Positions 1 through 64,000 of a stretch of 64,000 nt of DNA are shown piece after piece. Within the stretch, counting starts at the first letter, position 1. Each line of letters begins with the position of its first letter. Location: positions 32,001 to 96,000 of the IMG/VR virus record IMGVR_UViG_3300030047_000014; one strand, 5' to 3'. Made by a program: the position numbers and the translations under genes. This DNA comes from a virus. The notes beneath the pieces are model-generated. The model worked only from the letters and a program-made list of their open reading frames with translations. It was not told where the DNA came from and made no database searches.

Positions 1-433
1 CTCTCTCCATAACAGCTCCAAAATCTTGTTTGAGAGGGATAAAAGACTCTTTACCAGCTTTCATTATCCATACACCTTCTCCATTGTAAATAATCTTACT
101 GGCAAGCATTGTATCTCTAACTTCTTCAGGAAAAAAGTTATAATTATACAGAAATCCTAAATCAAATAAAATATTGTGTCCAATAAGTATCTTTCTTACC
201 AAATAAGGAATTACTTCTTCAAATGTATAATTTTTGTTATAAAGAACAATTAGATAATTATTTGATCCAGTTCCTATCTGGCAACAAAATAAATCATGAA
301 TTCTTGCTTTAAGTCCTGTAGTTTCTGTATCAAATGCTATTACTTTAGGAAGAATCATCTCTTCAAGAGTACAATAATTGTAATGTCCTAATTTTTCAAA
401 AGGTTCTCTTTCTTTAGCCACTATGTAATTCAT
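1..433 (-). CDS. DNA polymerase, N-terminal 3'-5' exonuclease domain, family A type (partial, runs off the left edge)
   Basis: Manual translation from ATG at 433: MNYIVAKERE...IAFDTETTGL (ExoI) ...IGHNILFDLGFL (ExoII) ...RDTMLASKII; open to window edge; absent from the ORF track. Confidence 0.85.
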   Translation of the reverse strand, partial: MNYIVAKEREPFEKLGHYNYCTLEEMILPKVIAFDTETTGLKARIHDLFCCQIGTGSNNYLIVLYNKNYTFEEVIPYLVRKILIGHNILFDLGFLYNYNFFPEEVRDTMLASKIIYNGEGVWIMKAGKESFIPLKQDFGAVMER

Positions 434-647
434 CTTTTAAGATTTTATAGTTATTAATTTTTTCTTGCCAATCAGGAAATTTCATGAATTCTAGTACCAA
501 CTTATTTAATTCAATATCACATTGAGTACATAAAGGTCTGAACACATTACCATCAGAACAAATCTGCCACTGATATTCTGCCTTGGCATTACATCTAAAA
601 CATTTTAATCTCTTTATTCCAATTGCTGTATATGGTTTCCTTCTCAT
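414..647 (-). CDS. Small zinc-finger hypothetical protein
   Basis: CFRC...CTQC pairs; 3' end overlaps the polymerase start. Confidence 0.65.
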   Translation of the reverse strand: MRRKPYTAIGIKRLKCFRCNAKAEYQWQICSDGNVFRPLCTQCDIELNKLVLEFMKFPDWQEKINNYKILKDELHSG

Positions 648-651
648 TGTC

Positions 652-1047
652 TTACAATCCTAGTTTTGTTCTAATCTCCTTGTAAAATAATTGTTTCTCT
701 CTTACAGAATCTACTCCTTTTTGATAATATACTATCATATCTCCAGGAAGATTTATATAACTTCCTATAACTTCAAGTGTTTCATTAGGAAATAGTTCTT
801 TAGCAAGAACAGAAAATGTTTGACGAGCATAAACAAACTTTCTTCTACGAATACCTGATTTAGCTTGTTCTACAGATATATTTGATGCATTACATACTTC
901 TCTAAGAAGATCCTCCAAATTATTTAATACAGGAGAATAACTTACAAGCAAAGCCTCTTCAAGTTTACTTATAAGAGATTTCGTAGCAGAAGAAGGTAAT
1001 TCAGCAAGTTCTGCTGCTTTTAATATTACTTTTAAAGAATATGTCAT
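652..1047 (-). CDS. DnaA C-terminal (domain IV)-like helix-turn-helix protein
   Basis: RRRKFVYARQTFSVLAKELFPNETLEVIGSYI resembles the DnaA domain IV pattern R.R.IV.ARQ.AMYL.RE.T..SL..IG; start moved to MTYSL (1047) because the ATG at 1071 lies inside a terminator hairpin. Confidence 0.7.
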   Translation of the reverse strand: MTYSLKVILKAAELAELPSSATKSLISKLEEALLVSYSPVLNNLEDLLREVCNASNISVEQAKSGIRRRKFVYARQTFSVLAKELFPNETLEVIGSYINLPGDMIVYYQKGVDSVREKQLFYKEIRTKLGL

Positions 1048-1060
1048 AATTATAAAATAT

Positions 1061-1093
1061 AAAATCCCCATCCTTCACTAAGAAGGACAGGGA
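1061..1093 (-). terminator. Putative intrinsic terminator
   Basis: Minus strand TCCCTGTCCTTC-TTAGT-GAAGGATGGGGA followed by TTTT. Confidence 0.6.
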
Positions 1094-1138
1094 CAAGTAG
1101 TAGTATATGTTGTTGTAGATAGCATATGTAATTAAAGC

Positions 1139-1351
1139 TCAAATATATTTAAACCTTTTTACTTTTGCAACATGTTCCAGGTATTCTTCTGAAGGAGTAT
1201 AATAAAACTTTCCATCCTTCTTTATCACTCTATCTACTTTTTTGATCATTAATTGTGTAATGAGCTTATTGGTAACAGAGTCTGTTGGAGATTCATAAAC
1301 TGAAGGTTCCAACGTACATTGATTTGATCTATAAACTAATTGTGCTTCCAT
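1139..1351 (-). CDS. Hypothetical protein
   Basis: 70-aa ORF, TAATG-coupled to the upstream gene. Confidence 0.6.
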   Translation of the reverse strand: MEAQLVYRSNQCTLEPSVYESPTDSVTNKLITQLMIKKVDRVIKKDGKFYYTPSEEYLEHVAKVKRFKYI

Positions 1352-1815
1352 TATTTCTCAAATATTCTATCAAAAGTTTTTGTAAGTTTCGAAAAAACCT
1401 TGTACAGTATCTCCTTATAGTTATCAGGAGATTCATTTAGAGGTGCTTCAGCTATAATACTATCGTATATTCCTTCAAATTCCTTAGGAAAACCAAATTG
1501 AAATGTAGCAAATGTATTATCAAAATCATCATCATAATCCTTAATGTATGTAGGCGTTGCTCTTAATTCAGCTATTTCTGCTTTATAATCTTCTCTGTTA
1601 TTTCCTCCTACTCTTGTATAAACACTAATAACTTTTTTAGTTATGTCATATACTTTAAGAGGAATACCAAATTGATCAGTTCCATCTTTACTATTTGATA
1701 ATTCTCCTAAGAAACAATCCCTAAATCTTGGATACTCATCTGAATGTTTTCCTAATACAGGAAGAATAAAAAATGTAGCAGGATTTACTCCATTTATCAT
1801 GTTATATAAACTCAT
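1351..1815 (-). CDS. Hypothetical phage protein
   Basis: 154-aa ORF with overlapping start/stop junctions on both sides. Confidence 0.75.
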   Translation of the reverse strand: MSLYNMINGVNPATFFILPVLGKHSDEYPRFRDCFLGELSNSKDGTDQFGIPLKVYDITKKVISVYTRVGGNNREDYKAEIAELRATPTYIKDYDDDFDNTFATFQFGFPKEFEGIYDSIIAEAPLNESPDNYKEILYKVFSKLTKTFDRIFEK

Positions 1816-2024
1816 ACGTGTTTTTCTTTATTACTTTTTATAGTTCTTTTACATTGATTAATAGCCATATCAATACTATCTGAATTCATTTGATTAATGG
1901 CTTGATCAATATTATAATTTAAATGCTCATGACAAAACATTTTTTTAAACATCATCTGTTGAGCATGTGTACATTCCAAGAGTAATTCTTTAAGAGTTAC
2001 CTTAGCAGAGTCTTTCTCTTTCAT
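1812..2024 (-). CDS. Hypothetical protein
   Basis: 70-aa ORF with ATGA overlaps. Confidence 0.65.
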   Translation of the reverse strand: MKEKDSAKVTLKELLLECTHAQQMMFKKMFCHEHLNYNIDQAINQMNSDSIDMAINQCKRTIKSNKEKHV

Positions 2025-2137
2025 TTGTATCTGTTTTTAGCTCGTCCTTCATGATGATCATTATCTGGAGATGTATAAGCCCATATCCATAACACCAGAA
2101 TAATAACAATAATGACAATAATAATACAGATTTTCAT
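2021..2137 (-). CDS. Small single-TM membrane protein (38 aa)
   Basis: MKICIIIVIIVIILVLWIWAYTSPDNDHHEGRAKNRYK; ATGA overlaps at both ends. Confidence 0.6.
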   Translation of the reverse strand: MKICIIIVIIVIILVLWIWAYTSPDNDHHEGRAKNRYK

Positions 2138-2360
2138 ATGAAATAGTCTTGTTTAGAGTAATCAAACCATCCTTCCTCTACACATTCTATCCTAGTAAGC
2201 TGTCCTGTATAGTTCATATAATTATCCCAGTCTTCAGCACAATGAAATACTATGAAAGGATTTAAAGTCTGATTACTGAATGACTTTATTATTCCATTCT
2301 GAATTTTATATTCATCACAATTCTTCCGGGAGTATAATGTACTTTGTCTCCTATTTTCAT
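2134..2360 (-). pseudogene. Frameshifted small hypothetical gene (pseudogene or 1-nt sequencing deletion)
   Basis: MKIGDKVHYTP from ATG 2360 continues after a -1 shift at CCCGG (~2328) as KNCDEYKIQNGIIKS...CAEDWDNYMNYTG...YFI* to TGA 2134; ATGA overlaps at both ends. Confidence 0.6.
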
Positions 2361-2635
2361 GGTAATTGAATTAAAAATCCATCATCATCTGTTGTTACTT
2401 TAATAGCAGGAGAGAAATAAAGATCAGTAATCTTTCCTTCTTTCTGTGCTTTTCTTAGTATTTTTTGGGTATTAATTATTGGTTGAGGGGTTTCATATCC
2501 ACCTTGCTGTGCAGAATTATTATCATGGATAATATACAACCCTATCTTATATACCTGGGAAGTCATTGAATGCTCTTTACCATCCTGTTTAAAAGAATGA
2601 AAGGCACTATATTCCCATACTTTTTTCTTTTTCAT
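2357..2635 (-). CDS. Hypothetical protein
   Basis: 92-aa ORF with ATGA overlaps. Confidence 0.7.
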   Translation of the reverse strand: MKKKKVWEYSAFHSFKQDGKEHSMTSQVYKIGLYIIHDNNSAQQGGYETPQPIINTQKILRKAQKEGKITDLYFSPAIKVTTDDDGFLIQLP

Positions 2636-3060
2636 TCTATGAATTCTTTAAAGATGATTGTCTCACTTACAATACAACCTGCACTATTCTTAAAATAGTT
2701 TGAACCTTTTGGAATAATGAATTTTCCAAATGTAGCATAAACTCTACTTCCTTTGTTAAAACGCTTCTTATCAAGTGTTGTAAGAGCATGAAAGCCTGAT
2801 CTAACCATAGCATAACTGTTTGTTAGCTTCCATTTATATTTAGTTTCTTTATTATCAAATGCTACATCACTATTATTATAATCAAAATTTACATTATATG
2901 TCTTACCAAGTTCATACTTAAAGGACTGAAAAGGGGATACAAATTGATTCCCCTCTAAACTATCTAAGCCTGCTTTATACACTACAATATCTTCTTTTGC
3001 TATAGAAGGCTTATTCATTTTTCTTAATGGTATTACTGTACACATATTATTGATATTCAA
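2632..3060 (-). CDS. Hypothetical protein, paralog of 3047-3505
   Basis: Shares MCTVIP, IAxxDIxV(Y/F)K, GFHALTT, FIIPxG, CIVSxxIIF with its neighbour; true start may be the internal MCTVIP. Confidence 0.8.
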   Translation of the reverse strand: MNINNMCTVIPLRKMNKPSIAKEDIVVYKAGLDSLEGNQFVSPFQSFKYELGKTYNVNFDYNNSDVAFDNKETKYKWKLTNSYAMVRSGFHALTTLDKKRFNKGSRVYATFGKFIIPKGSNYFKNSAGCIVSETIIFKEFIE

Positions 3061-3505
3061 TTAGTTTGTTAAAAATAATTTGATCACTTACAATACAATC
3101 AGCTTTATTTTTATAATAAAAAGCTCCTGCAGGAATAATAAAGCTTAAATAAGCTATTTTTTTACTAATACCGATCCATCCTCTTGATAAATGAAGTCTT
3201 TCTTTATTATAGGTAGTTAATGCATGAAAACCTGTTGCTACATAAACAGGGTTTTCTAAGCTATTTTTATAATCTGCTTCAATATTATCAAAGTAACTAG
3301 TGGTTCTAGTAGTGGAGAAATTTGTTTTAACGACTACTCCTTTGATATATTTAAAACCTTTTATAAATGCAGCTTCACATTCCTGTGGATCTTTCTCATT
3401 ATAGAGATATTGCTCATTATTAATATATCCTATCTTAAAAACCTCAATATCCTTTTCTGCAATATGAGGTTTACCATTTTCACTCATTGGAATAACTGTA
3501 CACAT
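3047..3505 (-). CDS. Hypothetical protein, paralog of 2632-3060
   Basis: Same motif set as the neighbouring ORF; tandem duplicate. Confidence 0.8.
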   Translation of the reverse strand: MCTVIPMSENGKPHIAEKDIEVFKIGYINNEQYLYNEKDPQECEAAFIKGFKYIKGVVVKTNFSTTRTTSYFDNIEADYKNSLENPVYVATGFHALTTYNKERLHLSRGWIGISKKIAYLSFIIPAGAFYYKNKADCIVSDQIIFNKLIEYQ

Positions 3506-3509
3506 GTTT

Positions 3510-3800
3510 TTATTTTCTATAAAGATTTAAAACTTCTTCAGAACATTCTACACATTTTAGAATATTCTCTTTATACAATACTTTATCTCCCTGTTGTTCT
3601 ACAAAATCAAGTCCTTTTTCTTGCCAATGACAATATATACACCAATCATGTCCATATCCTTTCTTAGCAAGCCATAATAGATTCTTATTCTGTAATCTTG
3701 GGGCTGATTCCATATCTAATCCCTCAGGACTATTAGGAAGAATACCTGATGCGAATATCTTTCCATCAGGTATTTTGTTGAATTCTTTTAATGTTAACAT
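3510..3800 (-). CDS. Hypothetical protein
   Basis: 96-aa ORF in co-oriented array. Confidence 0.7.
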   Translation of the reverse strand: MLTLKEFNKIPDGKIFASGILPNSPEGLDMESAPRLQNKNLLWLAKKGYGHDWCIYCHWQEKGLDFVEQQGDKVLYKENILKCVECSEEVLNLYRK

Positions 3801-3874
3801 GATTCCTCTGTTTCTATTATAGGAAAATCTTCATCTTCCTGATCCTCATCTTCATCATACAATAGATTTGCCAT
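3794..3874 (-). CDS. Very small acidic peptide (26 aa)
   Basis: MANLLYDEDEDQEDEDFPIIETEESC; exactly fills the gap between neighbours. Confidence 0.45.
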   Translation of the reverse strand: MANLLYDEDEDQEDEDFPIIETEESC

Positions 3875-3878
3875 AACT

Positions 3879-4241
3879 TTAAAGTATTAATTTACCAAAT
3901 TTAACTTTCCAATCTTCAATTTCATATATTCTTACTCCATGAATTTCTTCAAGCTTCATACCAAAGAATCTACTCCAGGTTATTCTATAACAAGGAATGT
4001 TATGCTTTAAAGCATATTTAAGCTCTTCATAAACTCCTCTACCAATATATCCTTTGTATGAATGAGCAATAACAGCTTCACAACTCTTTATAGCTTGCAA
4101 ATAAGGCTTCATTGAACCAAGCTCTCCCATCATAGTATTAGGATCAAGAACATCTATTCCTGCATCCCGCATAGCCTTCATAAGAGCTCTTTCTAAAGGC
4201 TTACCATAAATCATTTTACTGTGTGCAAAGTATGTTTTCAT
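3879..4241 (-). CDS. Nucleoside 2-deoxyribosyltransferase (NDT)-like protein
   Basis: YFAHS N-terminal strand, VLDP, IKSCEAVIA, GRGVYEELKYALKHNIP (GxxxE.gyA...gkP pattern). Confidence 0.65.
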   Translation of the reverse strand: MKTYFAHSKMIYGKPLERALMKAMRDAGIDVLDPNTMMGELGSMKPYLQAIKSCEAVIAHSYKGYIGRGVYEELKYALKHNIPCYRITWSRFFGMKLEEIHGVRIYEIEDWKVKFGKLIL

Positions 4242-4243
4242 GT

Positions 4244-4426
4244 CTAAATTAGTTTTAGTGCTTCTTCAATAGCTAAAGTATATCCTTCATAAAGTTTATT
4301 AGTATCATGCCATTCATTATAGAAGATTAGGTCTCCCTGACCATCAAAACCAAGCTTCTTTGCTCTTACTTCTCTTGCTTTCTTATTATACCGTCTGAAA
4401 GCTGATAATAACTCTTTATTTGTCAT
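4244..4426 (-). CDS. Hypothetical protein
   Basis: 60-aa ORF. Confidence 0.55.
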   Translation of the reverse strand: MTNKELLSAFRRYNKKAREVRAKKLGFDGQGDLIFYNEWHDTNKLYEGYTLAIEEALKLI

Positions 4427-4449
4427 ATATATAAAAATTAATGATTACG

Positions 4450-4485
4450 AAAAAAAAAGAGTGAGGACATAATCCCCACCCTCTT
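4450..4485 (-). terminator. Intrinsic terminator
   Basis: Minus strand AAGAGGGTGGGGA-TTATG-TCCTCACTC followed by a long T run. Confidence 0.75.
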
Positions 4486-4515
4486 AAACAAATGTAAACA
4501 TGGAAAAACAATCTT

Positions 4516-4848
4516 CTATGGCTTTACAGCCTCCTGATTAACAGCTTTAACACTATTCACCTGAGAAGGTAAATAATGCTTAATTGGTTTGAGCCAATGT
4601 TTCACTACTTTACCTTTTTTGTCAGTAATCTTGCACTTAATCCACTGTACAACTCTTACATATTTGGAATCTTTGAGCACTGTAAGATGAGGACCAGGAG
4701 AATTACCTTTAAACCTGGGCTCATTTTTATATGCCCTGCGAGATCTTCTGTTTTCATCATAACTGATGTAATCATGCTCAATAGCATTGATACATATACC
4801 ATTCTTGTTAAATTTTTTCTTGTACGGAACATTTGTTGCTGGATCCAT
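4516..4848 (-). CDS. Basic hypothetical protein
   Basis: 110-aa K/R-rich ORF followed by a terminator. Confidence 0.65.
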   Translation of the reverse strand: MDPATNVPYKKKFNKNGICINAIEHDYISYDENRRSRRAYKNEPRFKGNSPGPHLTVLKDSKYVRVVQWIKCKITDKKGKVVKHWLKPIKHYLPSQVNSVKAVNQEAVKP

Positions 4849-4913
4849 TTTTTAAATTTTAAAGTGATTAATTAATTACAATTATAAGAAAGTTTTAAAC
4901 ACTATTTGATTAC

Positions 4914-5174
4914 TTACCATTTTTCTTCTATTTTAACAAGTTTATAACCAAAATCTTTAGCACCATCATTAAACATGTCAATACTAATTTGTCCCACAGC
5001 ATAGAAAGGTGTTATAGGTGCAAATTCAATGATAATAGCTATTATAGGTCTTTCACCTATTGCACCATTTTCTTTAAAATGTATTTGTGTAGGTTTACCT
5101 TCAAAAAGATGTTTTCCATTGTCTTCTAATTCTATGGCTTCTTTACCCCAGTTAAATCCTTGAAATGGTTTCAT
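4914..5174 (-). CDS. Hypothetical protein
   Basis: 86-aa ORF. Confidence 0.65.
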   Translation of the reverse strand: MKPFQGFNWGKEAIELEDNGKHLFEGKPTQIHFKENGAIGERPIIAIIIEFAPITPFYAVGQISIDMFNDGAKDFGYKLVKIEEKW

Positions 5175-5403
5175 TTTGTTTATTTTTTAAAATTTCTTTT
5201 TTCCTTAAATTATGCTTTGTAGTTATCTCAATGAGATCAGATATATTTGTCCAAAACAACTTATTAGTTGTTCTTGTGCCTAGCAGAGCTCTAGAACCAT
5301 CAATTTGTTTTAATACAAATCTCATAGTTTTATTGCTCTGCCATTTTACATGATAATTACATCCTACTACATATTCTTTTTCCAGAACATTAATCTTTTC
5401 CAT
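5152..5403 (-). CDS. Hypothetical protein
   Basis: 83-aa ORF. Confidence 0.65.
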   Translation of the reverse strand: MEKINVLEKEYVVGCNYHVKWQSNKTMRFVLKQIDGSRALLGTRTTNKLFWTNISDLIEITTKHNLRKKEILKNKQNETISRI

Positions 5404-5424
5404 AGTGATGATGTAGATTAAGTT

Positions 5425-5619
5425 TCATAATAATGGTATTAAGAATAAAATAGAACCATTCATGGCAAACCCCAGAAAGAATAAAGCAAGTCCAAAACAT
5501 TCTAATTGCTTATTCCCTTTTTCAGAACCATACAGGCATAAACATGCTCCTATCATTACCAAATAATTGCCTGCTGTTAACAAGCAATTATAGGTTTTGT
5601 CTTTTAATGTTATCTTCAT
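5425..5619 (-). CDS. Small two-TM membrane protein
   Basis: Two hydrophobic segments separated by EKGNKQLE. Confidence 0.6.
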   Translation of the reverse strand: MKITLKDKTYNCLLTAGNYLVMIGACLCLYGSEKGNKQLECFGLALFFLGFAMNGSILFLIPLL

Positions 5620-5771
5620 ATTGAAGCATTCAATAATAAAGATAAATCAACTGTAGATATTAACTGTGAAATAGCTAATATCTTTTTTTGTTGATGTAAT
5701 ACGTTTACATTAACACTACTTTTCTTCATGTCCATGATTGCTTGTTTCCTTGGGGATGTTTTAGTTTTCAT
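5616..5771 (-). CDS. Small hypothetical protein (51 aa)
   Basis: MKTKTSPRKQAIMDMKK...LLNASI; ATGA overlaps at both ends. Confidence 0.55.
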   Translation of the reverse strand: MKTKTSPRKQAIMDMKKSSVNVNVLHQQKKILAISQLISTVDLSLLLNASI

Positions 5772-6124
5772 TTTTGTGCCTCCCTTTTCTCCTGAGCTGA
5801 TAAGTACTGATAGTTACGCTTTGGTTTTACAAACTTTGGTTTATGCTGAGTTAATTTGATTACCATTAATTGGCTCTCCATTAATATAGCGTTATCTTTT
5901 GGTGTTCTTACTTCAACCAATAGATCTACTGTTACATACTTAGGATGTACAGTTGCCACTCTTACTATCCAAGAAGATCCAGGAGCTACAAATTCTTTTG
6001 AGGATCTTTCGATAAATCCTACCATGTTATTAACACGACAGACTGGTCTGCCACCATTTTGATTCTTAACAAAATCAACAGTGATCTCATCTCCTTCTTC
6101 AGGAGCAATTTTAAAATTTCTCAT
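5768..6124 (-). CDS. Stand-alone TRAM-like (OB-fold) putative RNA-binding protein
   Basis: EGDEITVDF...GGRPVCRVNNMVGFI...APGSSWIVRVATVHPKYVTVDLL resembles the TRAM consensus G.GVA..dG.vvFV...lPGe.v.v.i......a. Confidence 0.6.
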   Translation of the reverse strand: MRNFKIAPEEGDEITVDFVKNQNGGRPVCRVNNMVGFIERSSKEFVAPGSSWIVRVATVHPKYVTVDLLVEVRTPKDNAILMESQLMVIKLTQHKPKFVKPKRNYQYLSAQEKREAQK

Positions 6125-6146
6125 TTTTTTTTACTTTTTTAAATTA

Positions 6147-6362
6147 TTAATCTCTACCATGAAAATCGTCAGCAAGCTGCTTGTAATAAAATTCATTTCT
6201 TTCCAGATACTGTTCTCCACCATTAGAGGAGTTAATAATATCTGATTGTAGCATCATTGCATCTCTTATTTCAAGCAATTTAATATGATCGGATGATCTG
6301 CATGCTTGCTTATTAATAAGCTCTTGAATGAGCTGTATTGGTAATTGAAGTTTATTCTGCAT
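6147..6362 (-). CDS. Hypothetical protein
   Basis: ORF 6147-6443; likely start MQNKLQ (6362) avoids the long overlap with the upstream gene. Confidence 0.55.
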   Translation of the reverse strand: MQNKLQLPIQLIQELINKQACRSSDHIKLLEIRDAMMLQSDIINSSNGGEQYLERNEFYYKQLADDFHGRD

Positions 6363-6561
6363 CTTCTCTGATATTATAAACATTTTCATTCCAATCTTCT
6401 TCAGAGGATTTGATTTCTCTTTGAATATGATCTTCAGGATCAAATTTCAAATCAACTCTGGCTTTATAAATACGTGTAGCAATATGCTTAGACAAAGCAT
6501 ATTTTATAGTGATAAGCTCATCTAATGAGCAATCTTCTAATTGTTGAAGAATAGTATTCAT
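6352..6561 (-). CDS. Hypothetical protein
   Basis: 69-aa ORF, ATGA overlap with the upstream gene. Confidence 0.6.
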   Translation of the reverse strand: MNTILQQLEDCSLDELITIKYALSKHIATRIYKARVDLKFDPEDHIQREIKSSEEDWNENVYNIREDAE

Positions 6562-6818
6562 AATCCTGCTTTTATTTGTTCAAGCATAGCATTTGTAAGC
6601 TTTTTGTCATAAGCTTTTGTTGCATATGACATAGATGTCACATATTCACCCTCAGGAGTATCTTCAGATTCTCTTCCAATGTATTCAACAGAATTCTCAT
6701 TCATTCCAAAGAATTGTAGATTCCTCATAGAACCAAGAGTCAATTTGTCTTCAGTAGTTTCAGCTTCAACCTTCCAACCTACTGTTTTTCCTTCATCCTC
6801 AATTAATATTACTTTCAT
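6558..6818 (-). CDS. Hypothetical protein
   Basis: 86-aa ORF. Confidence 0.7.
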   Translation of the reverse strand: MKVILIEDEGKTVGWKVEAETTEDKLTLGSMRNLQFFGMNENSVEYIGRESEDTPEGEYVTSMSYATKAYDKKLTNAMLEQIKAGL

Positions 6819-6819
6819 A

Positions 6820-7029
6820 TCACCAGTATTTACGAAATGATTTTAATTTCTTTTGAGTAGGCTTACTCATAGCAATAACAAATAAGCCCATAATTCCTCC
6901 AAATATTAATGAGAGGATAATATCACCTGGAAGTAATCTTCCATAATTGTAGCATCTAATATCATATATGGAGCTACTTACTCCTATGATATACCATATG
7001 AAACCAAGAACAATTAGAATTGTTTCCAT
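6820..7029 (-). CDS. Small two-TM membrane protein
   Basis: Likely start METIL (7029); two hydrophobic helices and a basic tail. Confidence 0.6.
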   Translation of the reverse strand: METILIVLGFIWYIIGVSSSIYDIRCYNYGRLLPGDIILSLIFGGIMGLFVIAMSKPTQKKLKSFRKYW

Positions 7030-7040
7030 AATAATATAGA

Positions 7041-7154
7041 TTAAACTGCTCCTAATTTCATACATGAAAACACTGCTATTATCAGTATAACAGCAATAAT
7101 AAGCATCCACCAATCAGCAGATAGTGGATAATCAAGCCAGGATTTCTTTTTCAT
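7041..7154 (-). CDS. Small single-TM protein (37 aa)
   Basis: MKKKSWLDYPLSADWWMLIIAVILIIAVFSCMKLGAV fills the gap. Confidence 0.55.
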   Translation of the reverse strand: MKKKSWLDYPLSADWWMLIIAVILIIAVFSCMKLGAV

Positions 7155-7157
7155 AAT

Positions 7158-7880
7158 TTAAAGATTTTCGTTTATCCATTTCTCTAATCCATCACCTCCA
7201 GGAAAGAAAGTATTTCTTTTATATGATTGAACAACATGAATAGCTGTTCTCATCATTAATCTTTTAACTTCTTCTCTTGTCCAAGAATCTTTAATAGATT
7301 TGATATTGATAGTATTATCAGTAAGTTTTAATACTAATTTCTCTGATGGATTTCCTAACATGAAATTAGAAATATCATCTGAATGAATCTCTTCATATTC
7401 TACCATTACTTTCATAATAGGAGTATGATTGTTATAAGCCTCAATAAAGCTTTTAACAAAGGGATAAGTCATTTCAGCAAGATGAAGATTTGTATCAGTA
7501 GAAGCAATTATCTTTTTAGACCAATCAGGATTATATCCTACAAAGTCATTATTTTCAATACCAATCCATTTATTAAAAATGGAAGTACATTTATATAATG
7601 AATATACAGGAATACCATTATTCTGATCTTTTCTATCTCTATCATCAGTTACAAACCAATCACCTTCTTTAATCTCTTCATCAGAAGTAATATAAAGATG
7701 TTGAAAAGGAATTGCTGAAACAAAATCACCAAATTGTTGATGAAAAACATACATATCAACTAATTCTTTATCTACTAATTGAAGTTTATTGTTGTCACTT
7801 CTTGTAGAGATCATTCCAATTTGAGGTGCTTTTTCACTTATAGGAAGCAGTACACATCTACATTCTTTAAATATTGACAT
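7158..7880 (-). CDS. Hypothetical phage protein
   Basis: 240-aa ORF with QHLYITSDEEIKEGDW and KKIIASTD motifs. Confidence 0.8.
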   Translation of the reverse strand: MSIFKECRCVLLPISEKAPQIGMISTRSDNNKLQLVDKELVDMYVFHQQFGDFVSAIPFQHLYITSDEEIKEGDWFVTDDRDRKDQNNGIPVYSLYKCTSIFNKWIGIENNDFVGYNPDWSKKIIASTDTNLHLAEMTYPFVKSFIEAYNNHTPIMKVMVEYEEIHSDDISNFMLGNPSEKLVLKLTDNTINIKSIKDSWTREEVKRLMMRTAIHVVQSYKRNTFFPGGDGLEKWINENL

Positions 7881-7891
7881 AGTCTTTATTT

Positions 7892-8368
7892 TTAAAGTTT
7901 ATTTAATTCATTTATATATGCTTGAGCAGCATCTTCTTCTTTATTAAATCTTCCTAAGAATTTATTCTTACCATCAATTCTTATTTCACTCCTCCATTTT
8001 TTACAAGAAGATTCCCAAGAAACTCCTGTAAATGTAGAAGTACTTATACTATCTTTAGAGTTATTAACTCTTTGAGTAACTATTTGAAGATTCTTATAGT
8101 AGTTATTTAACTTATTATTATCTCTATGATCAACTACTAAATATCTACCATCTCTCTTTTGATCAAGAAAATAATCAGCAACTAGCAGATGTATAAGTAA
8201 GTGAAACTTCTTACCATTTTTTGATAAATGTGCTTGCAAATAACCATCTCCAACAATACTAGGTTTAAGAAGTTTTCCTCTTTTGTTTTTAATTCCTCCA
8301 TAATTAGAGATTTGATAAAATCCTTCATAACCTAGTATATCTTTCCATTCTTCGTAATCTTTATACAT
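7892..8368 (-). CDS. NUMOD4-HNH-AP2 homing endonuclease
   Basis: EEWKDILGYEGFYQISNYG (NUMOD4), HLLVA...VDHRDNNKLNN..NLQ...N (HNH), FTGVSW..KKWRSEI...LGRF..EEDAAQAY (AP2). Confidence 0.9.
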   Translation of the reverse strand: MYKDYEEWKDILGYEGFYQISNYGGIKNKRGKLLKPSIVGDGYLQAHLSKNGKKFHLLIHLLVADYFLDQKRDGRYLVVDHRDNNKLNNYYKNLQIVTQRVNNSKDSISTSTFTGVSWESSCKKWRSEIRIDGKNKFLGRFNKEEDAAQAYINELNKL

Positions 8369-8960
8369 TATCTTGTAGATTTAAATAGTTCTGTTGTACC
8401 ATCTTTCTTATTAATCTTAGAATTCCACGTTTGGAACGATCATTCACAAGATTATTATCTAGAAATAGAAATTCATCTGAACTGAAGGATTTAGAAGAAT
8501 AATCAGAGTAGCATTCTCCTGTTTCAATATTGTAATATTTACTATTAAGAGAATAAATACATCCTCCTTGTAAATAAGGGGAGGCAAACTGTTCAAAGAT
8601 TACCTTCTCATCACCATTTTTATTAATAATGACAAAATGACCTGCTAAATGAGGTTTATCCTTCTTTATCTTAGTAATACTATCTTCATAATAGGATTCA
8701 ACATGTTTTAATAACATGAAATAATCAGCTTTCATATCAACACTATATCCTCCTATACGATAGAGAGTATTTCTTAGTTTACGCTCACCTAAATACAAAT
8801 GACAATAATCATCAAAAGAATGAACATTCCATCTCTTACGATATCTATCATCTAATTGAACATGTCTTAGATGTAAACCAGTAGTATCCTCAGGTTTAGT
8901 CTCTGTTAATATAGTAGCAAATAAACCTAATGCTGTAAAAAATCCATGTGTATTTCTCAT
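8361..8960 (-). CDS. Hypothetical protein (possible frameshift near the C-terminus)
   Basis: Likely start MRNTH (8960); beta-rich, aromatic sequence. Confidence 0.7.
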   Translation of the reverse strand: MRNTHGFFTALGLFATILTETKPEDTTGLHLRHVQLDDRYRKRWNVHSFDDYCHLYLGERKLRNTLYRIGGYSVDMKADYFMLLKHVESYYEDSITKIKKDKPHLAGHFVIINKNGDEKVIFEQFASPYLQGGCIYSLNSKYYNIETGECYSDYSSKSFSSDEFLFLDNNLVNDRSKRGILRLIRKMVQQNYLNLQDNV

Positions 8961-8998
8961 GATAATATAGAATCTAATTAATAATGTTAATATCAAAT

Positions 8999-9035
8999 AA
9001 AAAAGGTGCTCCTCTTATATAGAGAGAAACACCTT
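8999..9035 (-). terminator. Intrinsic terminator closing the tmRNA coding piece
   Basis: Minus strand AAGGTGTTTCTCT-CTATATA-AGAGGAGCACCTT followed by a T run. Confidence 0.8.
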
Positions 9036-9189
9036 AGTAAAAATGTACAACTCTAAGCTGCCATCTTCATTTCACTATTTTCGCCATTTACATGACAATA
9101 CCCATTTTATCAGTTAGTTATCTAAAATGATCTTTAGACTTCTATGATTAGAAACTACCATTTATCTGCTGTCAAAACCAGTCAGCCCC
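9000..9189 (-). ncRNA. ssrA: tmRNA coding piece (5' tRNA-like half plus tag reading frame) of a permuted two-piece tmRNA
   Basis: Starts GGGGCTGACTGGTTTTGACAGCAG at 9189; resume context TAAAT-GGC; tag GGC GAA AAT AGT GAA ATG AAG ATG GCA GCT TAG = GENSEMKMAA* at 9085-9053. Confidence 0.9.
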
Positions 9190-9199
9190 TAATAAATTT

Positions 9200-9452
9200 A
9201 AAAGTATGAAAGATAACATCTCTGTCTCCTTATTCAGTAATTGTGGTTATCTTAATGGTTGTCCTCTTGTGCACAGTTATCTCTAAGTTGAGCCTTTAGC
9301 TTACAATATTACTGATATACTTTCTATACTTTTTACTAATTGGCGATTAGTATGTGGAGTAGAAGTTTACTATATCTTGGCACTGGAGTTATCATGAATA
9401 ACCAGATATTAAAGAATACAATATTTGTCTTGCGAACAAATGAGCTTCTACT
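9200..9452 (-). ncRNA. Structured intervening segment between the tmRNA pieces (two folded domains)
   Basis: Closing stems AGTAGAAG/CTTCTACT (9452-9358) and AAAAGTAT-GAAAG/CTTTC-ATACTTTT (9333-9200) with internal helices; no minus-strand ORF in the track. Confidence 0.5.
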
Positions 9453-9454
9453 TT

Positions 9455-9517
9455 GTGGAGCTGAGGAGAATCGAACTCCTGTCCAAACAGTTTCCTTTAA
9501 TTTCAATGAATATTATA
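9455..9517 (-). ncRNA. ssrA: tmRNA acceptor piece (T-arm plus 3' acceptor strand) of a permuted two-piece tmRNA
   Basis: CTGTT-T-GGAC-AGGAG-TTCGATT-CTCCT-CAGCTCC-A; CAGCTCC pairs with GGGGCTG (G3.U70); CTGTT pairs with AGCAG; 5' end inferred from the promoter. Confidence 0.88.
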
Positions 9518-9523
9518 TTTTTA

Positions 9524-9531
9524 CAAAGATA
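9524..9531 (-). promoter_or_regulatory. Bacteroidota -7 promoter element upstream of the tmRNA acceptor piece
   Basis: TATCTTTG matches TAnnTTTG; no clean -33 TTTG seen. Confidence 0.55.
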
Positions 9532-9769
9532 TAACAAATTATTAGGACACCGCCTTCCCACGTCCAACCTTTTTGTAATATTAAAATGGTTGCAAAACTT
9601 ACTCCCTAAGTATTAAATTTGTGTCCAGGGCAATTATATCATTGACTGTTACTATTGCGTAGTAATTCAATAGATATTAAATATGTTTTTACAGGCTTTT
9701 TAAGCTCTCACATTCATAGTCGTCTCATAGCAGTTCTTTTTATTTAATATGACTATATAGTCATTGTTA

Positions 9770-9898
9770 TTAATCATCCATTTCATCCTCACTCTCATCC
9801 AGATATTCAGGGTCATAATCAGGACACCCATCATCTTCCCAATTTAACAAATCCATCTCAGTATCCTCAGATAGATAAAGCTTTCGAGATTTAATCAT
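9770..9898 (-). CDS. Small acidic protein (42 aa)
   Basis: MIKSRKLYLSEDTEMDLLNWEDDGCPDYDPEYLDESEDEMDD; ATGA overlap with the upstream ORF. Confidence 0.55.
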   Translation of the reverse strand: MIKSRKLYLSEDTEMDLLNWEDDGCPDYDPEYLDESEDEMDD

Positions 9899-9996
9899 AC
9901 TACTAACAGTTTTTCAATACATACCAGGAAAATAACAGCCACTACCAATGATATGGTAATGGCTGCAAAATAACTCTTAACTACATTTGTTTTCAT
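9895..9996 (-). CDS. Small single-TM protein (33 aa)
   Basis: MKTNVVKSYFAAITISLVVAVIFLVCIEKLLVV. Confidence 0.5.
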   Translation of the reverse strand: MKTNVVKSYFAAITISLVVAVIFLVCIEKLLVV

Positions 9997-9998
9997 AG

Positions 9999-11120
9999 CT
10001 AATCCTCCAACAAATAATCAGTATTAATGATAAGAGACAAATCTTCATTATATATCTGTAATTGTACAGGTATAAGCTTATCAATAAGCTCTTTGTCATT
10101 AAATGTGGTAAGCTTATGAGTGACACTATTTCCATTTATTTTGAGATAACCCTTTGATCGCCAAGCAGGTATATGTGTTCTTGCCTGAGACAATGGTAAT
10201 GTACGATAGTACACATAATGATCTGCATATCCTTTAGGTGCACCCTTAAAGGGAGCTAAGAATACTAACTGAAGGTTCTTAGTCCAATAGGACTGTTTAC
10301 CTGTCATTTGTAGTTTAGCTCTAGCCCAAGCACCTCCAAAATAAATAGAAAGTCTTTTCAAATAATCTTCCTTATTAAGATTAGGATACAGTTTCTCATA
10401 TGAAGAGAGATAATGATCTCTTTGTTCTAAAGGTATAATACCCTTCCAACCACTACTCATAAGTACTTTATAAGAATTCAACATCTCTACCATATCAGGA
10501 GCATACTTGATCATATTTTCAGATTCAATCAGGTATTCATAAATAAGAGCTGCAAGCTCATGATTAACCTTCTTAAATCTATCTGCATTCTCCATCTCAC
10601 TCTCAAGTATTACTCTAACAGAGCCATCAGGACATAGTATTTGAACAAGATTCTTGAAGTCATTTGAATAAGAATCAATATTTGCACTAATCATTGATTG
10701 ATTACCCTCAAGTGAGAATAATTCATAACCAGATGTATCTTCCACACGAATAACAATCTCCACACCATTAGGATAATATCTCTTTACTGCTTCAGATAAA
10801 CAAACCAGTCTTTGAATAGCAGATAGTTCTGCTATATCAATAGTAGCACTGAAATCACTCTTAATAGAGCCCCAGGGAACCATGATTGGTATTGCTGTAT
10901 TGTTGTTGATTGCCTCTCTTATTACATCTCTGATTACAACCAAGGATTCAGGTGTAGGCAAACAGCCATACCTTACCTCTTTTGTTCCTATTATCAGATT
11001 AGAGAGGATTTCAACTAAATCTGAGGAACTAAATGTAGCCACATTTGGAAATTGCTCATTAATGTGTAAGCATATCAAATCTCCATATGGCTCTTCAACT
11101 CCAATTATTCTTGTTTTCAT
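9999..11120 (-). CDS. PvcA/DIT1-like (isonitrile synthase family) protein
   Basis: AIPIMVPWGSIKS...IDIAELSAIQRLVCLSEAVKRYYPNGVEIVIRVEDTSG resembles the PvcA pattern PI.fvlPafP.KS...pDlAE.laL.rL..lc..i...YppGa.i.I.sDG. Confidence 0.65.
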   Translation of the reverse strand: MKTRIIGVEEPYGDLICLHINEQFPNVATFSSSDLVEILSNLIIGTKEVRYGCLPTPESLVVIRDVIREAINNNTAIPIMVPWGSIKSDFSATIDIAELSAIQRLVCLSEAVKRYYPNGVEIVIRVEDTSGYELFSLEGNQSMISANIDSYSNDFKNLVQILCPDGSVRVILESEMENADRFKKVNHELAALIYEYLIESENMIKYAPDMVEMLNSYKVLMSSGWKGIIPLEQRDHYLSSYEKLYPNLNKEDYLKRLSIYFGGAWARAKLQMTGKQSYWTKNLQLVFLAPFKGAPKGYADHYVYYRTLPLSQARTHIPAWRSKGYLKINGNSVTHKLTTFNDKELIDKLIPVQLQIYNEDLSLIINTDYLLED

Positions 11121-11172
11121 GTTATAGTTATTCTTTAATTAATACTATTGCTATATTATTCTTTGTTTATTC

Positions 11173-11421
11173 TTACCAATCATCACCTGCACCTGCTCCA
11201 CCAAATGAACCACCACCAAATTCAATATCATTAGAAGAACTAGAGATATCAACATCACCACCAATACTTCCAAAGATAACAGCAGCAATTCCCACATTGA
11301 GAATATCATCCACCAATGATTCCTCATGGTAATAATCATACTCTTCTTGTTCTAAATAGGACAAGGATTCATAGGTGACATCATTAATGACATCACCTGT
11401 TAATTTGTGTTTGTATTTCAT
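11173..11421 (-). CDS. Small acidic protein with Gly-rich FGGGSFGGAGAGDDW tail
   Basis: 82-aa ORF; tail resembles the C-terminus of TPM-domain proteins. Confidence 0.65.
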   Translation of the reverse strand: MKYKHKLTGDVINDVTYESLSYLEQEEYDYYHEESLVDDILNVGIAAVIFGSIGGDVDISSSSNDIEFGGGSFGGAGAGDDW

Positions 11422-11435
11422 GTTCTAGTTCTCCT

Positions 11436-11609
11436 CTATTTAAAGTAAACAATCATGTCCTTAATGAATAAGAATTTTTCATCCTTAAGTATTGCAATCA
11501 TATTAGATCTCTCTAAGAGACCATGAGTAACTTTGAAGCATGTCCTACCATTATTATATGGATCAGTACATACTTCAAACCTATCACAAGCAGCTATACA
11601 ATGTTCCAT
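11436..11609 (-). CDS. Small hypothetical protein (57 aa)
   Basis: MEHCIAACDRFEVCTDPY...MIVYFK, manual translation. Confidence 0.5.
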   Translation of the reverse strand: MEHCIAACDRFEVCTDPYNNGRTCFKVTHGLLERSNMIAILKDEKFLFIKDMIVYFK

Positions 11610-11611
11610 GA

Positions 11612-11773
11612 CTAAATAGCTTTAAATGAAGACATTAACCATGATGATCTGTAATCACCAACTCTCCACATTGATTGACCTGCTTCAATCACCTCACCTG
11701 TATTATAAGAGTCAAATCTTACAATAAGCCCTTTATTACCAATACCAACCCAAGGATATACAATAGTCTTCAT
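11612..11773 (-). CDS. Small hypothetical protein (53 aa)
   Basis: MKTIVYPWVGIGNKGLIVRF...SSWLMSSFKAI, manual translation. Confidence 0.55.
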   Translation of the reverse strand: MKTIVYPWVGIGNKGLIVRFDSYNTGEVIEAGQSMWRVGDYRSSWLMSSFKAI

Positions 11774-12447
11774 AACTCTAAATATTAATATTTTTCTGTT
11801 TCGATGCTCAATTACATCATCATCAGTATGAACAATAGTCCATAGACAGAGAGAGAAGGTAATGAAATCCCTTCCCTCTTAAATGTGTCCCTTCATCATC
11901 TCATTAAAGAGTATGTATATACCTGAGTATACTAAGACTGGGACAAGGCTGTTCTTTATTACATGTTAATGCTATTTATATTCTATTGTAAAATGATATT
12001 CTTTGTTATTAGTTTGAGATGTTAATAGTGGATATAGGTAGTCAGCTAATCATTTCCTCACATAATTATTCACTCAAATGATAAGATAATCAAATAGTTA
12101 TAAATATCTATGTTTGAATTGTACACAAATATATATACAACTATTCAATACTCTATATTATATCTATTGATTAGATAGTATCAATGCTATTATGATTAGT
12201 AATAACAAATATACGGGGTTTATACAAACAAACATGATATAAGTCATATTTGTATTGTTTTAACTGATCAGATAGTATCACATGCTGAGAATTGAATATT
12301 TCTGACCAACTTCATCCTAATATCATACAGAGGAATGTTGAATAGATATATAGGATGAATAAAGAGCAACACTGAGAGGATATAGTTTTAACATTCCCCA
12401 CCCTCGTGAAGCCTTCACCCACCCTATATATAAAAAACTAAAAGCCC

Positions 12448-12852
12448 TTAAAGAGCAATTAGTTCTTCAAGGCTAATAGCCTCAACTTCATCAACTGCGA
12501 AGTCAGTGACTTTCATATTGTCAACTGCAAAATGAGTCAAAGTTGTGCCTTCCCTGCTTGGCATTACGGCAACATTCATAGTCTCACCATTACCCAAGTC
12601 CTGCTCAATGACAGTAAGCCCAATAACCTGGCTAAGTTTGATCTCTTTAGATCTGAACAGTTTGCTGACTGCTGTGCTTAGAGTAACAGTAGCACTCTCA
12701 CCATTCTTCTTAGTAAGCACTAGTGCAACACGCTTGCTCAAATCTTTGAGATTCTTTGCAATTGGAGCAACAGTTCCACCCTTACCAACTAACTCAAGAA
12801 TAGTACCAAGCTCCTTACGCTCAGTCCTGGCATACAATTTAAATTCTAACAT
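12448..12852 (-). CDS. Hypothetical protein, first gene of the left arm
   Basis: Likely start MLEFKLY (12852) after an A-rich leader; followed by a weak hairpin and T run. Confidence 0.75.
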   Translation of the reverse strand: MLEFKLYARTERKELGTILELVGKGGTVAPIAKNLKDLSKRVALVLTKKNGESATVTLSTAVSKLFRSKEIKLSQVIGLTVIEQDLGNGETMNVAVMPSREGTTLTHFAVDNMKVTDFAVDEVEAISLEELIAL

Positions 12853-12984
12853 GATATTTGTTTTTTTATTAATTAATACTACGGGGGTATCCCCAACCAA
12901 TCAAATTATGATGGGGGTTGCTATTGGAGGTACTCCATCATTCCTTTCACACAATAGATTCCAAAATAAAAAAAAATATAAAAA

Positions 12985-13016
12985 TTTGTAATTCTAATTA
13001 TCTTTTTCTAATTTTG
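12985..13016 (+). promoter_or_regulatory. Bacteroidota sigmaABfr-type promoter
   Basis: TTTG (12985-88) - N20 - TAATTTTG (13009-16). Confidence 0.8.
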
Positions 13017-13045
13017 TCAGCATAATTATAAAAATATATATAAAA

Positions 13046-13381
13046 ATGGAAAAACAAGAGTATAAAGTAAAGATGGTTTATCCTGATGATCCTTCAGACA
13101 TCACTAGGATATACACACAGACTATTCAAGGTTTTCTTTATTTTGCAAGAGAGTTAAAGATTAGTCCTAAGAGTAATGCTAGTTGGAATAAGAAAGGATT
13201 CAAAGTGGAATTCTTTGTTGACACTGTTAGTGTATCCATAGGAATAGGTAAAGATCATACTGCTGATCTTATTATGACTAAAGATGCATGGGATGCTTTC
13301 GTTGAGGGAGCTGAGATTTCTATTGATACTGTAAAAGAGTTTGAAGGAAAGTATATTAAAAGGAGAAAGAAGAATAAATGA
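13046..13381 (+). CDS. Hypothetical protein
   Basis: 111-aa ORF just downstream of the promoter. Confidence 0.75.
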   Translation: MEKQEYKVKMVYPDDPSDITRIYTQTIQGFLYFARELKISPKSNASWNKKGFKVEFFVDTVSVSIGIGKDHTADLIMTKDAWDAFVEGAEISIDTVKEFEGKYIKRRKKNK

Positions 13382-13740
13382 AATTCATAAAACATATCTC
13401 TTCTAGTAATAACTGGGGAGTCTCTATATTAATAATGGAGAGCAGAGGAAAAGCATTTGCCAGGATATATTGGTTTAATGATAAGGAAGAAGATGATGAG
13501 GAAGATACAGTCTATCTTGATATGCTTAGTGTAAATGAAGAAGAAAGAAGGAAAGGTATTGGTACTAAACTACAGGATATAAGAGAGAAGATTGGTAAAA
13601 GAGGAGGTGCTACATATTCTTGTCTTTGGGTATATAAGAATACATGGATGTATGAATGGTACAAGAGAAGAGGATATAAAGAGATAGGAAAGAATGAGAG
13701 TGAAAAGAATGCTGTTTGGATGAGAAAGAAATTAATTTAA
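13378..13740 (+). CDS. GNAT family N-acetyltransferase
   Basis: YLDMLSVNEEERRKGIGTKL (motif A, R/QxxGxG), WYKRRGY (motif B). Confidence 0.9.
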   Translation: MKFIKHISSSNNWGVSILIMESRGKAFARIYWFNDKEEDDEEDTVYLDMLSVNEEERRKGIGTKLQDIREKIGKRGGATYSCLWVYKNTWMYEWYKRRGYKEIGKNESEKNAVWMRKKLI

Positions 13741-13753
13741 AGATAGAAAAATT

Positions 13754-13783
13754 AAAGCAATCTCAATAGATTGCTTTTTTTTT
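13754..13783 (+). terminator. Intrinsic terminator
   Basis: AAAGCAATCT-CAAT-AGATTGCTTT plus T run. Confidence 0.85.
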
Positions 13784-13790
13784 AAAACAA

Positions 13791-13821
13791 TTTGTTTCTA
13801 ATTAAAAAAAGTATAATTTTG
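13791..13821 (+). promoter_or_regulatory. Bacteroidota-type promoter for the packaging operon
   Basis: TTTG (13791-94) - N19 - TAATTTTG (13814-21). Confidence 0.8.
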
Positions 13822-13865
13822 GTTCATCAATTAGAAATAATTGAAAATGTTATTATAAACTAAAT

Positions 13866-14255
13866 ATGGAAACCAACAAGTTATCAGTTCAAGCATTACA
13901 GAAGAAAGTTCCAGATGATTTAGGACTGGCAGAGAAGTATTATGGTATTCTGTCAGTTATAAATAATCTAAGACTTACACAAAGAGAGATTCAGTTGATT
14001 GCCTTTACAGCTATAAATGGGAATATGTCTTATGCTAATATCAGAGAGGATTTCTGTAAAAGATATGATACCACTCCTCCTACTATTAATAATATTATTT
14101 CTAAGTTGAAGAAGGTCAAGGTGTTAGTAAAAGATAGGGGAAAGATAAAAGTTAATCCTGTTATTCTATTAAAGTTTGATTCAGATGTTACACTAACAAT
14201 TAGATTAATAAATGATAAACTCACTAAAAGCATTAAAGAGACCAAAGATGTATAG
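13866..14255 (+). CDS. Winged-helix DNA-binding protein
   Basis: LTQREIQLI...TTPPTINNIISKLKKVKVLVK...KIKVNP wHTH pattern. Confidence 0.7.
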   Translation: METNKLSVQALQKKVPDDLGLAEKYYGILSVINNLRLTQREIQLIAFTAINGNMSYANIREDFCKRYDTTPPTINNIISKLKKVKVLVKDRGKIKVNPVILLKFDSDVTLTIRLINDKLTKSIKETKDV

Positions 14256-14475
14256 GTATATTGTTCCTCCAAAGGTTGAGTCAAATAGGTTTGATAAAAT
14301 TTTTGAGAAGATATCTATACCTGAACAAAGAGAATATGTATATCTATATACACAGGGTTTACATGATTATCAGAATAATACTATAATGATGGGTTCAGAA
14401 CAGTTTGATAGCATAGATGAGTTTAAGAATAAGATGATAGAGAAATATGGAGAAGCCAACAACATTATCACTTAA
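14248..14475 (+). CDS. Hypothetical protein
   Basis: Likely start MYRYIV (14248). Confidence 0.55.
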   Translation: MYRYIVPPKVESNRFDKIFEKISIPEQREYVYLYTQGLHDYQNNTIMMGSEQFDSIDEFKNKMIEKYGEANNIIT

Positions 14476-14812
14476 AAATTTCTTAATTAGGAAACTGTCT
14501 GTTAACTTAGTAATATCTGAAACTATAATTGAAGCAGTGATTAATCATCAGTATTCATCAGTTATTAAAGCTACATCTGAAAGTAAGAGTGTTGAAGTTT
14601 CAGGTTTTGGTAAGTTTATCTTTAATGATAAGAAGGCAGTAAAGAAGATGGAGAAATATGAAAGTCAAAAACGACTTTATGAATCATACCTGGAGGATGA
14701 ATCTTTAACAAAGATTAAACGAAGAAATATTTTACTAAGATTAGATACGACTATCAAAAATATTAATGATCTAAAACCAAGATTAAACAATGAATGTAAA
14801 TCAGATATATGA
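14447..14812 (+). CDS. IHF/HU-like DNA-binding protein
   Basis: KSVEVSGFGKFIF matches the HU/IHF V.l.GFGkF motif. Confidence 0.75.
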   Translation: MEKPTTLSLKNFLIRKLSVNLVISETIIEAVINHQYSSVIKATSESKSVEVSGFGKFIFNDKKAVKKMEKYESQKRLYESYLEDESLTKIKRRNILLRLDTTIKNINDLKPRLNNECKSDI

Positions 14813-15092
14813 GGGATGGAGAAATCATTTATTTCCTCCTGATAAACTAAAACAGTTGATTCTGGATGTTTCAGAAGAAAGAATGTCTGTATGTGATGTC
14901 TGTAAGTATAATTCAGCTAATGCAAAAAGAAAAAGTATTAGACCAGATGTTCATTGTTTACAATGTGGATGCACCTTGTCAGCTAAGACTAAATGCTTAT
15001 CTTGTGAGTGTCCAAAAAAGTTCTGGTTAGCTGTTCTTACAGAAGAAGAAGAGCGTGAAATTATTAATACAAAAGGATATGAAAAAGACTAA
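14790..15092 (+). CDS. Cys-rich zinc-binding protein
   Basis: RMSVCDVC...CLQCGC...KTKCLSCECPKKFW. Confidence 0.7.
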   Translation: MNVNQIYEGWRNHLFPPDKLKQLILDVSEERMSVCDVCKYNSANAKRKSIRPDVHCLQCGCTLSAKTKCLSCECPKKFWLAVLTEEEEREIINTKGYEKD

Positions 15093-15297
15093 CTTTGTCA
15101 TTGAAAAAGTACCCTTGAAAGCCTTTATTGATATTCTCATTGAAGCCTTTAACTCAGGTGCTAATTTTATTGATATTCTGTCTGTGGAAGATAACACTGT
15201 TGGACTCCTTTGTAAAGAGAGTTATTATAGTGCAGAAGAAGAAGGTTCTTTAGAATCTATCACCTTTAATGAAGATGATGTAGATCAATTAATTTAA
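15079..15297 (+). CDS. Acidic hypothetical protein
   Basis: Likely start MKKTNF (15079). Confidence 0.6.
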   Translation: MKKTNFVIEKVPLKAFIDILIEAFNSGANFIDILSVEDNTVGLLCKESYYSAEEEGSLESITFNEDDVDQLI

Positions 15298-15303
15298 TTA
15301 CAT

Positions 15304-15609
15304 ATGGCAGTTTCAAAAAATACTTATACATCTACAGAACTTAATTGGGCTGAAGAACAATTGATATCCTGGAAGACCTACATTGATGAACATCCTTTAC
15401 ACACAATGGTAGATAGAATTGAATGGAGACAAACAAAAACAGGAGCAATGCCTATGGTAGTTGCTTCAATAGAAGCTCAAGGAAAGTTCATTCAGGAAAC
15501 TATGAAGAATTACCTGGCTTTGCTTGAGGTAGTGGAAAGATTAAGAGAGAAAGATGATATAAAGAAAGTAGCAAGAGGTAATGATGAAGTACCACCAAGA
15601 ATGCAATAA
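15304..15609 (+). CDS. Helical protein, candidate terminase small subunit
   Basis: Immediately upstream of TerL; position-based call only. Confidence 0.45.
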   Translation: MAVSKNTYTSTELNWAEEQLISWKTYIDEHPLHTMVDRIEWRQTKTGAMPMVVASIEAQGKFIQETMKNYLALLEVVERLREKDDIKKVARGNDEVPPRMQ

Positions 15610-15611
15610 TA

Positions 15612-17645
15612 ATGGAAGTTAAATCTACAGAGTTTTTTAGGAATATAAAGAAACTTCCTCCTCCAGGGACTGAAGAGTTTAAACAACTTATAGATTGGGA
15701 GATTGAGAAGTGTACAGGAGGTGTTACTGTAAATGGTGTCTATTTTTCTAATTGGCTCTATTGGCATCTTAATCATTGGTGGATAAGAATTGATGATGTT
15801 GATAATTATGGCAATGATATACGAATACAATCACTACCAGAACTACGTGATAATGAATGGATTCGTGCAGAGAAACTAGAAGATTGTAGAATACGTAGAG
15901 AAGGTTATATAGAAGTAGGAGGCAGACAGGGAGGTAAATCTGAAATGGAAGCTTCCTACTTTGGTATGAATGCTACATTGTTTAAAAATACCCAGAATGT
16001 TATCATATGTGGAAATGATAATGACTTATCCTTATTAAAGGACAAAGTTGACTTTGGTCTAAAGAAGTTATGGAATGGTATTGCTATTGGTAGATTAGAT
16101 AAAACATGGAGATTAAACCAGATTAGACTTGGTTATAAAAAACCAAATGGTGAAGAAGAGATATGGTGTTATATTGTTATTCGTAATGCCAAGGATGGGA
16201 ACAATACAGAAGTTGCTGCAGGAACTACAGCCAAGACTGCAATTATGGATGAGATTGGTAAATATCCATTTGCTTCTACATTCAAGGCTATGGAACCTGC
16301 TATTAAAGGTAAGAATGGTTGGAGGGCTGTTCCAATTCTTGTAGGAACAGGGGGAAGTTTTGATGCAGGAAAAGATGCTGAAAACTTTTTTTATAATCCT
16401 GCTTCAAATAACTTCCTGGAGATTATAGATCCAGTTTCTGGAAAGAAATCAGGATTATTCTTATCTGGTTTATATAGACATGATTGCAAACATCTTGTAA
16501 ATCTGGCAGATTGGTTAAGAGAAGAAAGAGGTTTAATTCTTGAGGATGATAGTGAATTACGTAATTTCTTAATCAATGTTGCTGATAAAGAAAAAGCTCT
16601 TGCCAAGATAAATGAAGAAAGAGCAAAGGCTAGAGCTAATCCAGATAGAGAATTATCTTTAAAACAGATAATGTATTATCCTATAACTGTTGATGAATGT
16701 TTTCTATCAAGTAGTGAAAATATATTTGATATCGAAGGTGCTAAACGACAGAAGAATAGATTAATAACTAATGAGCATACTGGAACTCCTGTTGTATTAT
16801 ATTCTAATGAAGAAGGGGTAGTTACACATGAGTTTACTGATAAGCAACCTATAACTAATTATCCATTACAAACAGGTGATAGCAAGGAAGCTCCTGTAGT
16901 AATATATGAATTTCCAATAGCTAATCCTCCATATGGATTATATGTAGCAGGTGTTGACCCATATAGACAAGGACAAGCTAAATACAGTCAATCTCTTGGA
17001 TCTGTTTATATTTATAAGAGAATGCATGAACTTACGGGTGAGAAGTATCAGGATATGTTTGTAGCTTCTTATTGTGCCAGACCTGCTAAAAAAGAAACTT
17101 GGGAAGAACAAGCAAGACTTCTAATTAAATACTATAATGCCAGAACTCTTTGTGAGAATGATGATATCTCTTTTATAGAATATATGAAGGCTAAAGGAGA
17201 TGCTCATTATCTTGAGAAACAACCTGACTGGCTAATGGAGATAGTTCCTAACTCTACAGTTAAAAGAGATTATGGTGTACATAGGAGTGCACAAAAGATT
17301 ATTGATTACCTTCACAATTGTTTGAAGAGATATATGGAAGAAACTATATATAAAGAAACAGATGAGAATGGTGATACTGTCAAAGAGATATTAGGTGTTC
17401 ATAAAATATTTGATCCTGTATTACTAGAGGAGATTATTAAATACAATGATAAAGATAACTTTGATAGGATTGTTGCTGCAGAATTAGCTATTGCTCAAGC
17501 TATGAAGATGGATCCTATTATGGGTAAGGTATCTAGTTCAGATGATTCAAGAATTAGATCTCTCTACAAGACAAGAAAGAACAATGTTTTATTTACAGAA
17601 TCCAGAGGACTATTTGTTAAACATAAAAATAAACTTTTCACATAA
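15612..17645 (+). CDS. terL: Terminase large subunit
   Basis: Walker A-like GGRQGGKS, Walker B AIMDEIG, coupling motif GTGG, nuclease VAGVDPY and DNFDRIVA. Confidence 0.95.
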   Translation: MEVKSTEFFRNIKKLPPPGTEEFKQLIDWEIEKCTGGVTVNGVYFSNWLYWHLNHWWIRIDDVDNYGNDIRIQSLPELRDNEWIRAEKLEDCRIRREGYIEVGGRQGGKSEMEASYFGMNATLFKNTQNVIICGNDNDLSLLKDKVDFGLKKLWNGIAIGRLDKTWRLNQIRLGYKKPNGEEEIWCYIVIRNAKDGNNTEVAAGTTAKTAIMDEIGKYPFASTFKAMEPAIKGKNGWRAVPILVGTGGSFDAGKDAENFFYNPASNNFLEIIDPVSGKKSGLFLSGLYRHDCKHLVNLADWLREERGLILEDDSELRNFLINVADKEKALAKINEERAKARANPDRELSLKQIMYYPITVDECFLSSSENIFDIEGAKRQKNRLITNEHTGTPVVLYSNEEGVVTHEFTDKQPITNYPLQTGDSKEAPVVIYEFPIANPPYGLYVAGVDPYRQGQAKYSQSLGSVYIYKRMHELTGEKYQDMFVASYCARPAKKETWEEQARLLIKYYNARTLCENDDISFIEYMKAKGDAHYLEKQPDWLMEIVPNSTVKRDYGVHRSAQKIIDYLHNCLKRYMEETIYKETDENGDTVKEILGVHKIFDPVLLEEIIKYNDKDNFDRIVAAELAIAQAMKMDPIMGKVSSSDDSRIRSLYKTRKNNVLFTESRGLFVKHKNKLFT

Positions 17646-20233
17646 TGGCAATTATTAGGTACACCAAGGATGCTACAATAAGGTATGCATACTTAAACAT
17701 CTTCCCTGATCAGTTTAAGACTGATAAAGAAAAACAAGAGGAAGGTTGGATAAAGAATACTATGGATTACTTTGCCAATAAAGCTTATGCAGAGTATATC
17801 AAGAACAGAGAAACTTTCGTTAGAAATTATGATTTAATGAAAGGTATTCTTAGACCAGAAGATTTCTACCAGGTTCCTGAAGTTAAGAGCTTTGCTGAAA
17901 TGCTTACAGCAGATGTGGAACTTCCTGCCTATGTAAAACACTATCCTATTATAACTACACCAGTAAATGAGTTAGTGGGAGAAATTACTAAACGTCCTGA
18001 TACTTATAGAATTAAAGCCTTTGATGATGATAGTCAGGCAGAAGAACTACAATTTAAAACAGATCTTCTTCAGGAGTATGTAATTAATCAAGCCAAGAAA
18101 GAAATATATGAGAAGGCTGAAATGGAAGGAACTGAAATATCTGATAAAGATATTCAGGATCTTACTATGGAGAAGGTTAAAGAACAATTGGATAGTTACA
18201 CATCTGTTGCTGAGAGGTGGGGTAATCATGTTCTTACCTGTCAGAAAGCTGATTTTAATATAAAAGAAAAGAGTGAAGATACCTTCAGAGATATATGTAT
18301 AAGTGCCAGGGAATTCTATCATGTCTATGAAGATAATTCTAAAGTAGGATATAATGTAGAAGTAGCTAATCCTAAGAATACTTGGTTTCTAACAACCCCT
18401 GATAGAAAATGGATATCTGATCCAACAGGTAGAGCACAAGGAGCTTATGCTGCAGGAACAGTTCAGGTAATGGAACTATCAGAGATTATAGAGAATGTTC
18501 CTGATTTGACTAAGGAGGAAATAGATCACTTACGAAGTTCATTACAGGATTATGGATTAATAAATGTTAGAGAATCTAATCTGGGTAATCCTAATGCTAT
18601 TCCAGGAACAGATTCAGTAATGTATGATACCTATGATCCTCTTGTTCTTCAAACAAGAATGATTATAGAGAGTGAGATGAAAGAAAATAGTGATAGTCTT
18701 AAAGACTTTCTGGGTCTTACTTCTAATGTATCTTCCTTTGGATATAAGTATGTGATTGTTAAGTCTTACTGGATATCCAAGAAACAAATAGCTAAAATAA
18801 CTTATACAGATGAAGTTGGTAATCTACAATCTTTACTTGTGGATGAGAATTATAAATCAGGTACTATCCCTACACAAATTTCTTTAGAGAAAGGATGGAT
18901 TAATCAATGGTATCAAGGTACTAAGATTGGTCCAGATATCTATCATGTCAAACCTTTTAATCTTCTAAATTATTGTCCTATTATAGGAACTACATTTGAA
19001 ATAAAGAATACAGAGGCTAAGAGTCTTGTAGATATGATGAAACCTTTCCAGGTAATATATAATATCTGCATGAACCAGTTATATAGACTTCTTGAGAAAG
19101 AAATTGGTAATGTAGCCTCTGTAAATATTCGTAGAGTTCCTAAATTAAAAGATGGAGATGATCAGGATGCTATTGATATATGGGAAATGGAAGCCAAGGA
19201 AAGAGGTATTATATTTGATGATGATAGTCCTGAAAATACCAAAGGAGGTGTTAGTAATCAAACAGTTGCTAAACAAATAGATCTTACTCGTACAAATGAA
19301 ATTCAAAGTAGATATAACCTGGCTGTTCAAATGAAGAATGAATGTTGGGAACTGGTTGGTATGTCTAAACAAAGAATGGGATCTGTATCTCCAAGTGAAT
19401 CTGCAACAGGAACTAATGCTGCTATTCAGCAGTCTTATTCTCAGACAGAACCTTTATTTGTTGCTCATGAATATGTAATGGGACAATTATATCAAGCTAT
19501 TATAGATGCTGCATTATATATTGCCAGTAACAAACCAGAATCTACACTATCCTATATTACATCAGAAGGAGAAGCTGCTTTCGTAAAAGTGAATGGTTCT
19601 GATTTAAAATTCAGGGATTTAAAAGTATTTGCTACTAATCGTCCTGAAGATACTCAGATGTTTAATGAACTTAGAGCATTGTCTCAGGCTGTCTTACAGA
19701 ATGGTGGTACACTATATGATATAGTAGAACTTTATTCTACTAAGAGTATGAGACAACTTAAGAGAATCTTTAAGGAAATGAGAGATAAACAGCAAGCAAT
19801 GCTAGATCAGAAGATGCAACAGGATCAGCAGAAACTTGATCAAGAACAGAAAATAGCTCAAGCTCAGTTAGAACAGGCTCAAGCTCAACATGATCAGGAT
19901 GTAGCTAATGAAAACTATCAAAATGATTTGGATAGACTTAATAAAAAAGAGATAGCTCTTATAGGTGCTGAATCTAAAGGTAGTCTAACAGATAATGATA
20001 GTAACGGAATTCCTGATGTATTAGAGATTAGCAAGTTAGATCATGAGAGAAATAAAGCTATGAAAGACTATAATGTAAAAATGGCAGAGATTCAAAGTAA
20101 GAGAGCAGATAGTCTACAGAAACTTCAGATAGAAAGAGAGAAATTACAAGTAGATAGAGAGAATCAGAAAAATGATCTTGCTATTGCTAAGGAAAATGCT
20201 AAAAACAGAGCAACAAAATCAAAATCTAAATGA
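17645..20233 (+). CDS. Portal protein
   Basis: 862 aa directly after TerL; HYPIITTPVNELVGE, RMGSVSPSESAT, Q-rich C-terminal coiled coil; crAss-like gene order. Confidence 0.88.
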   Translation: MAIIRYTKDATIRYAYLNIFPDQFKTDKEKQEEGWIKNTMDYFANKAYAEYIKNRETFVRNYDLMKGILRPEDFYQVPEVKSFAEMLTADVELPAYVKHYPIITTPVNELVGEITKRPDTYRIKAFDDDSQAEELQFKTDLLQEYVINQAKKEIYEKAEMEGTEISDKDIQDLTMEKVKEQLDSYTSVAERWGNHVLTCQKADFNIKEKSEDTFRDICISAREFYHVYEDNSKVGYNVEVANPKNTWFLTTPDRKWISDPTGRAQGAYAAGTVQVMELSEIIENVPDLTKEEIDHLRSSLQDYGLINVRESNLGNPNAIPGTDSVMYDTYDPLVLQTRMIIESEMKENSDSLKDFLGLTSNVSSFGYKYVIVKSYWISKKQIAKITYTDEVGNLQSLLVDENYKSGTIPTQISLEKGWINQWYQGTKIGPDIYHVKPFNLLNYCPIIGTTFEIKNTEAKSLVDMMKPFQVIYNICMNQLYRLLEKEIGNVASVNIRRVPKLKDGDDQDAIDIWEMEAKERGIIFDDDSPENTKGGVSNQTVAKQIDLTRTNEIQSRYNLAVQMKNECWELVGMSKQRMGSVSPSESATGTNAAIQQSYSQTEPLFVAHEYVMGQLYQAIIDAALYIASNKPESTLSYITSEGEAAFVKVNGSDLKFRDLKVFATNRPEDTQMFNELRALSQAVLQNGGTLYDIVELYSTKSMRQLKRIFKEMRDKQQAMLDQKMQQDQQKLDQEQKIAQAQLEQAQAQHDQDVANENYQNDLDRLNKKEIALIGAESKGSLTDNDSNGIPDVLEISKLDHERNKAMKDYNVKMAEIQSKRADSLQKLQIEREKLQVDRENQKNDLAIAKENAKNRATKSKSK

Positions 20234-20240
20234 TAATGTA

Positions 20241-20294
20241 AGCATTAACTTCTGTTAATAACTAAACAAATTAGAAAAATCAGAAGTTAATGCT
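20241..20294. repeat. Perfect 14-bp inverted repeat with 26-nt spacer
   Basis: AGCATTAACTTCTG (20241-54) / CAGAAGTTAATGCT (20281-94). Confidence 0.85.
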
Positions 20295-20399
20295 ATATTA
20301 TATATAAAAATTGCATAGATTAGATGCTATTTTATTATTGCTAAGTATTTTTATTTTACTTTTACCTATTATAAAACCAAAACAAAAAATAAACTAAAT

Positions 20400-21629
20400 A
20401 TGAGTACTATCAAGGAAGATACCCTGGATGATAATTTTGGTATTATCAGTTCAACAGAATATGGTACAGGAAGCCCTGAGTTGTTAGAAGGTCTATTTGC
20501 TTCTGAAACTTCTACAGAAGATCCAGATAAGATTGTACCAATTGTAAAAGAGGTTGAGGATGTTAAGGATAAAGTACCTGAAGTAAAAAGAGGTAAAGAG
20601 ATTGTCCCGAAACCTGATGGTGAGGAACTTACAAATCAAGATTTATTAACTAATTTCCTGGCAGAGGAAGAAAGTGATAATGATGATGGTGAAGAAACCC
20701 ATACAGATCCTATTGTAAAGGATAAAGAAACTACTACAGAAACTGATGATAATCCATTCACTACACTTCATAAAGAACTTCTGGAACTAAATGTTTTTAC
20801 GAAGGATGATGAAGATGGTGAAGAAGAACTGGTAAAAACCCCTGAAGAATTTCTTGCCAGATTTAATTTGGAGAAGAAAAAAGGAGCCAGTGAAATAATG
20901 GATAGATTCATCTCTCAGTTTGGAGAAGATTACCAGAATGCATTTCAAGCCATCTATGTAAAAGGTGTAGATCCTAAAGAATATTTTAGTACTTATAATA
21001 CAATTACAGATTTTGCAACTTTAGATATTACGAAGGAAGAAAACCAGATTGCAATAATGAGACAATCATTAACGGATGAAGGACTTGAACCTGATGATAT
21101 AAAAGATGAGATTGAGAAATTACAGAATTACGGTGATCTGGAATCTGCAGCAACTAAGAGACATAAAATTTTAATAAGAAAAAGTGCTCTGAAGTTACAG
21201 GAACTAGAACAAAAGTCTGAACAGGAACTAAAACAAAAAGCTGAAATTAAGAATCAGTTTATAAACAATGTTCGTAAGACTATTGATGAGAAATTAAAAA
21301 CAAAGGAATATGATGGTATTCCTTTAAATCCAAAATTAGCACAAGAACTACATGACTTCCTCCTAGTAGATGGATGGGTTACACCATCAGGAGAAAAGCT
21401 TACAGGTTTTGATAAAGCTATTTTAGATTTAAAGAGACCTGAGAACCATGCACTAAAAGTGAAAGTTGCTCTTCTTCTAAAGATTATGGAAAAAGATCCT
21501 AATCTATCAACCATCCAGAAAGCAGGAGTTACAAAGAAGTCAGAAGAATTATTTAAACAAACTGTTGGATCAGTTAAAAAAGTAAAAACTTCTTCCACTG
21601 AACCACAGTCTAGATCATGGTCTTTTTAA
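20400..21629 (+). CDS. Acidic scaffold-like protein between portal and MCP
   Basis: D/E-rich N-terminus, helical C-terminus; position-based. Confidence 0.65.
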   Translation: MSTIKEDTLDDNFGIISSTEYGTGSPELLEGLFASETSTEDPDKIVPIVKEVEDVKDKVPEVKRGKEIVPKPDGEELTNQDLLTNFLAEEESDNDDGEETHTDPIVKDKETTTETDDNPFTTLHKELLELNVFTKDDEDGEEELVKTPEEFLARFNLEKKKGASEIMDRFISQFGEDYQNAFQAIYVKGVDPKEYFSTYNTITDFATLDITKEENQIAIMRQSLTDEGLEPDDIKDEIEKLQNYGDLESAATKRHKILIRKSALKLQELEQKSEQELKQKAEIKNQFINNVRKTIDEKLKTKEYDGIPLNPKLAQELHDFLLVDGWVTPSGEKLTGFDKAILDLKRPENHALKVKVALLLKIMEKDPNLSTIQKAGVTKKSEELFKQTVGSVKKVKTSSTEPQSRSWSF

Positions 21630-21664
21630 AATATTCATATTTCTAACATAAAAATAATAATAAA

Positions 21665-23221
21665 ATGGCACAACTTCAAACACTCCCAGGAGCTTCTGGG
21701 TTTATGTATGCTAGAGTAGCTTCTATGGACAAACGTGCTGTAGGGAAGCTAACTGACTCGAATCACTTAGAATCATTCCATTCTAGTGAACCTGCAGACT
21801 ATGATAAAAAAATCATAAGTCTCTATACTCAAAGTTCATTGTACAGTAATGACTTTCTGGACATGATCAATAAGAGTACTCCTTACTATATTGATAATAA
21901 TAGTGATTCTTGGAAATGGGAAATTTCTGTTCCTTACAAGTTCCCTAAGATTATTGATATTCCTACAACGACTTCTAACTTAAGTAAGCCTGGTATTGAT
22001 GGACAGGAATTTCAACTTATTTTGGATACTAATGAATTCTCCAAGAACTCTATTGTATCTGTTGGTTCTCGTCAGTATGGTCCTCGCTTTTATGTTATTA
22101 AAGATCCACAGCCTTGGAGTGTAGGCTATCTTTATAGCTTCACACTTGTTACTGATAATCCTATCATAGATTTCGTTAGTTCTACCTTCCTTAAAGTTGG
22201 TTTGGAACTTGAATTGATTGATGGTGCTATTGGTGAATTTGATCAGGATTTGTTAGGTCTTCCTCGTTTGGGTGAAAAGATCCAGATGTTTGAAAGTCTT
22301 GGTTCTGGTTATGGATTTGAACACAAAATTACAGAATGGGCTGATCAGCGAATGATGGTTGATGCTGCAGGTCGTCCTCTGGATATTTTGGTATATGCTC
22401 CTCAGAAACGTAATACATCACCTCTTACTCGTAATGATGTTAAGTGGGAACCATTTATTGAATTCTGGATGCGTAAATCAATGTTGGAACTAAAGGTTAA
22501 CAAGATGATCTGGGGTAAACCAGGAACAGTTAAGACCAATGGTTCTAGACAAGAAGTAAAACGTACCTCTGCAGGTGTTTATCATCGTATGAGAAACAAT
22601 GGTAATCTTGTTCAATACAATCGTGGTGAATTCTCTGCAAATCTTATTCGTTCGGTATTTGGAGATCTTTTCTACAGGCGTGTAGATGTGGCTGACCGTC
22701 ATGTCAAAATGTATACCAATGAATCAGGGTTTGATGTATTCCAACAGGCTCTTAAGAATGATGCTCTTAATTCAGGTTTGACCTTTATGGCAGATTCTGG
22801 TAATCGCTTCATGCAGGGTGAAGGTCAGCATATCACATATAACTTTGCATTTGATGCAATGGTTACACGTGAAACAGGTAGGGTGGAATTGATTCATCTT
22901 AAGGAACTTGATCTTCCTCAGTCTAATCTTGAGTTTGGACAGAATAAAAAATCTACTCCTGTCTTTATGGTATTTGATGTTAGTCCAATGAGTGATGGTT
23001 CTATGGTTAACAACATGCGTGAGGTCAGAATGAAAGGTGCTCCTTCTATGACTTGGGGTTATATTGATGGTACTGCTCACCACTTAGGTTTTGCTAAATC
23101 TCAGGGTATGAGTTCTGCTAACAAGTTCCCAGGTTATGAAATCTGGATGAAAGACCGTTGTGATTTGTTCATTGAAGATTTGTCTCGTACAGTCTTAATT
23201 GAAGAGATTCCTCAGTTCTAG
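21665..23221 (+). CDS. Major capsid protein
   Basis: 518 aa after the scaffold-like gene; strong CGT/GGT codon bias; ELKVNKMIWGK...SAGVYHRM and KMYTNESG segments; crAss-like synteny. Confidence 0.85.
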   Translation: MAQLQTLPGASGFMYARVASMDKRAVGKLTDSNHLESFHSSEPADYDKKIISLYTQSSLYSNDFLDMINKSTPYYIDNNSDSWKWEISVPYKFPKIIDIPTTTSNLSKPGIDGQEFQLILDTNEFSKNSIVSVGSRQYGPRFYVIKDPQPWSVGYLYSFTLVTDNPIIDFVSSTFLKVGLELELIDGAIGEFDQDLLGLPRLGEKIQMFESLGSGYGFEHKITEWADQRMMVDAAGRPLDILVYAPQKRNTSPLTRNDVKWEPFIEFWMRKSMLELKVNKMIWGKPGTVKTNGSRQEVKRTSAGVYHRMRNNGNLVQYNRGEFSANLIRSVFGDLFYRRVDVADRHVKMYTNESGFDVFQQALKNDALNSGLTFMADSGNRFMQGEGQHITYNFAFDAMVTRETGRVELIHLKELDLPQSNLEFGQNKKSTPVFMVFDVSPMSDGSMVNNMREVRMKGAPSMTWGYIDGTAHHLGFAKSQGMSSANKFPGYEIWMKDRCDLFIEDLSRTVLIEEIPQF

Positions 23222-23233
23222 AATATAAATTTA

Positions 23234-23265
23234 AAGAATACTCCTCAGATGTGGGGAGTATTCTT
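23234..23265 (+). terminator. Strong hairpin after MCP (terminator or mRNA stabiliser)
   Basis: AAGAATACTCCTCA-GATG-TGGGGAGTATTCTT; weak U tract. Confidence 0.6.
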
Positions 23266-23358
23266 ATAGATTAAGAATAGGAATTAGTAAAGTTTATTAA
23301 TTGCCAGAGTTTCGATACTCATATTCTACAATAGTAAACCAATATAAATAACTACATT

Positions 23359-24327
23359 ATGGGTAACATTGGAAAGATTGCAGTAATTAAAAGAGATTAT
23401 AGTGATTCTCAAATACAGACTATGCAAAGTGGTCTTGCACAAAGAGGTTTATCAAGGATTCCAGGAACAGGAGTATTTAAGTTCCCTTATAAGGAATTAG
23501 ATGGAAAATATAGGACAGGTCTTGATATAGAAGCAGCTTATATTAAAAGAATTCAGGATCCTCTTGAAAAAGAATTAGAGATTAAACGAATTACAGAATT
23601 GAAAGAAAGAATTCAAGCAGGTTTAGGTGATATTGATCTTAGTCCTCGTTCTCCTTTCTGGAATTATGCTTTATCAACATCTCAGGATGATCAAAGACAT
23701 GTCCAACCTGCTAAGTTATTTGATGGAGATAACACATTTGATCTGTCAGTACCATTTCAGGAATTAACTTTTTCTTGGCTTAGAGTTCATCCAACAATTG
23801 CTTCTAGTTATCAAGCATGGGAACATGGAGATTATCCTGCAGATACACAGTTTTATGTAGCAGATAGTGAGATTGAGAATGCTATTATTTTTAAGAAGAA
23901 ACAATTAATGAATAAGGCTATTTCTAAATTTGATGATATGACTCCTGATAGGAAACGTAAAGTTGCAAGACTATTAGGTTTACCTGTCACAGAAGATACT
24001 AAAGAAGAATTAGTTTATAATTTAGTTGATGATGTTCTTAAGGAAACTTCTTTTAAGACTGGAACATTCCAAGGTCTTTCAACTATTGATATTTTCAATA
24101 GATTTGCAGATATGAAAGAAAGCTTACTCCATATTAGGGATTTAATAAAACAAGCAATTACACACTCCATTTATAGAGTTAAACCAAATGGTAGAATCTA
24201 TGAAGGTGAGTATGAACTAGCAGTCGATGAGGATTCATTAGTAAGATTCCTCGCAGATGATGATCATCAGGAAGATTTGTTAACTTTAGAGGGAAAATTG
24301 AAATCTAAAAAACTAGCAGCAGTATGA
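23359..24327 (+). CDS. Virion/capsid-module protein
   Basis: 322 aa following MCP. Confidence 0.7.
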   Translation: MGNIGKIAVIKRDYSDSQIQTMQSGLAQRGLSRIPGTGVFKFPYKELDGKYRTGLDIEAAYIKRIQDPLEKELEIKRITELKERIQAGLGDIDLSPRSPFWNYALSTSQDDQRHVQPAKLFDGDNTFDLSVPFQELTFSWLRVHPTIASSYQAWEHGDYPADTQFYVADSEIENAIIFKKKQLMNKAISKFDDMTPDRKRKVARLLGLPVTEDTKEELVYNLVDDVLKETSFKTGTFQGLSTIDIFNRFADMKESLLHIRDLIKQAITHSIYRVKPNGRIYEGEYELAVDEDSLVRFLADDDHQEDLLTLEGKLKSKKLAAV

Positions 24328-25046
24328 TACCAGTAGATAGCTTATTATATAAAATAGACCAGAAGCTTAATAAGCTATCTACTAATTCACATCAGCAGAT
24401 ACAGCTTGAAGATAAGATTCTCGCTTTGAATGAAGCTCAAATTAAATTAATAAAACAGAAGATGGATGGAATATCCACTTCTGGTTTGGATTCTTCTAAG
24501 AAGAGATATGAGGATCTACAGAGATTAATAGAGAGTCATGAAGATCATAAGTTAGAATTAAAGGAGACTAATAAGGAACTAAATAAATGGACAGCTTCCA
24601 TAGAAGGAATAACTCCTACATATATGTTTTATGTAGATAGTTATATCCTGGCTGACAAAGGTAGATGTAAGAATAGAAAGATATGGATTAATAAAGATCT
24701 TACAGCACATGGAGATATTCAGATCCTGCTAAATAATGATCATTATAAACCTTCTTTTGAATATCAGGAGACTTTTAATTATATTTCTTCAGATGAAATA
24801 TCTATCTTTACAGATGGAACATTTACACCACTAAATTTATATTTATCCTATATAAGATATCCTAAGTATATTGATAAAGAGGGTTATATAAAATTAAATG
24901 GTGTTGCTTCTCTTAATCAGGATTGTGAACTAAAGAATTATTTGGAAGATGAATTAGTTGATCTTGCTGTTCAGAATATAGCAATGTATACTGAAAATTC
25001 TTCTGCAGTTCAAAATGCTAGATTAAGAATACTAACGAATGAATAA
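24324..25046 (+). CDS. Head-tail ring/adaptor protein
   Basis: LNEAQIKLIK...LSYIRYPK...CEL...EDELVDLAV pattern of crAss-like ring proteins. Confidence 0.65.
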   Translation: MIPVDSLLYKIDQKLNKLSTNSHQQIQLEDKILALNEAQIKLIKQKMDGISTSGLDSSKKRYEDLQRLIESHEDHKLELKETNKELNKWTASIEGITPTYMFYVDSYILADKGRCKNRKIWINKDLTAHGDIQILLNNDHYKPSFEYQETFNYISSDEISIFTDGTFTPLNLYLSYIRYPKYIDKEGYIKLNGVASLNQDCELKNYLEDELVDLAVQNIAMYTENSSAVQNARLRILTNE

Positions 25047-25077
25047 TTTTTATATATAAATTTAATAAATAAACAAA

Positions 25078-26217
25078 ATGGCTGATTACTCGTTGACTAC
25101 GCTATTTGTAGTTCCAGTAGGGCAAACCGCACTCCCTAGCTCTGGTTCTACACAAGATTTGGCTGCAGGCAATGTAGGTCTTTTTAGAAATGACTACAGT
25201 GTCGCTACTTCAGCAAATATTGCTGCTGCACCTTATTTCTATGTTGCTCAGGGAAGAGCTAATACTTACCTTCAAGGTAGTAAAAAATCTGACAAAATTA
25301 AGAGCACGAATGTTATTGATTGGTACAAAGTAAATGGTTGTGCTACTTCTCGTAACCAAATTATGGAAATAAGTGGTTGGAATGTAAAATGTGGTGAGGA
25401 TGTAACTTTAACTTTACGTGCTCATTCTAGTTACATTGGAACTCTTTATTACAATGGTTTAACTCGTTCTGTAACTGTAAAGGCTCCTTGTTGCGATTGT
25501 GCAGGTGATCCTTGTGTTAATGTTGATGTTCCTGCATTAATTGATGCTTTCATTGTTAAGCTTACTACTCAGGCTCCTGGTGCTAATCCAGATAATATCT
25601 TCCTGACTAAGTTCTTTAATTTTGAACGTATTGGTACTGGTACTACAGCTATTCTTCGTATTCATGGTAAGGCTTTAACATCTTATGGTGTTCCTTGTGA
25701 TGTCTCTGCATTCCCATACGAATATGATAGAATGTGGTTCAATACATTCGTATATTCAGGTCCTCCTACTACTGTTGACTTCATTGTAAATGATTCTTGC
25801 AATATTGTAGCAAGTTCTGCCACTACACAGACTTCTACCTATCCTGTAGGAACTTCTGCAGAAGTAAAACAGTTGGAGAAAAACTTCCACAGCTATCAAG
25901 CTGCTTATCTTAAACATCTGTATAAGTTAGCAGGTTACAATGGTAACTTTGAAAGCCAGGTAACTGATGGTACAGTGTATGACCTGTATTATATCAAATT
26001 TCTTGAATATGATAGGTCTGCTCATAATTGGGGAGATTATGTACCTATTGATAGTACTGTTGTTATTGCCGCCACTACTGGAGGTGCATATGCATCAGCT
26101 CTTGAAACTGCTTTAGTTGCTGCTCTTGGTGCAGTTGTTAGTAACAATACTTGTATTACTACTACGACAACCACTACTGTTGCTCCTACAACTACCACTA
26201 CTACTTCACACGCATAG
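25078..26217 (+). CDS. Abundant structural protein (auxiliary capsid-like) with Thr-rich tail
   Basis: MCP-like codon bias, A/T/S-rich, C-terminal TTTTTTTVAPTTTTTTS; followed by a hairpin. Confidence 0.65.
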   Translation: MADYSLTTLFVVPVGQTALPSSGSTQDLAAGNVGLFRNDYSVATSANIAAAPYFYVAQGRANTYLQGSKKSDKIKSTNVIDWYKVNGCATSRNQIMEISGWNVKCGEDVTLTLRAHSSYIGTLYYNGLTRSVTVKAPCCDCAGDPCVNVDVPALIDAFIVKLTTQAPGANPDNIFLTKFFNFERIGTGTTAILRIHGKALTSYGVPCDVSAFPYEYDRMWFNTFVYSGPPTTVDFIVNDSCNIVASSATTQTSTYPVGTSAEVKQLEKNFHSYQAAYLKHLYKLAGYNGNFESQVTDGTVYDLYYIKFLEYDRSAHNWGDYVPIDSTVVIAATTGGAYASALETALVAALGAVVSNNTCITTTTTTTVAPTTTTTTSHA

Positions 26218-26240
26218 TAGTAGGCATTGTAATATAAACC

Positions 26241-26274
26241 TATGCCAGAGGTGAGAGGATCATCCTCTGGCATA
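26241..26274 (+). terminator. Terminator-like hairpin
   Basis: TATGCCAGAGG...CCTCTGGCATA followed by TTTATTT. Confidence 0.7.
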
Positions 26275-26288
26275 TTTATTTAAAATAT

Positions 26289-26870
26289 ATGACAGATCTA
26301 AAATTAGATATATTAGTAGTTCCTACATATAATACTAAGACTATGGGTATTGCAGATGCTTCTCGTTACCCTAATGATATGTCAGGTATTATGTCTCCGA
26401 CTATTGAAATAACAATTCCTGGTTTTGGTAGAAAGATATTTCCTTTTAGTATTGATAACTTCACTATCTATTCATCTAGTACACTAGAACTTACAGAAGT
26501 AGGTGATGAAGATGTACCATTACCTGATGGTGTTTACTTCTTAAAATATTCAATTGCTCCTGCTTACATTAACTATGTAGAGAAATCTATAATGAGAGTA
26601 GATGTACTTCAGGAGAAGTTTGATGAAGCTTTTATGCATTTAGATTTTATGGATAGTAATCGTTCTATCAAGATGCAAACTAAAGTAGATCTAGACACTG
26701 TATATTACTTTATCCAGGGAGCTATTGCTGCAGCAAATAATGGTGCAGTAGATGAAGCTAGTAAGCTTTATACACAAGCAGATAAGATGCTTACTAGTAT
26801 TATAGGTAACAATTGTGGATATTCTGAGAATAATTATATAACAAATTTTGGTATAAATGGCAACATGTGA
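26289..26870 (+). CDS. Structural (tail-associated) protein
   Basis: 193 aa, PLPDGVYFLKYSI; located in the structural module. Confidence 0.65.
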   Translation: MTDLKLDILVVPTYNTKTMGIADASRYPNDMSGIMSPTIEITIPGFGRKIFPFSIDNFTIYSSSTLELTEVGDEDVPLPDGVYFLKYSIAPAYINYVEKSIMRVDVLQEKFDEAFMHLDFMDSNRSIKMQTKVDLDTVYYFIQGAIAAANNGAVDEASKLYTQADKMLTSIIGNNCGYSENNYITNFGINGNM

Positions 26871-26942
26871 TGCAGGAATTTATAGAATAGTTAATATCAA
26901 GCTCACACTAAAAATTATCATTTTAAATTTAAAGAAAAATAA
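26857..26942 (+). pseudogene. Internally deleted GIY-YIG homing endonuclease remnant
   Basis: MATCDAGIYRIVNI (GIY motif) joined out of frame to QAHTKNYHFKFKEK* (NUMOD1-like end). Confidence 0.5.
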
Positions 26943-26944
26943 AT

Positions 26945-27043
26945 ATGAGTGCAACATGTAAAAAATGTGGAGCTAATGTTGGATGTGGCTGTCAATTAGT
27001 TAATGGTCTATGTCCTGCATGTGCTGCTTTAGAAAAGAAATAG
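26945..27043 (+). CDS. Tiny Cys-rich protein (32 aa)
   Basis: MSATCKKCGANVGCGCQLVNGLCPACAALEKK; six Cys. Confidence 0.65.
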   Translation: MSATCKKCGANVGCGCQLVNGLCPACAALEKK

Positions 27044-27060
27044 ATTTAAACTAAAAAGTC

Positions 27061-27327
27061 ATGATAACTCCAAGACTTATAAATGGTTCAGAACATATTG
27101 AGATTATAGATTTATTGAATGATATTGATTGTAAAATTGCTATATTAGCAAAAGATTTCTACAATAATATTATATTCGCTTTGAATAGACCTGTATCACG
27201 TAATACTATGCGTGATCTTCTTCATTATAAAAGGATTTTAATATACAAATCATGTAATCGTCATTATGCTAGTCACTATACAGTGAAAATGATTGCAAGT
27301 AAAGTTAAACTTTTAAAATTTAGATAA
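27061..27327 (+). CDS. Structural-module hypothetical protein
   Basis: 88-aa ORF. Confidence 0.65.
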   Translation: MITPRLINGSEHIEIIDLLNDIDCKIAILAKDFYNNIIFALNRPVSRNTMRDLLHYKRILIYKSCNRHYASHYTVKMIASKVKLLKFR

Positions 27328-27329
27328 TA

Positions 27330-28451
27330 ATGTCAGACTGCAATAATTGCTATAATGGATGTCCTGATATAAAATCAGATCAGTGTATTAGATACACAGG
27401 AATTGACATTCCTATTCTAGGGATAGAATCTGGTGACTCTCTCTCATATGTTGAGCAAACACTAATTCAGTATCTGCTGTCTACATTAGATGGAACAGGT
27501 ATAAAACCAGATATTGATCCTGCACAACTTGGAACATTAGTAACAAGTTTTTTACTTGAGTGTAAAGATGTGTCAATTGTAGATTTATCTATAGCATTAG
27601 CAAAAGCTATAGTAAGTCTTGAAACTGATATTGATGGTCTTACATCAACTGTAAATAGTATAAATGCTTCCTTTACTGTTTCATGCCTTTCAGATGTAAC
27701 TGCAGAGTCTCATATTCATGAGGTTGTACAGTCAATAATTAATTCTCTTTGTACACTTAAAACTAATTTAGAGAACCTGGCTCATGATGTTGATGTTAAC
27801 TACGTCAAACTTGATGAACTTAGCTCATTAATAGATGAACATATAGGCACTGGATCAACATTAATTAAGGATAAGATGGTTCCCTATGTTGCAGTAGAAT
27901 ACTATGGTCCACTTTCTAATTTTGATATATCAGGCGCAGGAACAGGAAATTGGATAGATATTTATCTATGTAATGGAAATCATAATACACCTGATAAAAG
28001 AGGAAGAATTCCAGTTGGTGCTACAACAGGTATGGGAGGTGGAACATTTGATACCACAACAGATCCTGCAGTAGCTGGAAACCCCACCTATGTTCTTCTA
28101 TCCAAAGGAGGAAGTAATAATATTACTCTTTCTGGCTCTCAATTACCTAGTCATACTCATTTAGCATCAGTAAAAGTAACTGAGGATGGTCACTACCATT
28201 ATAGTTTTAATACAAGTACATTAAATGGAACTAATCTTAGTGCTTCTAATTTCCCTTTAAAAGGTTTTTCAACTGGTGGTAATATGGGTTATGAAATAGT
28301 AGCAGATAATGCTACTCCTACTATTGGTAAAACTAATTCTACAGTTACAGGAGTTAAAGTAGCTGTAGACAATTCTACTGTAGGAGAGAATAAATCACAT
28401 TCAAATATTCCTCCTGTATTAGCTTGTTATTATATAATTTACATCCCTTAA
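27330..28451 (+). CDS. Tail fibre protein with collar-like domain
   Basis: Cys-rich N-terminus, coiled coil, LCNGNHNTPDKRGRIPVG and LPSHTH...SHSNIPPVLACYYII motifs of the phage tail-collar type. Confidence 0.75.
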   Translation: MSDCNNCYNGCPDIKSDQCIRYTGIDIPILGIESGDSLSYVEQTLIQYLLSTLDGTGIKPDIDPAQLGTLVTSFLLECKDVSIVDLSIALAKAIVSLETDIDGLTSTVNSINASFTVSCLSDVTAESHIHEVVQSIINSLCTLKTNLENLAHDVDVNYVKLDELSSLIDEHIGTGSTLIKDKMVPYVAVEYYGPLSNFDISGAGTGNWIDIYLCNGNHNTPDKRGRIPVGATTGMGGGTFDTTTDPAVAGNPTYVLLSKGGSNNITLSGSQLPSHTHLASVKVTEDGHYHYSFNTSTLNGTNLSASNFPLKGFSTGGNMGYEIVADNATPTIGKTNSTVTGVKVAVDNSTVGENKSHSNIPPVLACYYIIYIP

Positions 28452-28462
28452 AAATCATTGTT

Positions 28463-28714
28463 ATGTCTGGATGCAATAGTGGAAGAAGTTATCAGAAAGT
28501 ACTAGGTTCTGCCATAAGTAAAAGAGGTGGATGTGGTTGTAATGAGGATCCATGTAAAGATACTTACCAGGGACCAAATCTACCCTGTACAGGCATAGAA
28601 ACTTACACTTCTATGGAGGTAGTTATTCAGATGATTGATCAGAAGATATGTGAATTAACTGAATTGTTAAACACAATAACAACTACATCAACAACAACAA
28701 CATTACCATTATGA
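28463..28714 (+). CDS. Small Cys-rich structural protein with Thr tail
   Basis: Likely start MSGCN; YQGPNLPCTGIET resembles YTGIDIPILGIES of the upstream fibre. Confidence 0.6.
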   Translation: MSGCNSGRSYQKVLGSAISKRGGCGCNEDPCKDTYQGPNLPCTGIETYTSMEVVIQMIDQKICELTELLNTITTTSTTTTLPL

Positions 28715-29196
28715 GTGTTAAAATAACTCTTACAAATGTAGGTTCAAATATAAGTCCTACTTTAGATATTTACTCTAATGCAACAGGTACTTGGGTATTC
28801 TTTAAAAATGTATCTGTTACAGATTTACTTGGAGGATATGTATTTACTCCTCCTTTGAATGCAACTGGGTATCAAGTTAGAGATACAGGTGCGTGTGGAA
28901 CTATTCTTGAATTATATTGTGAATATATTACAACCACTACCACTTATAATCCTTCTTATACCACAACTACTACAACTACAGCAGCTCCTGTTTATTGGTA
29001 TATTCTTAGTAAATGTATTCCTAATGGAACTGATTATTATGCAGGACCATTTTATACTAACATGTACTCTATGGGGGATAGAGTAGAAGGTGCTACATCA
29101 ACCTATTATGTTGTAATTGGTTCTTATACAACAGAGCCTGTTAATAGGGAGAAATTATCTGGAATTACTGGAACAGGCTATAGAGGCTGTCCATAA
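28711..29196 (+). CDS. Structural protein with Thr-rich linker
   Basis: 161 aa; beta-rich N-terminal module, TTTTT linkers. Confidence 0.65.
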   Translation: MSVKITLTNVGSNISPTLDIYSNATGTWVFFKNVSVTDLLGGYVFTPPLNATGYQVRDTGACGTILELYCEYITTTTTYNPSYTTTTTTTAAPVYWYILSKCIPNGTDYYAGPFYTNMYSMGDRVEGATSTYYVVIGSYTTEPVNREKLSGITGTGYRGCP

Positions 29197-29240
29197 CTAA
29201 AATAATCTTGGTAATTTTGTTGGTTTTATTATCAGGATGA

Positions 29241-29273
29241 GGCTCTCAGTATTTATTACTGGGAGCTTTTTTT
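29241..29273 (+). terminator. Intrinsic terminator
   Basis: GGCTCTCAGTA-TTTAT-TACTGGGAGCT plus T run. Confidence 0.85.
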
Positions 29274-29277
29274 AAAT

Positions 29278-29354
29278 TATAACTTATTTAGTTATAGTAT
29301 ATAATCTAGATAATTAAAAAAGTTTTGAAAATATAAAAAGATGGTATATCTTTA
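29278..29354 (+). promoter_or_regulatory. Palindromic operator plus near-consensus Bacteroidota promoter
   Basis: TATAACT-TATTT-AGTTATA; TTTG (29324-27) - N19 - TATCTTTA (29347-54). Confidence 0.6.
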
Positions 29355-29378
29355 CCTGTAATTTAATTCTTCTTATTA

Positions 29379-30143
29379 ATGGCAACTCTCAGATATTTAG
29401 TTTCTTCTGTAAGATCAATGCATAAACTCTTATCCACAGATGCTACAATAACGGATAGAGTAATAGCTGCTGAAATTAAAAGTAATGCTCGTTTACTTAT
29501 AAAGAGAGATACAAATCTTAGGAAACTTTGGGCTACAGATACTATATTTACAACAATCCCTTGTTTAGAAATGGAAGAAGTTCCTATTACAGAATGTTGT
29601 GATTATATAGATACTTGTACAATAGCTAGGACTAAGTATAAACTCCCACGTATTTCTGAAGGTAATTATCAGTACATTATCCAAGGTGTCTATAGTATTA
29701 ATGCTATGGGTGGTAAAGGAAAGAAGATAAAAGAGATATCTATTAATAGGTATCTGAATCTTCTAAAACTTCCTATTATAAAGAAGGAAGCATACTTTTG
29801 GATATCTAATGATTACCTTTACGTAACTAATTCATCTATCCAGGCAATAAGAGTAGCAGCTCTATTTGAAGAGGATATTCCTAATTTTATAATGTATTCT
29901 CCATGTGCATGTAAGACTACCAAGGTTACAGATGAGGATTGGTGTAGGAATCCATTAGATAAGGAATTTGCTTTGCCAGGATACCTAGAGAAACAAGTAC
30001 TGGAATTGGCTTCACAAAAATTACTTAGTACCTATTTTAAAATTAAATCTGATAATACACAGAATAGTGTGGATGATCAGTCTGCTATCCAACCTTCCAG
30101 ATATTCACAACCTCAATCTTCAGGTAATGAGAGTCAAAGTTGA
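29379..30143 (+). CDS. Tail ring protein (crAss-like)
   Basis: 254 aa, CLEMEEVP..CC, RVAALFEED, EFALPGYL. Confidence 0.6.
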   Translation: MATLRYLVSSVRSMHKLLSTDATITDRVIAAEIKSNARLLIKRDTNLRKLWATDTIFTTIPCLEMEEVPITECCDYIDTCTIARTKYKLPRISEGNYQYIIQGVYSINAMGGKGKKIKEISINRYLNLLKLPIIKKEAYFWISNDYLYVTNSSIQAIRVAALFEEDIPNFIMYSPCACKTTKVTDEDWCRNPLDKEFALPGYLEKQVLELASQKLLSTYFKIKSDNTQNSVDDQSAIQPSRYSQPQSSGNESQS

Positions 30144-30609
30144 TTGGAGAAGTGCTAGTAAAGAAAACTACAAAGATTTCTGCCATAGATATAGTAGTAT
30201 AAATATATCCTTTGACACATGGCAAAACATACTATACTCTTATAATGATCAGTTTAAGGAGTATATTCTTGAAACAGGAGAAAAAGCAAAACTTCCATTA
30301 GGACTTGGAGAGTTTTCAATTAATAAGAAGAAGAGAAAAAGAATAAAGGTAGATGTCAGACACAACAGAGAATTTATTAATCTACCAATTGATTGGCAAA
30401 AAACTAAAGCAAAAGGAAAAATAATCTATAATTTTAATTTCCATACAGAAGGTTTCTCTTTTAACTGGATTTGGTTTAAATCAAGTGCAATGTTTAAGCA
30501 ATCTGATTTATGGAGATTTAAAGCAAGTAGAGTTACTTCCAGATTATTAACTCATTATCTTAAGTCTGATAATAAATATCAGCATCTATATAGAGAATGG
30601 CAACACTAA
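30127..30609 (+). CDS. IHF-like basic protein of the crAss-like tail module
   Basis: Likely start MRVKVD; ILETGEKAKLPLGLGEFSINKKK resembles the IHF core. Confidence 0.6.
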   Translation: MRVKVDWRSASKENYKDFCHRYSSINISFDTWQNILYSYNDQFKEYILETGEKAKLPLGLGEFSINKKKRKRIKVDVRHNREFINLPIDWQKTKAKGKIIYNFNFHTEGFSFNWIWFKSSAMFKQSDLWRFKASRVTSRLLTHYLKSDNKYQHLYREWQH

Positions 30610-30627
30610 TTATATAAATTAATTGAG

Positions 30628-31572
30628 ATGTCTTACTATTACAAATATAATTTTACCAGTCCAGAACTGGTATACTCTGTAGTTAAGGAGGAACTTAAGA
30701 GTTACTTTGATACAGGTGCTGTAGATGATTTACTATTTCCTACCTATGTTGATAAATGTCTTCGTAAGTTAGGGAGATCTTCCTATGTAATTAGTGAAGA
30801 GATGATGACAATAGAAGATTTTGAATCAAGATTACCTGATAACTTCTATGCTGTTAGAGAAGCTTGGTTATGCTCTGAAGTAAAAGGACCTATTACACAA
30901 GTACCTAGTGCTTATTATTCCCAATCTGATACTCAGGATACAACATTAATTGGTCCAATAACTACGGACGAAGTTGAGGATGAACATTGTTGCCACCATC
31001 ATGATGATGAGGAATTACTTACCTACAAAACTAATTATCAGGAGTCAAAATCATACAAAAGACAATATCTTCTTAAACCAGGGAATATTTCTGCTAATAA
31101 GAATTGTGATGTGAATTACTCTAATGAATGGTCTTTCTTCTCTGAAAATCCTTCTGGTTATGCTCCTGGCAATGCTGATTATGATTCATTTGATATTAGA
31201 GATAATAAATTCATTACCAATTTTAGAACTGCAGTAGTTTATTTAGTATTCTATGCTACAGCATATGATGAATCAGAAAATCAATTAATACCTGATAATT
31301 ACCGTATTAGGGAATATATTGAGAGTTTTATAAAATATAAAGTATTTGAGACTTTGTATAATCAGGTTAATGATGAAACATATAATCAGATAGAAAAAAA
31401 GATGATGCTTTATAAACAAGCTTCAGATGAAGCATTTATACTTGCAGATATAGAGGTAAAGAAACAAACAGTATATCAGAAACAAAGAAGTATAAAGAAT
31501 AATCTGAATAGGTTTCAGATGTATGAGTTACCCACACGAATCAGTAGAAATAGTTTAAGCAGAAATAGATAA
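30628..31572 (+). CDS. Tail tubular/ring protein
   Basis: 314 aa directly upstream of the muzzle gene; YATAYDESENQLIPDN. Confidence 0.6.
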   Translation: MSYYYKYNFTSPELVYSVVKEELKSYFDTGAVDDLLFPTYVDKCLRKLGRSSYVISEEMMTIEDFESRLPDNFYAVREAWLCSEVKGPITQVPSAYYSQSDTQDTTLIGPITTDEVEDEHCCHHHDDEELLTYKTNYQESKSYKRQYLLKPGNISANKNCDVNYSNEWSFFSENPSGYAPGNADYDSFDIRDNKFITNFRTAVVYLVFYATAYDESENQLIPDNYRIREYIESFIKYKVFETLYNQVNDETYNQIEKKMMLYKQASDEAFILADIEVKKQTVYQKQRSIKNNLNRFQMYELPTRISRNSLSRNR

Positions 31573-31574
31573 TT

Positions 31575-34500
31575 ATGGCTACTTCAGAACAAGATAGTAA
31601 TATCAAACAAGAGTTTAATACAGCTTCAGTTGGGTTAAACCAAGACCAATCTGCTAATCAGGTTAAAAAAGGTGCATTAACTTACGCCTTGAATGCTACT
31701 ATTGAGAACTTTGATGCTAATTCTGTGTCTTATCAGAATGAGGGAGGTAATGAATTCTGCCTTAATTTCCCTGCTGATTTTGTTCTTATAGGCAAACATT
31801 TCATTCCTGAGAGAAATAAACATATATTCATGTTAGTTAATCCTGAAACAGAAGAGAGTCAGATAGGATATATGGATAATACTGATTGTGTATATAGAAC
31901 TTATGCAACTGGTGGGTGTTTGAATTTTAATGTAAACTATCCTATTCACAAGATAGTTCATAAGATAACTAATTGCTCTACAGAGATTTACTGGGCAGAC
32001 AGAAATGGTAGAAGATATATGGATCTTGATAATATTCCATATCTTCTTCAATCAGGGAGTACTTTATGTGATCCTAAATATGGTAAGGAATTAGATTGTA
32101 ATCAACTTAAGTTACAGTCAAATTTCTCTATTCCTACTCTTGAGATTAAGGATGTTGTAAGTGGTGGAAATCTTATAGCAGGTACTGTTCAGTTTGGAAT
32201 TCAATATTCTGATGCTAATGGTAATCCATATACATCTTATTATTCAATTACTAATCCAACTTCTATTTCTGATCCTACCATAACAAGTATGAATTTTAAT
32301 TATCCTGTTGGTAAATCAGTTATCGTTAATATATCTAATCTTGATTCAACTGGTCATTTTCAATACTTTAATCTTGTTGTTATTAAGACTATCAATGCTA
32401 TAAGTACTCCAGAATTAGTTGGTACTTATTACATTGATAATACTCAAAAACAAGTAATTTATACTGGTCAGAATGTAGAAGCTATCAAACTCTCTATGGA
32501 AGAAGTATTTGAGAAATTTCCTACTTATGATATAGCTGAGGATGTAACTACTGTCCAGGATGTTATTATATGGAGTGGTCTTACTTCTATTGATAGAATC
32601 AACTATCAGAGTATTGCTAATAAAATAAAGCTCTATTGGGAAACTTGGAGAATACCTTCTACTGAAAATTATGCTACAGAGTTAAATACTACTAATTTTA
32701 GATCCTATTTAAGAGATGAAGTATACCCATTTGAAGTAGTATTTCTACTTGCTAATGGAAAACAGACAGATAGATTTCATATACCAGGCAGAGCATTAAC
32801 TCCTGATGAAATTAATAAACCTGAGATATCTACTTTAAATGCTGATTTTGTAGGAACCCCTACATATTATGTAGATGATATTGGATTTTCTCCTTATTGG
32901 AAGATTTATAATACTTCTTCTGTATTAGGAACTTCTGAACAATTTAGTTCAGATCCAAAATATAAAGGATCTTATCAGTATGGTGAATTTGCTTATTGGG
33001 AATCAACTGAAGAGTATCCTTGTGATAAAGTTTTGTGGGGAGAGCTTGCAGGTAAAAAGATAAGACATCATAAGTTTCCAGATGTATCTGTATCTCCTAT
33101 ATTTGAATCAAAGACATTTACTAATGTAAATTCTATGGTAATGGGAAATGATGCTATATTTCCTATTGGTGTAAAGATTGATGTTCAATATTTAAAATCC
33201 CTTATAAATAGTTCAGATCTAACAGATAGTCAGAAAAGTGACATAGTTGGATTTAAGATTGTGAGGGGAGACAGAAGCACAAATAAATCTGTAATAGCAA
33301 AAGGTATCTTAAGAAATGTAGGCATTTATGAGAGAGAAGATCAGAAATTCTATTATCCTAACTATCCCTACAATGATCTAAATCAGGATCCATTTTTAAC
33401 AAGTACTAATAATGCATTCTCACAGACATGTAATACCTACAATATAAATATAAATCATCTTGAGCGTGATTCTTCTGGTGGTGCAGATTTTGCGGACATT
33501 CAGTATACTGATTGTAATACAAATAAACAGGCAGTAAAAAGATTCTATTCAACTGATACATTTGAACTATGCTCAATTTCAAAACCCATCTTTTTGAATT
33601 CATCAGCAGGAGTAGTTAGTATAGCTACCTATGAAGAATGGAGAATTCAGATTAAGTTTGGTATAGGAACTGTTGGATGGGTAGATCCTGTCGATGGTTA
33701 TAAAGAAATTCCTTTTGGTCCTGGTTATTCTTACTTGAATGTTGTAGTAGGAACAGGTGCACCTAAAGGTATCTCTGGTGCAGAAATATCTACTTTATAT
33801 CTTGGTTTACATGCACCTTCCAGTATATGTAATAAGTATTCTGAGTTACCTGCAATAAAGGATAATGAAACTCTTAAATATAGACAAGTATTTAATTCTC
33901 CAGAGACTTCTTTTGGTCAGCCTTTTCTTGGTGATACTCTTAAGTTAGAGAGTGTAATATTTGGAACAGGAAAAGCTCATTTTGTAGAGGTTAAGAATAA
34001 TGCTAAGTATAAATTAATTACAGAACAAGCTCAAAGAAAAGCTCTGGATAGCTCTAATAAACTGGGAGCTATTACTAGTGATTTCAATGCATCAGCAATG
34101 TTTGCAGCTTATCAGGCTTATCTTACTATTTATATAAATGGTATAACAAGAAAGAACTTTGCTTACTCTTTTAATTCTATAGCAGATTATAATTATATGA
34201 CAACTATTCCTAATGAATTAGGAATTAAACAAAGGAAATTAGATATTAAACGTTATCTAATACCTGGAGTACAATCTGTTAATGATGAGTTTACTATTAA
34301 TAACTATGAGAGGGAATCTTCCATATATCTAAGAACAGATTTGGATAAGACTCCTTTACCTCATCCAGATAAAACACCTAATATGTTATTTGGTGATATA
34401 AGTCTGGTTTCGGATAAATCCAGATTTACTGTATCTGGAATAGGTAATTGTAATAAACCAGGGAAGGAAGAACCAATTCAAGTTGTTTCCTATTATGCAT

Positions 34501-37004
34501 CTCTTAAGAATGATATATTAAATCAGTGGGGACAGATATATTCTTATGAGGCAATTGATACAGGGTTTCAAAGGATATTTAATAATCCTACTGATCAACC
34601 TGATGTTATATTTGGTGGGGATACATTTATTAATAGATTTGCTTTTAAAACTAAGTTACCATTCTTTATTGATAATAGAGTAGGAGCTCCTGATGATAGT
34701 GATATATTTTATGATGAAATAGGTAATATAGCTTATCCTAAATATTGGCACTCAGCTAGATCTATTCTGAAGGATTATATGTCTTCTGGAGGTTTATTAT
34801 CTAATATTATCTCTTATAAAGCACATAATTTTGATTGTCCTAATGATGTTGTTAATACTGTTATTGAAGCTATTCCTATTGGTTCAGAGACTTCTATTAC
34901 AACAACAACTACAACAACTACATTAAAACCAGATGTTCCTGTTGATTCAGAGTTGACTTACTATGATGGGTATTTCTATTTATTTGCTTATGGTACACCT
35001 AATTTCTATTGTGAGAGTTCATATAATTTAGATCTTAGACAAGCTTTTAATAATAAAGAAGGTGATTTTTATCCTCATGTAAGTACTGGAATTCCTGATG
35101 AATGGGTACAGGAATCTTTTGTGTCTATTGCTATGGATAACACATACTATTATAATACTACTTATTCTAAGCAAAACAAAGAGAATACTTTTACTAGTCT
35201 TCCTCCAGATTGGGAGGAAAAGTTGTGCTATACTCATTTTCCTTTTAGAAGTATATATTCTAATAAACAGGATACAAATGCAACTACTCATGTAAATAAT
35301 TGGCTTGTATATTCTCCATTATCATATTTTGATTTTCCTCAGACTAATGGTAAATTAATATCTTTAGATGGTATTCAGAATAAAGCTATATTAGCCAGGT
35401 TTGAGAATAAGAGTTTATTATATAATAATCTCTTAACTGTAAATACAAGTAATCCTCAAGCTGCCTATTTTGGTAATCCTGATATGTTTAAAGGTGCACC
35501 TCCTATTGATTTTGCAGAAACGGATCTTGGATATGTAGGAAGTCAGCATAAGATGTTATTAAAGATACCTCAGGGTCAAGTAACTATAGATGCAAAAAGA
35601 GGTCAGATATTTCTAATTGAAGGAACTCAGATTTCTGAATTATCTACATTTGGCTCTGGAATGAATAGATTCTTTACAGATCATTTAGCATTTGAGATTC
35701 TAAGATATTATCCTGATGTAGATATAGATAATGCCTATAATTCTATAGGATTACATGGTGTATATGATTCTAAATTTGATAGACTTATAATTACTAAATT
35801 AGACTATATTCCTCTTAATAAAGAAATTAAGTATGATAGTTCTACTTTTAAATTTTATATAAATAAAAAGATAGGAAATGAGACTATAAAAGAGACAGTA
35901 TTATTAACAGATACCGATTATTTCTGTAATAAATCCTGGACTTTATCCTATAACATGAATACTAGATCCTGGATTAGTTTTCATAGTTATATCCCTAATT
36001 TCTATATTGCAGAGAATAACTTCTTTTATTCAGGTATAAAAGGATGTTGTGATGAATTTGATGCTGTAGCAGTAGTTTCTGTTCCAGAACCAAGTACTTC
36101 AACAACTACTTCTACAACTACTATTGTATGTTCTTTGAATGCTGAAGTTATACCTATTACAACTACAACAACATCAAGTACTTCTACCACAACAACTACT
36201 AGTACAACTGCTTATATTACAACTACAACTACAACTACAGCACACCTATGTTGGACTTGCCCAGAAGGTTATGTACCAATAATTAATGGATGTTATACAG
36301 AGGAAAGTATAACTCCTAATCCTCCTTCTGCAGCAGAAATCTTAGCTAATAAGACTTATGGTGGTTATGGAAAATCTGGAGGTAAATTCTATAGATTAGA
36401 AGGTGCTGACTATATTGAAGATGATACTATTCCTATTCTTACTACAGATGTAGTATGGAAGAATACATCAGAGAATCTTACTGATGGGGTATTAAATAGA
36501 TGTGGTGTCTGGTCTGCATTAGATGCTACTCCAGGACAATACATAGGTTTTGGTAGAGAAGTAGTAGCTCCAGTTGGTAAGATTTACTATGTAGGACTTG
36601 GTGCAGATAATTATATGTCTCTGGAAATTAATAACATATTAGTTAAGCAATTCCCATCTGGAGATACTATAAATGATCATTATGAGAGTTGGCATTTATT
36701 CCCTGTATATTTAAATGCAGGATCCAATCTTATTCATATGATTGGTTATAATGATCTTGCCTTAGCTTGTATGGGAGCTGAAATTTATGATGCAACTCTA
36801 TCTCAATTACAGAATGTTACTTCTGTAGCTGAATTGGATGCTCTAACTATATTCTCTACTAAATCTTTAATAGGATCTTATGTAGAAGAAGGAAACTTTG
36901 GAACTGGATTTACATGTCCAGATGGCTATACTCTAGTTAATAGAGATGGTGTTCTTACATGTGATAGGACAATTTATACAGATTGTGACGGAAATACTAT
37001 ATAA
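31575..37004 (+). CDS. Tail stabilisation/muzzle protein (P22 gp10-like) with C-terminal Thr linkers and beta-sandwich module
   Basis: GLNQD...YALNA, SYLRDEVYPF, IFGGDTFINRF, WTLSYNMNTRSWISFHSYIP motifs of crAss-like muzzle proteins. Confidence 0.8.
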   Translation: MATSEQDSNIKQEFNTASVGLNQDQSANQVKKGALTYALNATIENFDANSVSYQNEGGNEFCLNFPADFVLIGKHFIPERNKHIFMLVNPETEESQIGYMDNTDCVYRTYATGGCLNFNVNYPIHKIVHKITNCSTEIYWADRNGRRYMDLDNIPYLLQSGSTLCDPKYGKELDCNQLKLQSNFSIPTLEIKDVVSGGNLIAGTVQFGIQYSDANGNPYTSYYSITNPTSISDPTITSMNFNYPVGKSVIVNISNLDSTGHFQYFNLVVIKTINAISTPELVGTYYIDNTQKQVIYTGQNVEAIKLSMEEVFEKFPTYDIAEDVTTVQDVIIWSGLTSIDRINYQSIANKIKLYWETWRIPSTENYATELNTTNFRSYLRDEVYPFEVVFLLANGKQTDRFHIPGRALTPDEINKPEISTLNADFVGTPTYYVDDIGFSPYWKIYNTSSVLGTSEQFSSDPKYKGSYQYGEFAYWESTEEYPCDKVLWGELAGKKIRHHKFPDVSVSPIFESKTFTNVNSMVMGNDAIFPIGVKIDVQYLKSLINSSDLTDSQKSDIVGFKIVRGDRSTNKSVIAKGILRNVGIYEREDQKFYYPNYPYNDLNQDPFLTSTNNAFSQTCNTYNININHLERDSSGGADFADIQYTDCNTNKQAVKRFYSTDTFELCSISKPIFLNSSAGVVSIATYEEWRIQIKFGIGTVGWVDPVDGYKEIPFGPGYSYLNVVVGTGAPKGISGAEISTLYLGLHAPSSICNKYSELPAIKDNETLKYRQVFNSPETSFGQPFLGDTLKLESVIFGTGKAHFVEVKNNAKYKLITEQAQRKALDSSNKLGAITSDFNASAMFAAYQAYLTIYINGITRKNFAYSFNSIADYNYMTTIPNELGIKQRKLDIKRYLIPGVQSVNDEFTINNYERESSIYLRTDLDKTPLPHPDKTPNMLFGDISLVSDKSRFTVSGIGNCNKPGKEEPIQVVSYYASLKNDILNQWGQIYSYEAIDTGFQRIFNNPTDQPDVIFGGDTFINRFAFKTKLPFFIDNRVGAPDDSDIFYDEIGNIAYPKYWHSARSILKDYMSSGGLLSNIISYKAHNFDCPNDVVNTVIEAIPIGSETSITTTTTTTTLKPDVPVDSELTYYDGYFYLFAYGTPNFYCESSYNLDLRQAFNNKEGDFYPHVSTGIPDEWVQESFVSIAMDNTYYYNTTYSKQNKENTFTSLPPDWEEKLCYTHFPFRSIYSNKQDTNATTHVNNWLVYSPLSYFDFPQTNGKLISLDGIQNKAILARFENKSLLYNNLLTVNTSNPQAAYFGNPDMFKGAPPIDFAETDLGYVGSQHKMLLKIPQGQVTIDAKRGQIFLIEGTQISELSTFGSGMNRFFTDHLAFEILRYYPDVDIDNAYNSIGLHGVYDSKFDRLIITKLDYIPLNKEIKYDSSTFKFYINKKIGNETIKETVLLTDTDYFCNKSWTLSYNMNTRSWISFHSYIPNFYIAENNFFYSGIKGCCDEFDAVAVVSVPEPSTSTTTSTTTIVCSLNAEVIPITTTTTSSTSTTTTTSTTAYITTTTTTTAHLCWTCPEGYVPIINGCYTEESITPNPPSAAEILANKTYGGYGKSGGKFYRLEGADYIEDDTIPILTTDVVWKNTSENLTDGVLNRCGVWSALDATPGQYIGFGREVVAPVGKIYYVGLGADNYMSLEINNILVKQFPSGDTINDHYESWHLFPVYLNAGSNLIHMIGYNDLALACMGAEIYDATLSQLQNVTSVAELDALTIFSTKSLIGSYVEEGNFGTGFTCPDGYTLVNRDGVLTCDRTIYTDCDGNTI

Positions 37005-37006
37005 TC

Positions 37007-39124
37007 ATGGGTCAAGTAAAATATCAAATAATAAGTGGGGCTCCTAATTTTACTGTTAGTCTATCTCCTAAGCTTGTACCAGATCAGGTACAAAGTTCTC
37101 CAGGTATATACTTATTTGAGGATGTACCTATGGGAACTTATATTCTGACTATTGTAGATGCTAATCTTTGTAAGTTTACTGCATCTGTAGATGTAGATAT
37201 TTATCCTTGTATTCTTGAAGGTAAAATATTCTGCGGTGATGATTGTACTATTACAGGGATTATAGATTGTAACTTTATTATTGATACAACTACCACAACT
37301 ACAACATATTCGGGTCTATGCACTACTTGTCCTGAGGGTTATACTGCTACAGTAGATTCTTGTTATATTGAAGATATAATTTCTCCTTATAGTCCAACTA
37401 ATCCTCAAACTCTCTTTGTAAAAAGTAATAAGAGATATGGTACAACTGGTACAATAGTATTTCAACCTGGATGGAATTATGATGGAAGTGGTAGTACATA
37501 TAATGCTTATACAACAGGTAATTTCTGGATTAATCCTATGGTTGATTCTATTGGTGGTACAAATACAGATGGTATTATGAATAAGAATGCTGTTTGGTCT
37601 GGAGTTACTTTAGATGGACAAACAGTAGGATTTCCTATATGTATTGATATCGCTCAGGAGAAAACTTATTTAGTAGGACTTGGATGTGATAATTATGCAG
37701 AAATAAAAATTGATGGGGTTTCTGTATTAATGCAGGACTATAATGCATTATATACTATCTATGCTGATAATGGTTGGGATATTCCTTCCACTAAAGAAAG
37801 TACATTTAGACTTTGGTTTATATATCCTATTACACTTACTGCAGGAAAGCATATAATTGAACTTATAGGGCATAATGATACTAATGTTGCAGCAGTTGGA
37901 CTAGATATATATGATATGTCTGAGAGTGCTTTAATGGCTTGTAATAGCTATGATGATATGGGTTCTGGATTATTATTTAGTACAAAAGACGAAGTTGGTA
38001 AACTAGTTAAGATAGGTAATGAAGGTCAAGGATATAGTTGTCCAGAAGGTTATGTTTTAGGATATTGTGATGATTATCCTATGTGTTATAAAATTGAGTA
38101 TATACCTTGTAGTAGTCAGCCTCTTACTACTTCAACAACTACTACAGATTGTATGCGTCCTACAGGATTATCCTCTGATGCTTTGCAATATAGAATAATG
38201 AATGATAGTGGTATAACTTATGATTGTTATGCTACACTTGATCTTGCAAATCAGGGTATAACAGATTTTATTATAACTGAAGAAAATACAACACAAATAA
38301 TAGAATATACAAGTATAGCAGTGGGAGAGAAACTATATTATGATTTTGGAACAAATTGTGATGTAATGTTTGATGGATACTTTGCAGTTGTTAATACTCT
38401 ATATGATACTACACCACAAATAGTTCATGTGATTAATGGAATAATTACAGAGATATTTGATTATGCTCCTATTATTCAAAAATGCTATGGACTACTATAT
38501 AATTGGTGGGTTGCTTCTTATAATACAGGTGGTGCTTCAATAGCTCCTATTGGATGGCATATTCCTACAGATACTGAGTGGAATACACTAGCAACTACTC
38601 TTGGAGGATTATCTATAGCGGGTGCTTCTATGAAAGAAGCAGGAACAGTTAATTGGGTAGCTCCTAATACTGGTGCAACTAATAGTAGTGGATTTACAGC
38701 ATTACCAATTGGAGATAGAGACTGGATGGGAGGATTTGGTAATCAAGGATATTATGCAACTTGGTGGTCTTCCGCAGAAGCTTCTCCAGGAAATGGTAAA
38801 GACTATCATGTTGAGTTAAATTATAACTATCTTGGGTGGACAGGTCAAACTCCTAATATGGGTGCAGGTCTTAGGGCTATTAAAAATGATAATGTTATGT
38901 CTTCTGTAGAAGTAGTTGATTATGATGGTAATGTATATACACCAATTCAGATAGGATCTCAGATATGGACTCTTGAGAATCTTGTAGCTACACATTTTAG
39001 TAATGGTGTTGCTATTCCTAATTTATCAGATAGTACAGCTTGGAGTACAACTACTGCTTTTGCATTATCTGCATATGATAATAACTGGATTGGTAATGCT
39101 TGTATTCCTGAACCACCTATTTAA
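37007..39124 (+). CDS. Putative receptor-binding protein with repeated module and permuted Fib_succ_major (FISUMP) domain
   Basis: YGLLYNW..GWHIPTDTEW..NSSGFTALP..WWSS..GLRAIK followed by DYDGNVY..IGSQIWTLENL. Confidence 0.75.
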   Translation: MGQVKYQIISGAPNFTVSLSPKLVPDQVQSSPGIYLFEDVPMGTYILTIVDANLCKFTASVDVDIYPCILEGKIFCGDDCTITGIIDCNFIIDTTTTTTTYSGLCTTCPEGYTATVDSCYIEDIISPYSPTNPQTLFVKSNKRYGTTGTIVFQPGWNYDGSGSTYNAYTTGNFWINPMVDSIGGTNTDGIMNKNAVWSGVTLDGQTVGFPICIDIAQEKTYLVGLGCDNYAEIKIDGVSVLMQDYNALYTIYADNGWDIPSTKESTFRLWFIYPITLTAGKHIIELIGHNDTNVAAVGLDIYDMSESALMACNSYDDMGSGLLFSTKDEVGKLVKIGNEGQGYSCPEGYVLGYCDDYPMCYKIEYIPCSSQPLTTSTTTTDCMRPTGLSSDALQYRIMNDSGITYDCYATLDLANQGITDFIITEENTTQIIEYTSIAVGEKLYYDFGTNCDVMFDGYFAVVNTLYDTTPQIVHVINGIITEIFDYAPIIQKCYGLLYNWWVASYNTGGASIAPIGWHIPTDTEWNTLATTLGGLSIAGASMKEAGTVNWVAPNTGATNSSGFTALPIGDRDWMGGFGNQGYYATWWSSAEASPGNGKDYHVELNYNYLGWTGQTPNMGAGLRAIKNDNVMSSVEVVDYDGNVYTPIQIGSQIWTLENLVATHFSNGVAIPNLSDSTAWSTTTAFALSAYDNNWIGNACIPEPPI

Positions 39125-39135
39125 ATTTAAAAGCT

Positions 39136-39999
39136 ATGTCAAAAATTGTTCTTATAAAATTAACAAAAGCAAGTCCTAGAGTAGGACCATTCATACTTCT
39201 TAATCAGGTAGGAGAAACTATTGCTGAGAATTTATCCAGAGGAGCATTGATTAGAGGAATCAATTTAAATCTGGAAGACAATATAACCTCTATCTTGATT
39301 AAGTCTATAGGAGATTGTGAGTACTCTAAAAGGGTACACATTGGTACTGCTACACCTTCTCAACTTAAGAATATAAAATTTAAGGAGATTAATACAGCTT
39401 GTTTATGGAGACATCTTACAAATGCAAATGTCTATAATAACTTCTATGGAAGAATTCATCCATATGTTATTGAATATGTATTCTCATATCAATATCAGGA
39501 TCAAATACTACAGAATATTCAGGATTATACAAAGACTTATAAATATAGTTTAGATGATACTGGAGTATTTAGTTACAATAATAGAGTAGAAGTAGATGCC
39601 TTCTTTAATAAATCTGTTATTTATAATGGTCAGCAATCCTCTGGTAATCTTGTATTAGTTCCAAAACCTAAGAACAATATGCAAGCTTACCTTAAATATC
39701 CTATATATGAAACTAATAGTAAGCAGATAATGGTTACTAAGAGTGATAACTTTTATCAATATAATACTTTCTGGTCTATTGTTAAAGATAGTTCTCAACC
39801 TTTATTTATAACTCCATGTGATTCATTATCAGTACCTAAACAAGTAAATGATGCTAATATGGATTATGGAATGAGATCCTTTAAGAAAGAACCTTTTAAA
39901 GCTAAGGAATTAAGAATTAGGCATACTCTGGATAATAGAGATGATATTCATCTTGTTTCTCAATTCATTGTCATACCTACACAAATATCTTATAAGTAA
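39136..39999 (+). CDS. Separate C-terminal part of the muzzle/stabilisation protein
   Basis: CLWRHLT...YNNFYGRIHPYVIEYV...FNKSVIYNGQQSSG. Confidence 0.6.
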   Translation: MSKIVLIKLTKASPRVGPFILLNQVGETIAENLSRGALIRGINLNLEDNITSILIKSIGDCEYSKRVHIGTATPSQLKNIKFKEINTACLWRHLTNANVYNNFYGRIHPYVIEYVFSYQYQDQILQNIQDYTKTYKYSLDDTGVFSYNNRVEVDAFFNKSVIYNGQQSSGNLVLVPKPKNNMQAYLKYPIYETNSKQIMVTKSDNFYQYNTFWSIVKDSSQPLFITPCDSLSVPKQVNDANMDYGMRSFKKEPFKAKELRIRHTLDNRDDIHLVSQFIVIPTQISYK

Positions 40000-42254
40000 T
40001 GGCAAAGAAACAGACAAATTGGTTAGAAAAGTATCTTCCATCTAAAGAAGAAGATCCTGAGATGTTATATAAGGACAGGTATAATACTCCCCTTAGTGAG
40101 AAAGAACAACCTCTTTTTAATCAGTGGGTGTCTGAAGAGTCTAAAAAGAGAAGAAGAGATATCTTAATGGATAAAGGTACTTATGATCTTCAAGGGTTTT
40201 GGAAGAATGACAGAACTATGGATTCAGATAGTCATGGTTCTGATAAATGGAAAAAGCCCAATCATCCTACCTTTAGCATTGAGTCTATTTATAATGGTAT
40301 GAATGGTAATCAGGCAGGTTCTTGGGGAGAGGATGGAAGTTACTACCCTTCAAGACAGACAAGAGATTTGTACAAAGAAGAGTACTATAAACAAATGTTT
40401 AACAGAGAACCAAACAGACCTGAGCATTTAAACCTGAATAAAAGCACAAATTTATCTCCAAGTATATATGATGATGGTGGAAATATTACTCCTGCAAGAA
40501 AATGGTTAGAGGAAGATGATAGTCTAACTCCCCAGGAAAAAGTACTTAGGGCACATGCAAATGAACCTAATTTTGGACAACGTATGTCTGATGAAGCTTG
40601 GAGCACTATTAATACTATTGGTAGTCTTACTCCTGCATGGTCTTTGTTTGCTGCTAATCAGGCAGGTAGAAATATAGATAAAGGTAAATATATGGATGCA
40701 GCCATTGATGCTGCTATGATTACTGCTCCTTTAGCTATTAGTAAAGGAATTAAGTCTATCATTCCATATTTTAAAGATCCTAGTAAGATTAATCCATTAG
40801 CTTTTAAACCCTCTGAAGATATGATGTATAGAGGTATTGGAGAAGAAGGATATAAAGATGCTGTTAATTCTGGCGTATTTAGACCTCATCAGAATCCAGT
40901 AAAGAATGATATTAAGACTCCATCAGGTCGTACATTTACATTAGGAAAAACTTTTGATAAAACATACTATACAGATAAAGATCACTTTCATGTATTAAAG
41001 GATTATAATCCCTCTTATATAGCTGAGGTCCCTAGAAATGCTGCTGAATTTAGAGCAAGATATGGGAGAAGAAATGACTGGTCTTGGCTTACAGAAGAAC
41101 AGATTTCTGTTACTCAGGGTAAGATATATAAAAAGAATTGGTTACAGGGATACAAAGAAGTAACTCCTAAACTTGCTGATGGTGGAAATCTAACTGCCAA
41201 ACAAGATGTTACAAGAGTAGTTGTACCTCATACTCAGAGATTTAATCAAGAGGAATATGATTACTATCATCCTGTTAAAGAGAAAGGAATTACCTCTGGA
41301 GATTGGAAACAGGATTTGTTATATAACAATCAATGGCTTATTAATGCTCCTGTTGTTGGAGATCAAGTTAAAAAGAAAGCAGAAGAAGTATCTAGAATTA
41401 GTGAGGGAAACTCTCAAGTAGTAAATATTACTAAAAATGATTCTCTTTATAAAGCAGGTGCATTAGAACCTTATACAGGAACAAGTGGAGGATATGGTGA
41501 AAAAAGATCTATAGATTTAGTTGATCAGTATTTTAATGAGAATAATTTGGAAAAATCTAAATATACCCCTAAATCAAATTATCTTCCTTTTCTTCCTTCT
41601 TATTCTATAAAGGGAAATGAGAATTTTAAGAATACTATTCCTGATGTGTTACATGATATTATATCAAATTCTCATAATAACACTGTTGTATCTGATTCCG
41701 CTTTTAATGCTACTTATAACAAATTTTTAGAAGATAAAAATCCTATTTATAGTCAACGTGATTATAGTTCTGAACTAATGCATTTAACAGGAACTAATCT
41801 TGGGGGTCATAAAACAGGATTAGCTTGGGATAAATCAGTAGACTTGCCTTATGCTTCTATATCAGATGCTTGGGATTTTGAACCAAATCATTATACAAAA
41901 AAATGGGCTTATGGAGATAATCCTAATAATTCTCCTGAAGTAAGAGAAGAAGCAGAAAGATTTAGACAACTTGCTAAGATACAATCTACTCTAATGCATA
42001 AAGCAGGAAAACCATTTAAGATTTATGATAGATTTTACTTTGATCCAAAGACTAAAGAATATATTCCTGATGATAGTATTCAGTCTATAAAGAAGAAAAA
42101 AGGTATAACTCCTTTACAAGATGAAATAATGAATAAAGACTACGATAAATATTTTAGTTTAGAGAATGGAGGACAGTTGACAAAGTTAGATCAACTTACT
42201 AATTTTTCATCATATGACAAATCTGTTAAAGGTGGATGGTTAGATAAGTATTAA
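39999..42254 (+). CDS. Multi-domain virion cargo protein (polyvalent-like)
   Basis: Segments delimited by DGG/NGG and WLxKY motifs; KKPNHPTFSIES domain; YRG-type ART-like segment. Confidence 0.6.
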   Translation: MAKKQTNWLEKYLPSKEEDPEMLYKDRYNTPLSEKEQPLFNQWVSEESKKRRRDILMDKGTYDLQGFWKNDRTMDSDSHGSDKWKKPNHPTFSIESIYNGMNGNQAGSWGEDGSYYPSRQTRDLYKEEYYKQMFNREPNRPEHLNLNKSTNLSPSIYDDGGNITPARKWLEEDDSLTPQEKVLRAHANEPNFGQRMSDEAWSTINTIGSLTPAWSLFAANQAGRNIDKGKYMDAAIDAAMITAPLAISKGIKSIIPYFKDPSKINPLAFKPSEDMMYRGIGEEGYKDAVNSGVFRPHQNPVKNDIKTPSGRTFTLGKTFDKTYYTDKDHFHVLKDYNPSYIAEVPRNAAEFRARYGRRNDWSWLTEEQISVTQGKIYKKNWLQGYKEVTPKLADGGNLTAKQDVTRVVVPHTQRFNQEEYDYYHPVKEKGITSGDWKQDLLYNNQWLINAPVVGDQVKKKAEEVSRISEGNSQVVNITKNDSLYKAGALEPYTGTSGGYGEKRSIDLVDQYFNENNLEKSKYTPKSNYLPFLPSYSIKGNENFKNTIPDVLHDIISNSHNNTVVSDSAFNATYNKFLEDKNPIYSQRDYSSELMHLTGTNLGGHKTGLAWDKSVDLPYASISDAWDFEPNHYTKKWAYGDNPNNSPEVREEAERFRQLAKIQSTLMHKAGKPFKIYDRFYFDPKTKEYIPDDSIQSIKKKKGITPLQDEIMNKDYDKYFSLENGGQLTKLDQLTNFSSYDKSVKGGWLDKY

Positions 42255-42273
42255 ATTTTATAAAAAAAATTTC

Positions 42274-42924
42274 ATGTTAGTATTAAGTCAAATATGTAAG
42301 ATATGTAAGAAAGAATTACCTTTGAGTTCAGATTATTTTTGGGTAAGAAATGATTATAAGACAGGATTCTATAGCACATGTAAACAGTGTGTGTCTAATA
42401 AAGATAATATAAATGCACAAAAAACTCAGGACTTAAAAGATAATAAATGGACTTGCACATCATGTAATAAAACATTAGATTTAAACTCTAAGAATTTTTA
42501 TAAGAGAAATGATTCTTTTACAGGGTATCAATTTAGATGTAAGAGTTGTTTACGAAAAGATCCTAATAGATATGACAGATTAGTAAAGAAGGATGATTTA
42601 CTTTATTTTCTAAAAGATTGTCTTAATGGGGCTAAGCATAGATCTTTATATAAGAATATTGAGTTTGATCTAACTCTGGAATTCTTACAAGAGTTATGGA
42701 ATAAACAAAATGGTCTGTGTGCTCTTACTAAAATTAATATGACACATACTATTTTAGAAGGAAAATTAAATACAAATTTGAGTATTGATAAAATAATACC
42801 TAAATTAGGATATATCAAAACTAATGTACAACTAGTTTGTATGTGTGTTAATAGAATGAAGAGTGATTTATCTATTGAGGAATTAAAATATTTTTGTAAT
42901 TTAATACTACAAAACAATGACTAA
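42274..42924 (+). CDS. Zinc-ribbon/HNH-like homing endonuclease
   Basis: Two CxxC...CxxC repeats, then GLCALT...NLSIDKIIPKLGYIKTNVQLVC..VN.MK. Confidence 0.75.
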   Translation: MLVLSQICKICKKELPLSSDYFWVRNDYKTGFYSTCKQCVSNKDNINAQKTQDLKDNKWTCTSCNKTLDLNSKNFYKRNDSFTGYQFRCKSCLRKDPNRYDRLVKKDDLLYFLKDCLNGAKHRSLYKNIEFDLTLEFLQELWNKQNGLCALTKINMTHTILEGKLNTNLSIDKIIPKLGYIKTNVQLVCMCVNRMKSDLSIEELKYFCNLILQNND

Positions 42925-45199
42925 AGATCTATTCTTAAAAATATCCAAGATTAAGGATATAAATGAATTTTACTCTAAATTTCCTTCTGAAGAAGCATTC
43001 ATGAAGGTGCATGGAAAAGCATTTAAGAAAGCCTTACTAGGAGCTAGTATAGACTCTGCTGAAAATGGTATAAACTATAAGTTTGGTCAGTATAGTAATA
43101 CTCCTGGACAACTTGGATATAATCTATCTGGAGATGAGAATGGACAACAGTTTAATCTGGAAGGACAACCAATGTCTAATAATTCTGTACAACAGTCAGT
43201 TGCAGGTAAATCAGATCCTACTATTATGGGAGATAGTAAACTTCAAAGTAATGTAATGCAAGGTGTAAATGCTGCAGGTGAACTTGTAGGAGGTATACGA
43301 GCATTATCAGGAGAGAAGAAGAAACTAAGAGGAGCTAAACAAATGCAGCAATTAAGTGATGTTGAACTCCTTGCTTCAAGAACTAGACCAGAAGAAGTTA
43401 GAAGAAGGTATGTTCGTCCTGAAGATATGATAACTTCAGGAGAAGAATTATATCCTGCATATGGTACAGGTACTAATGTTCTTGGTAAAGATGGAGTTAC
43501 TATTAGAAAAGCTGAGAATGGTTTTACTAATTTTATGAATTCAGGTGGAGAAGGATTTGCTAATAATATGGTAAAGAGTGCTTTCAATAATAATGCAGGG
43601 AGTCAGATTGGTGGAGCTGTTGGAGATGCAATTAAAATAATTCCTGGAGTTGGACCAATTATCAGTACTGTTGCTAAACCTATTCTTAGTGCTATAGGTG
43701 GTTTGATAGATAACAATGGTAGAAAGATAAAGAGAGCTCAGCAGGCTACGGATAAGAATATTAGTAACATGAGTGTTAATAATAACATTCAAGATACGCA
43801 ATATCAGAATTCTTCATATATGGAAGATGGAGGTAATATGAATGGAGATCTTCAAACATATAAAGGTGGTTATGCAGAACCAATATCATATAATCCTTTC
43901 CTACCTGATAATGGTGAAACAGTAATGTTCAGAGGAGCTTCTCACGATGATGGTGGAATAGAAGCTTCTTATGGAAATAATTCTGTAGAGGTAGAAGGTG
44001 GTGAACCTGCTACTAAATTAGAAGATGGTGGAGGAATGAATAACATGGTAGTATTTGGTAATCTACCTATCAGTAAAACTTTTGCAGATGCTTTAGGGGA
44101 TCCTAGTGCAAAGAATAAAAAATTTAAAAACTATGTAGCTGATTTATCTAAGACAGAAAGTAGACAGAATAATATAGTTGAAAATTCTGTTGATAAATTA
44201 GATGGTTTAGAACTATCAACACCATTTAGTAAACTGGAACTTAATGCCCATAAAGCAAATATATTAGGAGCTAATATGAAATTAAAGGAAATTGCTGAAA
44301 AGAAAAATAGAGCTTCTGCTCTACAAGAAGCTATAAATAGTGTTGCTGAAGAGCATGGTATTATAGCTGAAGATTTTGCTAAAGGTAAAATTACTAAAGC
44401 TAAAAAAGGAGCTACAATTCCTACAGGTGATAGTAATTCAAAGTTTCCCTGGATGGAAGCTATTAATGCTACTGTACCTTATTTTAGACCAAGTAATGCA
44501 GAACCATTAGATGCTAATCAATTAACAGGAGAAATGTTTGCTCTTAGTAATAATCAACTGGAACCAGTGCAGGCTCAGACATATACTCCTCAATTAGATA
44601 CTCCTTATGATGTATCTTATCAAGATATTCGTAATAATAATCAAGCTGATTATAATGCCTCAAAAAGAATAGTAGGAAACAATCCTGAAGCTATTTCTAT
44701 TTTAAATGCTCAGAAATATAATGCTAATGAGAAAGTTGGTGCAGAAGAGTTTAGAGCTAATCAAGAAATGAGAAATAAAGTGTATGCTGGTAACAGAGCT
44801 ACTATGAATGATGCACGACTTAAGAATCTTGGTATCTATGACCAACAGTATACAAGACAAGCAAATGCTCAAACCAATACAAAGAATGTAGCCCAGGTTG
44901 CTATTAGTTCTATTTCTGATAAACAGGCAAAGAATAAACTGGAGAACAAAACTCTTCAGACTTATGAGAATCTATATAACTATAGGTATGATAATCAGGG
45001 TAGAGCTATTAATATGAATCCTCTGGCTACTTTTAATACCTCAGGAACTAATTTGACAGGTAATAATCTCAATCTACCAGAGGGTTATGAGTATACTTAC
45101 AGAACTGTTAATGGAAAATTAGTACCTGATGATATTAAGAAGAAGGTTAAAGATAAAAGTAGAAATGGTGCTATTGTTAATGCCATTAAGAATCTATAA
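42917..45199 (+). CDS. Virion cargo/ejection protein
   Basis: G/N/Q-rich; hydrophobic GAVG..IIPGVG helix; GASHDDGGI...VEVEGGE. Confidence 0.65.
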   Translation: MTKDLFLKISKIKDINEFYSKFPSEEAFMKVHGKAFKKALLGASIDSAENGINYKFGQYSNTPGQLGYNLSGDENGQQFNLEGQPMSNNSVQQSVAGKSDPTIMGDSKLQSNVMQGVNAAGELVGGIRALSGEKKKLRGAKQMQQLSDVELLASRTRPEEVRRRYVRPEDMITSGEELYPAYGTGTNVLGKDGVTIRKAENGFTNFMNSGGEGFANNMVKSAFNNNAGSQIGGAVGDAIKIIPGVGPIISTVAKPILSAIGGLIDNNGRKIKRAQQATDKNISNMSVNNNIQDTQYQNSSYMEDGGNMNGDLQTYKGGYAEPISYNPFLPDNGETVMFRGASHDDGGIEASYGNNSVEVEGGEPATKLEDGGGMNNMVVFGNLPISKTFADALGDPSAKNKKFKNYVADLSKTESRQNNIVENSVDKLDGLELSTPFSKLELNAHKANILGANMKLKEIAEKKNRASALQEAINSVAEEHGIIAEDFAKGKITKAKKGATIPTGDSNSKFPWMEAINATVPYFRPSNAEPLDANQLTGEMFALSNNQLEPVQAQTYTPQLDTPYDVSYQDIRNNNQADYNASKRIVGNNPEAISILNAQKYNANEKVGAEEFRANQEMRNKVYAGNRATMNDARLKNLGIYDQQYTRQANAQTNTKNVAQVAISSISDKQAKNKLENKTLQTYENLYNYRYDNQGRAINMNPLATFNTSGTNLTGNNLNLPEGYEYTYRTVNGKLVPDDIKKKVKDKSRNGAIVNAIKNL

Positions 45200-45271
45200 C
45201 TAATTTAGTTATAGTAATTACTTAAATTTATTATTCTCTGTTGGAATATATAATATTTCCTATTACATTTG
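45195..45271 (+). promoter_or_regulatory. Palindromic operator plus Bacteroidota promoter
   Basis: TATAACT-AATTT-AGTTATA; GTTG - N20 - TACATTTG (45264-71). Confidence 0.65.
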
Positions 45272-45287
45272 AAAATTAAACAACGCT

Positions 45288-47855
45288 ATGGCTAATTGGA
45301 CAGATAATAGACCCCCAGTGTTTAATCCCTACGTACAGCAATTGCCTGTTGAGGCAATGACTCAAGTTGGTGTGGAAAAACAGAAACGCTATGATGAGGG
45401 TGTTCAGAAAATTCAGACTGAAGTTGATAATATTGCAGGACTTGACATCATAAGAGATGTGGATAAGAACTATCTGCAATCTAAACTAAATCAGTTAGGT
45501 ACTAATCTTAAATCAGTTACTGCAGCAGATTTTTCTAACTTCCAATTAGTTAACTCTGTAGGAGGAATGGCTAATCAGATAGCAAAGGATAGAAATATTC
45601 TAAATGCTGTTAGCTCAACTGCTAGATTTAGAAAAGAACAAGCCTTTGGTGAAACTCTAAAGAAAGAAGGTAAATCCTCAGTTAATAGAGAATATGATTT
45701 CAATAAGTCTGTTAATGACTGGTTGAATAATACTGATCTAAATGCTTCTTTTAATGGACAATATAAAGAGCATATTGATGTCAATAAAAAAGTGCTTGAG
45801 ATAATTGGAAAAATTAATCCAAACGCTAAACAAGAGGATCTTGTTAATGCTGTAAGATCTGATGGTACAATTAATTATAAACAGATGGCTGATGTAATGC
45901 AACGTAGAGGTATTACAGAAGTTAGTGAAGGTCAGATTAAAACAGCAGTTAATTCAATGTTGGATGCTAATGACATGGATGAGTTATATAGCCAGGGAAG
46001 ATATGCATATAAAGATTATACGCCTGCAGCATTACAAGCTGAGAGTACCAGAACGTATGAACTTGGTAAAAGAAGTTATCAAAGTAAGCTTGAAGAGTTA
46101 CAGAGACAACTCCTTGTAACTACAGATATTACACAACAGCATGACATTAATGATACAATTGAATATTACAAAACCTTATTAGGAGACTCAAAAAATAATA
46201 TCCCTAGTCTTCTTGAAAAGACTCATAATTCTATACTAGAAAATATAATGACTAATCCTGATGAAGCAAGATCTTCCTTATATACAAGAAATTGGTTGGA
46301 TGAAATTGCTAATGGATTTGCTCATAGAGAAATTAAAGATGAGGTACTTGCTTCTCCATATAAGGAAAATGAATGGAAGCGTCTTGCTTATAATTTAGAT
46401 TTATTACAAGAAAGTCATTTACAATCATATAGAAATGCTCAATTAGAAATTGACAAAGAGAGATTAGGAATTGATAGAGATAAACTTGCACTTGAAAGAG
46501 AAAAACTTTCTCCTGGTATACCTTATTACAAAAGAACTGGTGATGCATCTACACAAGAGCAAGAATCTTTAAAAAACTTTGCTAATTATAATAATGAATT
46601 AAAGACAAGGAATGAGACTATTCTTAATGAGTATGCTGATAGTCGATCAAGTATGGATACTAAGGTTAAACCTTCTGATATTCTTAGAAATATAGAATTG
46701 TATAAGAGTAACAAATATACTCCTAAAACAAAAGATGAGGAAGTTGATTTTAATGAATACATTAAAAATAGTAATCTTCTGGCTACACAATCCAGAATTT
46801 TAGCAAAAAAAACTGATGAAGCTTACAGAGAAGTAACAGGAGGTATTGCTCAAAGAGATCTATTGTCTTCTCAGTTAAAAGGTAAAGCAGATATTGATAT
46901 TGTTAAAGATGGTATTAATTATCATTTTACTCCTAAAGAAATCTATGATTATATCTCTAAAGAAGAAAAATATACAAAAAGTTACAACATGTATGGAGGT
47001 GGATATTCAATGTCACCTGGATCAAAGCTCTCAGATAAAGAAAGAGTACTAGCAAATGAAATTGAAGGAAGATATAGTGGTTCTACTAAAGCTATTAATA
47101 CACAGTTAAATGAGTATTTAAACAGTTATTCCTCTATTGCGAAACAGACAAGAGATATTGATCTTCAAGTAACAAAACGTGTTTCTGAAAAAATGAAAGA
47201 CATCACAGGTATATTTGCTACAGAGCAAGCTGCTGTTCATTTTAAAGATACTGACGAAGAAAAGAACTTCATTAGAGATCTAACTACTATAGTACAGGCA
47301 GATATGGGAGCTAAATCAGGAGCATTAGGATATGATACTGAAAAATCTTTAGATTTTCTAACTAAAACTGGAGGCACAGATGTTGAAGCACAGCATGTTA
47401 GACAAGGTGATAAGAATTTCATCCAACTTACTAATAAGAAAAGTAAGAAAACAGAACTTATTCCTGTTACTCCAGAATTTGTTTTAAGAAATAAAAATCT
47501 AGGAGAAAAGTATTTAAATAAGAACTTAGATTTTGCAATGGTGTTATTGACAAATAACGGATCTACAAATATTTTTAAAGACTATGATAATGCATATTAT
47601 AACTCTGGATTATTTGGAGGATATGATGTAAAAGGAAAGAGAACAGTTAAAATGCCAATAGTAGCTGATTTAGAGAGAGGTAGGAGTGGTGCATTCTATC
47701 CTGTTCTTAAAAGAAAAACAAAAGACGGAAAGATAGAAGTGTTACCTTACCCACATGCAACAACTAAAGAAGAGTTTGAAGCTTGGCTTCCTACTCTTAC
47801 TGATGAAAAAATAGAGATGTTATTTAATGATAATAAAAAGAATACAAACCAGTAA
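45288..47855 (+). CDS. Virion cargo/ejection protein upstream of the vRNAP
   Basis: 855 aa, helical; N-terminal FNPYVQQLP...KQKRYDEG. Confidence 0.7.
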   Translation: MANWTDNRPPVFNPYVQQLPVEAMTQVGVEKQKRYDEGVQKIQTEVDNIAGLDIIRDVDKNYLQSKLNQLGTNLKSVTAADFSNFQLVNSVGGMANQIAKDRNILNAVSSTARFRKEQAFGETLKKEGKSSVNREYDFNKSVNDWLNNTDLNASFNGQYKEHIDVNKKVLEIIGKINPNAKQEDLVNAVRSDGTINYKQMADVMQRRGITEVSEGQIKTAVNSMLDANDMDELYSQGRYAYKDYTPAALQAESTRTYELGKRSYQSKLEELQRQLLVTTDITQQHDINDTIEYYKTLLGDSKNNIPSLLEKTHNSILENIMTNPDEARSSLYTRNWLDEIANGFAHREIKDEVLASPYKENEWKRLAYNLDLLQESHLQSYRNAQLEIDKERLGIDRDKLALEREKLSPGIPYYKRTGDASTQEQESLKNFANYNNELKTRNETILNEYADSRSSMDTKVKPSDILRNIELYKSNKYTPKTKDEEVDFNEYIKNSNLLATQSRILAKKTDEAYREVTGGIAQRDLLSSQLKGKADIDIVKDGINYHFTPKEIYDYISKEEKYTKSYNMYGGGYSMSPGSKLSDKERVLANEIEGRYSGSTKAINTQLNEYLNSYSSIAKQTRDIDLQVTKRVSEKMKDITGIFATEQAAVHFKDTDEEKNFIRDLTTIVQADMGAKSGALGYDTEKSLDFLTKTGGTDVEAQHVRQGDKNFIQLTNKKSKKTELIPVTPEFVLRNKNLGEKYLNKNLDFAMVLLTNNGSTNIFKDYDNAYYNSGLFGGYDVKGKRTVKMPIVADLERGRSGAFYPVLKRKTKDGKIEVLPYPHATTKEEFEAWLPTLTDEKIEMLFNDNKKNTNQ

Positions 47856-47869
47856 TATCCCAATAAGAC

Positions 47870-50800
47870 ATGCCTATAAATGATTTAAGTCCTTTGACTG
47901 AAAACATACTACCAACAAGTAGACCTCAATCTGTAGGTAACTCAATTCCTAATCCATATATGGAAGGTAGTGGTAATGGTGATAGTGGAAGTAAACGTCC
48001 TGATTACTTACCTCCTCTTGCTTCAGGAAAGGATGAGATGCCTATTACAGCAACCTCTGGACAGTTGCATGATGCAAGAAAGTTTTCTGTCTTTGATCCT
48101 ACAAAGACAGAGAATGAGTTTGCTTATGGACAAGGATTTGTTTCTAAGATGGTTAGTGGTGTTGGTAAGGGATTATTACTTACAGGTACTACATTTCTAC
48201 AGACTACTGCAGGATTAATAAATGGTTTATATCAATGGAATAAAACAGGGAAAGCATCTTCTTTCTATGATAATCCTCTTAATAAATGGGTAGATGATGT
48301 AAATGCAGAAGCTGAGAACAGATTACCTAATCTTTACACAAATATTGAGAAAGATGCTAATTGGTATTCTCCTAAATATTTATTAACAGGTAATTTCTTA
48401 TGGGATGGTATTGTAAAGAATCTTGGATTCTCTGCAGGTGCTGCATTGTCAGGAATGGCATTTGCAGGAGCTTTAAGAGCTCTTCCTCTTACATCTAAGT
48501 TATTCTCTATTGGTAAAGGAGCTGAAGCTCTTGCAGCCACAGAAGAAGGAGTATCAGCATCTACAGCAGCAGGTAATGCTGCAGAAACTTATGGAAAGAT
48601 CAAAGAGCAATCTGATAAATTCTTAGGATCATTTAAATTACTAAATCCTGGTGGTAGAGCTTTAATAGCAGGTTTATCTACTTCTGGAGAAGCTAGTTTT
48701 GAGTCATATCAGAATCTTAATCAATTCAGGAATGATGAAATAAAGAAATATCAAGATACACATGATGGAGAGAAACCTACTGGAGAGGATCTTAAGAAGA
48801 TTAATGATAATGCAGAACATGTTGGAAATGTGTCCTATCTGTCTAATGTGGCTCTTCTTAGTGTTACTAATTATATACAGTTTCCTAAAATATTAGGATC
48901 TTCTTATAAAGCTGAGAAGGGAATGATTAATTCCTTAACCAAAGAAACAGGAGATATAATTGGAACAGAAGGAAAATATCTTGTAAAGCCTGCAGGAAAT
49001 AAGATTCTCTCAACTCTAAATAAGATTAGACCCTATACATTCTCTACTTCAGAAGGATTTGAAGAGGGTGCACAGTATGTAATTCAGGAAGGTACTCAGA
49101 ACTACTATGATAAAAAGTATAATAATACTCCAACTGATTTTCTAACCAGTCTTTTAGAAGGAGTTAAAAAGACTGTTGGTACTAATGAAGGTATGAAGAA
49201 TATCTTAATTGGTGGATTATCAGGATCTATAATGATGGGTAGAGGAAGGTTCAGAGAAAATAGTGAGAAAGATAGAAATACTCAGGAAGCTGTTACAGCA
49301 TTCAATAAAACTAAATTTTCTGATTTTACTCAGGAAACATTAGATGCTGTTAATAGAGGAACAACTCTTCAGGAAGAGAGAGAAGCTGCTCTAAAGAGTG
49401 GTGATATACTAAATAGTAAAGATAAAGAAGCTGATTATATAATCAACTATCTTACACCACGTATTAAATATGGGAGGTTTGATTTAATTAAATCAGATAT
49501 ATCTGATTATAAACAACTTGCAAGCACTGATGAAGGTTTTGCTCAATTACAATCTGAAGGTAAAGCCTTAACAACAGATACTAAGGAAGCTTATATTCAG
49601 AGATTATCTGCATTAGAAGCTACTGCTGAGAATGTAAAATCATTATATCAATCTCTTAATCTTCGATATGGTGCACAAATAGATGAAAAAGGTAAACCTA
49701 TCTACTCTCCTGCAGTTATGGACAAGATGGTTTATGCAGCATCTAAAGTAGCTGACTATGATAAACGAATTCCAGAATTAACTAATACATTAATACAAAG
49801 TAATATTGATGTTAATGCTGTAGTTAAAGATGTACTATTGGGTAAATCAGACAGTTTTAATGAAGCTATGGATTCTATCAGCAAGATGGATATCTTAGAT
49901 GAAGAAAAAACTTCTCTTAGTGAAGCTTTGGAAGATATAAGTGAACTTAGTCTTCGTAGAAATAAATTTCTAAAAGAATATACTGAGATAAAGAACAATC
50001 CTAAAAAATATCAGGAACAAAAAGCAGAAGATATCCAACCTCCTGTTGGTGAAGAGAATAGGATAATTGCTATTAAAACTAAGACAGGAGATAAGGAATT
50101 AACTATTGGTAAGGAGTACTTTATAGGTAAGGGATTTGACTATGATAAAGATGGTCTGGAGACTCCTGTTACTATTTCTAAACTTACTATTCTTAGTGAG
50201 AATGAGGATGGTACAATCAAAGTAAAAGGAAATAATGGTAAAGTAATGGATATATCTAAGGATCAATTACTTGACTATAAAGTTACACCTGCTGAACAAT
50301 TAAAAGCTAATAAGACTGCTAATTATTTCTTTAATCATAGGAATGAGTTGTTTGAGATTAATTTGGGTAAGAAATATGGTGGAAAGAAAACTGGTAGAAT
50401 TGAATTCAAAGAAGGCAAACTCTTTATTGTATATAAAGGAGTTAATGGCAAACTTATTCACAAAGAGATAAATAATAGTTTCTTTGTTCCTCAAAAGGAA
50501 TATAATGAACCAAGAATCAGAATTACAGGTAAAATTGAAACTGCAGAACAGAAAGTAGCCAGGGAAGAATTCACTTCAGCAAAAGAATTAGAGGCACAGA
50601 AACAAACTGCTTCTCAGAATAGAGATACACGTATTGAAATTCTGACACAGTTGTTTGATGATATCTCTACTAAGCAGGAAGATACCAATAAGTTACTGAC
50701 TCAGAAGAAATCTGAATTAACAAATATTAAAGAGGAATTATCTAAACTTGAGGAGAATATCCTTAATACTCAGAATGATGTAGATAAGAGATTTAAAAAA

Positions 50801-53800
50801 GTAACTTTCAGAGCTACTACCAGAAAAGCATTAGCTACTGCTTCTCGTTTGTCCAGAATGCAAGATCAGTTAGAAAAAGAGATAAAAGATCTTGAGACTC
50901 AGAGAGAAGAGTTAGATATTGATTTGTCTTATATTTCTGATATGGCTCAGAATATTGATGAGCTTCCTACAGATAGTAAGGAGTTTCTTAATGAGCTGAA
51001 ATCTCATAAAGCATTATTGGAAGATATGCTTCTTAATACAGAAATTCAAATTGAGGAGACTAACAACATTATTAGCAAGGTAAAGGCAGCTTTAGATTCA
51101 GCTATGGATTTCTTATCAGATGTGATAGGTAAGTTTCAGCAGAAGTTTCCTAAAGTTCCGCTTGCTCTTGGTAGTGAATGGATTGAGTTTCTAAAAAATA
51201 ATCCTAACTTTCTTAAGCGTAAACCTAACTATAAGGAAGAATTACAACAGCTTGATGATTTAGTAGCTCAAGTTGAGGATATGGATATTATTCCTGGGGA
51301 GCGTACTATAAAAGAATTAAATGAGAAACTTGCAGAATTACAGGAAGCCTTATCTCCACTAGAAAGAGAATTAAAAGCAAGTAATGTTATATTGGATAGG
51401 TTTAGGGAAATTGCTAAAAAATCCAGGGAAGTAAAAGCTGAAGAGAAAGCTATGTCTGTAAAGGATGAGTTTTTAAAAAAGGCTCTTGGTACAGATAAGA
51501 GTGGTATCCAGAACAGAGAATTTGATAAGGATTATGAGCCTGAGGCTAAGAAGCCTACAGAGTTCATATGGAGAAGTACTATCACAACAGGAGATAAACC
51601 TCATGCCATTAGATCTAATAAATTTGGAGCTAATCTGAATTCATTTCCTAATAGAGATAAAATACGTGGGGTATATATAACTTTTAAAAATGAAGATCAG
51701 ATACTACCAGGATTAATTGATCATTTAAGGACAGATGAAAATGGTAATGTAGACAACTCTATAAATAGAGAGGATGTCATTGTATTAGTAATGACTGATG
51801 AGGATGGTAATCTGATTGATGAAAATGGTAAACTTGTACAGAATAATGCTGACAAATTAAATACAGCTATATATCAAGTATTTCCAGAAGCTAAATTAGC
51901 TTGGAGTGAAAAGTATGGTAATGCATCAATGTTTAGGAAAGATACTCCTCAAGATGTAGTGGACTCTGTTAAGAAACAGTATGCTGATTGGAGAAAAGAT
52001 ATTTTAGAGAACACAACTGATTTAAGTAATAGTCATACTATTGATGCCTCTTTTGGATTTCCTGAGTATGAAACTGAACTGGATGAAAATCAAGTACCAC
52101 AGAGGATTTATTCTACTAAGACATCTGTACAAGAAGCAGGTTTGGTTACTGAAGATGAATTAGAAGCTTCTCCAGTAATTACTATTCCTACAACCAATAG
52201 TATTGTTGGTAAGGGCACTGTTTCCTTTACTAATGCTATTGGTAAAGTATTTCTTGAATTAAAGAATGGTCTGATACCACTACAGAATAGAAAACATACT
52301 AGTGAAGAGGCAGAGTTAATATATCAGTCTATCTATCACTTAGCTAAGAATATGCTTAAAGGTGAACTTAAGTCTGATGCTTCTGAGAACTTATTTAATT
52401 ATCTTCGATCAGTAGTCTATTGGGGAATTCCTACAGATCAACAAGGTAATAGAAAAGAGACTAAAGGATATAATAGTATCTTCTGGGAGAAAGATCCTGT
52501 ATCTGGAAAGTTCATGTTATCAATGTCAGGAAAAGGAATGAACTTTGTATTCACTCCTTCTGCACTGGAACAATATAAAGCAGATATAATTGCTATGTTA
52601 GAGGGGATGTATAATAACATTAACTCCTCTATGATTAAAGGTAATAATGCTATTAATGAGAAATATCATGAACCATTATCTATAAATGCTGATGGTACTT
52701 TCAATACAAGAGAATGGAATAACTACCAGACTTATTTGTTATCAAGTACAACTCCTGATGGTAAACCACGTAAAAACATTCCTCTTACTACATTAATGAA
52801 ACCTCTTGCTAATAAGGAAGATGTAAATAGAAAAGGAATATATTTTTATACTACTGATACAGCAGATGATATTGTTCTTCCTACTAAAAAACCTTTAGCA
52901 GCATCTAAAATGCTTCCAGGTAAATTACAGGAAGCTCTACAGAAAACACAAAAGTTTGTATTAGGTAGAAATAATTTAAATATATTTACTACAGATGCAG
53001 GAAAACAATTAAAGTTTATAGTTAGTGAGAAAGTTAATGCTAATAACTTTATGCAGGAGATTAGTATTCTTCAAGGCGGTGATCTTGTAGAATTAATGGA
53101 TATTATTAAAAAAGCAGGATTAGATCCTGCAAAGGTTCTTAAAAGACGTATATTTAAAGCACTTGAGCCTCAATTAAATGATACAAATACTGAAGAGAAA
53201 GAAGATATCTTTAGAGTTCCTGATGATGAGGATGATACTAAAATACCTACACAGAAAGATAATAGAAAAACATCTAATGAAGATGATGAAGAGATGGAAG
53301 TCTTTCATGTTCCAGATGATATAGATGAGGATATTAAGAAGGCTTTAAATCGTGTGTCTAATGATTCTGATTTAGCAGCAACTCGTCTTGTTTTAAAACA
53401 GATGTTAGATGATTATAAAGAAGAGGACTGGACTAAAATAGAACAATGGTTAAGAAATAATTTTCCTAACTTTCCTTTCTATAGGGTAAAGAATGTAATC
53501 CAGGTTACTAATGGAAGACAAGCTTGGGGTATGTTCAAACAGGCTGCTTTGTATGTATATCAACATGCAGAATCAGGTACATCATATCATGAGGTCTTTC
53601 ATGCAGTATGGAGGATGTTCGTAGGTCCAGATGAACAATCTGCTATTGAAGATGAATTCACTTCCAGAAAAGGTAGTTTTATTGATAGAGCTACACAGAA
53701 GACAATAAAATACTCAGATGCTAATGCTAAAGAAATAGATGAGAAATTAGCAGAAGAATTTAGAAATTATATTCAGGAAGGTAAAATCCCTGGTAAACCA

Positions 53801-56800
53801 GAGAAAGGAAGACCATTTATTCTTAAAATGTTTATAGACTTGGTAAAGTTTATTAAAACCTTCTTTGTTGGAAATGAAGGTATTAGTAATACAGAAAATC
53901 TATTTAAGCATATAAATGAGGGATACTATAAAAAAGTAATTCCTTACACAGCAAGTTTATCCTTGGCTAATAAAGGTATAATAAATATTAATAATGCAAT
54001 TGCTACTACAGAAGACAATCTCAGTGTAGTATCTATCACAGATAAACAACGTAGTGATATTATTCAGGAAATGACTTATCAAACTCTCAAGGAATTGATA
54101 GAGTCTGATAAGAGTTTATTTACTGTTCCTAATTTAAAGAAATCAGAATTATATAGTAGACTGAAATCCAAGTTACTAGATACTCTTAGTAGAGATATAA
54201 AGAATTCTAAGAAACTAATTGCTAAAGGAGAATTTACAGAGAATCAATTAGCTCCTTTAATGTATGAACGTCTTTCATTAATGCAAAATGTTGCTACACA
54301 ATGGGATGCTATAGTTGCTAAGCATCAGGAGTATCTTAGGGGATATTCTATTGAGTTTGATGATAATGATAGTCTTCAGATAAATGATGAGGATAAGATC
54401 AAAAATAGTGATTTTGTAGATGCTACTAAAATAGATAGCTTTAAGAAAGCTAATAGTGCTATTAAACTACTCCTGGCAACTTTACCAAAGGTAGATGGAA
54501 ATAATAGATTAATACCATCTTCTATTGGTGGAGCACAATTACTCCCTATAAGTCAGACCTATATTAGTCTGATGAATAGGTTATATAACTCTAAGAGTAT
54601 TGAAGATATGATGTCCAGACTTAAGGATATGGCTACTAATGATGTAAATTACAGAACATTATACAAACGTCTTACTAAATCAGACTGGAAAACTAAAGGA
54701 ATAGATATTAGTAAGATCAATACTACTTATGGTGCACAACTCCTTGGTTCTTTCTGGAAGACATTCAAGAAACAAAATCCAGATGTAAAGAATGTATTTA
54801 TATTTGAGAATGGTGAGATAGTTATAGGAGATAGTAATTTATCGAGTGTAGCTAGTCAACTTAGAAATGAATATATTAATGACATTATCCTAACAGCAAA
54901 GAAGGATAATAGTTATTTTAAATATGATGAAAAGGAAAAAGTATTCAGAGGAGATGCTGTTGCTATCAAAAATGTAAAACTAGATACATTAACATCCTAC
55001 TCAGAATTTCTTAATAAACTTGGTATTGTATTTACTGTACCTCAGATCCAGAAATTAGGTTCTCATCTAAAAGATTTCAAGGAGACTGTTTCAGGTATAC
55101 GAGCTAGTATTGCTGCAAATGAAAAAATTGCAACATTTTCTGGTAAGGTTTTAAATATTAATGGTCGTCTGCTTGAACTTGGTATTGCTAAAGCAGTTAT
55201 TGATAATCCTGAATTTGATAGTACTTTCTTTAATGTTACTGGTGAACGTACTCAATCATTTATTGGTGTTAATCCTGCTGATGCCTTATATAACTTTCTC
55301 TCTTCAATTGAGAAATTTGATGATGCTAATGTTCTTGACAGCGAATATAGATATCTTAAAACAGATGCTTTCGCAAAAGGTTCCAATATTCTACAAAGAA
55401 TGTTTACTTCTGAAGGTACACGTAAACATGGTTCTGAGGATCTTATGAAAGTAGGGTATGTTAGTGGTACTATTGATGAGAAGAAAGGTAAACAGAAAGC
55501 ATCTGCCAGATTAAACTATAAAGAAAGACTTATTCAGGAGATCAATCTTAATCTAAAAGGATGGTATCTTAATTTAGTTCCTGCTGATGCAACTATGGAG
55601 TGGATGCTTAATACTGGGAATGCTATATCAGTAGCCTCTATATCTAAAGGACTTTCTGATGTAAATGCTATCTTTAAGAATTACTTCATCTCCGAGATGG
55701 ATCTTGTTAAGGATAATAGGAAGATCAATAGCCATAGAGATGCTAAGGAAGCAAAAGAAATGAGGTTCTTTAAATCTATTCTTGGAGAAGAACTACATAA
55801 TAAGATAGTTAAAGATAAAAGAGACTCTGAAGAAATATATGCTGATTATGAATCTAAGATAAACTCTGCCCTGGAGAAATATATTAATAATGAAACTTCT
55901 AAGTTTCAGAAGAATTTAACTACTTGGGGAGTATTAACTGAGGATGATCTTGGTCATACCTTGGAGAATATTAATCTTCCAGAGAATATGTCTATGGAAG
56001 AATTAGTTAGACAATTGAAAGCTCTTACAATTAATTTTATGATTTCTAATATTGAAATGCATAAACTACTGTATGCAGATCCTTATCAATACTATCAGGA
56101 ATTAAAACGTATTAAGAACTTCAATTCACCTAGGCAGACTCTTATTAATAACTCTCCTCAGATGAATGCAGTATTTAATTCTGTTTGGAATGAGAATTAT
56201 AAAAAAGGAGATATTGGATATACTAACTTTCGTCAAGATTACTTTAGATCAGCTACTCATAAAGATACCTTTGGGGTAATTGATTTACTTGGATATACAG
56301 ATTTTGAAGAGACGGATGGTGCAGGTATTATTGGAATGAGAGCATATCGCCAGTTTAGAATTAGAAGTGGAGATTGGAACGATAATGAAGAAAGTCAATA
56401 TAGGTATGATATAGCCTGGGAGAAGAGAGATAAAGATTTTTCATTGTCTGCCAGTGAGGTAGCATTATTAGAAAAAGGAAATCCTGCTATTCAAAGTGCA
56501 TATGTTAATATTAAACCTATTGTAGCAGGTAATAGACTGAATAGTAAGGGAAATGCAAATGATATCAATGATGTCTTATTGGATAAGTTTGCTCTATATC
56601 CTCTATCATATCGTATTATGAAAGAGATAAATCCTAATGCAAATGCTATAAAGCTTTATGATAAAATGCAGAAGGAAGATATTGATTATATGGTATTTGA
56701 GAAAAGTAGAGTAGTAGGTGCAAGAGATCCTCATGATACATATAATGCTGATGGTTCTTTTAATACTAAGCCATATTCCGGGGAGAATGTGATCAATGTA

Positions 56801-59800
56801 CCTTTTAGTATCATGAGTGTACAATCTGAAGTACCATCAAAAGAGAAAGCTCTTACTACACGTGGATCCCAGATTACAAAACTTGTAACTATGGACTTTA
56901 TGGAAGCAGGTGTTCCACTTGATTTTGATAAAGAAAGTAGTTTCTTAAATAGATATAAGGCTTGGTATAAACTATCTGAAGATCAGAAATTAGCAACTTC
57001 TCCTTTATATAAAGATATAATGAATAATCAGGATCTCCTTGAGTTAATGATGGAGCATGGTTATCAAACTCTTCTTAATAGGTTGGGTATCAAGGAAAGT
57101 AATGGTAAATTTAGTATTGAAGATTTATCCGATGCTGTTTCTACTCTTAGGGAGGAAGTATTAAAAAGAGAAGTAAATGACAACATTAGTGATGCTCTTA
57201 CAGGTTTCTTGGAGGGTCAGTCTATTCTTGAGGCTACTCCTGCGTATCAGCAGATAAGGAATATTCTTTATTCAATTGCTGATAAAGAGATTATATCCCC
57301 TAAAATTAGTGGAGGTATGAAAGTACAAATTCCTTCTACAATGATGGAATCTGTTAGAGCAGAAGAAACTACTATTAATGGTAAGAGAGGATTTACCTCT
57401 GACTTCCTAAACTTCTATAAAGATGAAGATGGAAAGAGAGTATGTGAAATAATGATAGGTAGATGGTTTAAGAGTAGTATGTCTGATGCTGAGTTACTTG
57501 ACTATTTGAATAACTCAGAAGAAGGTAAATCTATTCTATCTGGTTTAGGATTTCGTATTCCTACCCAGAAACAGAACTCAATCGATAATTTTGTTATTAA
57601 ACAATTCCTTCCTAAAGAGTTTGGTGATTCTGTTGTTATACCTGCAGCACTTGTACAGAAAGCAGGATCTGACTTTGACATTGATAAATTATCAGTCTAC
57701 TTAAAAAACATCTTCAAAGATGTCAATGGAGACATTAGATTAGTTTCATACAAAGGATCTGAGAAAGCTACTAAGGATTATTATAGTGAAGTATTCTCGG
57801 ATAAAATTGAGAAACAAATAGAAAACCTTGAGAAACAGGATGATAAGAATGACATGATAATGGATGTCATGAGTAAGCTAGAAACTCTTCCAGATATCAC
57901 TATATCTTCAGCTAAAGCTGTATTGGGTAAAGAGGAATATCATTTCTATGCTAATAACTTAGATCTACTTTATGATATACTTGAAAGAGCTGATGAACAG
58001 GAGATTTCTGGTACTGAGTATATTCAGGGCAGATTAAATGAGTCTGGTGAGAAGAAAGCAGAATTATTTACAAAACTATTACTTGAGGATTTAAGAAAAG
58101 GGTACATAGATAGGATGTATAAAAAATCCTTAGAGAATGCTTATATTCAATCCTCTCAGAATCTCGTATCTCATAAGCTTAATTTTGACAAGCTTATTAA
58201 ACCTAACTCTGCAGACCAAATGAAGAAATTATCAGCAGAGATTGCAAAGAAGACTCTAGGTTCTACTTTTGATTATAATGATGTAGGTAATATGCTAGAT
58301 AGGGGATTTATGTCCAGACTTAGACATGCTTTTGTATCTGGTAAGTATGCTATTGGTATAGCCGCTGTAAATCAGACTAATCATTCCCTGAATCAAAGAC
58401 AACCTATCTACATTGATAAAAATAGATTCAATAAGCTTAGTGAGGAAGATAAGTACTGGTTAGTAGATGGTGAAGTAAGATTTGATAAATTTAATAGAAT
58501 TGAAGTTAATGGTAAGATAGTACCTACATTATCTATGATTAAGAATGTAGATGGTCAGTATATATCTGATATCATCTCTCAGTTTATTGATGGATATGTG
58601 GATATTGCTAAAGGTCCTTGGATTATGGAATTAGGAGCTACACCTAATGTTGCTTCAACCTTTATGTTCCTGGCTAAATTAGGAGTTCCTATTGATACTG
58701 TATCTTATTTTATGAATCAACCTATTATTCGTGATTATCTATCTAAGATTAGTAATGCAGGGTACTCATGGTTATTCATTGATAATTTCGTTGAGGAGTT
58801 AAAACAAGATGCTAAATGGTCTGTTGATGATCGTAAGGAAGCTGATTTAGAAACAGTTGGATTTAAAGGGATGGGTTTAAATCAAATTCCTAGTAAATCT
58901 ACATTAAAAAATAATATTGGGAAAGAGGATTTTAATGCACAGGAGAGATTAGAACAACGCTTTATTCTTCAGGAATTTCTAAAGTATGCTAAGATGGCTG
59001 AGCATATGTTCTTGGTTACACAGGGATCTAATTTTGATACTGCTAACTTCAACGATCCATATCTTGTATTTAAGAAATTTAAACAGTTAGAGAAGGCTCA
59101 GAATACAATCATTAGTGATGTGAATACTCTTTTGAATAACTCTTTCGTAGGACAGCTTAGTGAGACTATTAAGAAAACAAGAAATGCTTTGGCTACTATT
59201 CTTAAATCAGATCAGGATAATGTTAGAAGAGTTATTCAGAAAGTATTGGAGCCTTATGTCAATATGAACAATAATGACTTTGTTAAACTTGCTCAGAAGG
59301 CTGTTAATGATTTATTTGACTGGGCTGTTCAAACAGGAGATGAGAAGTTAAATGCTGATATTCGTAATGTATTGATTACTAATGGTGGTGTGGGTGCAGA
59401 AGTTATGGAGTTTGTAAATAGTATTAAAGTTAATTCTTCTCATCCTCTGCATGATAATCATGTCATTAATATTATACAGGCAATACCATCACCAAGGGCA
59501 GAACAAGGAGGAGTTAATAATCTGAAAGTAAAAGGTACAGACAATAAGGTTTATGACCAGAATAATATTATATATGGGTTTAGAGAGATAAGAGAGTATT
59601 TAAAAGACAAAAATAGTAAGTTATATGATAGGATTAAATTACTTGCTGTATTACAGAGTGGTTTGTCTAATTCAGCTATTTCCTTTACCTCACTTCTACC
59701 ATATGAAGATTTTGCAGAATTATATAATAAAACTTTGTCTAGTTTAGAGAAACTTCCTAATTTAGAGGAGTTTTTCAAGCTTGGTGTGTTTGAGAGAAAT

Positions 59801-60556
59801 AATTGGAATAATGATGATATAATCCCATATACTAAAGCCAGAATAATTAAAACAGCAAGTAGATCCTATTATAATCCTGCGATGGAATTTCTGGATAAAA
59901 ATGTAAAAGAAGCTGTAAGGAATAAAAAAATTCCTCCAGTAATGACTTTATCTACTCGTAATAGGGAAGCTAATTCTGATCATATAGTATTTACATGGGA
60001 GAAACAAGAAGACTTACTAACTGAAGCTGAAAAGTCAGAAGCTAATAAGAATAGAACTTCTTTCTATAAAGCTGTACAACAGAAGAAATTAAATATGAGG
60101 AAGATAGGAGATTACTCTTTTATACAGAAGGGCTTATTCAAGAAAATATATGATAACTTTGGAACTGCTCTTCAGACTACAGATAAAAAAGGTACTCCTT
60201 ATTTTGTATACAAGGCTATTAATGCCTGGGGAGATAGTTATAGAGCTAATGAATTCTATACAACTGATCATCATTCTGTAATTGAGAATGGTTTTATTAA
60301 GGTGGAAGATGTTGATAATAATAGGATTATAGATTTATTTAATAAAGAAGAAAAAACAACTGCAGTATCTTCTTTAAAAAGAAATGAGTTATTAGAAGAT
60401 TATTCTCAGAAAACAGGAGAGATTCTTGGAGTAGTACCTATAAAAACTCTTAAAGATGGTAAAACATATACGTTTGCTCAAATAAATAGTAAGATGCTTG
60501 AGGAGATGAAATATACTCCTAATCAAATAGGTGAAATTTTAAAATCAATCTGTTAA
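47870..60556 (+). CDS. Virion RNA polymerase polyprotein (two-barrel RNAP with zincin-like domain)
   Basis: TDGAG (~56311), GFRIPTQKQNS (~57550), catalytic GSDFDIDK (DFDID at 57671-57685); HEVFH (53588-53602) ...EKLAEEF zincin; N-terminal hydrophobic and coiled-coil region. Confidence 0.92.
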   Translation: MPINDLSPLTENILPTSRPQSVGNSIPNPYMEGSGNGDSGSKRPDYLPPLASGKDEMPITATSGQLHDARKFSVFDPTKTENEFAYGQGFVSKMVSGVGKGLLLTGTTFLQTTAGLINGLYQWNKTGKASSFYDNPLNKWVDDVNAEAENRLPNLYTNIEKDANWYSPKYLLTGNFLWDGIVKNLGFSAGAALSGMAFAGALRALPLTSKLFSIGKGAEALAATEEGVSASTAAGNAAETYGKIKEQSDKFLGSFKLLNPGGRALIAGLSTSGEASFESYQNLNQFRNDEIKKYQDTHDGEKPTGEDLKKINDNAEHVGNVSYLSNVALLSVTNYIQFPKILGSSYKAEKGMINSLTKETGDIIGTEGKYLVKPAGNKILSTLNKIRPYTFSTSEGFEEGAQYVIQEGTQNYYDKKYNNTPTDFLTSLLEGVKKTVGTNEGMKNILIGGLSGSIMMGRGRFRENSEKDRNTQEAVTAFNKTKFSDFTQETLDAVNRGTTLQEEREAALKSGDILNSKDKEADYIINYLTPRIKYGRFDLIKSDISDYKQLASTDEGFAQLQSEGKALTTDTKEAYIQRLSALEATAENVKSLYQSLNLRYGAQIDEKGKPIYSPAVMDKMVYAASKVADYDKRIPELTNTLIQSNIDVNAVVKDVLLGKSDSFNEAMDSISKMDILDEEKTSLSEALEDISELSLRRNKFLKEYTEIKNNPKKYQEQKAEDIQPPVGEENRIIAIKTKTGDKELTIGKEYFIGKGFDYDKDGLETPVTISKLTILSENEDGTIKVKGNNGKVMDISKDQLLDYKVTPAEQLKANKTANYFFNHRNELFEINLGKKYGGKKTGRIEFKEGKLFIVYKGVNGKLIHKEINNSFFVPQKEYNEPRIRITGKIETAEQKVAREEFTSAKELEAQKQTASQNRDTRIEILTQLFDDISTKQEDTNKLLTQKKSELTNIKEELSKLEENILNTQNDVDKRFKKVTFRATTRKALATASRLSRMQDQLEKEIKDLETQREELDIDLSYISDMAQNIDELPTDSKEFLNELKSHKALLEDMLLNTEIQIEETNNIISKVKAALDSAMDFLSDVIGKFQQKFPKVPLALGSEWIEFLKNNPNFLKRKPNYKEELQQLDDLVAQVEDMDIIPGERTIKELNEKLAELQEALSPLERELKASNVILDRFREIAKKSREVKAEEKAMSVKDEFLKKALGTDKSGIQNREFDKDYEPEAKKPTEFIWRSTITTGDKPHAIRSNKFGANLNSFPNRDKIRGVYITFKNEDQILPGLIDHLRTDENGNVDNSINREDVIVLVMTDEDGNLIDENGKLVQNNADKLNTAIYQVFPEAKLAWSEKYGNASMFRKDTPQDVVDSVKKQYADWRKDILENTTDLSNSHTIDASFGFPEYETELDENQVPQRIYSTKTSVQEAGLVTEDELEASPVITIPTTNSIVGKGTVSFTNAIGKVFLELKNGLIPLQNRKHTSEEAELIYQSIYHLAKNMLKGELKSDASENLFNYLRSVVYWGIPTDQQGNRKETKGYNSIFWEKDPVSGKFMLSMSGKGMNFVFTPSALEQYKADIIAMLEGMYNNINSSMIKGNNAINEKYHEPLSINADGTFNTREWNNYQTYLLSSTTPDGKPRKNIPLTTLMKPLANKEDVNRKGIYFYTTDTADDIVLPTKKPLAASKMLPGKLQEALQKTQKFVLGRNNLNIFTTDAGKQLKFIVSEKVNANNFMQEISILQGGDLVELMDIIKKAGLDPAKVLKRRIFKALEPQLNDTNTEEKEDIFRVPDDEDDTKIPTQKDNRKTSNEDDEEMEVFHVPDDIDEDIKKALNRVSNDSDLAATRLVLKQMLDDYKEEDWTKIEQWLRNNFPNFPFYRVKNVIQVTNGRQAWGMFKQAALYVYQHAESGTSYHEVFHAVWRMFVGPDEQSAIEDEFTSRKGSFIDRATQKTIKYSDANAKEIDEKLAEEFRNYIQEGKIPGKPEKGRPFILKMFIDLVKFIKTFFVGNEGISNTENLFKHINEGYYKKVIPYTASLSLANKGIININNAIATTEDNLSVVSITDKQRSDIIQEMTYQTLKELIESDKSLFTVPNLKKSELYSRLKSKLLDTLSRDIKNSKKLIAKGEFTENQLAPLMYERLSLMQNVATQWDAIVAKHQEYLRGYSIEFDDNDSLQINDEDKIKNSDFVDATKIDSFKKANSAIKLLLATLPKVDGNNRLIPSSIGGAQLLPISQTYISLMNRLYNSKSIEDMMSRLKDMATNDVNYRTLYKRLTKSDWKTKGIDISKINTTYGAQLLGSFWKTFKKQNPDVKNVFIFENGEIVIGDSNLSSVASQLRNEYINDIILTAKKDNSYFKYDEKEKVFRGDAVAIKNVKLDTLTSYSEFLNKLGIVFTVPQIQKLGSHLKDFKETVSGIRASIAANEKIATFSGKVLNINGRLLELGIAKAVIDNPEFDSTFFNVTGERTQSFIGVNPADALYNFLSSIEKFDDANVLDSEYRYLKTDAFAKGSNILQRMFTSEGTRKHGSEDLMKVGYVSGTIDEKKGKQKASARLNYKERLIQEINLNLKGWYLNLVPADATMEWMLNTGNAISVASISKGLSDVNAIFKNYFISEMDLVKDNRKINSHRDAKEAKEMRFFKSILGEELHNKIVKDKRDSEEIYADYESKINSALEKYINNETSKFQKNLTTWGVLTEDDLGHTLENINLPENMSMEELVRQLKALTINFMISNIEMHKLLYADPYQYYQELKRIKNFNSPRQTLINNSPQMNAVFNSVWNENYKKGDIGYTNFRQDYFRSATHKDTFGVIDLLGYTDFEETDGAGIIGMRAYRQFRIRSGDWNDNEESQYRYDIAWEKRDKDFSLSASEVALLEKGNPAIQSAYVNIKPIVAGNRLNSKGNANDINDVLLDKFALYPLSYRIMKEINPNANAIKLYDKMQKEDIDYMVFEKSRVVGARDPHDTYNADGSFNTKPYSGENVINVPFSIMSVQSEVPSKEKALTTRGSQITKLVTMDFMEAGVPLDFDKESSFLNRYKAWYKLSEDQKLATSPLYKDIMNNQDLLELMMEHGYQTLLNRLGIKESNGKFSIEDLSDAVSTLREEVLKREVNDNISDALTGFLEGQSILEATPAYQQIRNILYSIADKEIISPKISGGMKVQIPSTMMESVRAEETTINGKRGFTSDFLNFYKDEDGKRVCEIMIGRWFKSSMSDAELLDYLNNSEEGKSILSGLGFRIPTQKQNSIDNFVIKQFLPKEFGDSVVIPAALVQKAGSDFDIDKLSVYLKNIFKDVNGDIRLVSYKGSEKATKDYYSEVFSDKIEKQIENLEKQDDKNDMIMDVMSKLETLPDITISSAKAVLGKEEYHFYANNLDLLYDILERADEQEISGTEYIQGRLNESGEKKAELFTKLLLEDLRKGYIDRMYKKSLENAYIQSSQNLVSHKLNFDKLIKPNSADQMKKLSAEIAKKTLGSTFDYNDVGNMLDRGFMSRLRHAFVSGKYAIGIAAVNQTNHSLNQRQPIYIDKNRFNKLSEEDKYWLVDGEVRFDKFNRIEVNGKIVPTLSMIKNVDGQYISDIISQFIDGYVDIAKGPWIMELGATPNVASTFMFLAKLGVPIDTVSYFMNQPIIRDYLSKISNAGYSWLFIDNFVEELKQDAKWSVDDRKEADLETVGFKGMGLNQIPSKSTLKNNIGKEDFNAQERLEQRFILQEFLKYAKMAEHMFLVTQGSNFDTANFNDPYLVFKKFKQLEKAQNTIISDVNTLLNNSFVGQLSETIKKTRNALATILKSDQDNVRRVIQKVLEPYVNMNNNDFVKLAQKAVNDLFDWAVQTGDEKLNADIRNVLITNGGVGAEVMEFVNSIKVNSSHPLHDNHVINIIQAIPSPRAEQGGVNNLKVKGTDNKVYDQNNIIYGFREIREYLKDKNSKLYDRIKLLAVLQSGLSNSAISFTSLLPYEDFAELYNKTLSSLEKLPNLEEFFKLGVFERNNWNNDDIIPYTKARIIKTASRSYYNPAMEFLDKNVKEAVRNKKIPPVMTLSTRNREANSDHIVFTWEKQEDLLTEAEKSEANKNRTSFYKAVQQKKLNMRKIGDYSFIQKGLFKKIYDNFGTALQTTDKKGTPYFVYKAINAWGDSYRANEFYTTDHHSVIENGFIKVEDVDNNRIIDLFNKEEKTTAVSSLKRNELLEDYSQKTGEILGVVPIKTLKDGKTYTFAQINSKMLEEMKYTPNQIGEILKSIC

Positions 60557-60558
60557 TC

Positions 60559-61278
60559 ATGGAAATCTGTAGAGAAATAAAGATTTATTCCTTATCTGAT
60601 CCAGATACTAAAAAAATTAGATATGTTGGAAAGACTATTAGAAGTCTAGGAGTTAGATATTCTCAACATTTAAGTCAAGCTAAATACACTATTAAAAAGG
60701 ATTATGCACATTGTTGGATAAAATCTTTATTAAATAAAAATAAAAAACCTATTATAAATCTAATAGAGCTTTGTAAAGATATAAATAGAGAAGAATATTG
60801 GATAAACTACTATAGAAAACAAGATAAGATTTTAACTAACATTAATAGGGGAGGAGAACAAGATGGATCAGGAACAACAAGAACTGAAGAACAAAGAAGA
60901 AATATATCTGATGGAAAATTATCCTCTAGAAAATTTGAGATTTATGAACTAGATGATCAAAAAAATATTATCAGGACTTGGTATAATTATCAACCTCTTA
61001 GTAAATATTTAGATTGCTCTTTAGCTCAAGTACACACTGCAATAAAAAGAAAAGTTAAAATATATAATAAATTTTTTCTTTTGAAAACAGATTATGAAAA
61101 GATTATTCCATTATTTATAGTACAAGATGTTTTAGAAAATCAAGTACTTAAATTTTATAATTGGAAAGATATAATGAATTTTTTTAATCTAAATAGTCCT
61201 GGTACTATTGGAAAGAATTCAAATAAGAATAAAATATATAGAGACAGATATATAATTACTCATAATAAAAAAATATAA
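60559..61278 (+). CDS. GIY-YIG homing endonuclease
   Basis: KIYSLSDP...IRYVGKT...RYSQH...REEYWI...LTNINRGG, NUMOD3-like RRNIS, C-terminal DNA-binding repeats. Confidence 0.85.
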   Translation: MEICREIKIYSLSDPDTKKIRYVGKTIRSLGVRYSQHLSQAKYTIKKDYAHCWIKSLLNKNKKPIINLIELCKDINREEYWINYYRKQDKILTNINRGGEQDGSGTTRTEEQRRNISDGKLSSRKFEIYELDDQKNIIRTWYNYQPLSKYLDCSLAQVHTAIKRKVKIYNKFFLLKTDYEKIIPLFIVQDVLENQVLKFYNWKDIMNFFNLNSPGTIGKNSNKNKIYRDRYIITHNKKI

Positions 61279-61279
61279 A

Positions 61280-64000
61280 ATGGCTACTTGTCCTAACATC
61301 AATCATCCTGACTGGCAGAAACTTGTAGATATACATGGGACTAATCTTTCTTATTATCTTTGGGATAAACATGAAGGAGAAGTTCCAGAACAGGAATTCA
61401 GACCTTCTAAGTCTTCTCCAGAAACTCTTAACAAAGTAAAAGAAGTTGCTAAGAAAATGGGTGTGGATATTCAGAAGTTAACTGATTATGCTAAAAAAAC
61501 AGGAGTGAGTCTTACATCTAATGATGTAAATGGTGTAGCTAATCTTGCTCTTGGAGTAATTGCTATTGCTGAGGGTAGAGAAGATATTGCTCTTACAGAG
61601 GAGGTTGTTCATATTGCTACTGCAATACTAGAACAAACCAATCCTACTATGGTAACAGAAATGATATCCAAGATAGATAGGTTTGCTATATATAAACAAA
61701 CTCTAAATGCTTATAAGGATGATAAAGACTATCAATTAGAAAATGGTAAGCCTAATATTCGACTTATAAAAAAAGAAGCTGTTGATAAACTTATTGCTGA
61801 ACTTATTGTGAATCAATCAGAAGGATCAACTGAGTTTCCTGAGTTAATGCAGGAGGTTAACAGATCTGTTATTAGAACATGGTGGAATGCTATCTTAGAT
61901 ACTATACGTGGTATTTATAAAAAAGCTAACATAGATATATTTGGACAAGTTGCTAATAAAATTCTATCTAATAATGTAGAAGGTAATATAGAAGATCTAA
62001 ATTCTGATAATGTATTATATCAATTATCTAAACCTCAATTAGATATACAAGCAAAACTTCAAAATACTAAGAATACTATAAGAAAAGTAGAATCTACTGA
62101 ATCTGTAGATCCTATGTTCATGGATACAGAGGAAGCTAATAACTGGTATGAAATACAGCAACCAGATGGAACATGGGAAAGAATTAAGAAACGTGTAACA
62201 GATAGAGTTAAGGCTTGGTATAAACAAAGATTTCCTGGGAAGACATTTACTCCTGAAGAAAAAGCATTTAATGAGTTTAAAAGACAATTAGGTGTACAAG
62301 GTCATGCTTACTTTGAAGAGATACATAGTAGATACTTTAATGATGATGGTACTAGAAAAGTTACTATACAACCACGCTCTGTAAAGTTATCTCCTTCTGA
62401 TGAAGACATCTATGATAAATTGGAAGCCTATTACTCAGATTTAATTAATAAGTATTCTAAAGATGGTAAGACTCCTTTAGTATTCTCTGAAGTAAAGGTA
62501 TATGATCCTAAGGAAAAGGAAGCAGGAACCATAGATTTACTTATTATAGAGGAATCAGGTAAAGCTCATATTATAGACTGGAAATTTATGAGTATTGGTA
62601 ATGATGCTAAAGATATTGCCTGGTACAAACAGGGTGCTTATAATATTCAGTTAGGAAGATACAAGGATATTCTTATACAACGTTATGGTATAAAGGAGAT
62701 TGGTATGAATAGAGCTATTCCTATCCTTATGGATTTGAAGAAGGAAAATCCTAAAGACTTGAAATCTCATAAAATGGTATTGAAAGGAATAGCTATTGGT
62801 ACTGTTGATACATCTAAGATTGAGGATATAAGATTGATGCCAGTATCAGAGCAAATAGAAACTACAGGTGAAAAAGCTCTTGATAAGCTTCTTGTAAAAC
62901 TTAATTCTGTTTACAAACAGATTAATAAGAAGACAGCCACTAGTGATGAGGAAAGAGAATTTAAATCTGAACGTCTGAATATAATTAAGAGAACCATTCG
63001 TTTAGCTCAAGGTAGTCAGAATATTGCTCCCTTGGTAGAAGTTATTCATAGTATGAGACAAGAAGGTCAAATGATTATGGATGATTATAACACTATATAT
63101 AAGAATGCATCTGATATTGGTTCTTTCTCTGAAAGACAATTATCAGATTTTGCTGAAGAGATTAGGGAGTATCTTGCAGTAGCAGAGGTATTTGGAGAAG
63201 TTCCAGATACAATAGGGAAGTTAGTTTATGATCCTAAGATGGAGAATGATGCTACTACTGAAGAAGAAGTAGAAGAGCTTGCAGGGCGTAAGTTGGTTCT
63301 TAATAATATTAAGGATGAAGCAGAAATGATCAGAGCTTCCAGAAGAGAATTAGATGAAGCTTCAAAGGAATTTGCTGATAAGTTTATAGGAGAACGTAAT
63401 TTAGTGACAGGTCTTCTTAATTCAGAAGCTGTTATAAAAGGGCTTGCTGCTACATTCAGAGGTATATCAGAATTACCTTCTGCTTCTTTGAAAGTACTAT
63501 TTAAGATAGTAGAAAATGCAAAATCAATTGCTTCACAAACTGCTCTAAAAGAAGTTGATGAACTTCTTGAGATAAGAAAAAGATTATCAGATAGAGGAGG
63601 AGATTTAAGAAAGATAGTCCAACAGATCTATCAAAAAGATGATAAAGATAAGATAACCAATAAGTTAATCTATAAATATAGCAAGGATTTCTTTACTACT
63701 ATTGATGAGAATGCTAAATCAGATACTCCTAGTATGCAGATATTAAGGGATAGCATTGATGTTGAGGCTTATAAAGCAGAAGCTATTAAGCATATGGAGG
63801 AGAGAATTGCTTACGTAGAGAAAAAACATAGCGAAGATGATGAAACCTTAGATAGACTTATTGCTGAGGAAAGACATAAATGGGATATAGATAATAAGGC
63901 TTTTAATGGTTGGAATAACTATATTCTTAAAAGACACCCAAAAGAAGCATGGTTATCTAAAGAGTACAAAGAATTATCAAAAGATAAGGATCTTCTAGAG
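61280..64000 (+). CDS. Giant virion cargo protein (partial) with degenerate zincin and PD-(D/E)xK nuclease domain
   Basis: Manual translation MATCPNINHPDW...; EEVVH (61598-61612); GVQGH (62291), SE, AGTIDLL, IIDWK, QLGRY (~62490-62660); appears open to the window edge. Confidence 0.85.
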   Translation, partial: MATCPNINHPDWQKLVDIHGTNLSYYLWDKHEGEVPEQEFRPSKSSPETLNKVKEVAKKMGVDIQKLTDYAKKTGVSLTSNDVNGVANLALGVIAIAEGREDIALTEEVVHIATAILEQTNPTMVTEMISKIDRFAIYKQTLNAYKDDKDYQLENGKPNIRLIKKEAVDKLIAELIVNQSEGSTEFPELMQEVNRSVIRTWWNAILDTIRGIYKKANIDIFGQVANKILSNNVEGNIEDLNSDNVLYQLSKPQLDIQAKLQNTKNTIRKVESTESVDPMFMDTEEANNWYEIQQPDGTWERIKKRVTDRVKAWYKQRFPGKTFTPEEKAFNEFKRQLGVQGHAYFEEIHSRYFNDDGTRKVTIQPRSVKLSPSDEDIYDKLEAYYSDLINKYSKDGKTPLVFSEVKVYDPKEKEAGTIDLLIIEESGKAHIIDWKFMSIGNDAKDIAWYKQGAYNIQLGRYKDILIQRYGIKEIGMNRAIPILMDLKKENPKDLKSHKMVLKGIAIGTVDTSKIEDIRLMPVSEQIETTGEKALDKLLVKLNSVYKQINKKTATSDEEREFKSERLNIIKRTIRLAQGSQNIAPLVEVIHSMRQEGQMIMDDYNTIYKNASDIGSFSERQLSDFAEEIREYLAVAEVFGEVPDTIGKLVYDPKMENDATTEEEVEELAGRKLVLNNIKDEAEMIRASRRELDEASKEFADKFIGERNLVTGLLNSEAVIKGLAATFRGISELPSASLKVLFKIVENAKSIASQTALKEVDELLEIRKRLSDRGGDLRKIVQQIYQKDDKDKITNKLIYKYSKDFFTTIDENAKSDTPSMQILRDSIDVEAYKAEAIKHMEERIAYVEKKHSEDDETLDRLIAEERHKWDIDNKAFNGWNNYILKRHPKEAWLSKEYKELSKDKDLLE

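What the first reader, a model, noticed from the sequence alone, without database searches (positions are those of the whole stretch)
9000..9531. Circularly permuted, two-piece tmRNA in a crAss-like phage, with an altered tag (A)GENSEMKMAA
Seen, minus strand, in order: a TAnnTTTG promoter (9531-24); an acceptor piece with GGAC, T-arm AGGAG-TTCGATT-CTCCT, CAGCTCC and discriminator A (9456); a 265-nt spacer; a coding piece starting GGGGCTGACTGGTTTTGAC (9189); a possible pseudoknot; the tag ORF at 9085-9053; a terminator. The two pieces pair in trans: a 7-bp acceptor stem with the G3.U70 alanine identity pair, AGCAG/CTGTT, and TAGTTTC/GAAATTA. Full CCA is not encoded. The tag frame is followed almost at once by the terminator, leaving no room for PK2-4. 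Known: permuted two-piece tmRNAs are best known from Alphaproteobacteria, some cyanobacteria, some Betaproteobacteria and mitochondria, while Bacteroidota tmRNAs are typically one-piece with tags like GENNYALAA. Inference: the 5' end and GEN- tag start look Bacteroidota-derived, so this may be an independent permutation in a phage. The tag keeps the C-terminal AA degron but changes the middle. It could rescue stalled ribosomes or replace a host tmRNA cleaved by defence RNases, using host SmpB (no smpB in the window).
Basis: partly seen in the sequence, partly recalled or inferred. Interest (0 to 1): 0.93.

Follow-up and report, generated by a model that had tools for sequence, protein, structure and literature searches.

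The report
Two-piece tmRNA gene in peat phage
A 121-kb phage from peat carries a genuine "back-to-front" (two-piece) ribosome-rescue RNA gene that standard finders miss because its two halves lie unusually far apart, but it belongs to a large set of similar phage genes rather than being a one-off.

Summary
On the minus strand an acceptor piece (GGAC 9484, discriminator A 9456), a 266-nt spacer, a coding piece (from 9189), the tag frame GENSEMKMAA (9085-9053) and a terminator (9035-9003) stand as described. ARAGORN and Rfam at gathering thresholds report nothing. RF04321 tmRNA_permuted scores 38.6 bits (cut-off 47, E 6e-6). ARAGORN calls a permuted tmRNA with this same tag once the spacer is cut to 240 nt or less in silico. 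Fifty other distinct permuted-order genes were found in phage records. Examples are L036 (tag GENSYEMKMAA, 16-nt spacer), L059 (syntenic, terminase 78% identical) and the GenBank Maribacter phage Panino. Helices covary. The 5' end is Bacteroidota-type, yet none of 103 bacterial tmRNAs sharing it is permuted. An independent assembly spans the locus. Two points are weaker: the promoter motif is at chance level and the pseudoknot is untested. Two-piece phage tmRNAs are already published (PMC9004378). This is a new member of a known kind, with a long spacer, a compact form and a distinctive ...MKMAA tag. Expression and function remain unshown.

The parts
9524..9531 (-). TATCTTTG, a Bacteroidota-type -7 box look-alike upstream of the acceptor piece
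   Evidence: Present. The motif is not enriched in the window: 90 against 84.8 expected. It lies upstream of only 8 of 51 permuted genes. The flanking TTTGTAAA..AATATAAT resembles the upstream region of the syntenic homolog L059.
9456..9512 (-). Acceptor piece. It holds the 3' strands of P2 (9512-9505, 9504-9498, 9490-9484), GGAC 9484-9481, the T-arm 9480-9464, the acceptor 3' strand CAGCTCC 9463-9457 and discriminator A 9456. Its 5' end is not mapped.
9190..9455 (-). 266-nt intervening spacer that would be removed on processing. It starts CAA, so CCA is not encoded.
   Evidence: No Rfam family matches it. Its fold z-score is -0.92. It holds no terminator-like site. It has no similarity to the 242-nt spacer of L045. 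The homolog L036 has only 16 nt here.
9171..9189 (-). 5' end of the coding piece: acceptor 5' strand GGGGCTG 9189-9183, then the D-loop analogue ACTGGTTTTGA, ending at C9171, which pairs in P2a
   Evidence: The 23-mer from 9189 is found exactly in at least 120 GTDB genomes, and 79 of the 80 listed titles are Bacteroidota.
9099..9171 (-). P2 5' strands (CAGCAG 9171-9166; TAGTTTC 9157-9151; AATGGGTA 9106-9099) with two predicted hairpins between them. This is the PK1-analogue region; a pseudoknot is not shown.
   Evidence: P2a is supported by covariation. The distal helices come only from energy models.
9053..9085 (-). Tag reading frame GGC GAA AAT AGT GAA ATG AAG ATG GCA GCT TAG, which reads (A)GENSEMKMAA*
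   Evidence: ARAGORN makes this tag call. Compared with L036 (GENSYEMKMAA) there are two synonymous changes, a stop-to-stop change and an in-frame 3-nt indel. L387 reads GENSLEMKMAA.
9038..9069 (-). Predicted hairpin enclosing the stop codon, analogous to helix 5
   Evidence: MFE fold only.
8996..9035 (-). Intrinsic terminator (13-bp stem, T-run) that ends the coding piece
   Evidence: 1 found against 0.1 expected.

Best explanation
This is a genuine circularly permuted (two-piece) tmRNA gene (ssrA) carried by a 120.7-kb, tRNA-less, SD-less, distant crAss-like phage from peat. The host is probably a member of the Bacteroidota. The proposed mechanism is inferred, except where marked as shown. 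One transcript runs from about 9517 to the terminator at about 8996. Its two ends of tRNA-like sequence pair across the 266-nt spacer, forming a 7-bp acceptor stem with G3.U70, a T-arm and P2 (the pairing potential is shown). Host RNase P cuts 5' of G9189. Host 3'-processing enzymes remove the spacer back to A9456, and the host CCA-adding enzyme completes CCA, as for host tmRNA genes that also read ...CTCCACAA (shown). This yields an acceptor piece of about 60 nt and a coding piece of about 190 nt, held together by base pairing. Host AlaRS charges the RNA. Host SmpB and EF-Tu deliver it to stalled ribosomes. Translation resumes at GGC 9085 and adds (A)GENSEMKMAA. The form is compact, with no PK2-4. 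The tag keeps the AA end but replaces the host-type YALAA with EMKMAA. This feature is shared with related phage genes, so it is selected rather than accidental. The long spacer is a tolerated insertion at a position that varies from 16 to 308 nt in the family.
For: RF04321 tmRNA_permuted aligns both halves with E 6e-6 and 1.4e-7 genome-wide. ARAGORN calls tmRNA* with tag GENSEMKMAA in 6 of 6 in-silico versions whose spacer was cut to 40-240 nt, and calls nothing at the native length. Fifty other distinct permuted-order genes were found in phage records, and ARAGORN calls tmRNA* in 37 of the 51 including the window. Examples are L036 (tag GENSYEMKMAA), L387/L419/L437/L426 (...MKMAA), and the syntenic L059 in a phage with 78% identical terminase (R1 56.2 bits, RF04321 46.2 bits). 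L352 (terminase 43% identical) and L010/L046 (32%) are further cases. Covariation on 17 genes: 95.4% of 306 cells are paired against 81.6 +/- 1.4 in shuffles (0 of 500 reach it). Ten of 18 pairs change on both sides, and slid registers give 48-61%. On 51 genes the T-stem is paired in 254 of 255 cells (shuffled 185 +/- 5) and P2a in 276 of 306 (249 +/- 4). The acceptor stem forms in trans in the free cofold, with ddG -15.0 against -8.0 +/- 3.1 (7 of 200 shuffles as low). The tag differs from L036 only by synonymous or stop-to-stop changes and an in-frame indel, while the flanks are unalignable. The 5' 23-mer is identical to at least 120 bacterial tmRNA genes. A 7,275-nt contig from another peat sample covers 8900-9551 with no differences. 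No terminator-like site lies inside the spacer.
Against: The gene is below Rfam's gathering score (38.6 against 47) and is not called by ARAGORN as it stands. My own model R1 did not bridge the spacer and scored only the acceptor piece (28.8 bits, E 0.003). No RNA evidence exists. The one RNA run laid matched only 83 nt of the spacer (9226-9308, 3 differences) plus a weak 36-nt stretch at 9200-9235 (6 differences), and no part of either tmRNA piece. The promoter motif is at chance level. Acceptor-stem invariance in the alignment is partly forced by the search patterns; only position 5:68 was free there. In one search the 5' piece was required to complement that position. Among 80 terminase relatives only 2 loci carry any tmRNA (L059 permuted, L060 one-piece), so the gene is accessory. 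By my count from the table, 38 of those 80 loci reach 6.7 kb or more upstream of the terminase gene. PK1 is unverified. No SmpB, integrase or CCA-adding enzyme is encoded, so function depends wholly on an unknown host.
Confidence: 0.8

Rival explanations
1. A decaying relic. A formerly compact permuted tmRNA gene (like L036, 16-nt spacer) was hit by an insertion of about 250 nt. This now prevents co-folding or correct processing, so the RNA is no longer made in working form.
For: The spacer is the second longest of 51. The closest tag homolog has 16 nt. The gene falls below both standard detectors. The syntenic homolog L059 has an aberrant T-loop (CTCGTTA) and a D-loop analogue without GG, which hints at relaxed constraint in this phage clade. 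No expression data exist.
Against: Every functional element is intact and canonical: G3.U70, the TTCGATT T-loop, a 5' 23-mer identical to bacterial genes, an in-frame tag and a terminator. Spacer length varies continuously from 16 to 308 nt in the family, and L045 (242 nt) is still called by ARAGORN. The two pieces act in trans after processing, so spacer length should matter little. No terminator lies in the spacer.
Confidence: 0.12
2. It is a working RNA but not a tagging one. It would be a tRNA-like decoy or regulator that titrates host SmpB/AlaRS or senses stalled ribosomes, as proposed for the TLD-only RNA of mycobacteriophage DS6A.
For: Phage TLD-only tmRNA-like genes exist, and a similar molecule inhibits tmRNA (PMC4131195 and PMC11915505, passages read). 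The tag C-terminus departs from the host-type ALAA.
Against: The tag frame is conserved at the codon level across unrelated phages, with synonymous changes and an in-frame indel. The resume-codon context (A-rich, then GGC) and the AA-stop end are kept. A decoy would not need these.
Confidence: 0.05
3. It is not a gene at all. It would be an attP-type 3' tmRNA fragment left by integration into a host ssrA, sitting by chance near a 5'-like fragment, or an assembly mis-join.
For: Of 55 IMG/VR loci matching the 3' pattern, 17 showed no 5' piece under my first pattern, and several of these lie at contig ends, as att fragments would. One of the 17, L036, later proved to be a permuted gene. Phages commonly integrate into ssrA (PMC4383910, abstract in a search listing only).
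Against: No tyrosine integrase is found in the genome. The complementary 5' strand, tag and terminator follow in the order seen in 50 other genes. A contig from another sample spans 8900-9551 without a difference. The locus lies mid-genome, at 41.0-41.5 kb of 120.7 kb.
Confidence: 0.03

Closest known systems
Permuted tmRNA of Maribacter phage Panino (GenBank PP540027, feature PANI_tmRNA0001)
   Same: The gene order is the same (acceptor piece, spacer, coding piece). The tRNA-like domain is similar (80% identity over 70 nt; P2a CAGCAG/CTGTTTG identical). The host phylum is Bacteroidota. ARAGORN calls tmRNA* and RF04321 scores 63.9 bits.
   Different: Panino has a 39-nt spacer against 266, and the tag GKVMNVSFAPTVRQFA. 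Its gene sits in a cluster of tRNA genes, whereas this phage has none. The phage is unrelated: no terminase match. The paper on Panino mentions a tmRNA but not its permutation, in the passages I read (PMC11590407).
Two-piece tmRNAs of marine phages (Melnitz, pelagimyophages, cyanophages; PMC9004378)
   Same: These are phage-borne permuted ssrA genes without smpB, placed behind a promoter. Possible roles proposed there are maintaining the hijacked translation machinery or selective tagging (passages read).
   Different: Those are alphaproteobacterial or cyanobacterial in type. This one has a Bacteroidota-type 5' end. Its homologs score below the cut-offs of the clade models: alpha 29.9 and 20 bits against 50, cyano 30.2 against 70. 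No riboswitch is found here.
Bacterial two-piece tmRNAs (Alphaproteobacteria, a betaproteobacterial lineage, some cyanobacteria; Rfam RF04321, RF01849-51)
   Same: The tRNA-like domain is assembled in trans from a permuted gene, and a spacer is excised. The shared core model RF04321 matches at E 6e-6.
   Different: This gene is carried by a phage. It lacks PK2-4, because the tag is followed at once by a terminator. The spacer is far longer than the model's loop. The score is below the gathering cut-off.
One-piece Bacteroidota tmRNA (tags GENNYALAA and the like)
   Same: The 5' 23-mer is identical. The resume codon is GGC and the tag starts GEN. The 3' end reads ...CTCCACAA, without encoded CCA.
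   Different: Those are standard-order genes of about 400 nt with pseudoknots. None of 103 ARAGORN calls is permuted. Their tags end YALAA rather than EMKMAA.
One-piece tmRNA of a sister phage (L060, terminase 77% identical)
   Same: It lies in the same region, upstream of the terminase gene on the opposite strand, behind the same TATCTTTG motif.
   Different: It has the standard order (RF00023 78.5 bits), a different acceptor stem (GGGCCCG) and a 26-residue tag. It is therefore a separate acquisition, not an ortholog.

Membership tests
tmRNA (ssrA) | tRNA-Ala-like acceptor stem with a G3.U70 pair and discriminator A | tested here: met
   GGGGCTG (9189-9183) pairs with CAGCTCC (9463-9457), with G3.U, and A9456 follows. 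Position 5:68 covaries in 17 of 17 genes.
tmRNA (ssrA) | T-arm with a canonical T-loop, and a D-loop analogue with GG | tested here: met
   AGGAG/TTCGATT/CTCCT is present. ACTGGTTTTGAC is identical to bacterial genes. The T-stem is paired in 254 of 255 cells over 51 genes.
tmRNA (ssrA) | Short tag reading frame without a start codon, resuming after an A-rich stretch and ending in hydrophobic residues plus AA and a stop | tested here: met
   GENSEMKMAA* is called by ARAGORN. Codon-level conservation is seen with L036 and L387.
tmRNA (ssrA) | Reaches the curated detection thresholds (Rfam gathering score; ARAGORN call) | tested here: not met
   RF04321 scores 38.6 against 47, RF00023 scores 25.7 against 47, and ARAGORN finds 0 genes. 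The shortfall is explained by the 266-nt spacer.
tmRNA (ssrA) | Pseudoknots PK1-PK4 | tested here: not met
   There is no room for PK2-4: 17 nt separate the stop from the terminator. PK1 is only a candidate. Reduced forms are known among two-piece and organellar tmRNAs, so this feature is not disqualifying (PMC11915505, passages read).
tmRNA (ssrA) | Alanylation, SmpB binding and trans-translation | not testable with these tools
   No smpB is found in the genome. The host is unknown.
Permuted / two-piece tmRNA | The 3' (acceptor) half is encoded upstream of the 5' (coding) half on one strand | tested here: met
Permuted / two-piece tmRNA | The precursor is cleaved into two RNAs held together by base pairing | not testable with these tools
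   Pairing potential is shown. No RNA data cover the pieces.
Alpha-, beta- or cyanobacterial permuted lineages (RF01849, RF01850, RF01851) | Match to the clade-specific model above its gathering score | tested here: not met
   None is listed for the window at E up to 10; two lower-scoring overlapping same-clan matches were left out of that table and not named. Homologs score alpha 29.9 and 20 against 50, and cyano 30.2 against 70.
crAss-like phages (Crassvirales and relatives) | Terminase, portal and major capsid homologous to crAss-like phages, in a genome of about 100 kb with giant virion proteins | tested here: inconclusive
   The terminase is 27-30% identical to Bacteroides, Cellulophaga and Flavobacterium crAss-like phages, and the best isolate hit is Leptolyngbya phage Lbo-JY46 at 38.6%. 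PHROG terminase, portal and head families match. The 4,228-aa ORF has no PHROG match. The virion RNA polymerase motif was not examined.

The most novel reading that the evidence does not exclude
The window's gene may belong to a phage-restricted lineage of two-piece tmRNAs that has not been described. The lineage would have arisen from the one-piece Bacteroidota tmRNA, as a further independent permutation beside the alpha, beta, cyano and mitochondrial ones. It has been stripped to a minimal form: tRNA-like domain, P2, tag and terminator, without PK2-4. It spreads among unrelated phages, from crAss-like phages of about 120 kb to a 316-kb jumbo contig. Its tags have converged on ...[EQ]M[KR]M[AV]A in place of the host's ...YALAA. 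This suggests that phages re-route rescued proteins, for example away from or towards a particular host protease, rather than merely topping up host tmRNA.
Probability: 0.4. Interest if true: 0.65.

Novelty: new member of a known kind. Interest (0 to 1): 0.45.

Why it matters
First, this is a concrete false negative of standard annotation. ARAGORN stops finding permuted tmRNAs when the spacer is somewhere above 240 nt, and the merged Rfam model drops below its cut-off. ARAGORN missed 14 of the 51 permuted-order genes collected here, so phage tmRNA counts are underestimates.

Second, it extends tmRNA carriage to environmental crAss-like phages. Sister phages carry either a permuted or a one-piece gene at the same place, which indicates repeated acquisition and hence a selective benefit.

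Third, the family offers a natural minimal two-piece tmRNA with a non-canonical tag end. This could be used to ask what a phage gains from trans-translation and how tag sequence steers proteolysis in Bacteroidota.

None of this changes the known principle.

Tried and rejected
- **Spacer as a functional RNA.** There is no Rfam match and the fold z-score is -0.92. It has no repeats elsewhere in the genome. It shows no similarity to the long spacer of L045: local score 20 against 20.2 +/- 2.7 in shuffles. MAFFT's apparent alignment of the two spacers is spurious.
- **Small ORF in the spacer.** An AAGGAG-N7-ATG 15-codon ORF (9219-9172) exists, but the phage does not use SD sites: 4 of 94 ORFs against a 12% background. 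I set it aside.
- **Promoter.** TAnnTTTG is at chance level. A scan for the shared upstream motif returned 46 IMG/VR loci, none followed by an acceptor piece. I had also set the gap too short to include L059.
- **Synteny.** The flanking ORFs (8361-8996, 9999-11120) have no homologs in 80 terminase-relative loci, so no clean insertion boundary could be defined.
- **Tag pattern searches.** GTDB genomes gave 0 hits. Two metagenome-contig scans also gave 0. No host with this tag was found. These scans need exact pattern matches and leave out records near the window.
- **Long-spacer pattern in IMG/VR.** 0 hits.
- **RNA evidence.** Run X24 covered only 9200-9308, inside the spacer, and then runs on unlike the window. 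It says nothing about expression of the pieces.
- **Model R1.** It did not bridge the spacer in the window.
- **ARAGORN artefact.** Run without -l on a 651-nt excerpt, ARAGORN reported a 'standard' tmRNA wrapping around the ends, an artefact of assumed circularity.
- **Phylogeny.** I did not attempt a tree of the tRNA-like domains, because only about 70 positions are alignable.
Full report
**What is in the sequence.**
- TATCTTTG lies at 9531-9524.
- The acceptor piece holds GGAC (9484-9481), a T-arm AGGAG/TTCGATT/CTCCT (9480-9464), CAGCTCC (9463-9457) and discriminator A9456. It is followed by CAA, not CCA.
- A 266-nt spacer follows (9455-9190).
- GGGGCTGACTGGTTTTGAC lies at 9189-9171.
- The frame GGC...GCT TAG lies at 9085-9053.
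- A 13-bp-stem intrinsic terminator lies at 9035-9003. It is the only terminator-like site in 8800-9800, against 0.1 expected.
- Only 17 nt separate the stop from the terminator stem, so PK2-4 cannot be present.

**Detectors.** ARAGORN finds no tRNA or tmRNA in the window or in the whole 120,747-base virus record. Rfam at gathering thresholds finds nothing. With E-value reporting, the merged permuted model RF04321 aligns both halves of the tRNA-like domain across the spacer. It scores 38.6 bits against a cut-off of 47, with E 6e-6 on 1.2 kb and 1.4e-7 on the genome. As a control, a script removed the middle of the spacer. In 6 of 6 versions with 40-240 nt left, ARAGORN called a permuted tmRNA with tag GENSEMKMAA. 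The silence of the standard tools is therefore due to spacer length, not to a defective gene.

**Structure.** The unconstrained two-strand fold contains the 7-bp acceptor stem with G3.U70 in trans, plus the T-arm. The interaction energy is -15.0 kcal/mol against -8.0 +/- 3.1 for shuffled acceptor pieces, and 7 of 200 shuffles are as low. When the two comparatively supported helices are enforced, the fold costs 2.6 kcal/mol more. It also gives a further helix, AATGGGTA/TATTCATT (9106-9099 with 9512-9505), ending 13 nt before the resume codon. These distal helices are energy predictions only, and in the free fold TAGTTTC pairs elsewhere. A classical H-type pseudoknot can be drawn by eye in 9138-9109, but nothing supports it.

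**Relatives.** Pattern scans of IMG/VR, the INPHARED phages and the flanks of 80 terminase relatives gave, with the window, 51 distinct genes in the same permuted order.
- Spacers run from 16 to 308 nt. The window's is the second longest.
- ARAGORN of the 51 as permuted.
- One is already in GenBank: Maribacter phage Panino (tmRNA*, RF04321 63.9 bits).
- The closest tags are in L036, from a 316-kb contig (GENSYEMKMAA, 16-nt spacer), and in L387 (GENSLEMKMAA). L437, L419, L426, L330/L344 and L350 also end in ...(M)KMAA.
- Between the window and L036 the tag differs by AAG/AAA, GCA/GCT, TAG/TAA and an in-frame TAT, while the flanks cannot be aligned. That is the signature of selection on the peptide.

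**Covariation.** On 17 genes, chosen with patterns that left the variable positions free, 95.4% of 306 cells pair. Column shuffles give 81.6 +/- 1.4% (0 of 500 reach the observed value) and slid registers give 48-61%. Ten of 18 pairs change on both sides. Over all 51 genes the T-stem pairs in 254 of 255 cells, with 20 different stem sequences, and P2a pairs in 276 of 306. Both are beyond every one of 1,000 partner shuffles. One caveat applies. Six of the seven acceptor pairs were fixed by my search patterns, and the 5' piece was required to complement position 68.

**The phage and its kin.**
- The terminase matches crAss-like phages of Bacteroides, Cellulophaga and Flavobacterium at 27-30% identity. 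The best isolate hit is a Leptolyngbya phage at 38.6%. PHROG terminase, portal and head families match. 'Distant crAss-like' is therefore fair but not firm.
- The genome has no tRNA, no SmpB, no tyrosine integrase and no CCA-adding enzyme.
- GC is 31.7%, and SD-like motifs precede only 4 of 94 ORFs.
- Together with the tmRNA sequence this fits a Bacteroidota host, which remains unidentified.
- Among 80 terminase-relative loci, two carry a tmRNA. By my count from the table, 38 of the 80 reach at least 6.7 kb upstream of the terminase gene.
  - L059 (78% terminase identity) has a permuted gene at the syntenic place. It shows a similar upstream TTTGTAAA..AATATAAT, a 97-nt spacer, a tag I read as GNTVEMNRQSFRMAA, and a terminator. 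Its T-loop is odd (CTCGTTA).
  - L060 (77%) has a standard one-piece tmRNA behind the same TATCTTTG motif (RF00023 78.5 bits).
- More distant terminase relatives also carry permuted genes: L352 at 43% and L010/L046 at 32%.
- The flanking genes are not conserved. The locus lies in a variable accessory region and has been filled more than once.

**Origin.** The first 23 nt of the coding piece occur exactly in at least 120 GTDB species genomes, and 79 of the 80 listed titles are Bacteroidota. ARAGORN finds a tmRNA in 103 of those 120 loci. All are standard-order, mostly with tags like GENNYALAA, and none is permuted. Bacteroidales genes also read GGC GAA AAT... at the resume site and ...CTCCACAA at the 3' end. 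Homologs of the window's gene fall far below the cut-offs of the alpha and cyano models. However, the permutation is shared by many phages and did not arise in this one. Whether it arose once or several times was not resolved.

**Assembly.** The stretch is held by several peat metagenome runs. A 7,275-nt contig from a sample not flagged as the source covers 8900-9551 with no difference. The run may belong to the same sampling campaign. A mis-join is unlikely.

**Mechanism (inferred).** A single precursor folds its two ends together. Host RNase P, 3' trimming and CCA addition release an acceptor piece of about 60 nt and a coding piece of about 190 nt. Host AlaRS, SmpB and EF-Tu then use the pair for trans-translation, adding (A)GENSEMKMAA. 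Only the pairing potential, the selection on the tag and the dependence on host factors rest on results here. Why phages keep such genes is open. Published suggestions are maintenance of the hijacked translation apparatus, selective tagging, or sensing of stalled ribosomes (PMC9004378 and PMC7162821, passages read). The recurrent replacement of YALAA by [EQ]M[KR]M[AV]A in this phage family suggests an altered fate of tagged proteins. That is speculation.

**Literature.**
- Two-piece tmRNAs in phages are in print: 53 of 133 unique phage tmRNAs were two-piece by ARAGORN, mostly marine (PMC9004378, passages read).
- The 2025 tmRNA database lists 79 phage sequences and describes three main bacterial permuted clades (PMC11915505, passages read).
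- The 2014 survey lists only one-piece phage genes and a TLD-only one (PMC4131195, passages read).
- The Panino paper mentions a tmRNA but no permutation in the passages found (PMC11590407).
- Searches for tmRNA with 'crAss-like', with 'permuted' and 'phage', with 'permuted' and 'Bacteroidetes', and for 'two-piece tmRNA' with 'phage' returned no paper describing a Bacteroidota-type or crAss-like-phage permuted tmRNA.

**Verdict.** This is a real and probably functional two-piece tmRNA gene: a new member of a known kind. It is notable for its long spacer, which defeats the standard finders, for its minimal architecture, and for membership in a sizeable, little-noticed phage family with a distinctive tag. 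Interest is moderate.

Noticed in passing
L060:1784-2186 (-): A phage with 77% identical terminase carries a standard one-piece tmRNA (RF00023 78.5 bits) with a 26-residue tag, AKTRSQRVAEGEAILASIFQTEAVAA. It sits about 8 kb upstream of the terminase gene on the opposite strand, behind the same TATCTTTG motif as the window's gene.
   Followed up: partly
L059:4516-4795 (-); same contig as L375, and also L333: This is the syntenic permuted tmRNA in the closest terminase relative. Its T-loop reads CTCGTTA and its D-loop analogue lacks the GG. It scores 46.2 bits, just under Rfam's cut-off of 47, and ARAGORN misses it. It may be a co-varied tertiary contact or a decaying gene.
   Followed up: partly
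window 9226-9308 (spacer): A 352-nt contig of a soil metatranscriptome run (X24) matches these 83 nt with 3 differences and then continues unlike the window. I could not tell what shares this segment.
   Followed up: no
window 9172-9219 (-): AAGGAG, then 7 nt, then ATG opens a 15-codon ORF (MLSFILLNLLGADWF) that runs from the spacer into the start of the coding piece. It is probably chance, since SD-like motifs precede only 4 of 94 ORFs in this genome.
   Followed up: partly
window 7892-8368 (-): An HNH endonuclease gene (PHROG 59/99/959, E down to 2e-29) lies two genes downstream of the tmRNA locus. No link to the spacer insertion was found.
   Followed up: no
L013, L017, L021, L022, L028, L031, L034, L035, L041 and others: Another set of IMG/VR contigs carries short (about 325-363 nt) one-piece tmRNAs. 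Several of these contigs are about 100-115 kb. Their tags are long and related, such as ANMNKVFSLIREEVAVAA, and the tRNA-like domain is like that of the permuted family.
   Followed up: no
window 47870-60556 (+): A 4,228-aa ORF has no PHROG match. The neighbouring 1,809-aa ORF matches virion structural protein families (phrog_37948, E 3e-110).
   Followed up: no
whole genome G000: ARAGORN finds no tRNA genes in 120.7 kb, whereas the nearest isolate by terminase (Leptolyngbya phage Lbo-JY46) has 19 annotated tRNA genes upstream of its terminase gene.
   Followed up: partly
L347:5273-5610 (-), L373, L329/L361/L372: These are further permuted-order genes with long spacers (308, 218 and 193 nt) that ARAGORN does not call. 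Long-spacer forms are therefore systematically under-annotated.
   Followed up: partly
X8 contig record 8: A 253-nt peat contig matches the 5' piece (9168-9195, 3 differences) and the tag end (9051-9072, 1 difference), with 92 rather than 95 nt between them. It is a closer relative of the coding piece than any locus I could fetch.
   Followed up: no

Follow-up and report, generated by a model that had tools for sequence, protein, structure and literature searches.

A divergent relative of the PvcA/IsnA isonitrile synthases carried by uncultivated phages, often close to tRNA and tmRNA genes

To our knowledge, the PvcA/IsnA/DIT1 isonitrile synthases have so far been reported only from secondary-metabolite clusters in bacteria and fungi, in partnership with an oxygenase, and literature listings and abstracts describe no phage-encoded member. 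What, then, would such a protein be doing in a phage? The question is raised by a 373-aa protein encoded in a 64,000-nucleotide stretch of viral DNA (the window), in which the original prediction recognized, from a few sequence motifs, a divergent, phage-encoded homolog of these enzymes. We therefore asked whether the gene is real, what the protein is related to, which active-site residues it has retained, and what its genomic surroundings suggest about its role.

Results

An intact gene in a phage genome

The protein is encoded by a single intact ORF on the minus strand, which is followed on the same strand by three features:

9999..11120, minus strand: divergent PvcA/IsnA/DIT1-superfamily gene with an ATG start, encoding 373 aa (42.6 kDa, pI 5.4; ORF listing)
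9935..9966, minus strand: 13-pair terminator-like hairpin with a T-rich tail behind it, located about 30 nt past the stop codon of the gene (consensus scan)
9036..9559, minus strand: tmRNA-like gene, apparently two-piece (permuted) (Rfam in E-value mode, tag translation and MFE fold)
9003..9035, minus strand: terminator-like hairpin after the tmRNA-like gene (consensus scan)

The four motifs that had drawn attention to the protein (PIMVPWGSIKS, DIAELSAIQRL, YYPNGVEIVIRVED and HIPAW) are all present in its translation, and a sequence search returned 66 homologues with E values from 6e-184 to 2e-39. Judged from its sequence, the ORF is a real gene, and a chance ORF is excluded. The phage origin also stands, since the source is a 120,747-bp IMG/VR virus record, 100% complete by CheckV estimate, with a terminase, a portal and a major head protein. 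The G+C content around the gene is about 33%.

The protein is a remote homologue of PvcA and PIsnA

Profile searches with the window protein itself gave weak signals. The Pfam family PF05141 (DIT1_PvcA) matches residues 91–125 only, with 14.5 bits (E 0.025) against a gathering cut-off of 26.4 bits, and the 12.3 bits (E 0.058) obtained with the NCBIfam equivalog NF045653 are far below its cut-off of 600. PHROGs contain no meaningful match (best phrog_12975, E 0.034), and BFVD contains no viral PvcA-like model, its top matches being giant-virus TyrRS (E 6e-4). A single-sequence phmmer search of the PDB was also tried and returned noise only (MetRS, E 0.13). At the level of the family, 35 of 42 members match PF05141 with E ≤ 0.1, the best value being 2e-6; among the 30 Atlas clusters that lie nearest, 27 carry it, and it is the precomputed label on 3 of the 66 homologues. 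A profile from alignment A1 detects 9dhm (4e-4) and 3e59 (6e-3) among PDB sequences, and hhalign, run on 199 phage-family rows versus 121 canonical rows, aligns the two families over 244 columns with a probability of 96.8% (E 2.3e-10), the alignment being of low confidence over the C-terminal half. A search with DIT1_PvcA profiles had been proposed as a check, and its outcome is mixed: the profile-profile comparison is positive, while the Pfam score of the window protein itself stays under the cut-off.

The AlphaFold and Foldseek comparison that had likewise been suggested gave a clear answer. The AF2 model of the 373-aa protein (pLDDT 95.5, pTM 0.91) has the three-dimensional fold of PvcA/IsnA by both VIA-align and Foldseek. 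VIA-align superposes 278–280 residues with an rmsd of 3.5–3.9 Å, at Z 19.6 for PIsnA (9dh4/9dhm) and Z 19.5 for PvcA (3e59), which are the top structural matches, and Foldseek gives E 3e-9 for PIsnA and 2e-7 for PvcA, these entries spanning 3e-9 to 9e-7. As for the TyrRS-like Rossmann fold that had been expected, model and structural alignments agree on it: the runner-up fold in VIA-align is TyrRS, with Z 8.6–10.2. Identity between the window protein and PvcA/PIsnA amounts to 12–16%. The protein is nonetheless a remote but real PvcA/IsnA homologue, as had been proposed, on the strength of the hhalign probability and the structural Z scores and despite the sub-cut-off Pfam score.

That TyrRS/TrpRS and cyclodipeptide synthases (CDPS, E 1e-3 in Foldseek) appear among the structural matches might instead point to a very divergent aminoacyl-tRNA synthetase or CDPS, and not to a PvcA relative. 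The phage protein does share a Rossmann-type catalytic-domain architecture with the class Ic enzymes TyrRS/TrpRS and with CDPS, and its tRNA-rich genomic context is a further point of likeness. This reading is highly improbable: no synthetase exceeds Z 10.2, which is well below the values for PvcA and PIsnA; of the 12 families to which any of 42 members has a match with E ≤ 0.1, none is tRNA-synt_1b (PF00579); neither HIGH nor KMSKS is visible in alignment A1; and the phage protein is without an anticodon-binding domain.

A conserved core amid largely replaced canonical residues

We then compared residues between the two families, numbering canonical residues as in the L023 domain and phage-family residues as in the window protein. 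The correspondence is K87=K57, D95=D70, E98=E73, Y151=Y120, G227=G184 and W320=W264, in which the canonical partners of K87, D95, E98, Y151 and W320 are invariant. The acidic residue following strand 2 is also conserved in the phage family (E127/D128), and E127 is likely equivalent to canonical D102 if the strand register is ungapped. The check for conserved active-site residues yielded a retained core. According to the secondary structure of two models, from which strand ends were taken, strand 1 is followed by K87 and by a helix that opens with D95 and E98, strand 2 by E127/D128 and by a helix containing Y151, strand 3 by E173, and strand 5 by R306 and by a loop that carries W320-R321. We infer from these models that the invariant residues would occupy the location of a Rossmann-type active site.

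Around this core, the divergence noted in the original prediction (WGSIKS for FPxKS, VED for SDG) is confirmed and extends much further. In the N-terminal PAFPxKSPN...KVL/PDMAE region, the Lys, Asp and Glu (K87, D95 and E98) are invariant in both families, but the second Lys (K63) is lost along with the Ser and the Pro/Phe, and the loop is five residues shorter. The CSDG(R/H)VF motif after strand 2 is absent from the phage family, which has R-V-E-D-T-S-G instead, with no Cys, Gly or Arg/His. The C-terminal motifs RF..ED, QRS.AW, RLSIHPQ, S.K.GI and WLTPWHG are likewise missing; from them, W264 alone is retained throughout (as W320, 1.00), and W223 (W279) and P241 (P295) are found at 0.74. For comparison, CSDG(R/H)VF, RF..ED, RLSIHPQ, S.K.GI and TPWHG are common to PvcA, PIsnA and the 121 canonical sequences. 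Altogether, the replaced canonical residues are S58, K63, C100, R104, R154, R187, R236, S238, H240, K248 and H265, the last by R321, and R187, R236, S238, H240 and K248 have no conserved counterpart in the phage family. In their stead, the family has its own set: R50, R125, Y237/Y241/Y260, R306, H316, R321 and K323.

The closest known systems are the L-Tyr/L-Trp isonitrile synthases PvcA from Pseudomonas aeruginosa (3E59) and PIsnA (9DH4/9DHM/9DHN). They share with the phage protein the same fold over about 280 residues, the same order of secondary structures, the Lys that follows strand 1, the D-x-x-E motif, the Tyr in the helix after strand 2, the Gly (227/184) and the Trp in the loop after strand 5. 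They differ in that the phage protein has about 45 extra N-terminal residues, including the invariant R50, a loop after the Lys that is shorter and devoid of K63, and a gene with no oxygenase partner that often lies beside tRNA/tmRNA genes.

Does so much replacement mean that catalysis has been lost? The loss of most canonical catalytic-site residues would suit a non-catalytic binder that reuses the PvcA pocket as a sponge for an amino acid, a sugar phosphate or a signaling molecule, its proximity to tRNA genes reflecting no more than an accessory-gene hot spot; the small unannotated ORFs and HNH endonucleases that surround the gene are typical of plastic regions. We find such a binder improbable, however, since across 199 sequences with identity down to about 30%, some 20 polar or aromatic positions show a conservation of 95% or more, and they lie at the ends of strands, where the residues of an active site would be expected.

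A large family in uncultivated phages

The protein belongs to a large, hitherto undescribed and uncharacterized subfamily carried by uncultivated phages. A profile search identified 700 cluster representatives (50% identity) at E ≤ 1e-3, 395 of them at E ≤ 1e-30, on viral and metagenome contigs, whereas tblastn with three divergent family members found no match in 50,697 GenBank phage records. The carrier phages range from 30 to 66% G+C. A contig scan confirmed one bacterial-genome record with a family member, a 10-kb contig of a Bacteroidota MAG, and a profile search of 400 other Bacteroidota genomes detected none. Strict restriction to phages is disfavored, since the nearest Atlas clusters are mostly labeled "Bacteria." No longer fused forms (721–2055 aa) were found, although this is weak evidence.

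The gene stands alone

Canonical isonitrile synthases work alongside an oxygenase, and the window had been said to contain no partner enzyme. This holds for the whole genome, which encodes no TauD, 2OG-FeII_Oxy_3 or P450 protein, and TauD is absent from all six phage genomes searched. The proposed gene-neighborhood survey, which covered 71 neighbor proteins at 15 loci, revealed no recurring protein partner: each of the Pfam and PHROG families listed (the first 25 per tally) is represented just once, and none is an oxygenase or P450 family. BLAST clustering of the neighbors gave the same picture for cross-lineage partners, with clusters common only within groups of near-identical phages. Two narrower candidates were rejected. 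The proteins between the tmRNA and the family gene in lineages L002 and L006 are unrelated to each other, one being an FMN reductase and the other having no family. A link to a peptide precursor was considered because the window carries a small upstream ORF of 82 aa with a Gly-rich tail; by eye, 21 other loci show nothing comparable.

These observations bear on one alternative functional assignment, namely that of a true isonitrile synthase, which would act on L-Tyr, L-Trp or another amino acid in a ribulose-5-phosphate-dependent manner and release a free α-isocyano acid or formamide. The product would be a metal- or heme-binding inhibitor or a signal, and adjacency to tRNA genes would be coincidental. 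Isonitrile synthases account for all of the nearest relatives in structure and sequence, and the Lys, Asp-x-x-Glu, Tyr and Trp are kept; moreover, an amino acid and a pentose phosphate are available in every host, which fits a stand-alone gene in phages of such different G+C content. However, five canonical motifs are replaced, the scores lie under the curated family cut-offs, no PvcB/IsnB or P450 partner occurs in any genome searched, and the RNA-gene linkage described below is left unexplained. We therefore regard this assignment as possible but rather doubtful. Yeast DIT1 and the fungal isocyanide synthases, which belong to the Pfam family that the window protein matches weakly and are likened to it by family only, act on tyrosine-type substrates. 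DIT1 yields N-formyl tyrosine and works with the P450 DIT2, in contrast to the phage genome, which is without a P450.

Proximity to tRNA and tmRNA genes

The original prediction placed the gene just upstream of a tmRNA cluster. One tmRNA-like gene does lie 440 bp downstream on the same strand, but it is sub-threshold and there is no cluster. ARAGORN and Rfam at gathering score report nothing in the window; in E-value mode, RF04321 covers 9159-9496 with 38.6 bits (gathering 47; E 5.5e-6) and RF00023 covers 9453-9559 with 25.7 bits. The T-arm and 3' acceptor strand map to about 9453-9496 and the 5' acceptor strand to about 9170-9190; in the MFE fold, the two acceptor strands pair and the T hairpin forms. 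A tag-like frame at 9053-9088 ends in ...NGENSEMKMAA-stop. The consensus scan that yielded the two hairpins listed above found six terminator-like sites, compared with a mean of 1.8 (sd 1.6) in shuffled regions.

A similar arrangement is seen elsewhere, the family gene recurring 0.01–2 kb from phage tmRNA or tRNA genes:

Window genome: tmRNA-like gene 440 bp downstream; 0 tRNAs in the genome
L002: tmRNA (75.5 bits) about 0.86 kb upstream
L006: tmRNA (137.5 bits) 1.28 kb upstream; the 28 tRNAs of the genome are located elsewhere
G003: complete 100.7-kb genome; sole tRNA 468 bp downstream
G004: sole tRNA 2.0 kb downstream
L068 lineage: gene inside a tRNA array; nearest tRNA 8 bp away
G005 (exception): tmRNA about 27 kb from the gene, non-adjacent

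In three genomes, the adjoining RNA is the only tRNA-like gene present. With a uniform-position null, Fisher combination gives p 2.5e-4 when these three single-RNA genomes are taken and p 8e-6 with six genomes, the non-adjacent G005 among them. This null is generous, because accessory genes are known to accumulate in the tRNA regions of large phages. Among the 27 lineages whose flanking sequence extends to 8 kb or more, a tRNA-like gene is found within 3 kb in eight, at 5–7.5 kb in two and not at all in 17; for four of the lineages lacking one (L035, L014, L019 and L016), Rfam at E ≤ 0.01 likewise detects no tRNA-like RNA. The gene thus appears to be non-randomly close to tRNA/tmRNA genes, a partial linkage that is, as far as comparison of genomes goes, a new observation, and a tRNA-linked function gains comparative-genomic support from it.

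Such a function could take the form of an isonitrile-synthase fold recruited to tRNA-like RNAs. The enzyme would turn the α-amino group of aminoacyl-tRNA or alanyl-tmRNA into an isonitrile or formamide cap, or obtain the amino acid on which it acts from charged tRNA, as CDPS do, and would thereby alter translation or ribosome rescue. In keeping with this, the gene adjoins a tmRNA in three divergent lineages and the sole tRNA in two genomes, and in one more case it lies within a tRNA array; its fold goes back to that of the class Ic aminoacyl-tRNA synthetases (TyrRS, Z ~10); and CDPS, also tRNA-dependent, is among the Foldseek matches. The loss of canonical basic residues and the gain of others (R50, R306, R321 and K323) might fit a substrate with an esterified carboxylate. 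Against it, we know of no PvcA-family member that uses tRNA, the tRNAs next to the gene have varied anticodons (Val, Pro, Phe, Leu, His and Gln), most lineages with sufficient flank have no tRNA-like gene nearby, the family pI is not basic, and neither an RNA-binding domain nor a fusion was found. We consider this use of tRNA unlikely. Were it true, phages would have a new means of reprogramming translation or ribosome rescue, and this enzyme superfamily would gain its first RNA-linked member.

Proposed function

The reading that we prefer, with evenly balanced confidence, is that of a soluble IsnA/PvcA/DIT1-superfamily enzyme that stands alone, with altered substrates and possibly a translation-linked context. 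Because K87, D95, E98, Y151 and W320 correspond to residues that never vary in the canonical enzymes, its chemistry would probably be cofactor-free, as in IsnA, with a primary amine condensing with a carbonyl of the ketose-phosphate type. The second-shell residues of canonical enzymes appear to be swapped for the family-specific set, and since they are replaced, a substrate pair or product differing from Tyr/Trp isonitrile would be expected. The position of the gene in tRNA/tmRNA neighborhoods suggests that it may work in a translation-related context.

If the enzyme is active, infecting phages may produce metabolites of the isonitrile type, or the fold may support a new, possibly translation-linked reaction, either of which would widen the presumed scope of this enzyme class. 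The family would then offer a tractable, single-gene target for biochemistry.

Two further observations concern the family as a whole. The canonical enzymes have 61 positions conserved at 95% or more, and in the phage family the same residue reaches a conservation of 84% or more at only nine of them, so that even the type of chemistry is something we infer. The median pI of the family is 6.3, equal to that of the canonical enzymes; it shows no basic shift, which speaks against an RNA binder.

The phage protein is a distant homolog of PvcA and IsnA

The PvcA-like gene of the window is a single ORF that starts with ATG and encodes a 373-aa protein, and its translation contains all four motifs quoted in the original prediction. 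The window has a G+C content of ~30-33%, and the IMG/VR virus record from which it comes is 120,747 bp long, 100% complete by CheckV, with genes including large terminase, portal protein, major head protein and tail proteins. The PvcA-like gene is on a leftward arm whose genes are mostly small and unannotated and which parts from the rightward structural arm at ~12.9-13.0 kb of the window. Features of the two arms are as follows.

9999-11120 (-): PvcA-like gene
9966-9935 (-): terminator-like hairpin after the stop codon of the PvcA-like gene
9036-9559 (-): tmRNA-like gene, apparently two-piece (permuted), found by Rfam at its E-value threshold
9035-9003 (-): terminator-like hairpin with the tmRNA-like gene
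11173-11421 (-): 82-aa ORF preceding the PvcA-like gene by 52 bp, with a Gly-rich acidic C-terminal tail ending in GGGSFGGAGAGDDW; visual inspection of 21 other loci revealed no counterpart
652-1071 (-): small protein with a DnaA C-terminal helix-turn-helix domain
13378-13740 (+): GNAT-type acetyltransferase
47870-60556 (+): single ORF of 4,228 aa in the structural arm, followed by more large ORFs

In single-sequence library scans, the protein scored below the cut-offs of both Pfam DIT1_PvcA (PF05141; 14.5 bits, cut-off 26.4) and NCBIfam TyIsonSynPvcA (12.3 bits, cut-off 600), and a PHROGs scan gave no useful match. An index of 5.8 billion proteins contains 66 relatives that share 73-32% identity with it and almost all measure 350-382 aa. 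None is named beyond "hypothetical", and three bear a precomputed PF05141 label. Aligned with 41 of these relatives, the protein gave a 42-sequence profile that matches, among 1.84 billion proteins, 700 cluster representatives at E ≤ 1e-3, 530 at ≤ 1e-10 and 395 at ≤ 1e-30. Against PDB sequences, this profile matches PIsnA (9dhm, 4e-4; 9dh4, 7e-4) and PvcA (3e59, 6e-3). PF05141 itself is matched at E ≤ 0.1 by 35 of the 42 aligned members, and occurs in part of the members for 27 of the 30 nearest Atlas clusters.

The AlphaFold2 model computed from the same alignment is confident (pLDDT 95.5, pTM 0.91). PIsnA and PvcA occupy the top Foldseek ranks (E 3e-9 to 9e-7), and VIA-align gives Z scores of 19.6 (9dh4), 19.6 (9dhm) and 19.5 (3e59) across 278-280 residues. 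TyrRS/TrpRS and CDPS come next in Foldseek, and the best VIA-align fold other than PvcA/PIsnA is TyrRS (Z 10.2); that the protein is a divergent synthetase or CDPS is extremely improbable. For profile comparison, we gathered 2,778 canonical proteins starting from the domain of L023, one of the two canonical genes that a PF05141 search found in 401 Bacteroidota genomes. With hhalign, the 42-sequence alignment matches 15 canonical sequences with a probability of 94.8% (E 5e-8), and a 199-row family profile (five of 203 proteins being left out for length) matches 121 canonical rows with a probability of 96.8% (E 2.3e-10, 244 columns). Because of these profile matches, the model with its Foldseek and VIA-align results, and hhalign, homology of the phage family to PvcA/IsnA is sound. 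The protein represents a new branch of the PvcA/IsnA/DIT1 superfamily that is carried by phages and stands alone.

A conserved core with replaced canonical motifs

Over 199 family sequences, R50, G52, P55, G84, K87, D95, A97, E98, G119, E127, D128, Y151, E173, G224, W225, Y241, Y260, R306, W320, R321 and G324 are at least 95% conserved, and H316, R267, Y237 and T307 are 93-95% conserved. In the secondary structure of the model, K87 lies just after strand 1, D95 and E98 at the start of the next helix, E127 and D128 just after strand 2, E173 just after strand 3, R306 just after strand 5, and W320 and R321 in the loop that follows it. The conserved positions would fall at the usual site of a Rossmann-type active site, and the roles given to these residues are predicted ones.

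In the phage family, an identical residue with ≥84% conservation stands at nine of the 61 positions that are each at least 95% conserved in canonical enzymes: P82, K87, D95, E98, Y116, G119, Y151, G227 and W320. When the strands of the two models are compared in ungapped register past the conserved Gly, E127 stands opposite canonical D102, in keeping with the earlier reading of "ED instead of SDG", and E173 is at most one residue from canonical E142. In contrast to the crystallized PvcA and PIsnA, where CSDG(R/H)VF, RF..ED, RLSIHPQ, S.K.GI and TPWHG are present, none of these motifs is conserved in the phage family, and H265 is replaced by R321. As the leading reading, we predict, with roughly even confidence, an active enzyme with PvcA-type amine-carbonyl chemistry, altered substrates and a translation-related genomic context.

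No recurring protein neighbor in the surveyed loci

No TauD (the PvcB-type oxygenase family) was found in the phage's own genome or in five more phage records with a family member, of which three reach at least 94% completeness, and its own genome has no 2OG-FeII_Oxy_3 or P450. Weighed with the homology on one side and the replaced motifs on the other, a genuine free-amino-acid isonitrile synthase is a rather unlikely reading. We gathered 19 viral, one bacterial-genome and 70 metagenome loci. BLAST clusters of flanking ORFs linked near-identical phages only. From 15 non-redundant loci, whose G+C of 30% to 66% implies diverse hosts, we took 116 flanking ORFs. Among the 71 ORFs of at least 100 aa, no neighbor family recurred: every Pfam or PHROG family was seen at most once, including QueC, dCTP deaminase, FMN reductase, GT2, HNH and helicases. 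One PHROG match is labeled "RNA-binding protein", the tally giving no owner protein.

HNH endonuclease genes lie near the PvcA-like/tmRNA region of two unrelated phages (window 7892-8368 (-) and L006 9399-9866 (+)), consistent with a plastic, mobile-element-prone region. A non-catalytic binder in such a hot spot, set against the conserved residues of the putative active site, is very unlikely.

Distribution

Three divergent family members had zero matches in 50,697 GenBank phage records. A pattern scan of 185,579 species returned one bacterial-genome record, a 10-kb MAG contig, and the family profile matched none of 400 other genomes of its phylum, Bacteroidota. The family is likely restricted to phages, short of proof since the Atlas labels the nearest clusters mainly "Bacteria". 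Besides three runs flagged as possible sources, five sequencing runs contain at least half of the stretch's sampled words; all are labeled peat metagenome and none is an RNA run. The titles and abstracts searched yielded no relevant paper on phage-encoded PvcA/IsnA/DIT1 members, related listings and abstracts concerning ScoE, fungal ICS and pvc operons.

Partial linkage to tRNA and tmRNA genes

The phage has no tRNA gene in its own genome. Its tmRNA-like gene matches the Rfam model for permuted tmRNA (RF04321) at 9159-9496 (-) with 38.6 bits (E 5.5e-6), below the gathering score of 47, and is uncalled by ARAGORN; the standard tmRNA model matches 9453-9559 (-), 440 bp downstream of the PvcA-like gene. 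Read from the Rfam alignment, the acceptor stem has seven pairs, the third G-U, and adjoins the T-arm; the same strands pair in the MFE fold. The tag-like frame ends in ...NGENSEMKMAA-stop.

Elsewhere in the family, L002 (43% identity) has a tmRNA above the gathering score (75.5 bits) ~0.86 kb upstream of the PvcA-like gene and a 17-tRNA array 3.4 kb downstream. In L006 (39% identity), a tmRNA of 137.5 bits, with which ARAGORN agrees, lies 1.28 kb upstream, and the 28 tRNAs of the 223-kb genome are in arrays elsewhere, the nearest ~10 kb away. The sole tRNA of the complete 100.7-kb genome G003 (L012) is 468 bp downstream, and that of the 104-kb record G004 (L013) 2.0 kb downstream. In L068, a tRNA is 8 bp off and the gene sits within an array that also has a tmRNA (ARAGORN); the nearest ARAGORN tRNA is at 359 bp in L038, 495 bp in L036, 860 bp in L071 and 2.8 kb in L058. 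Counting against linkage, the tmRNA of genome G005 is ~27 kb away. When members are grouped by single linkage at 60% identity, 27 lineages offer 8 kb or more of flanking sequence. A tRNA-like gene lies within 3 kb in eight of them and at 5-7.5 kb in two; 17 have none, and in four of these Rfam at E ≤ 0.01 found no tRNA-like RNA. Distances were combined by Fisher's method under a uniform-position null, which takes no account of accessory-gene clustering: p is 2.5e-4 when the three single-RNA genomes are taken and 8e-6 with a set of six that includes G005. We take linkage to tRNA-like genes to be real but partial. Such proximity would suit an enzyme directly dependent on tRNA or tmRNA, a reading that we regard as improbable. 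Neither the family median pI of 6.3, equal to that of canonical enzymes, nor the lack of fusions in the family favors RNA binding, which may occur all the same.

Several minor observations concern these loci. The PvcA-like gene of L002 is separated from the tRNA array by two genes (9375-11983 (+)), whose products are a DUF2828/DUF7788 protein of 604 aa and a DUF7873 protein of 263 aa. The sole tRNA of G003 (L012 9530-9613 (+); Rfam 51 bits, no ARAGORN call) has 20 nt in place of the model's 7-nt anticodon loop; either an intron or an enlarged loop could account for this. In L019, a type-P5 twister ribozyme at 7193-7252 (+) (54.2 bits, gathering 37.6) precedes the PvcA-like gene by ~0.7 kb. Within tRNA arrays of the L002-like gut phages, ARAGORN calls a single long-arm tRNA whose anticodon is four-base (ttag) or odd, in a slot that is tRNA-Ser(aga) in sister contigs:

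L004 12610-12704: long-arm tRNA, ttag/odd anticodon
L003 12569-12661: long-arm tRNA, ttag/odd anticodon
L042 10298-10392: long-arm tRNA, ttag/odd anticodon
L050 12054-12148: long-arm tRNA, ttag/odd anticodon
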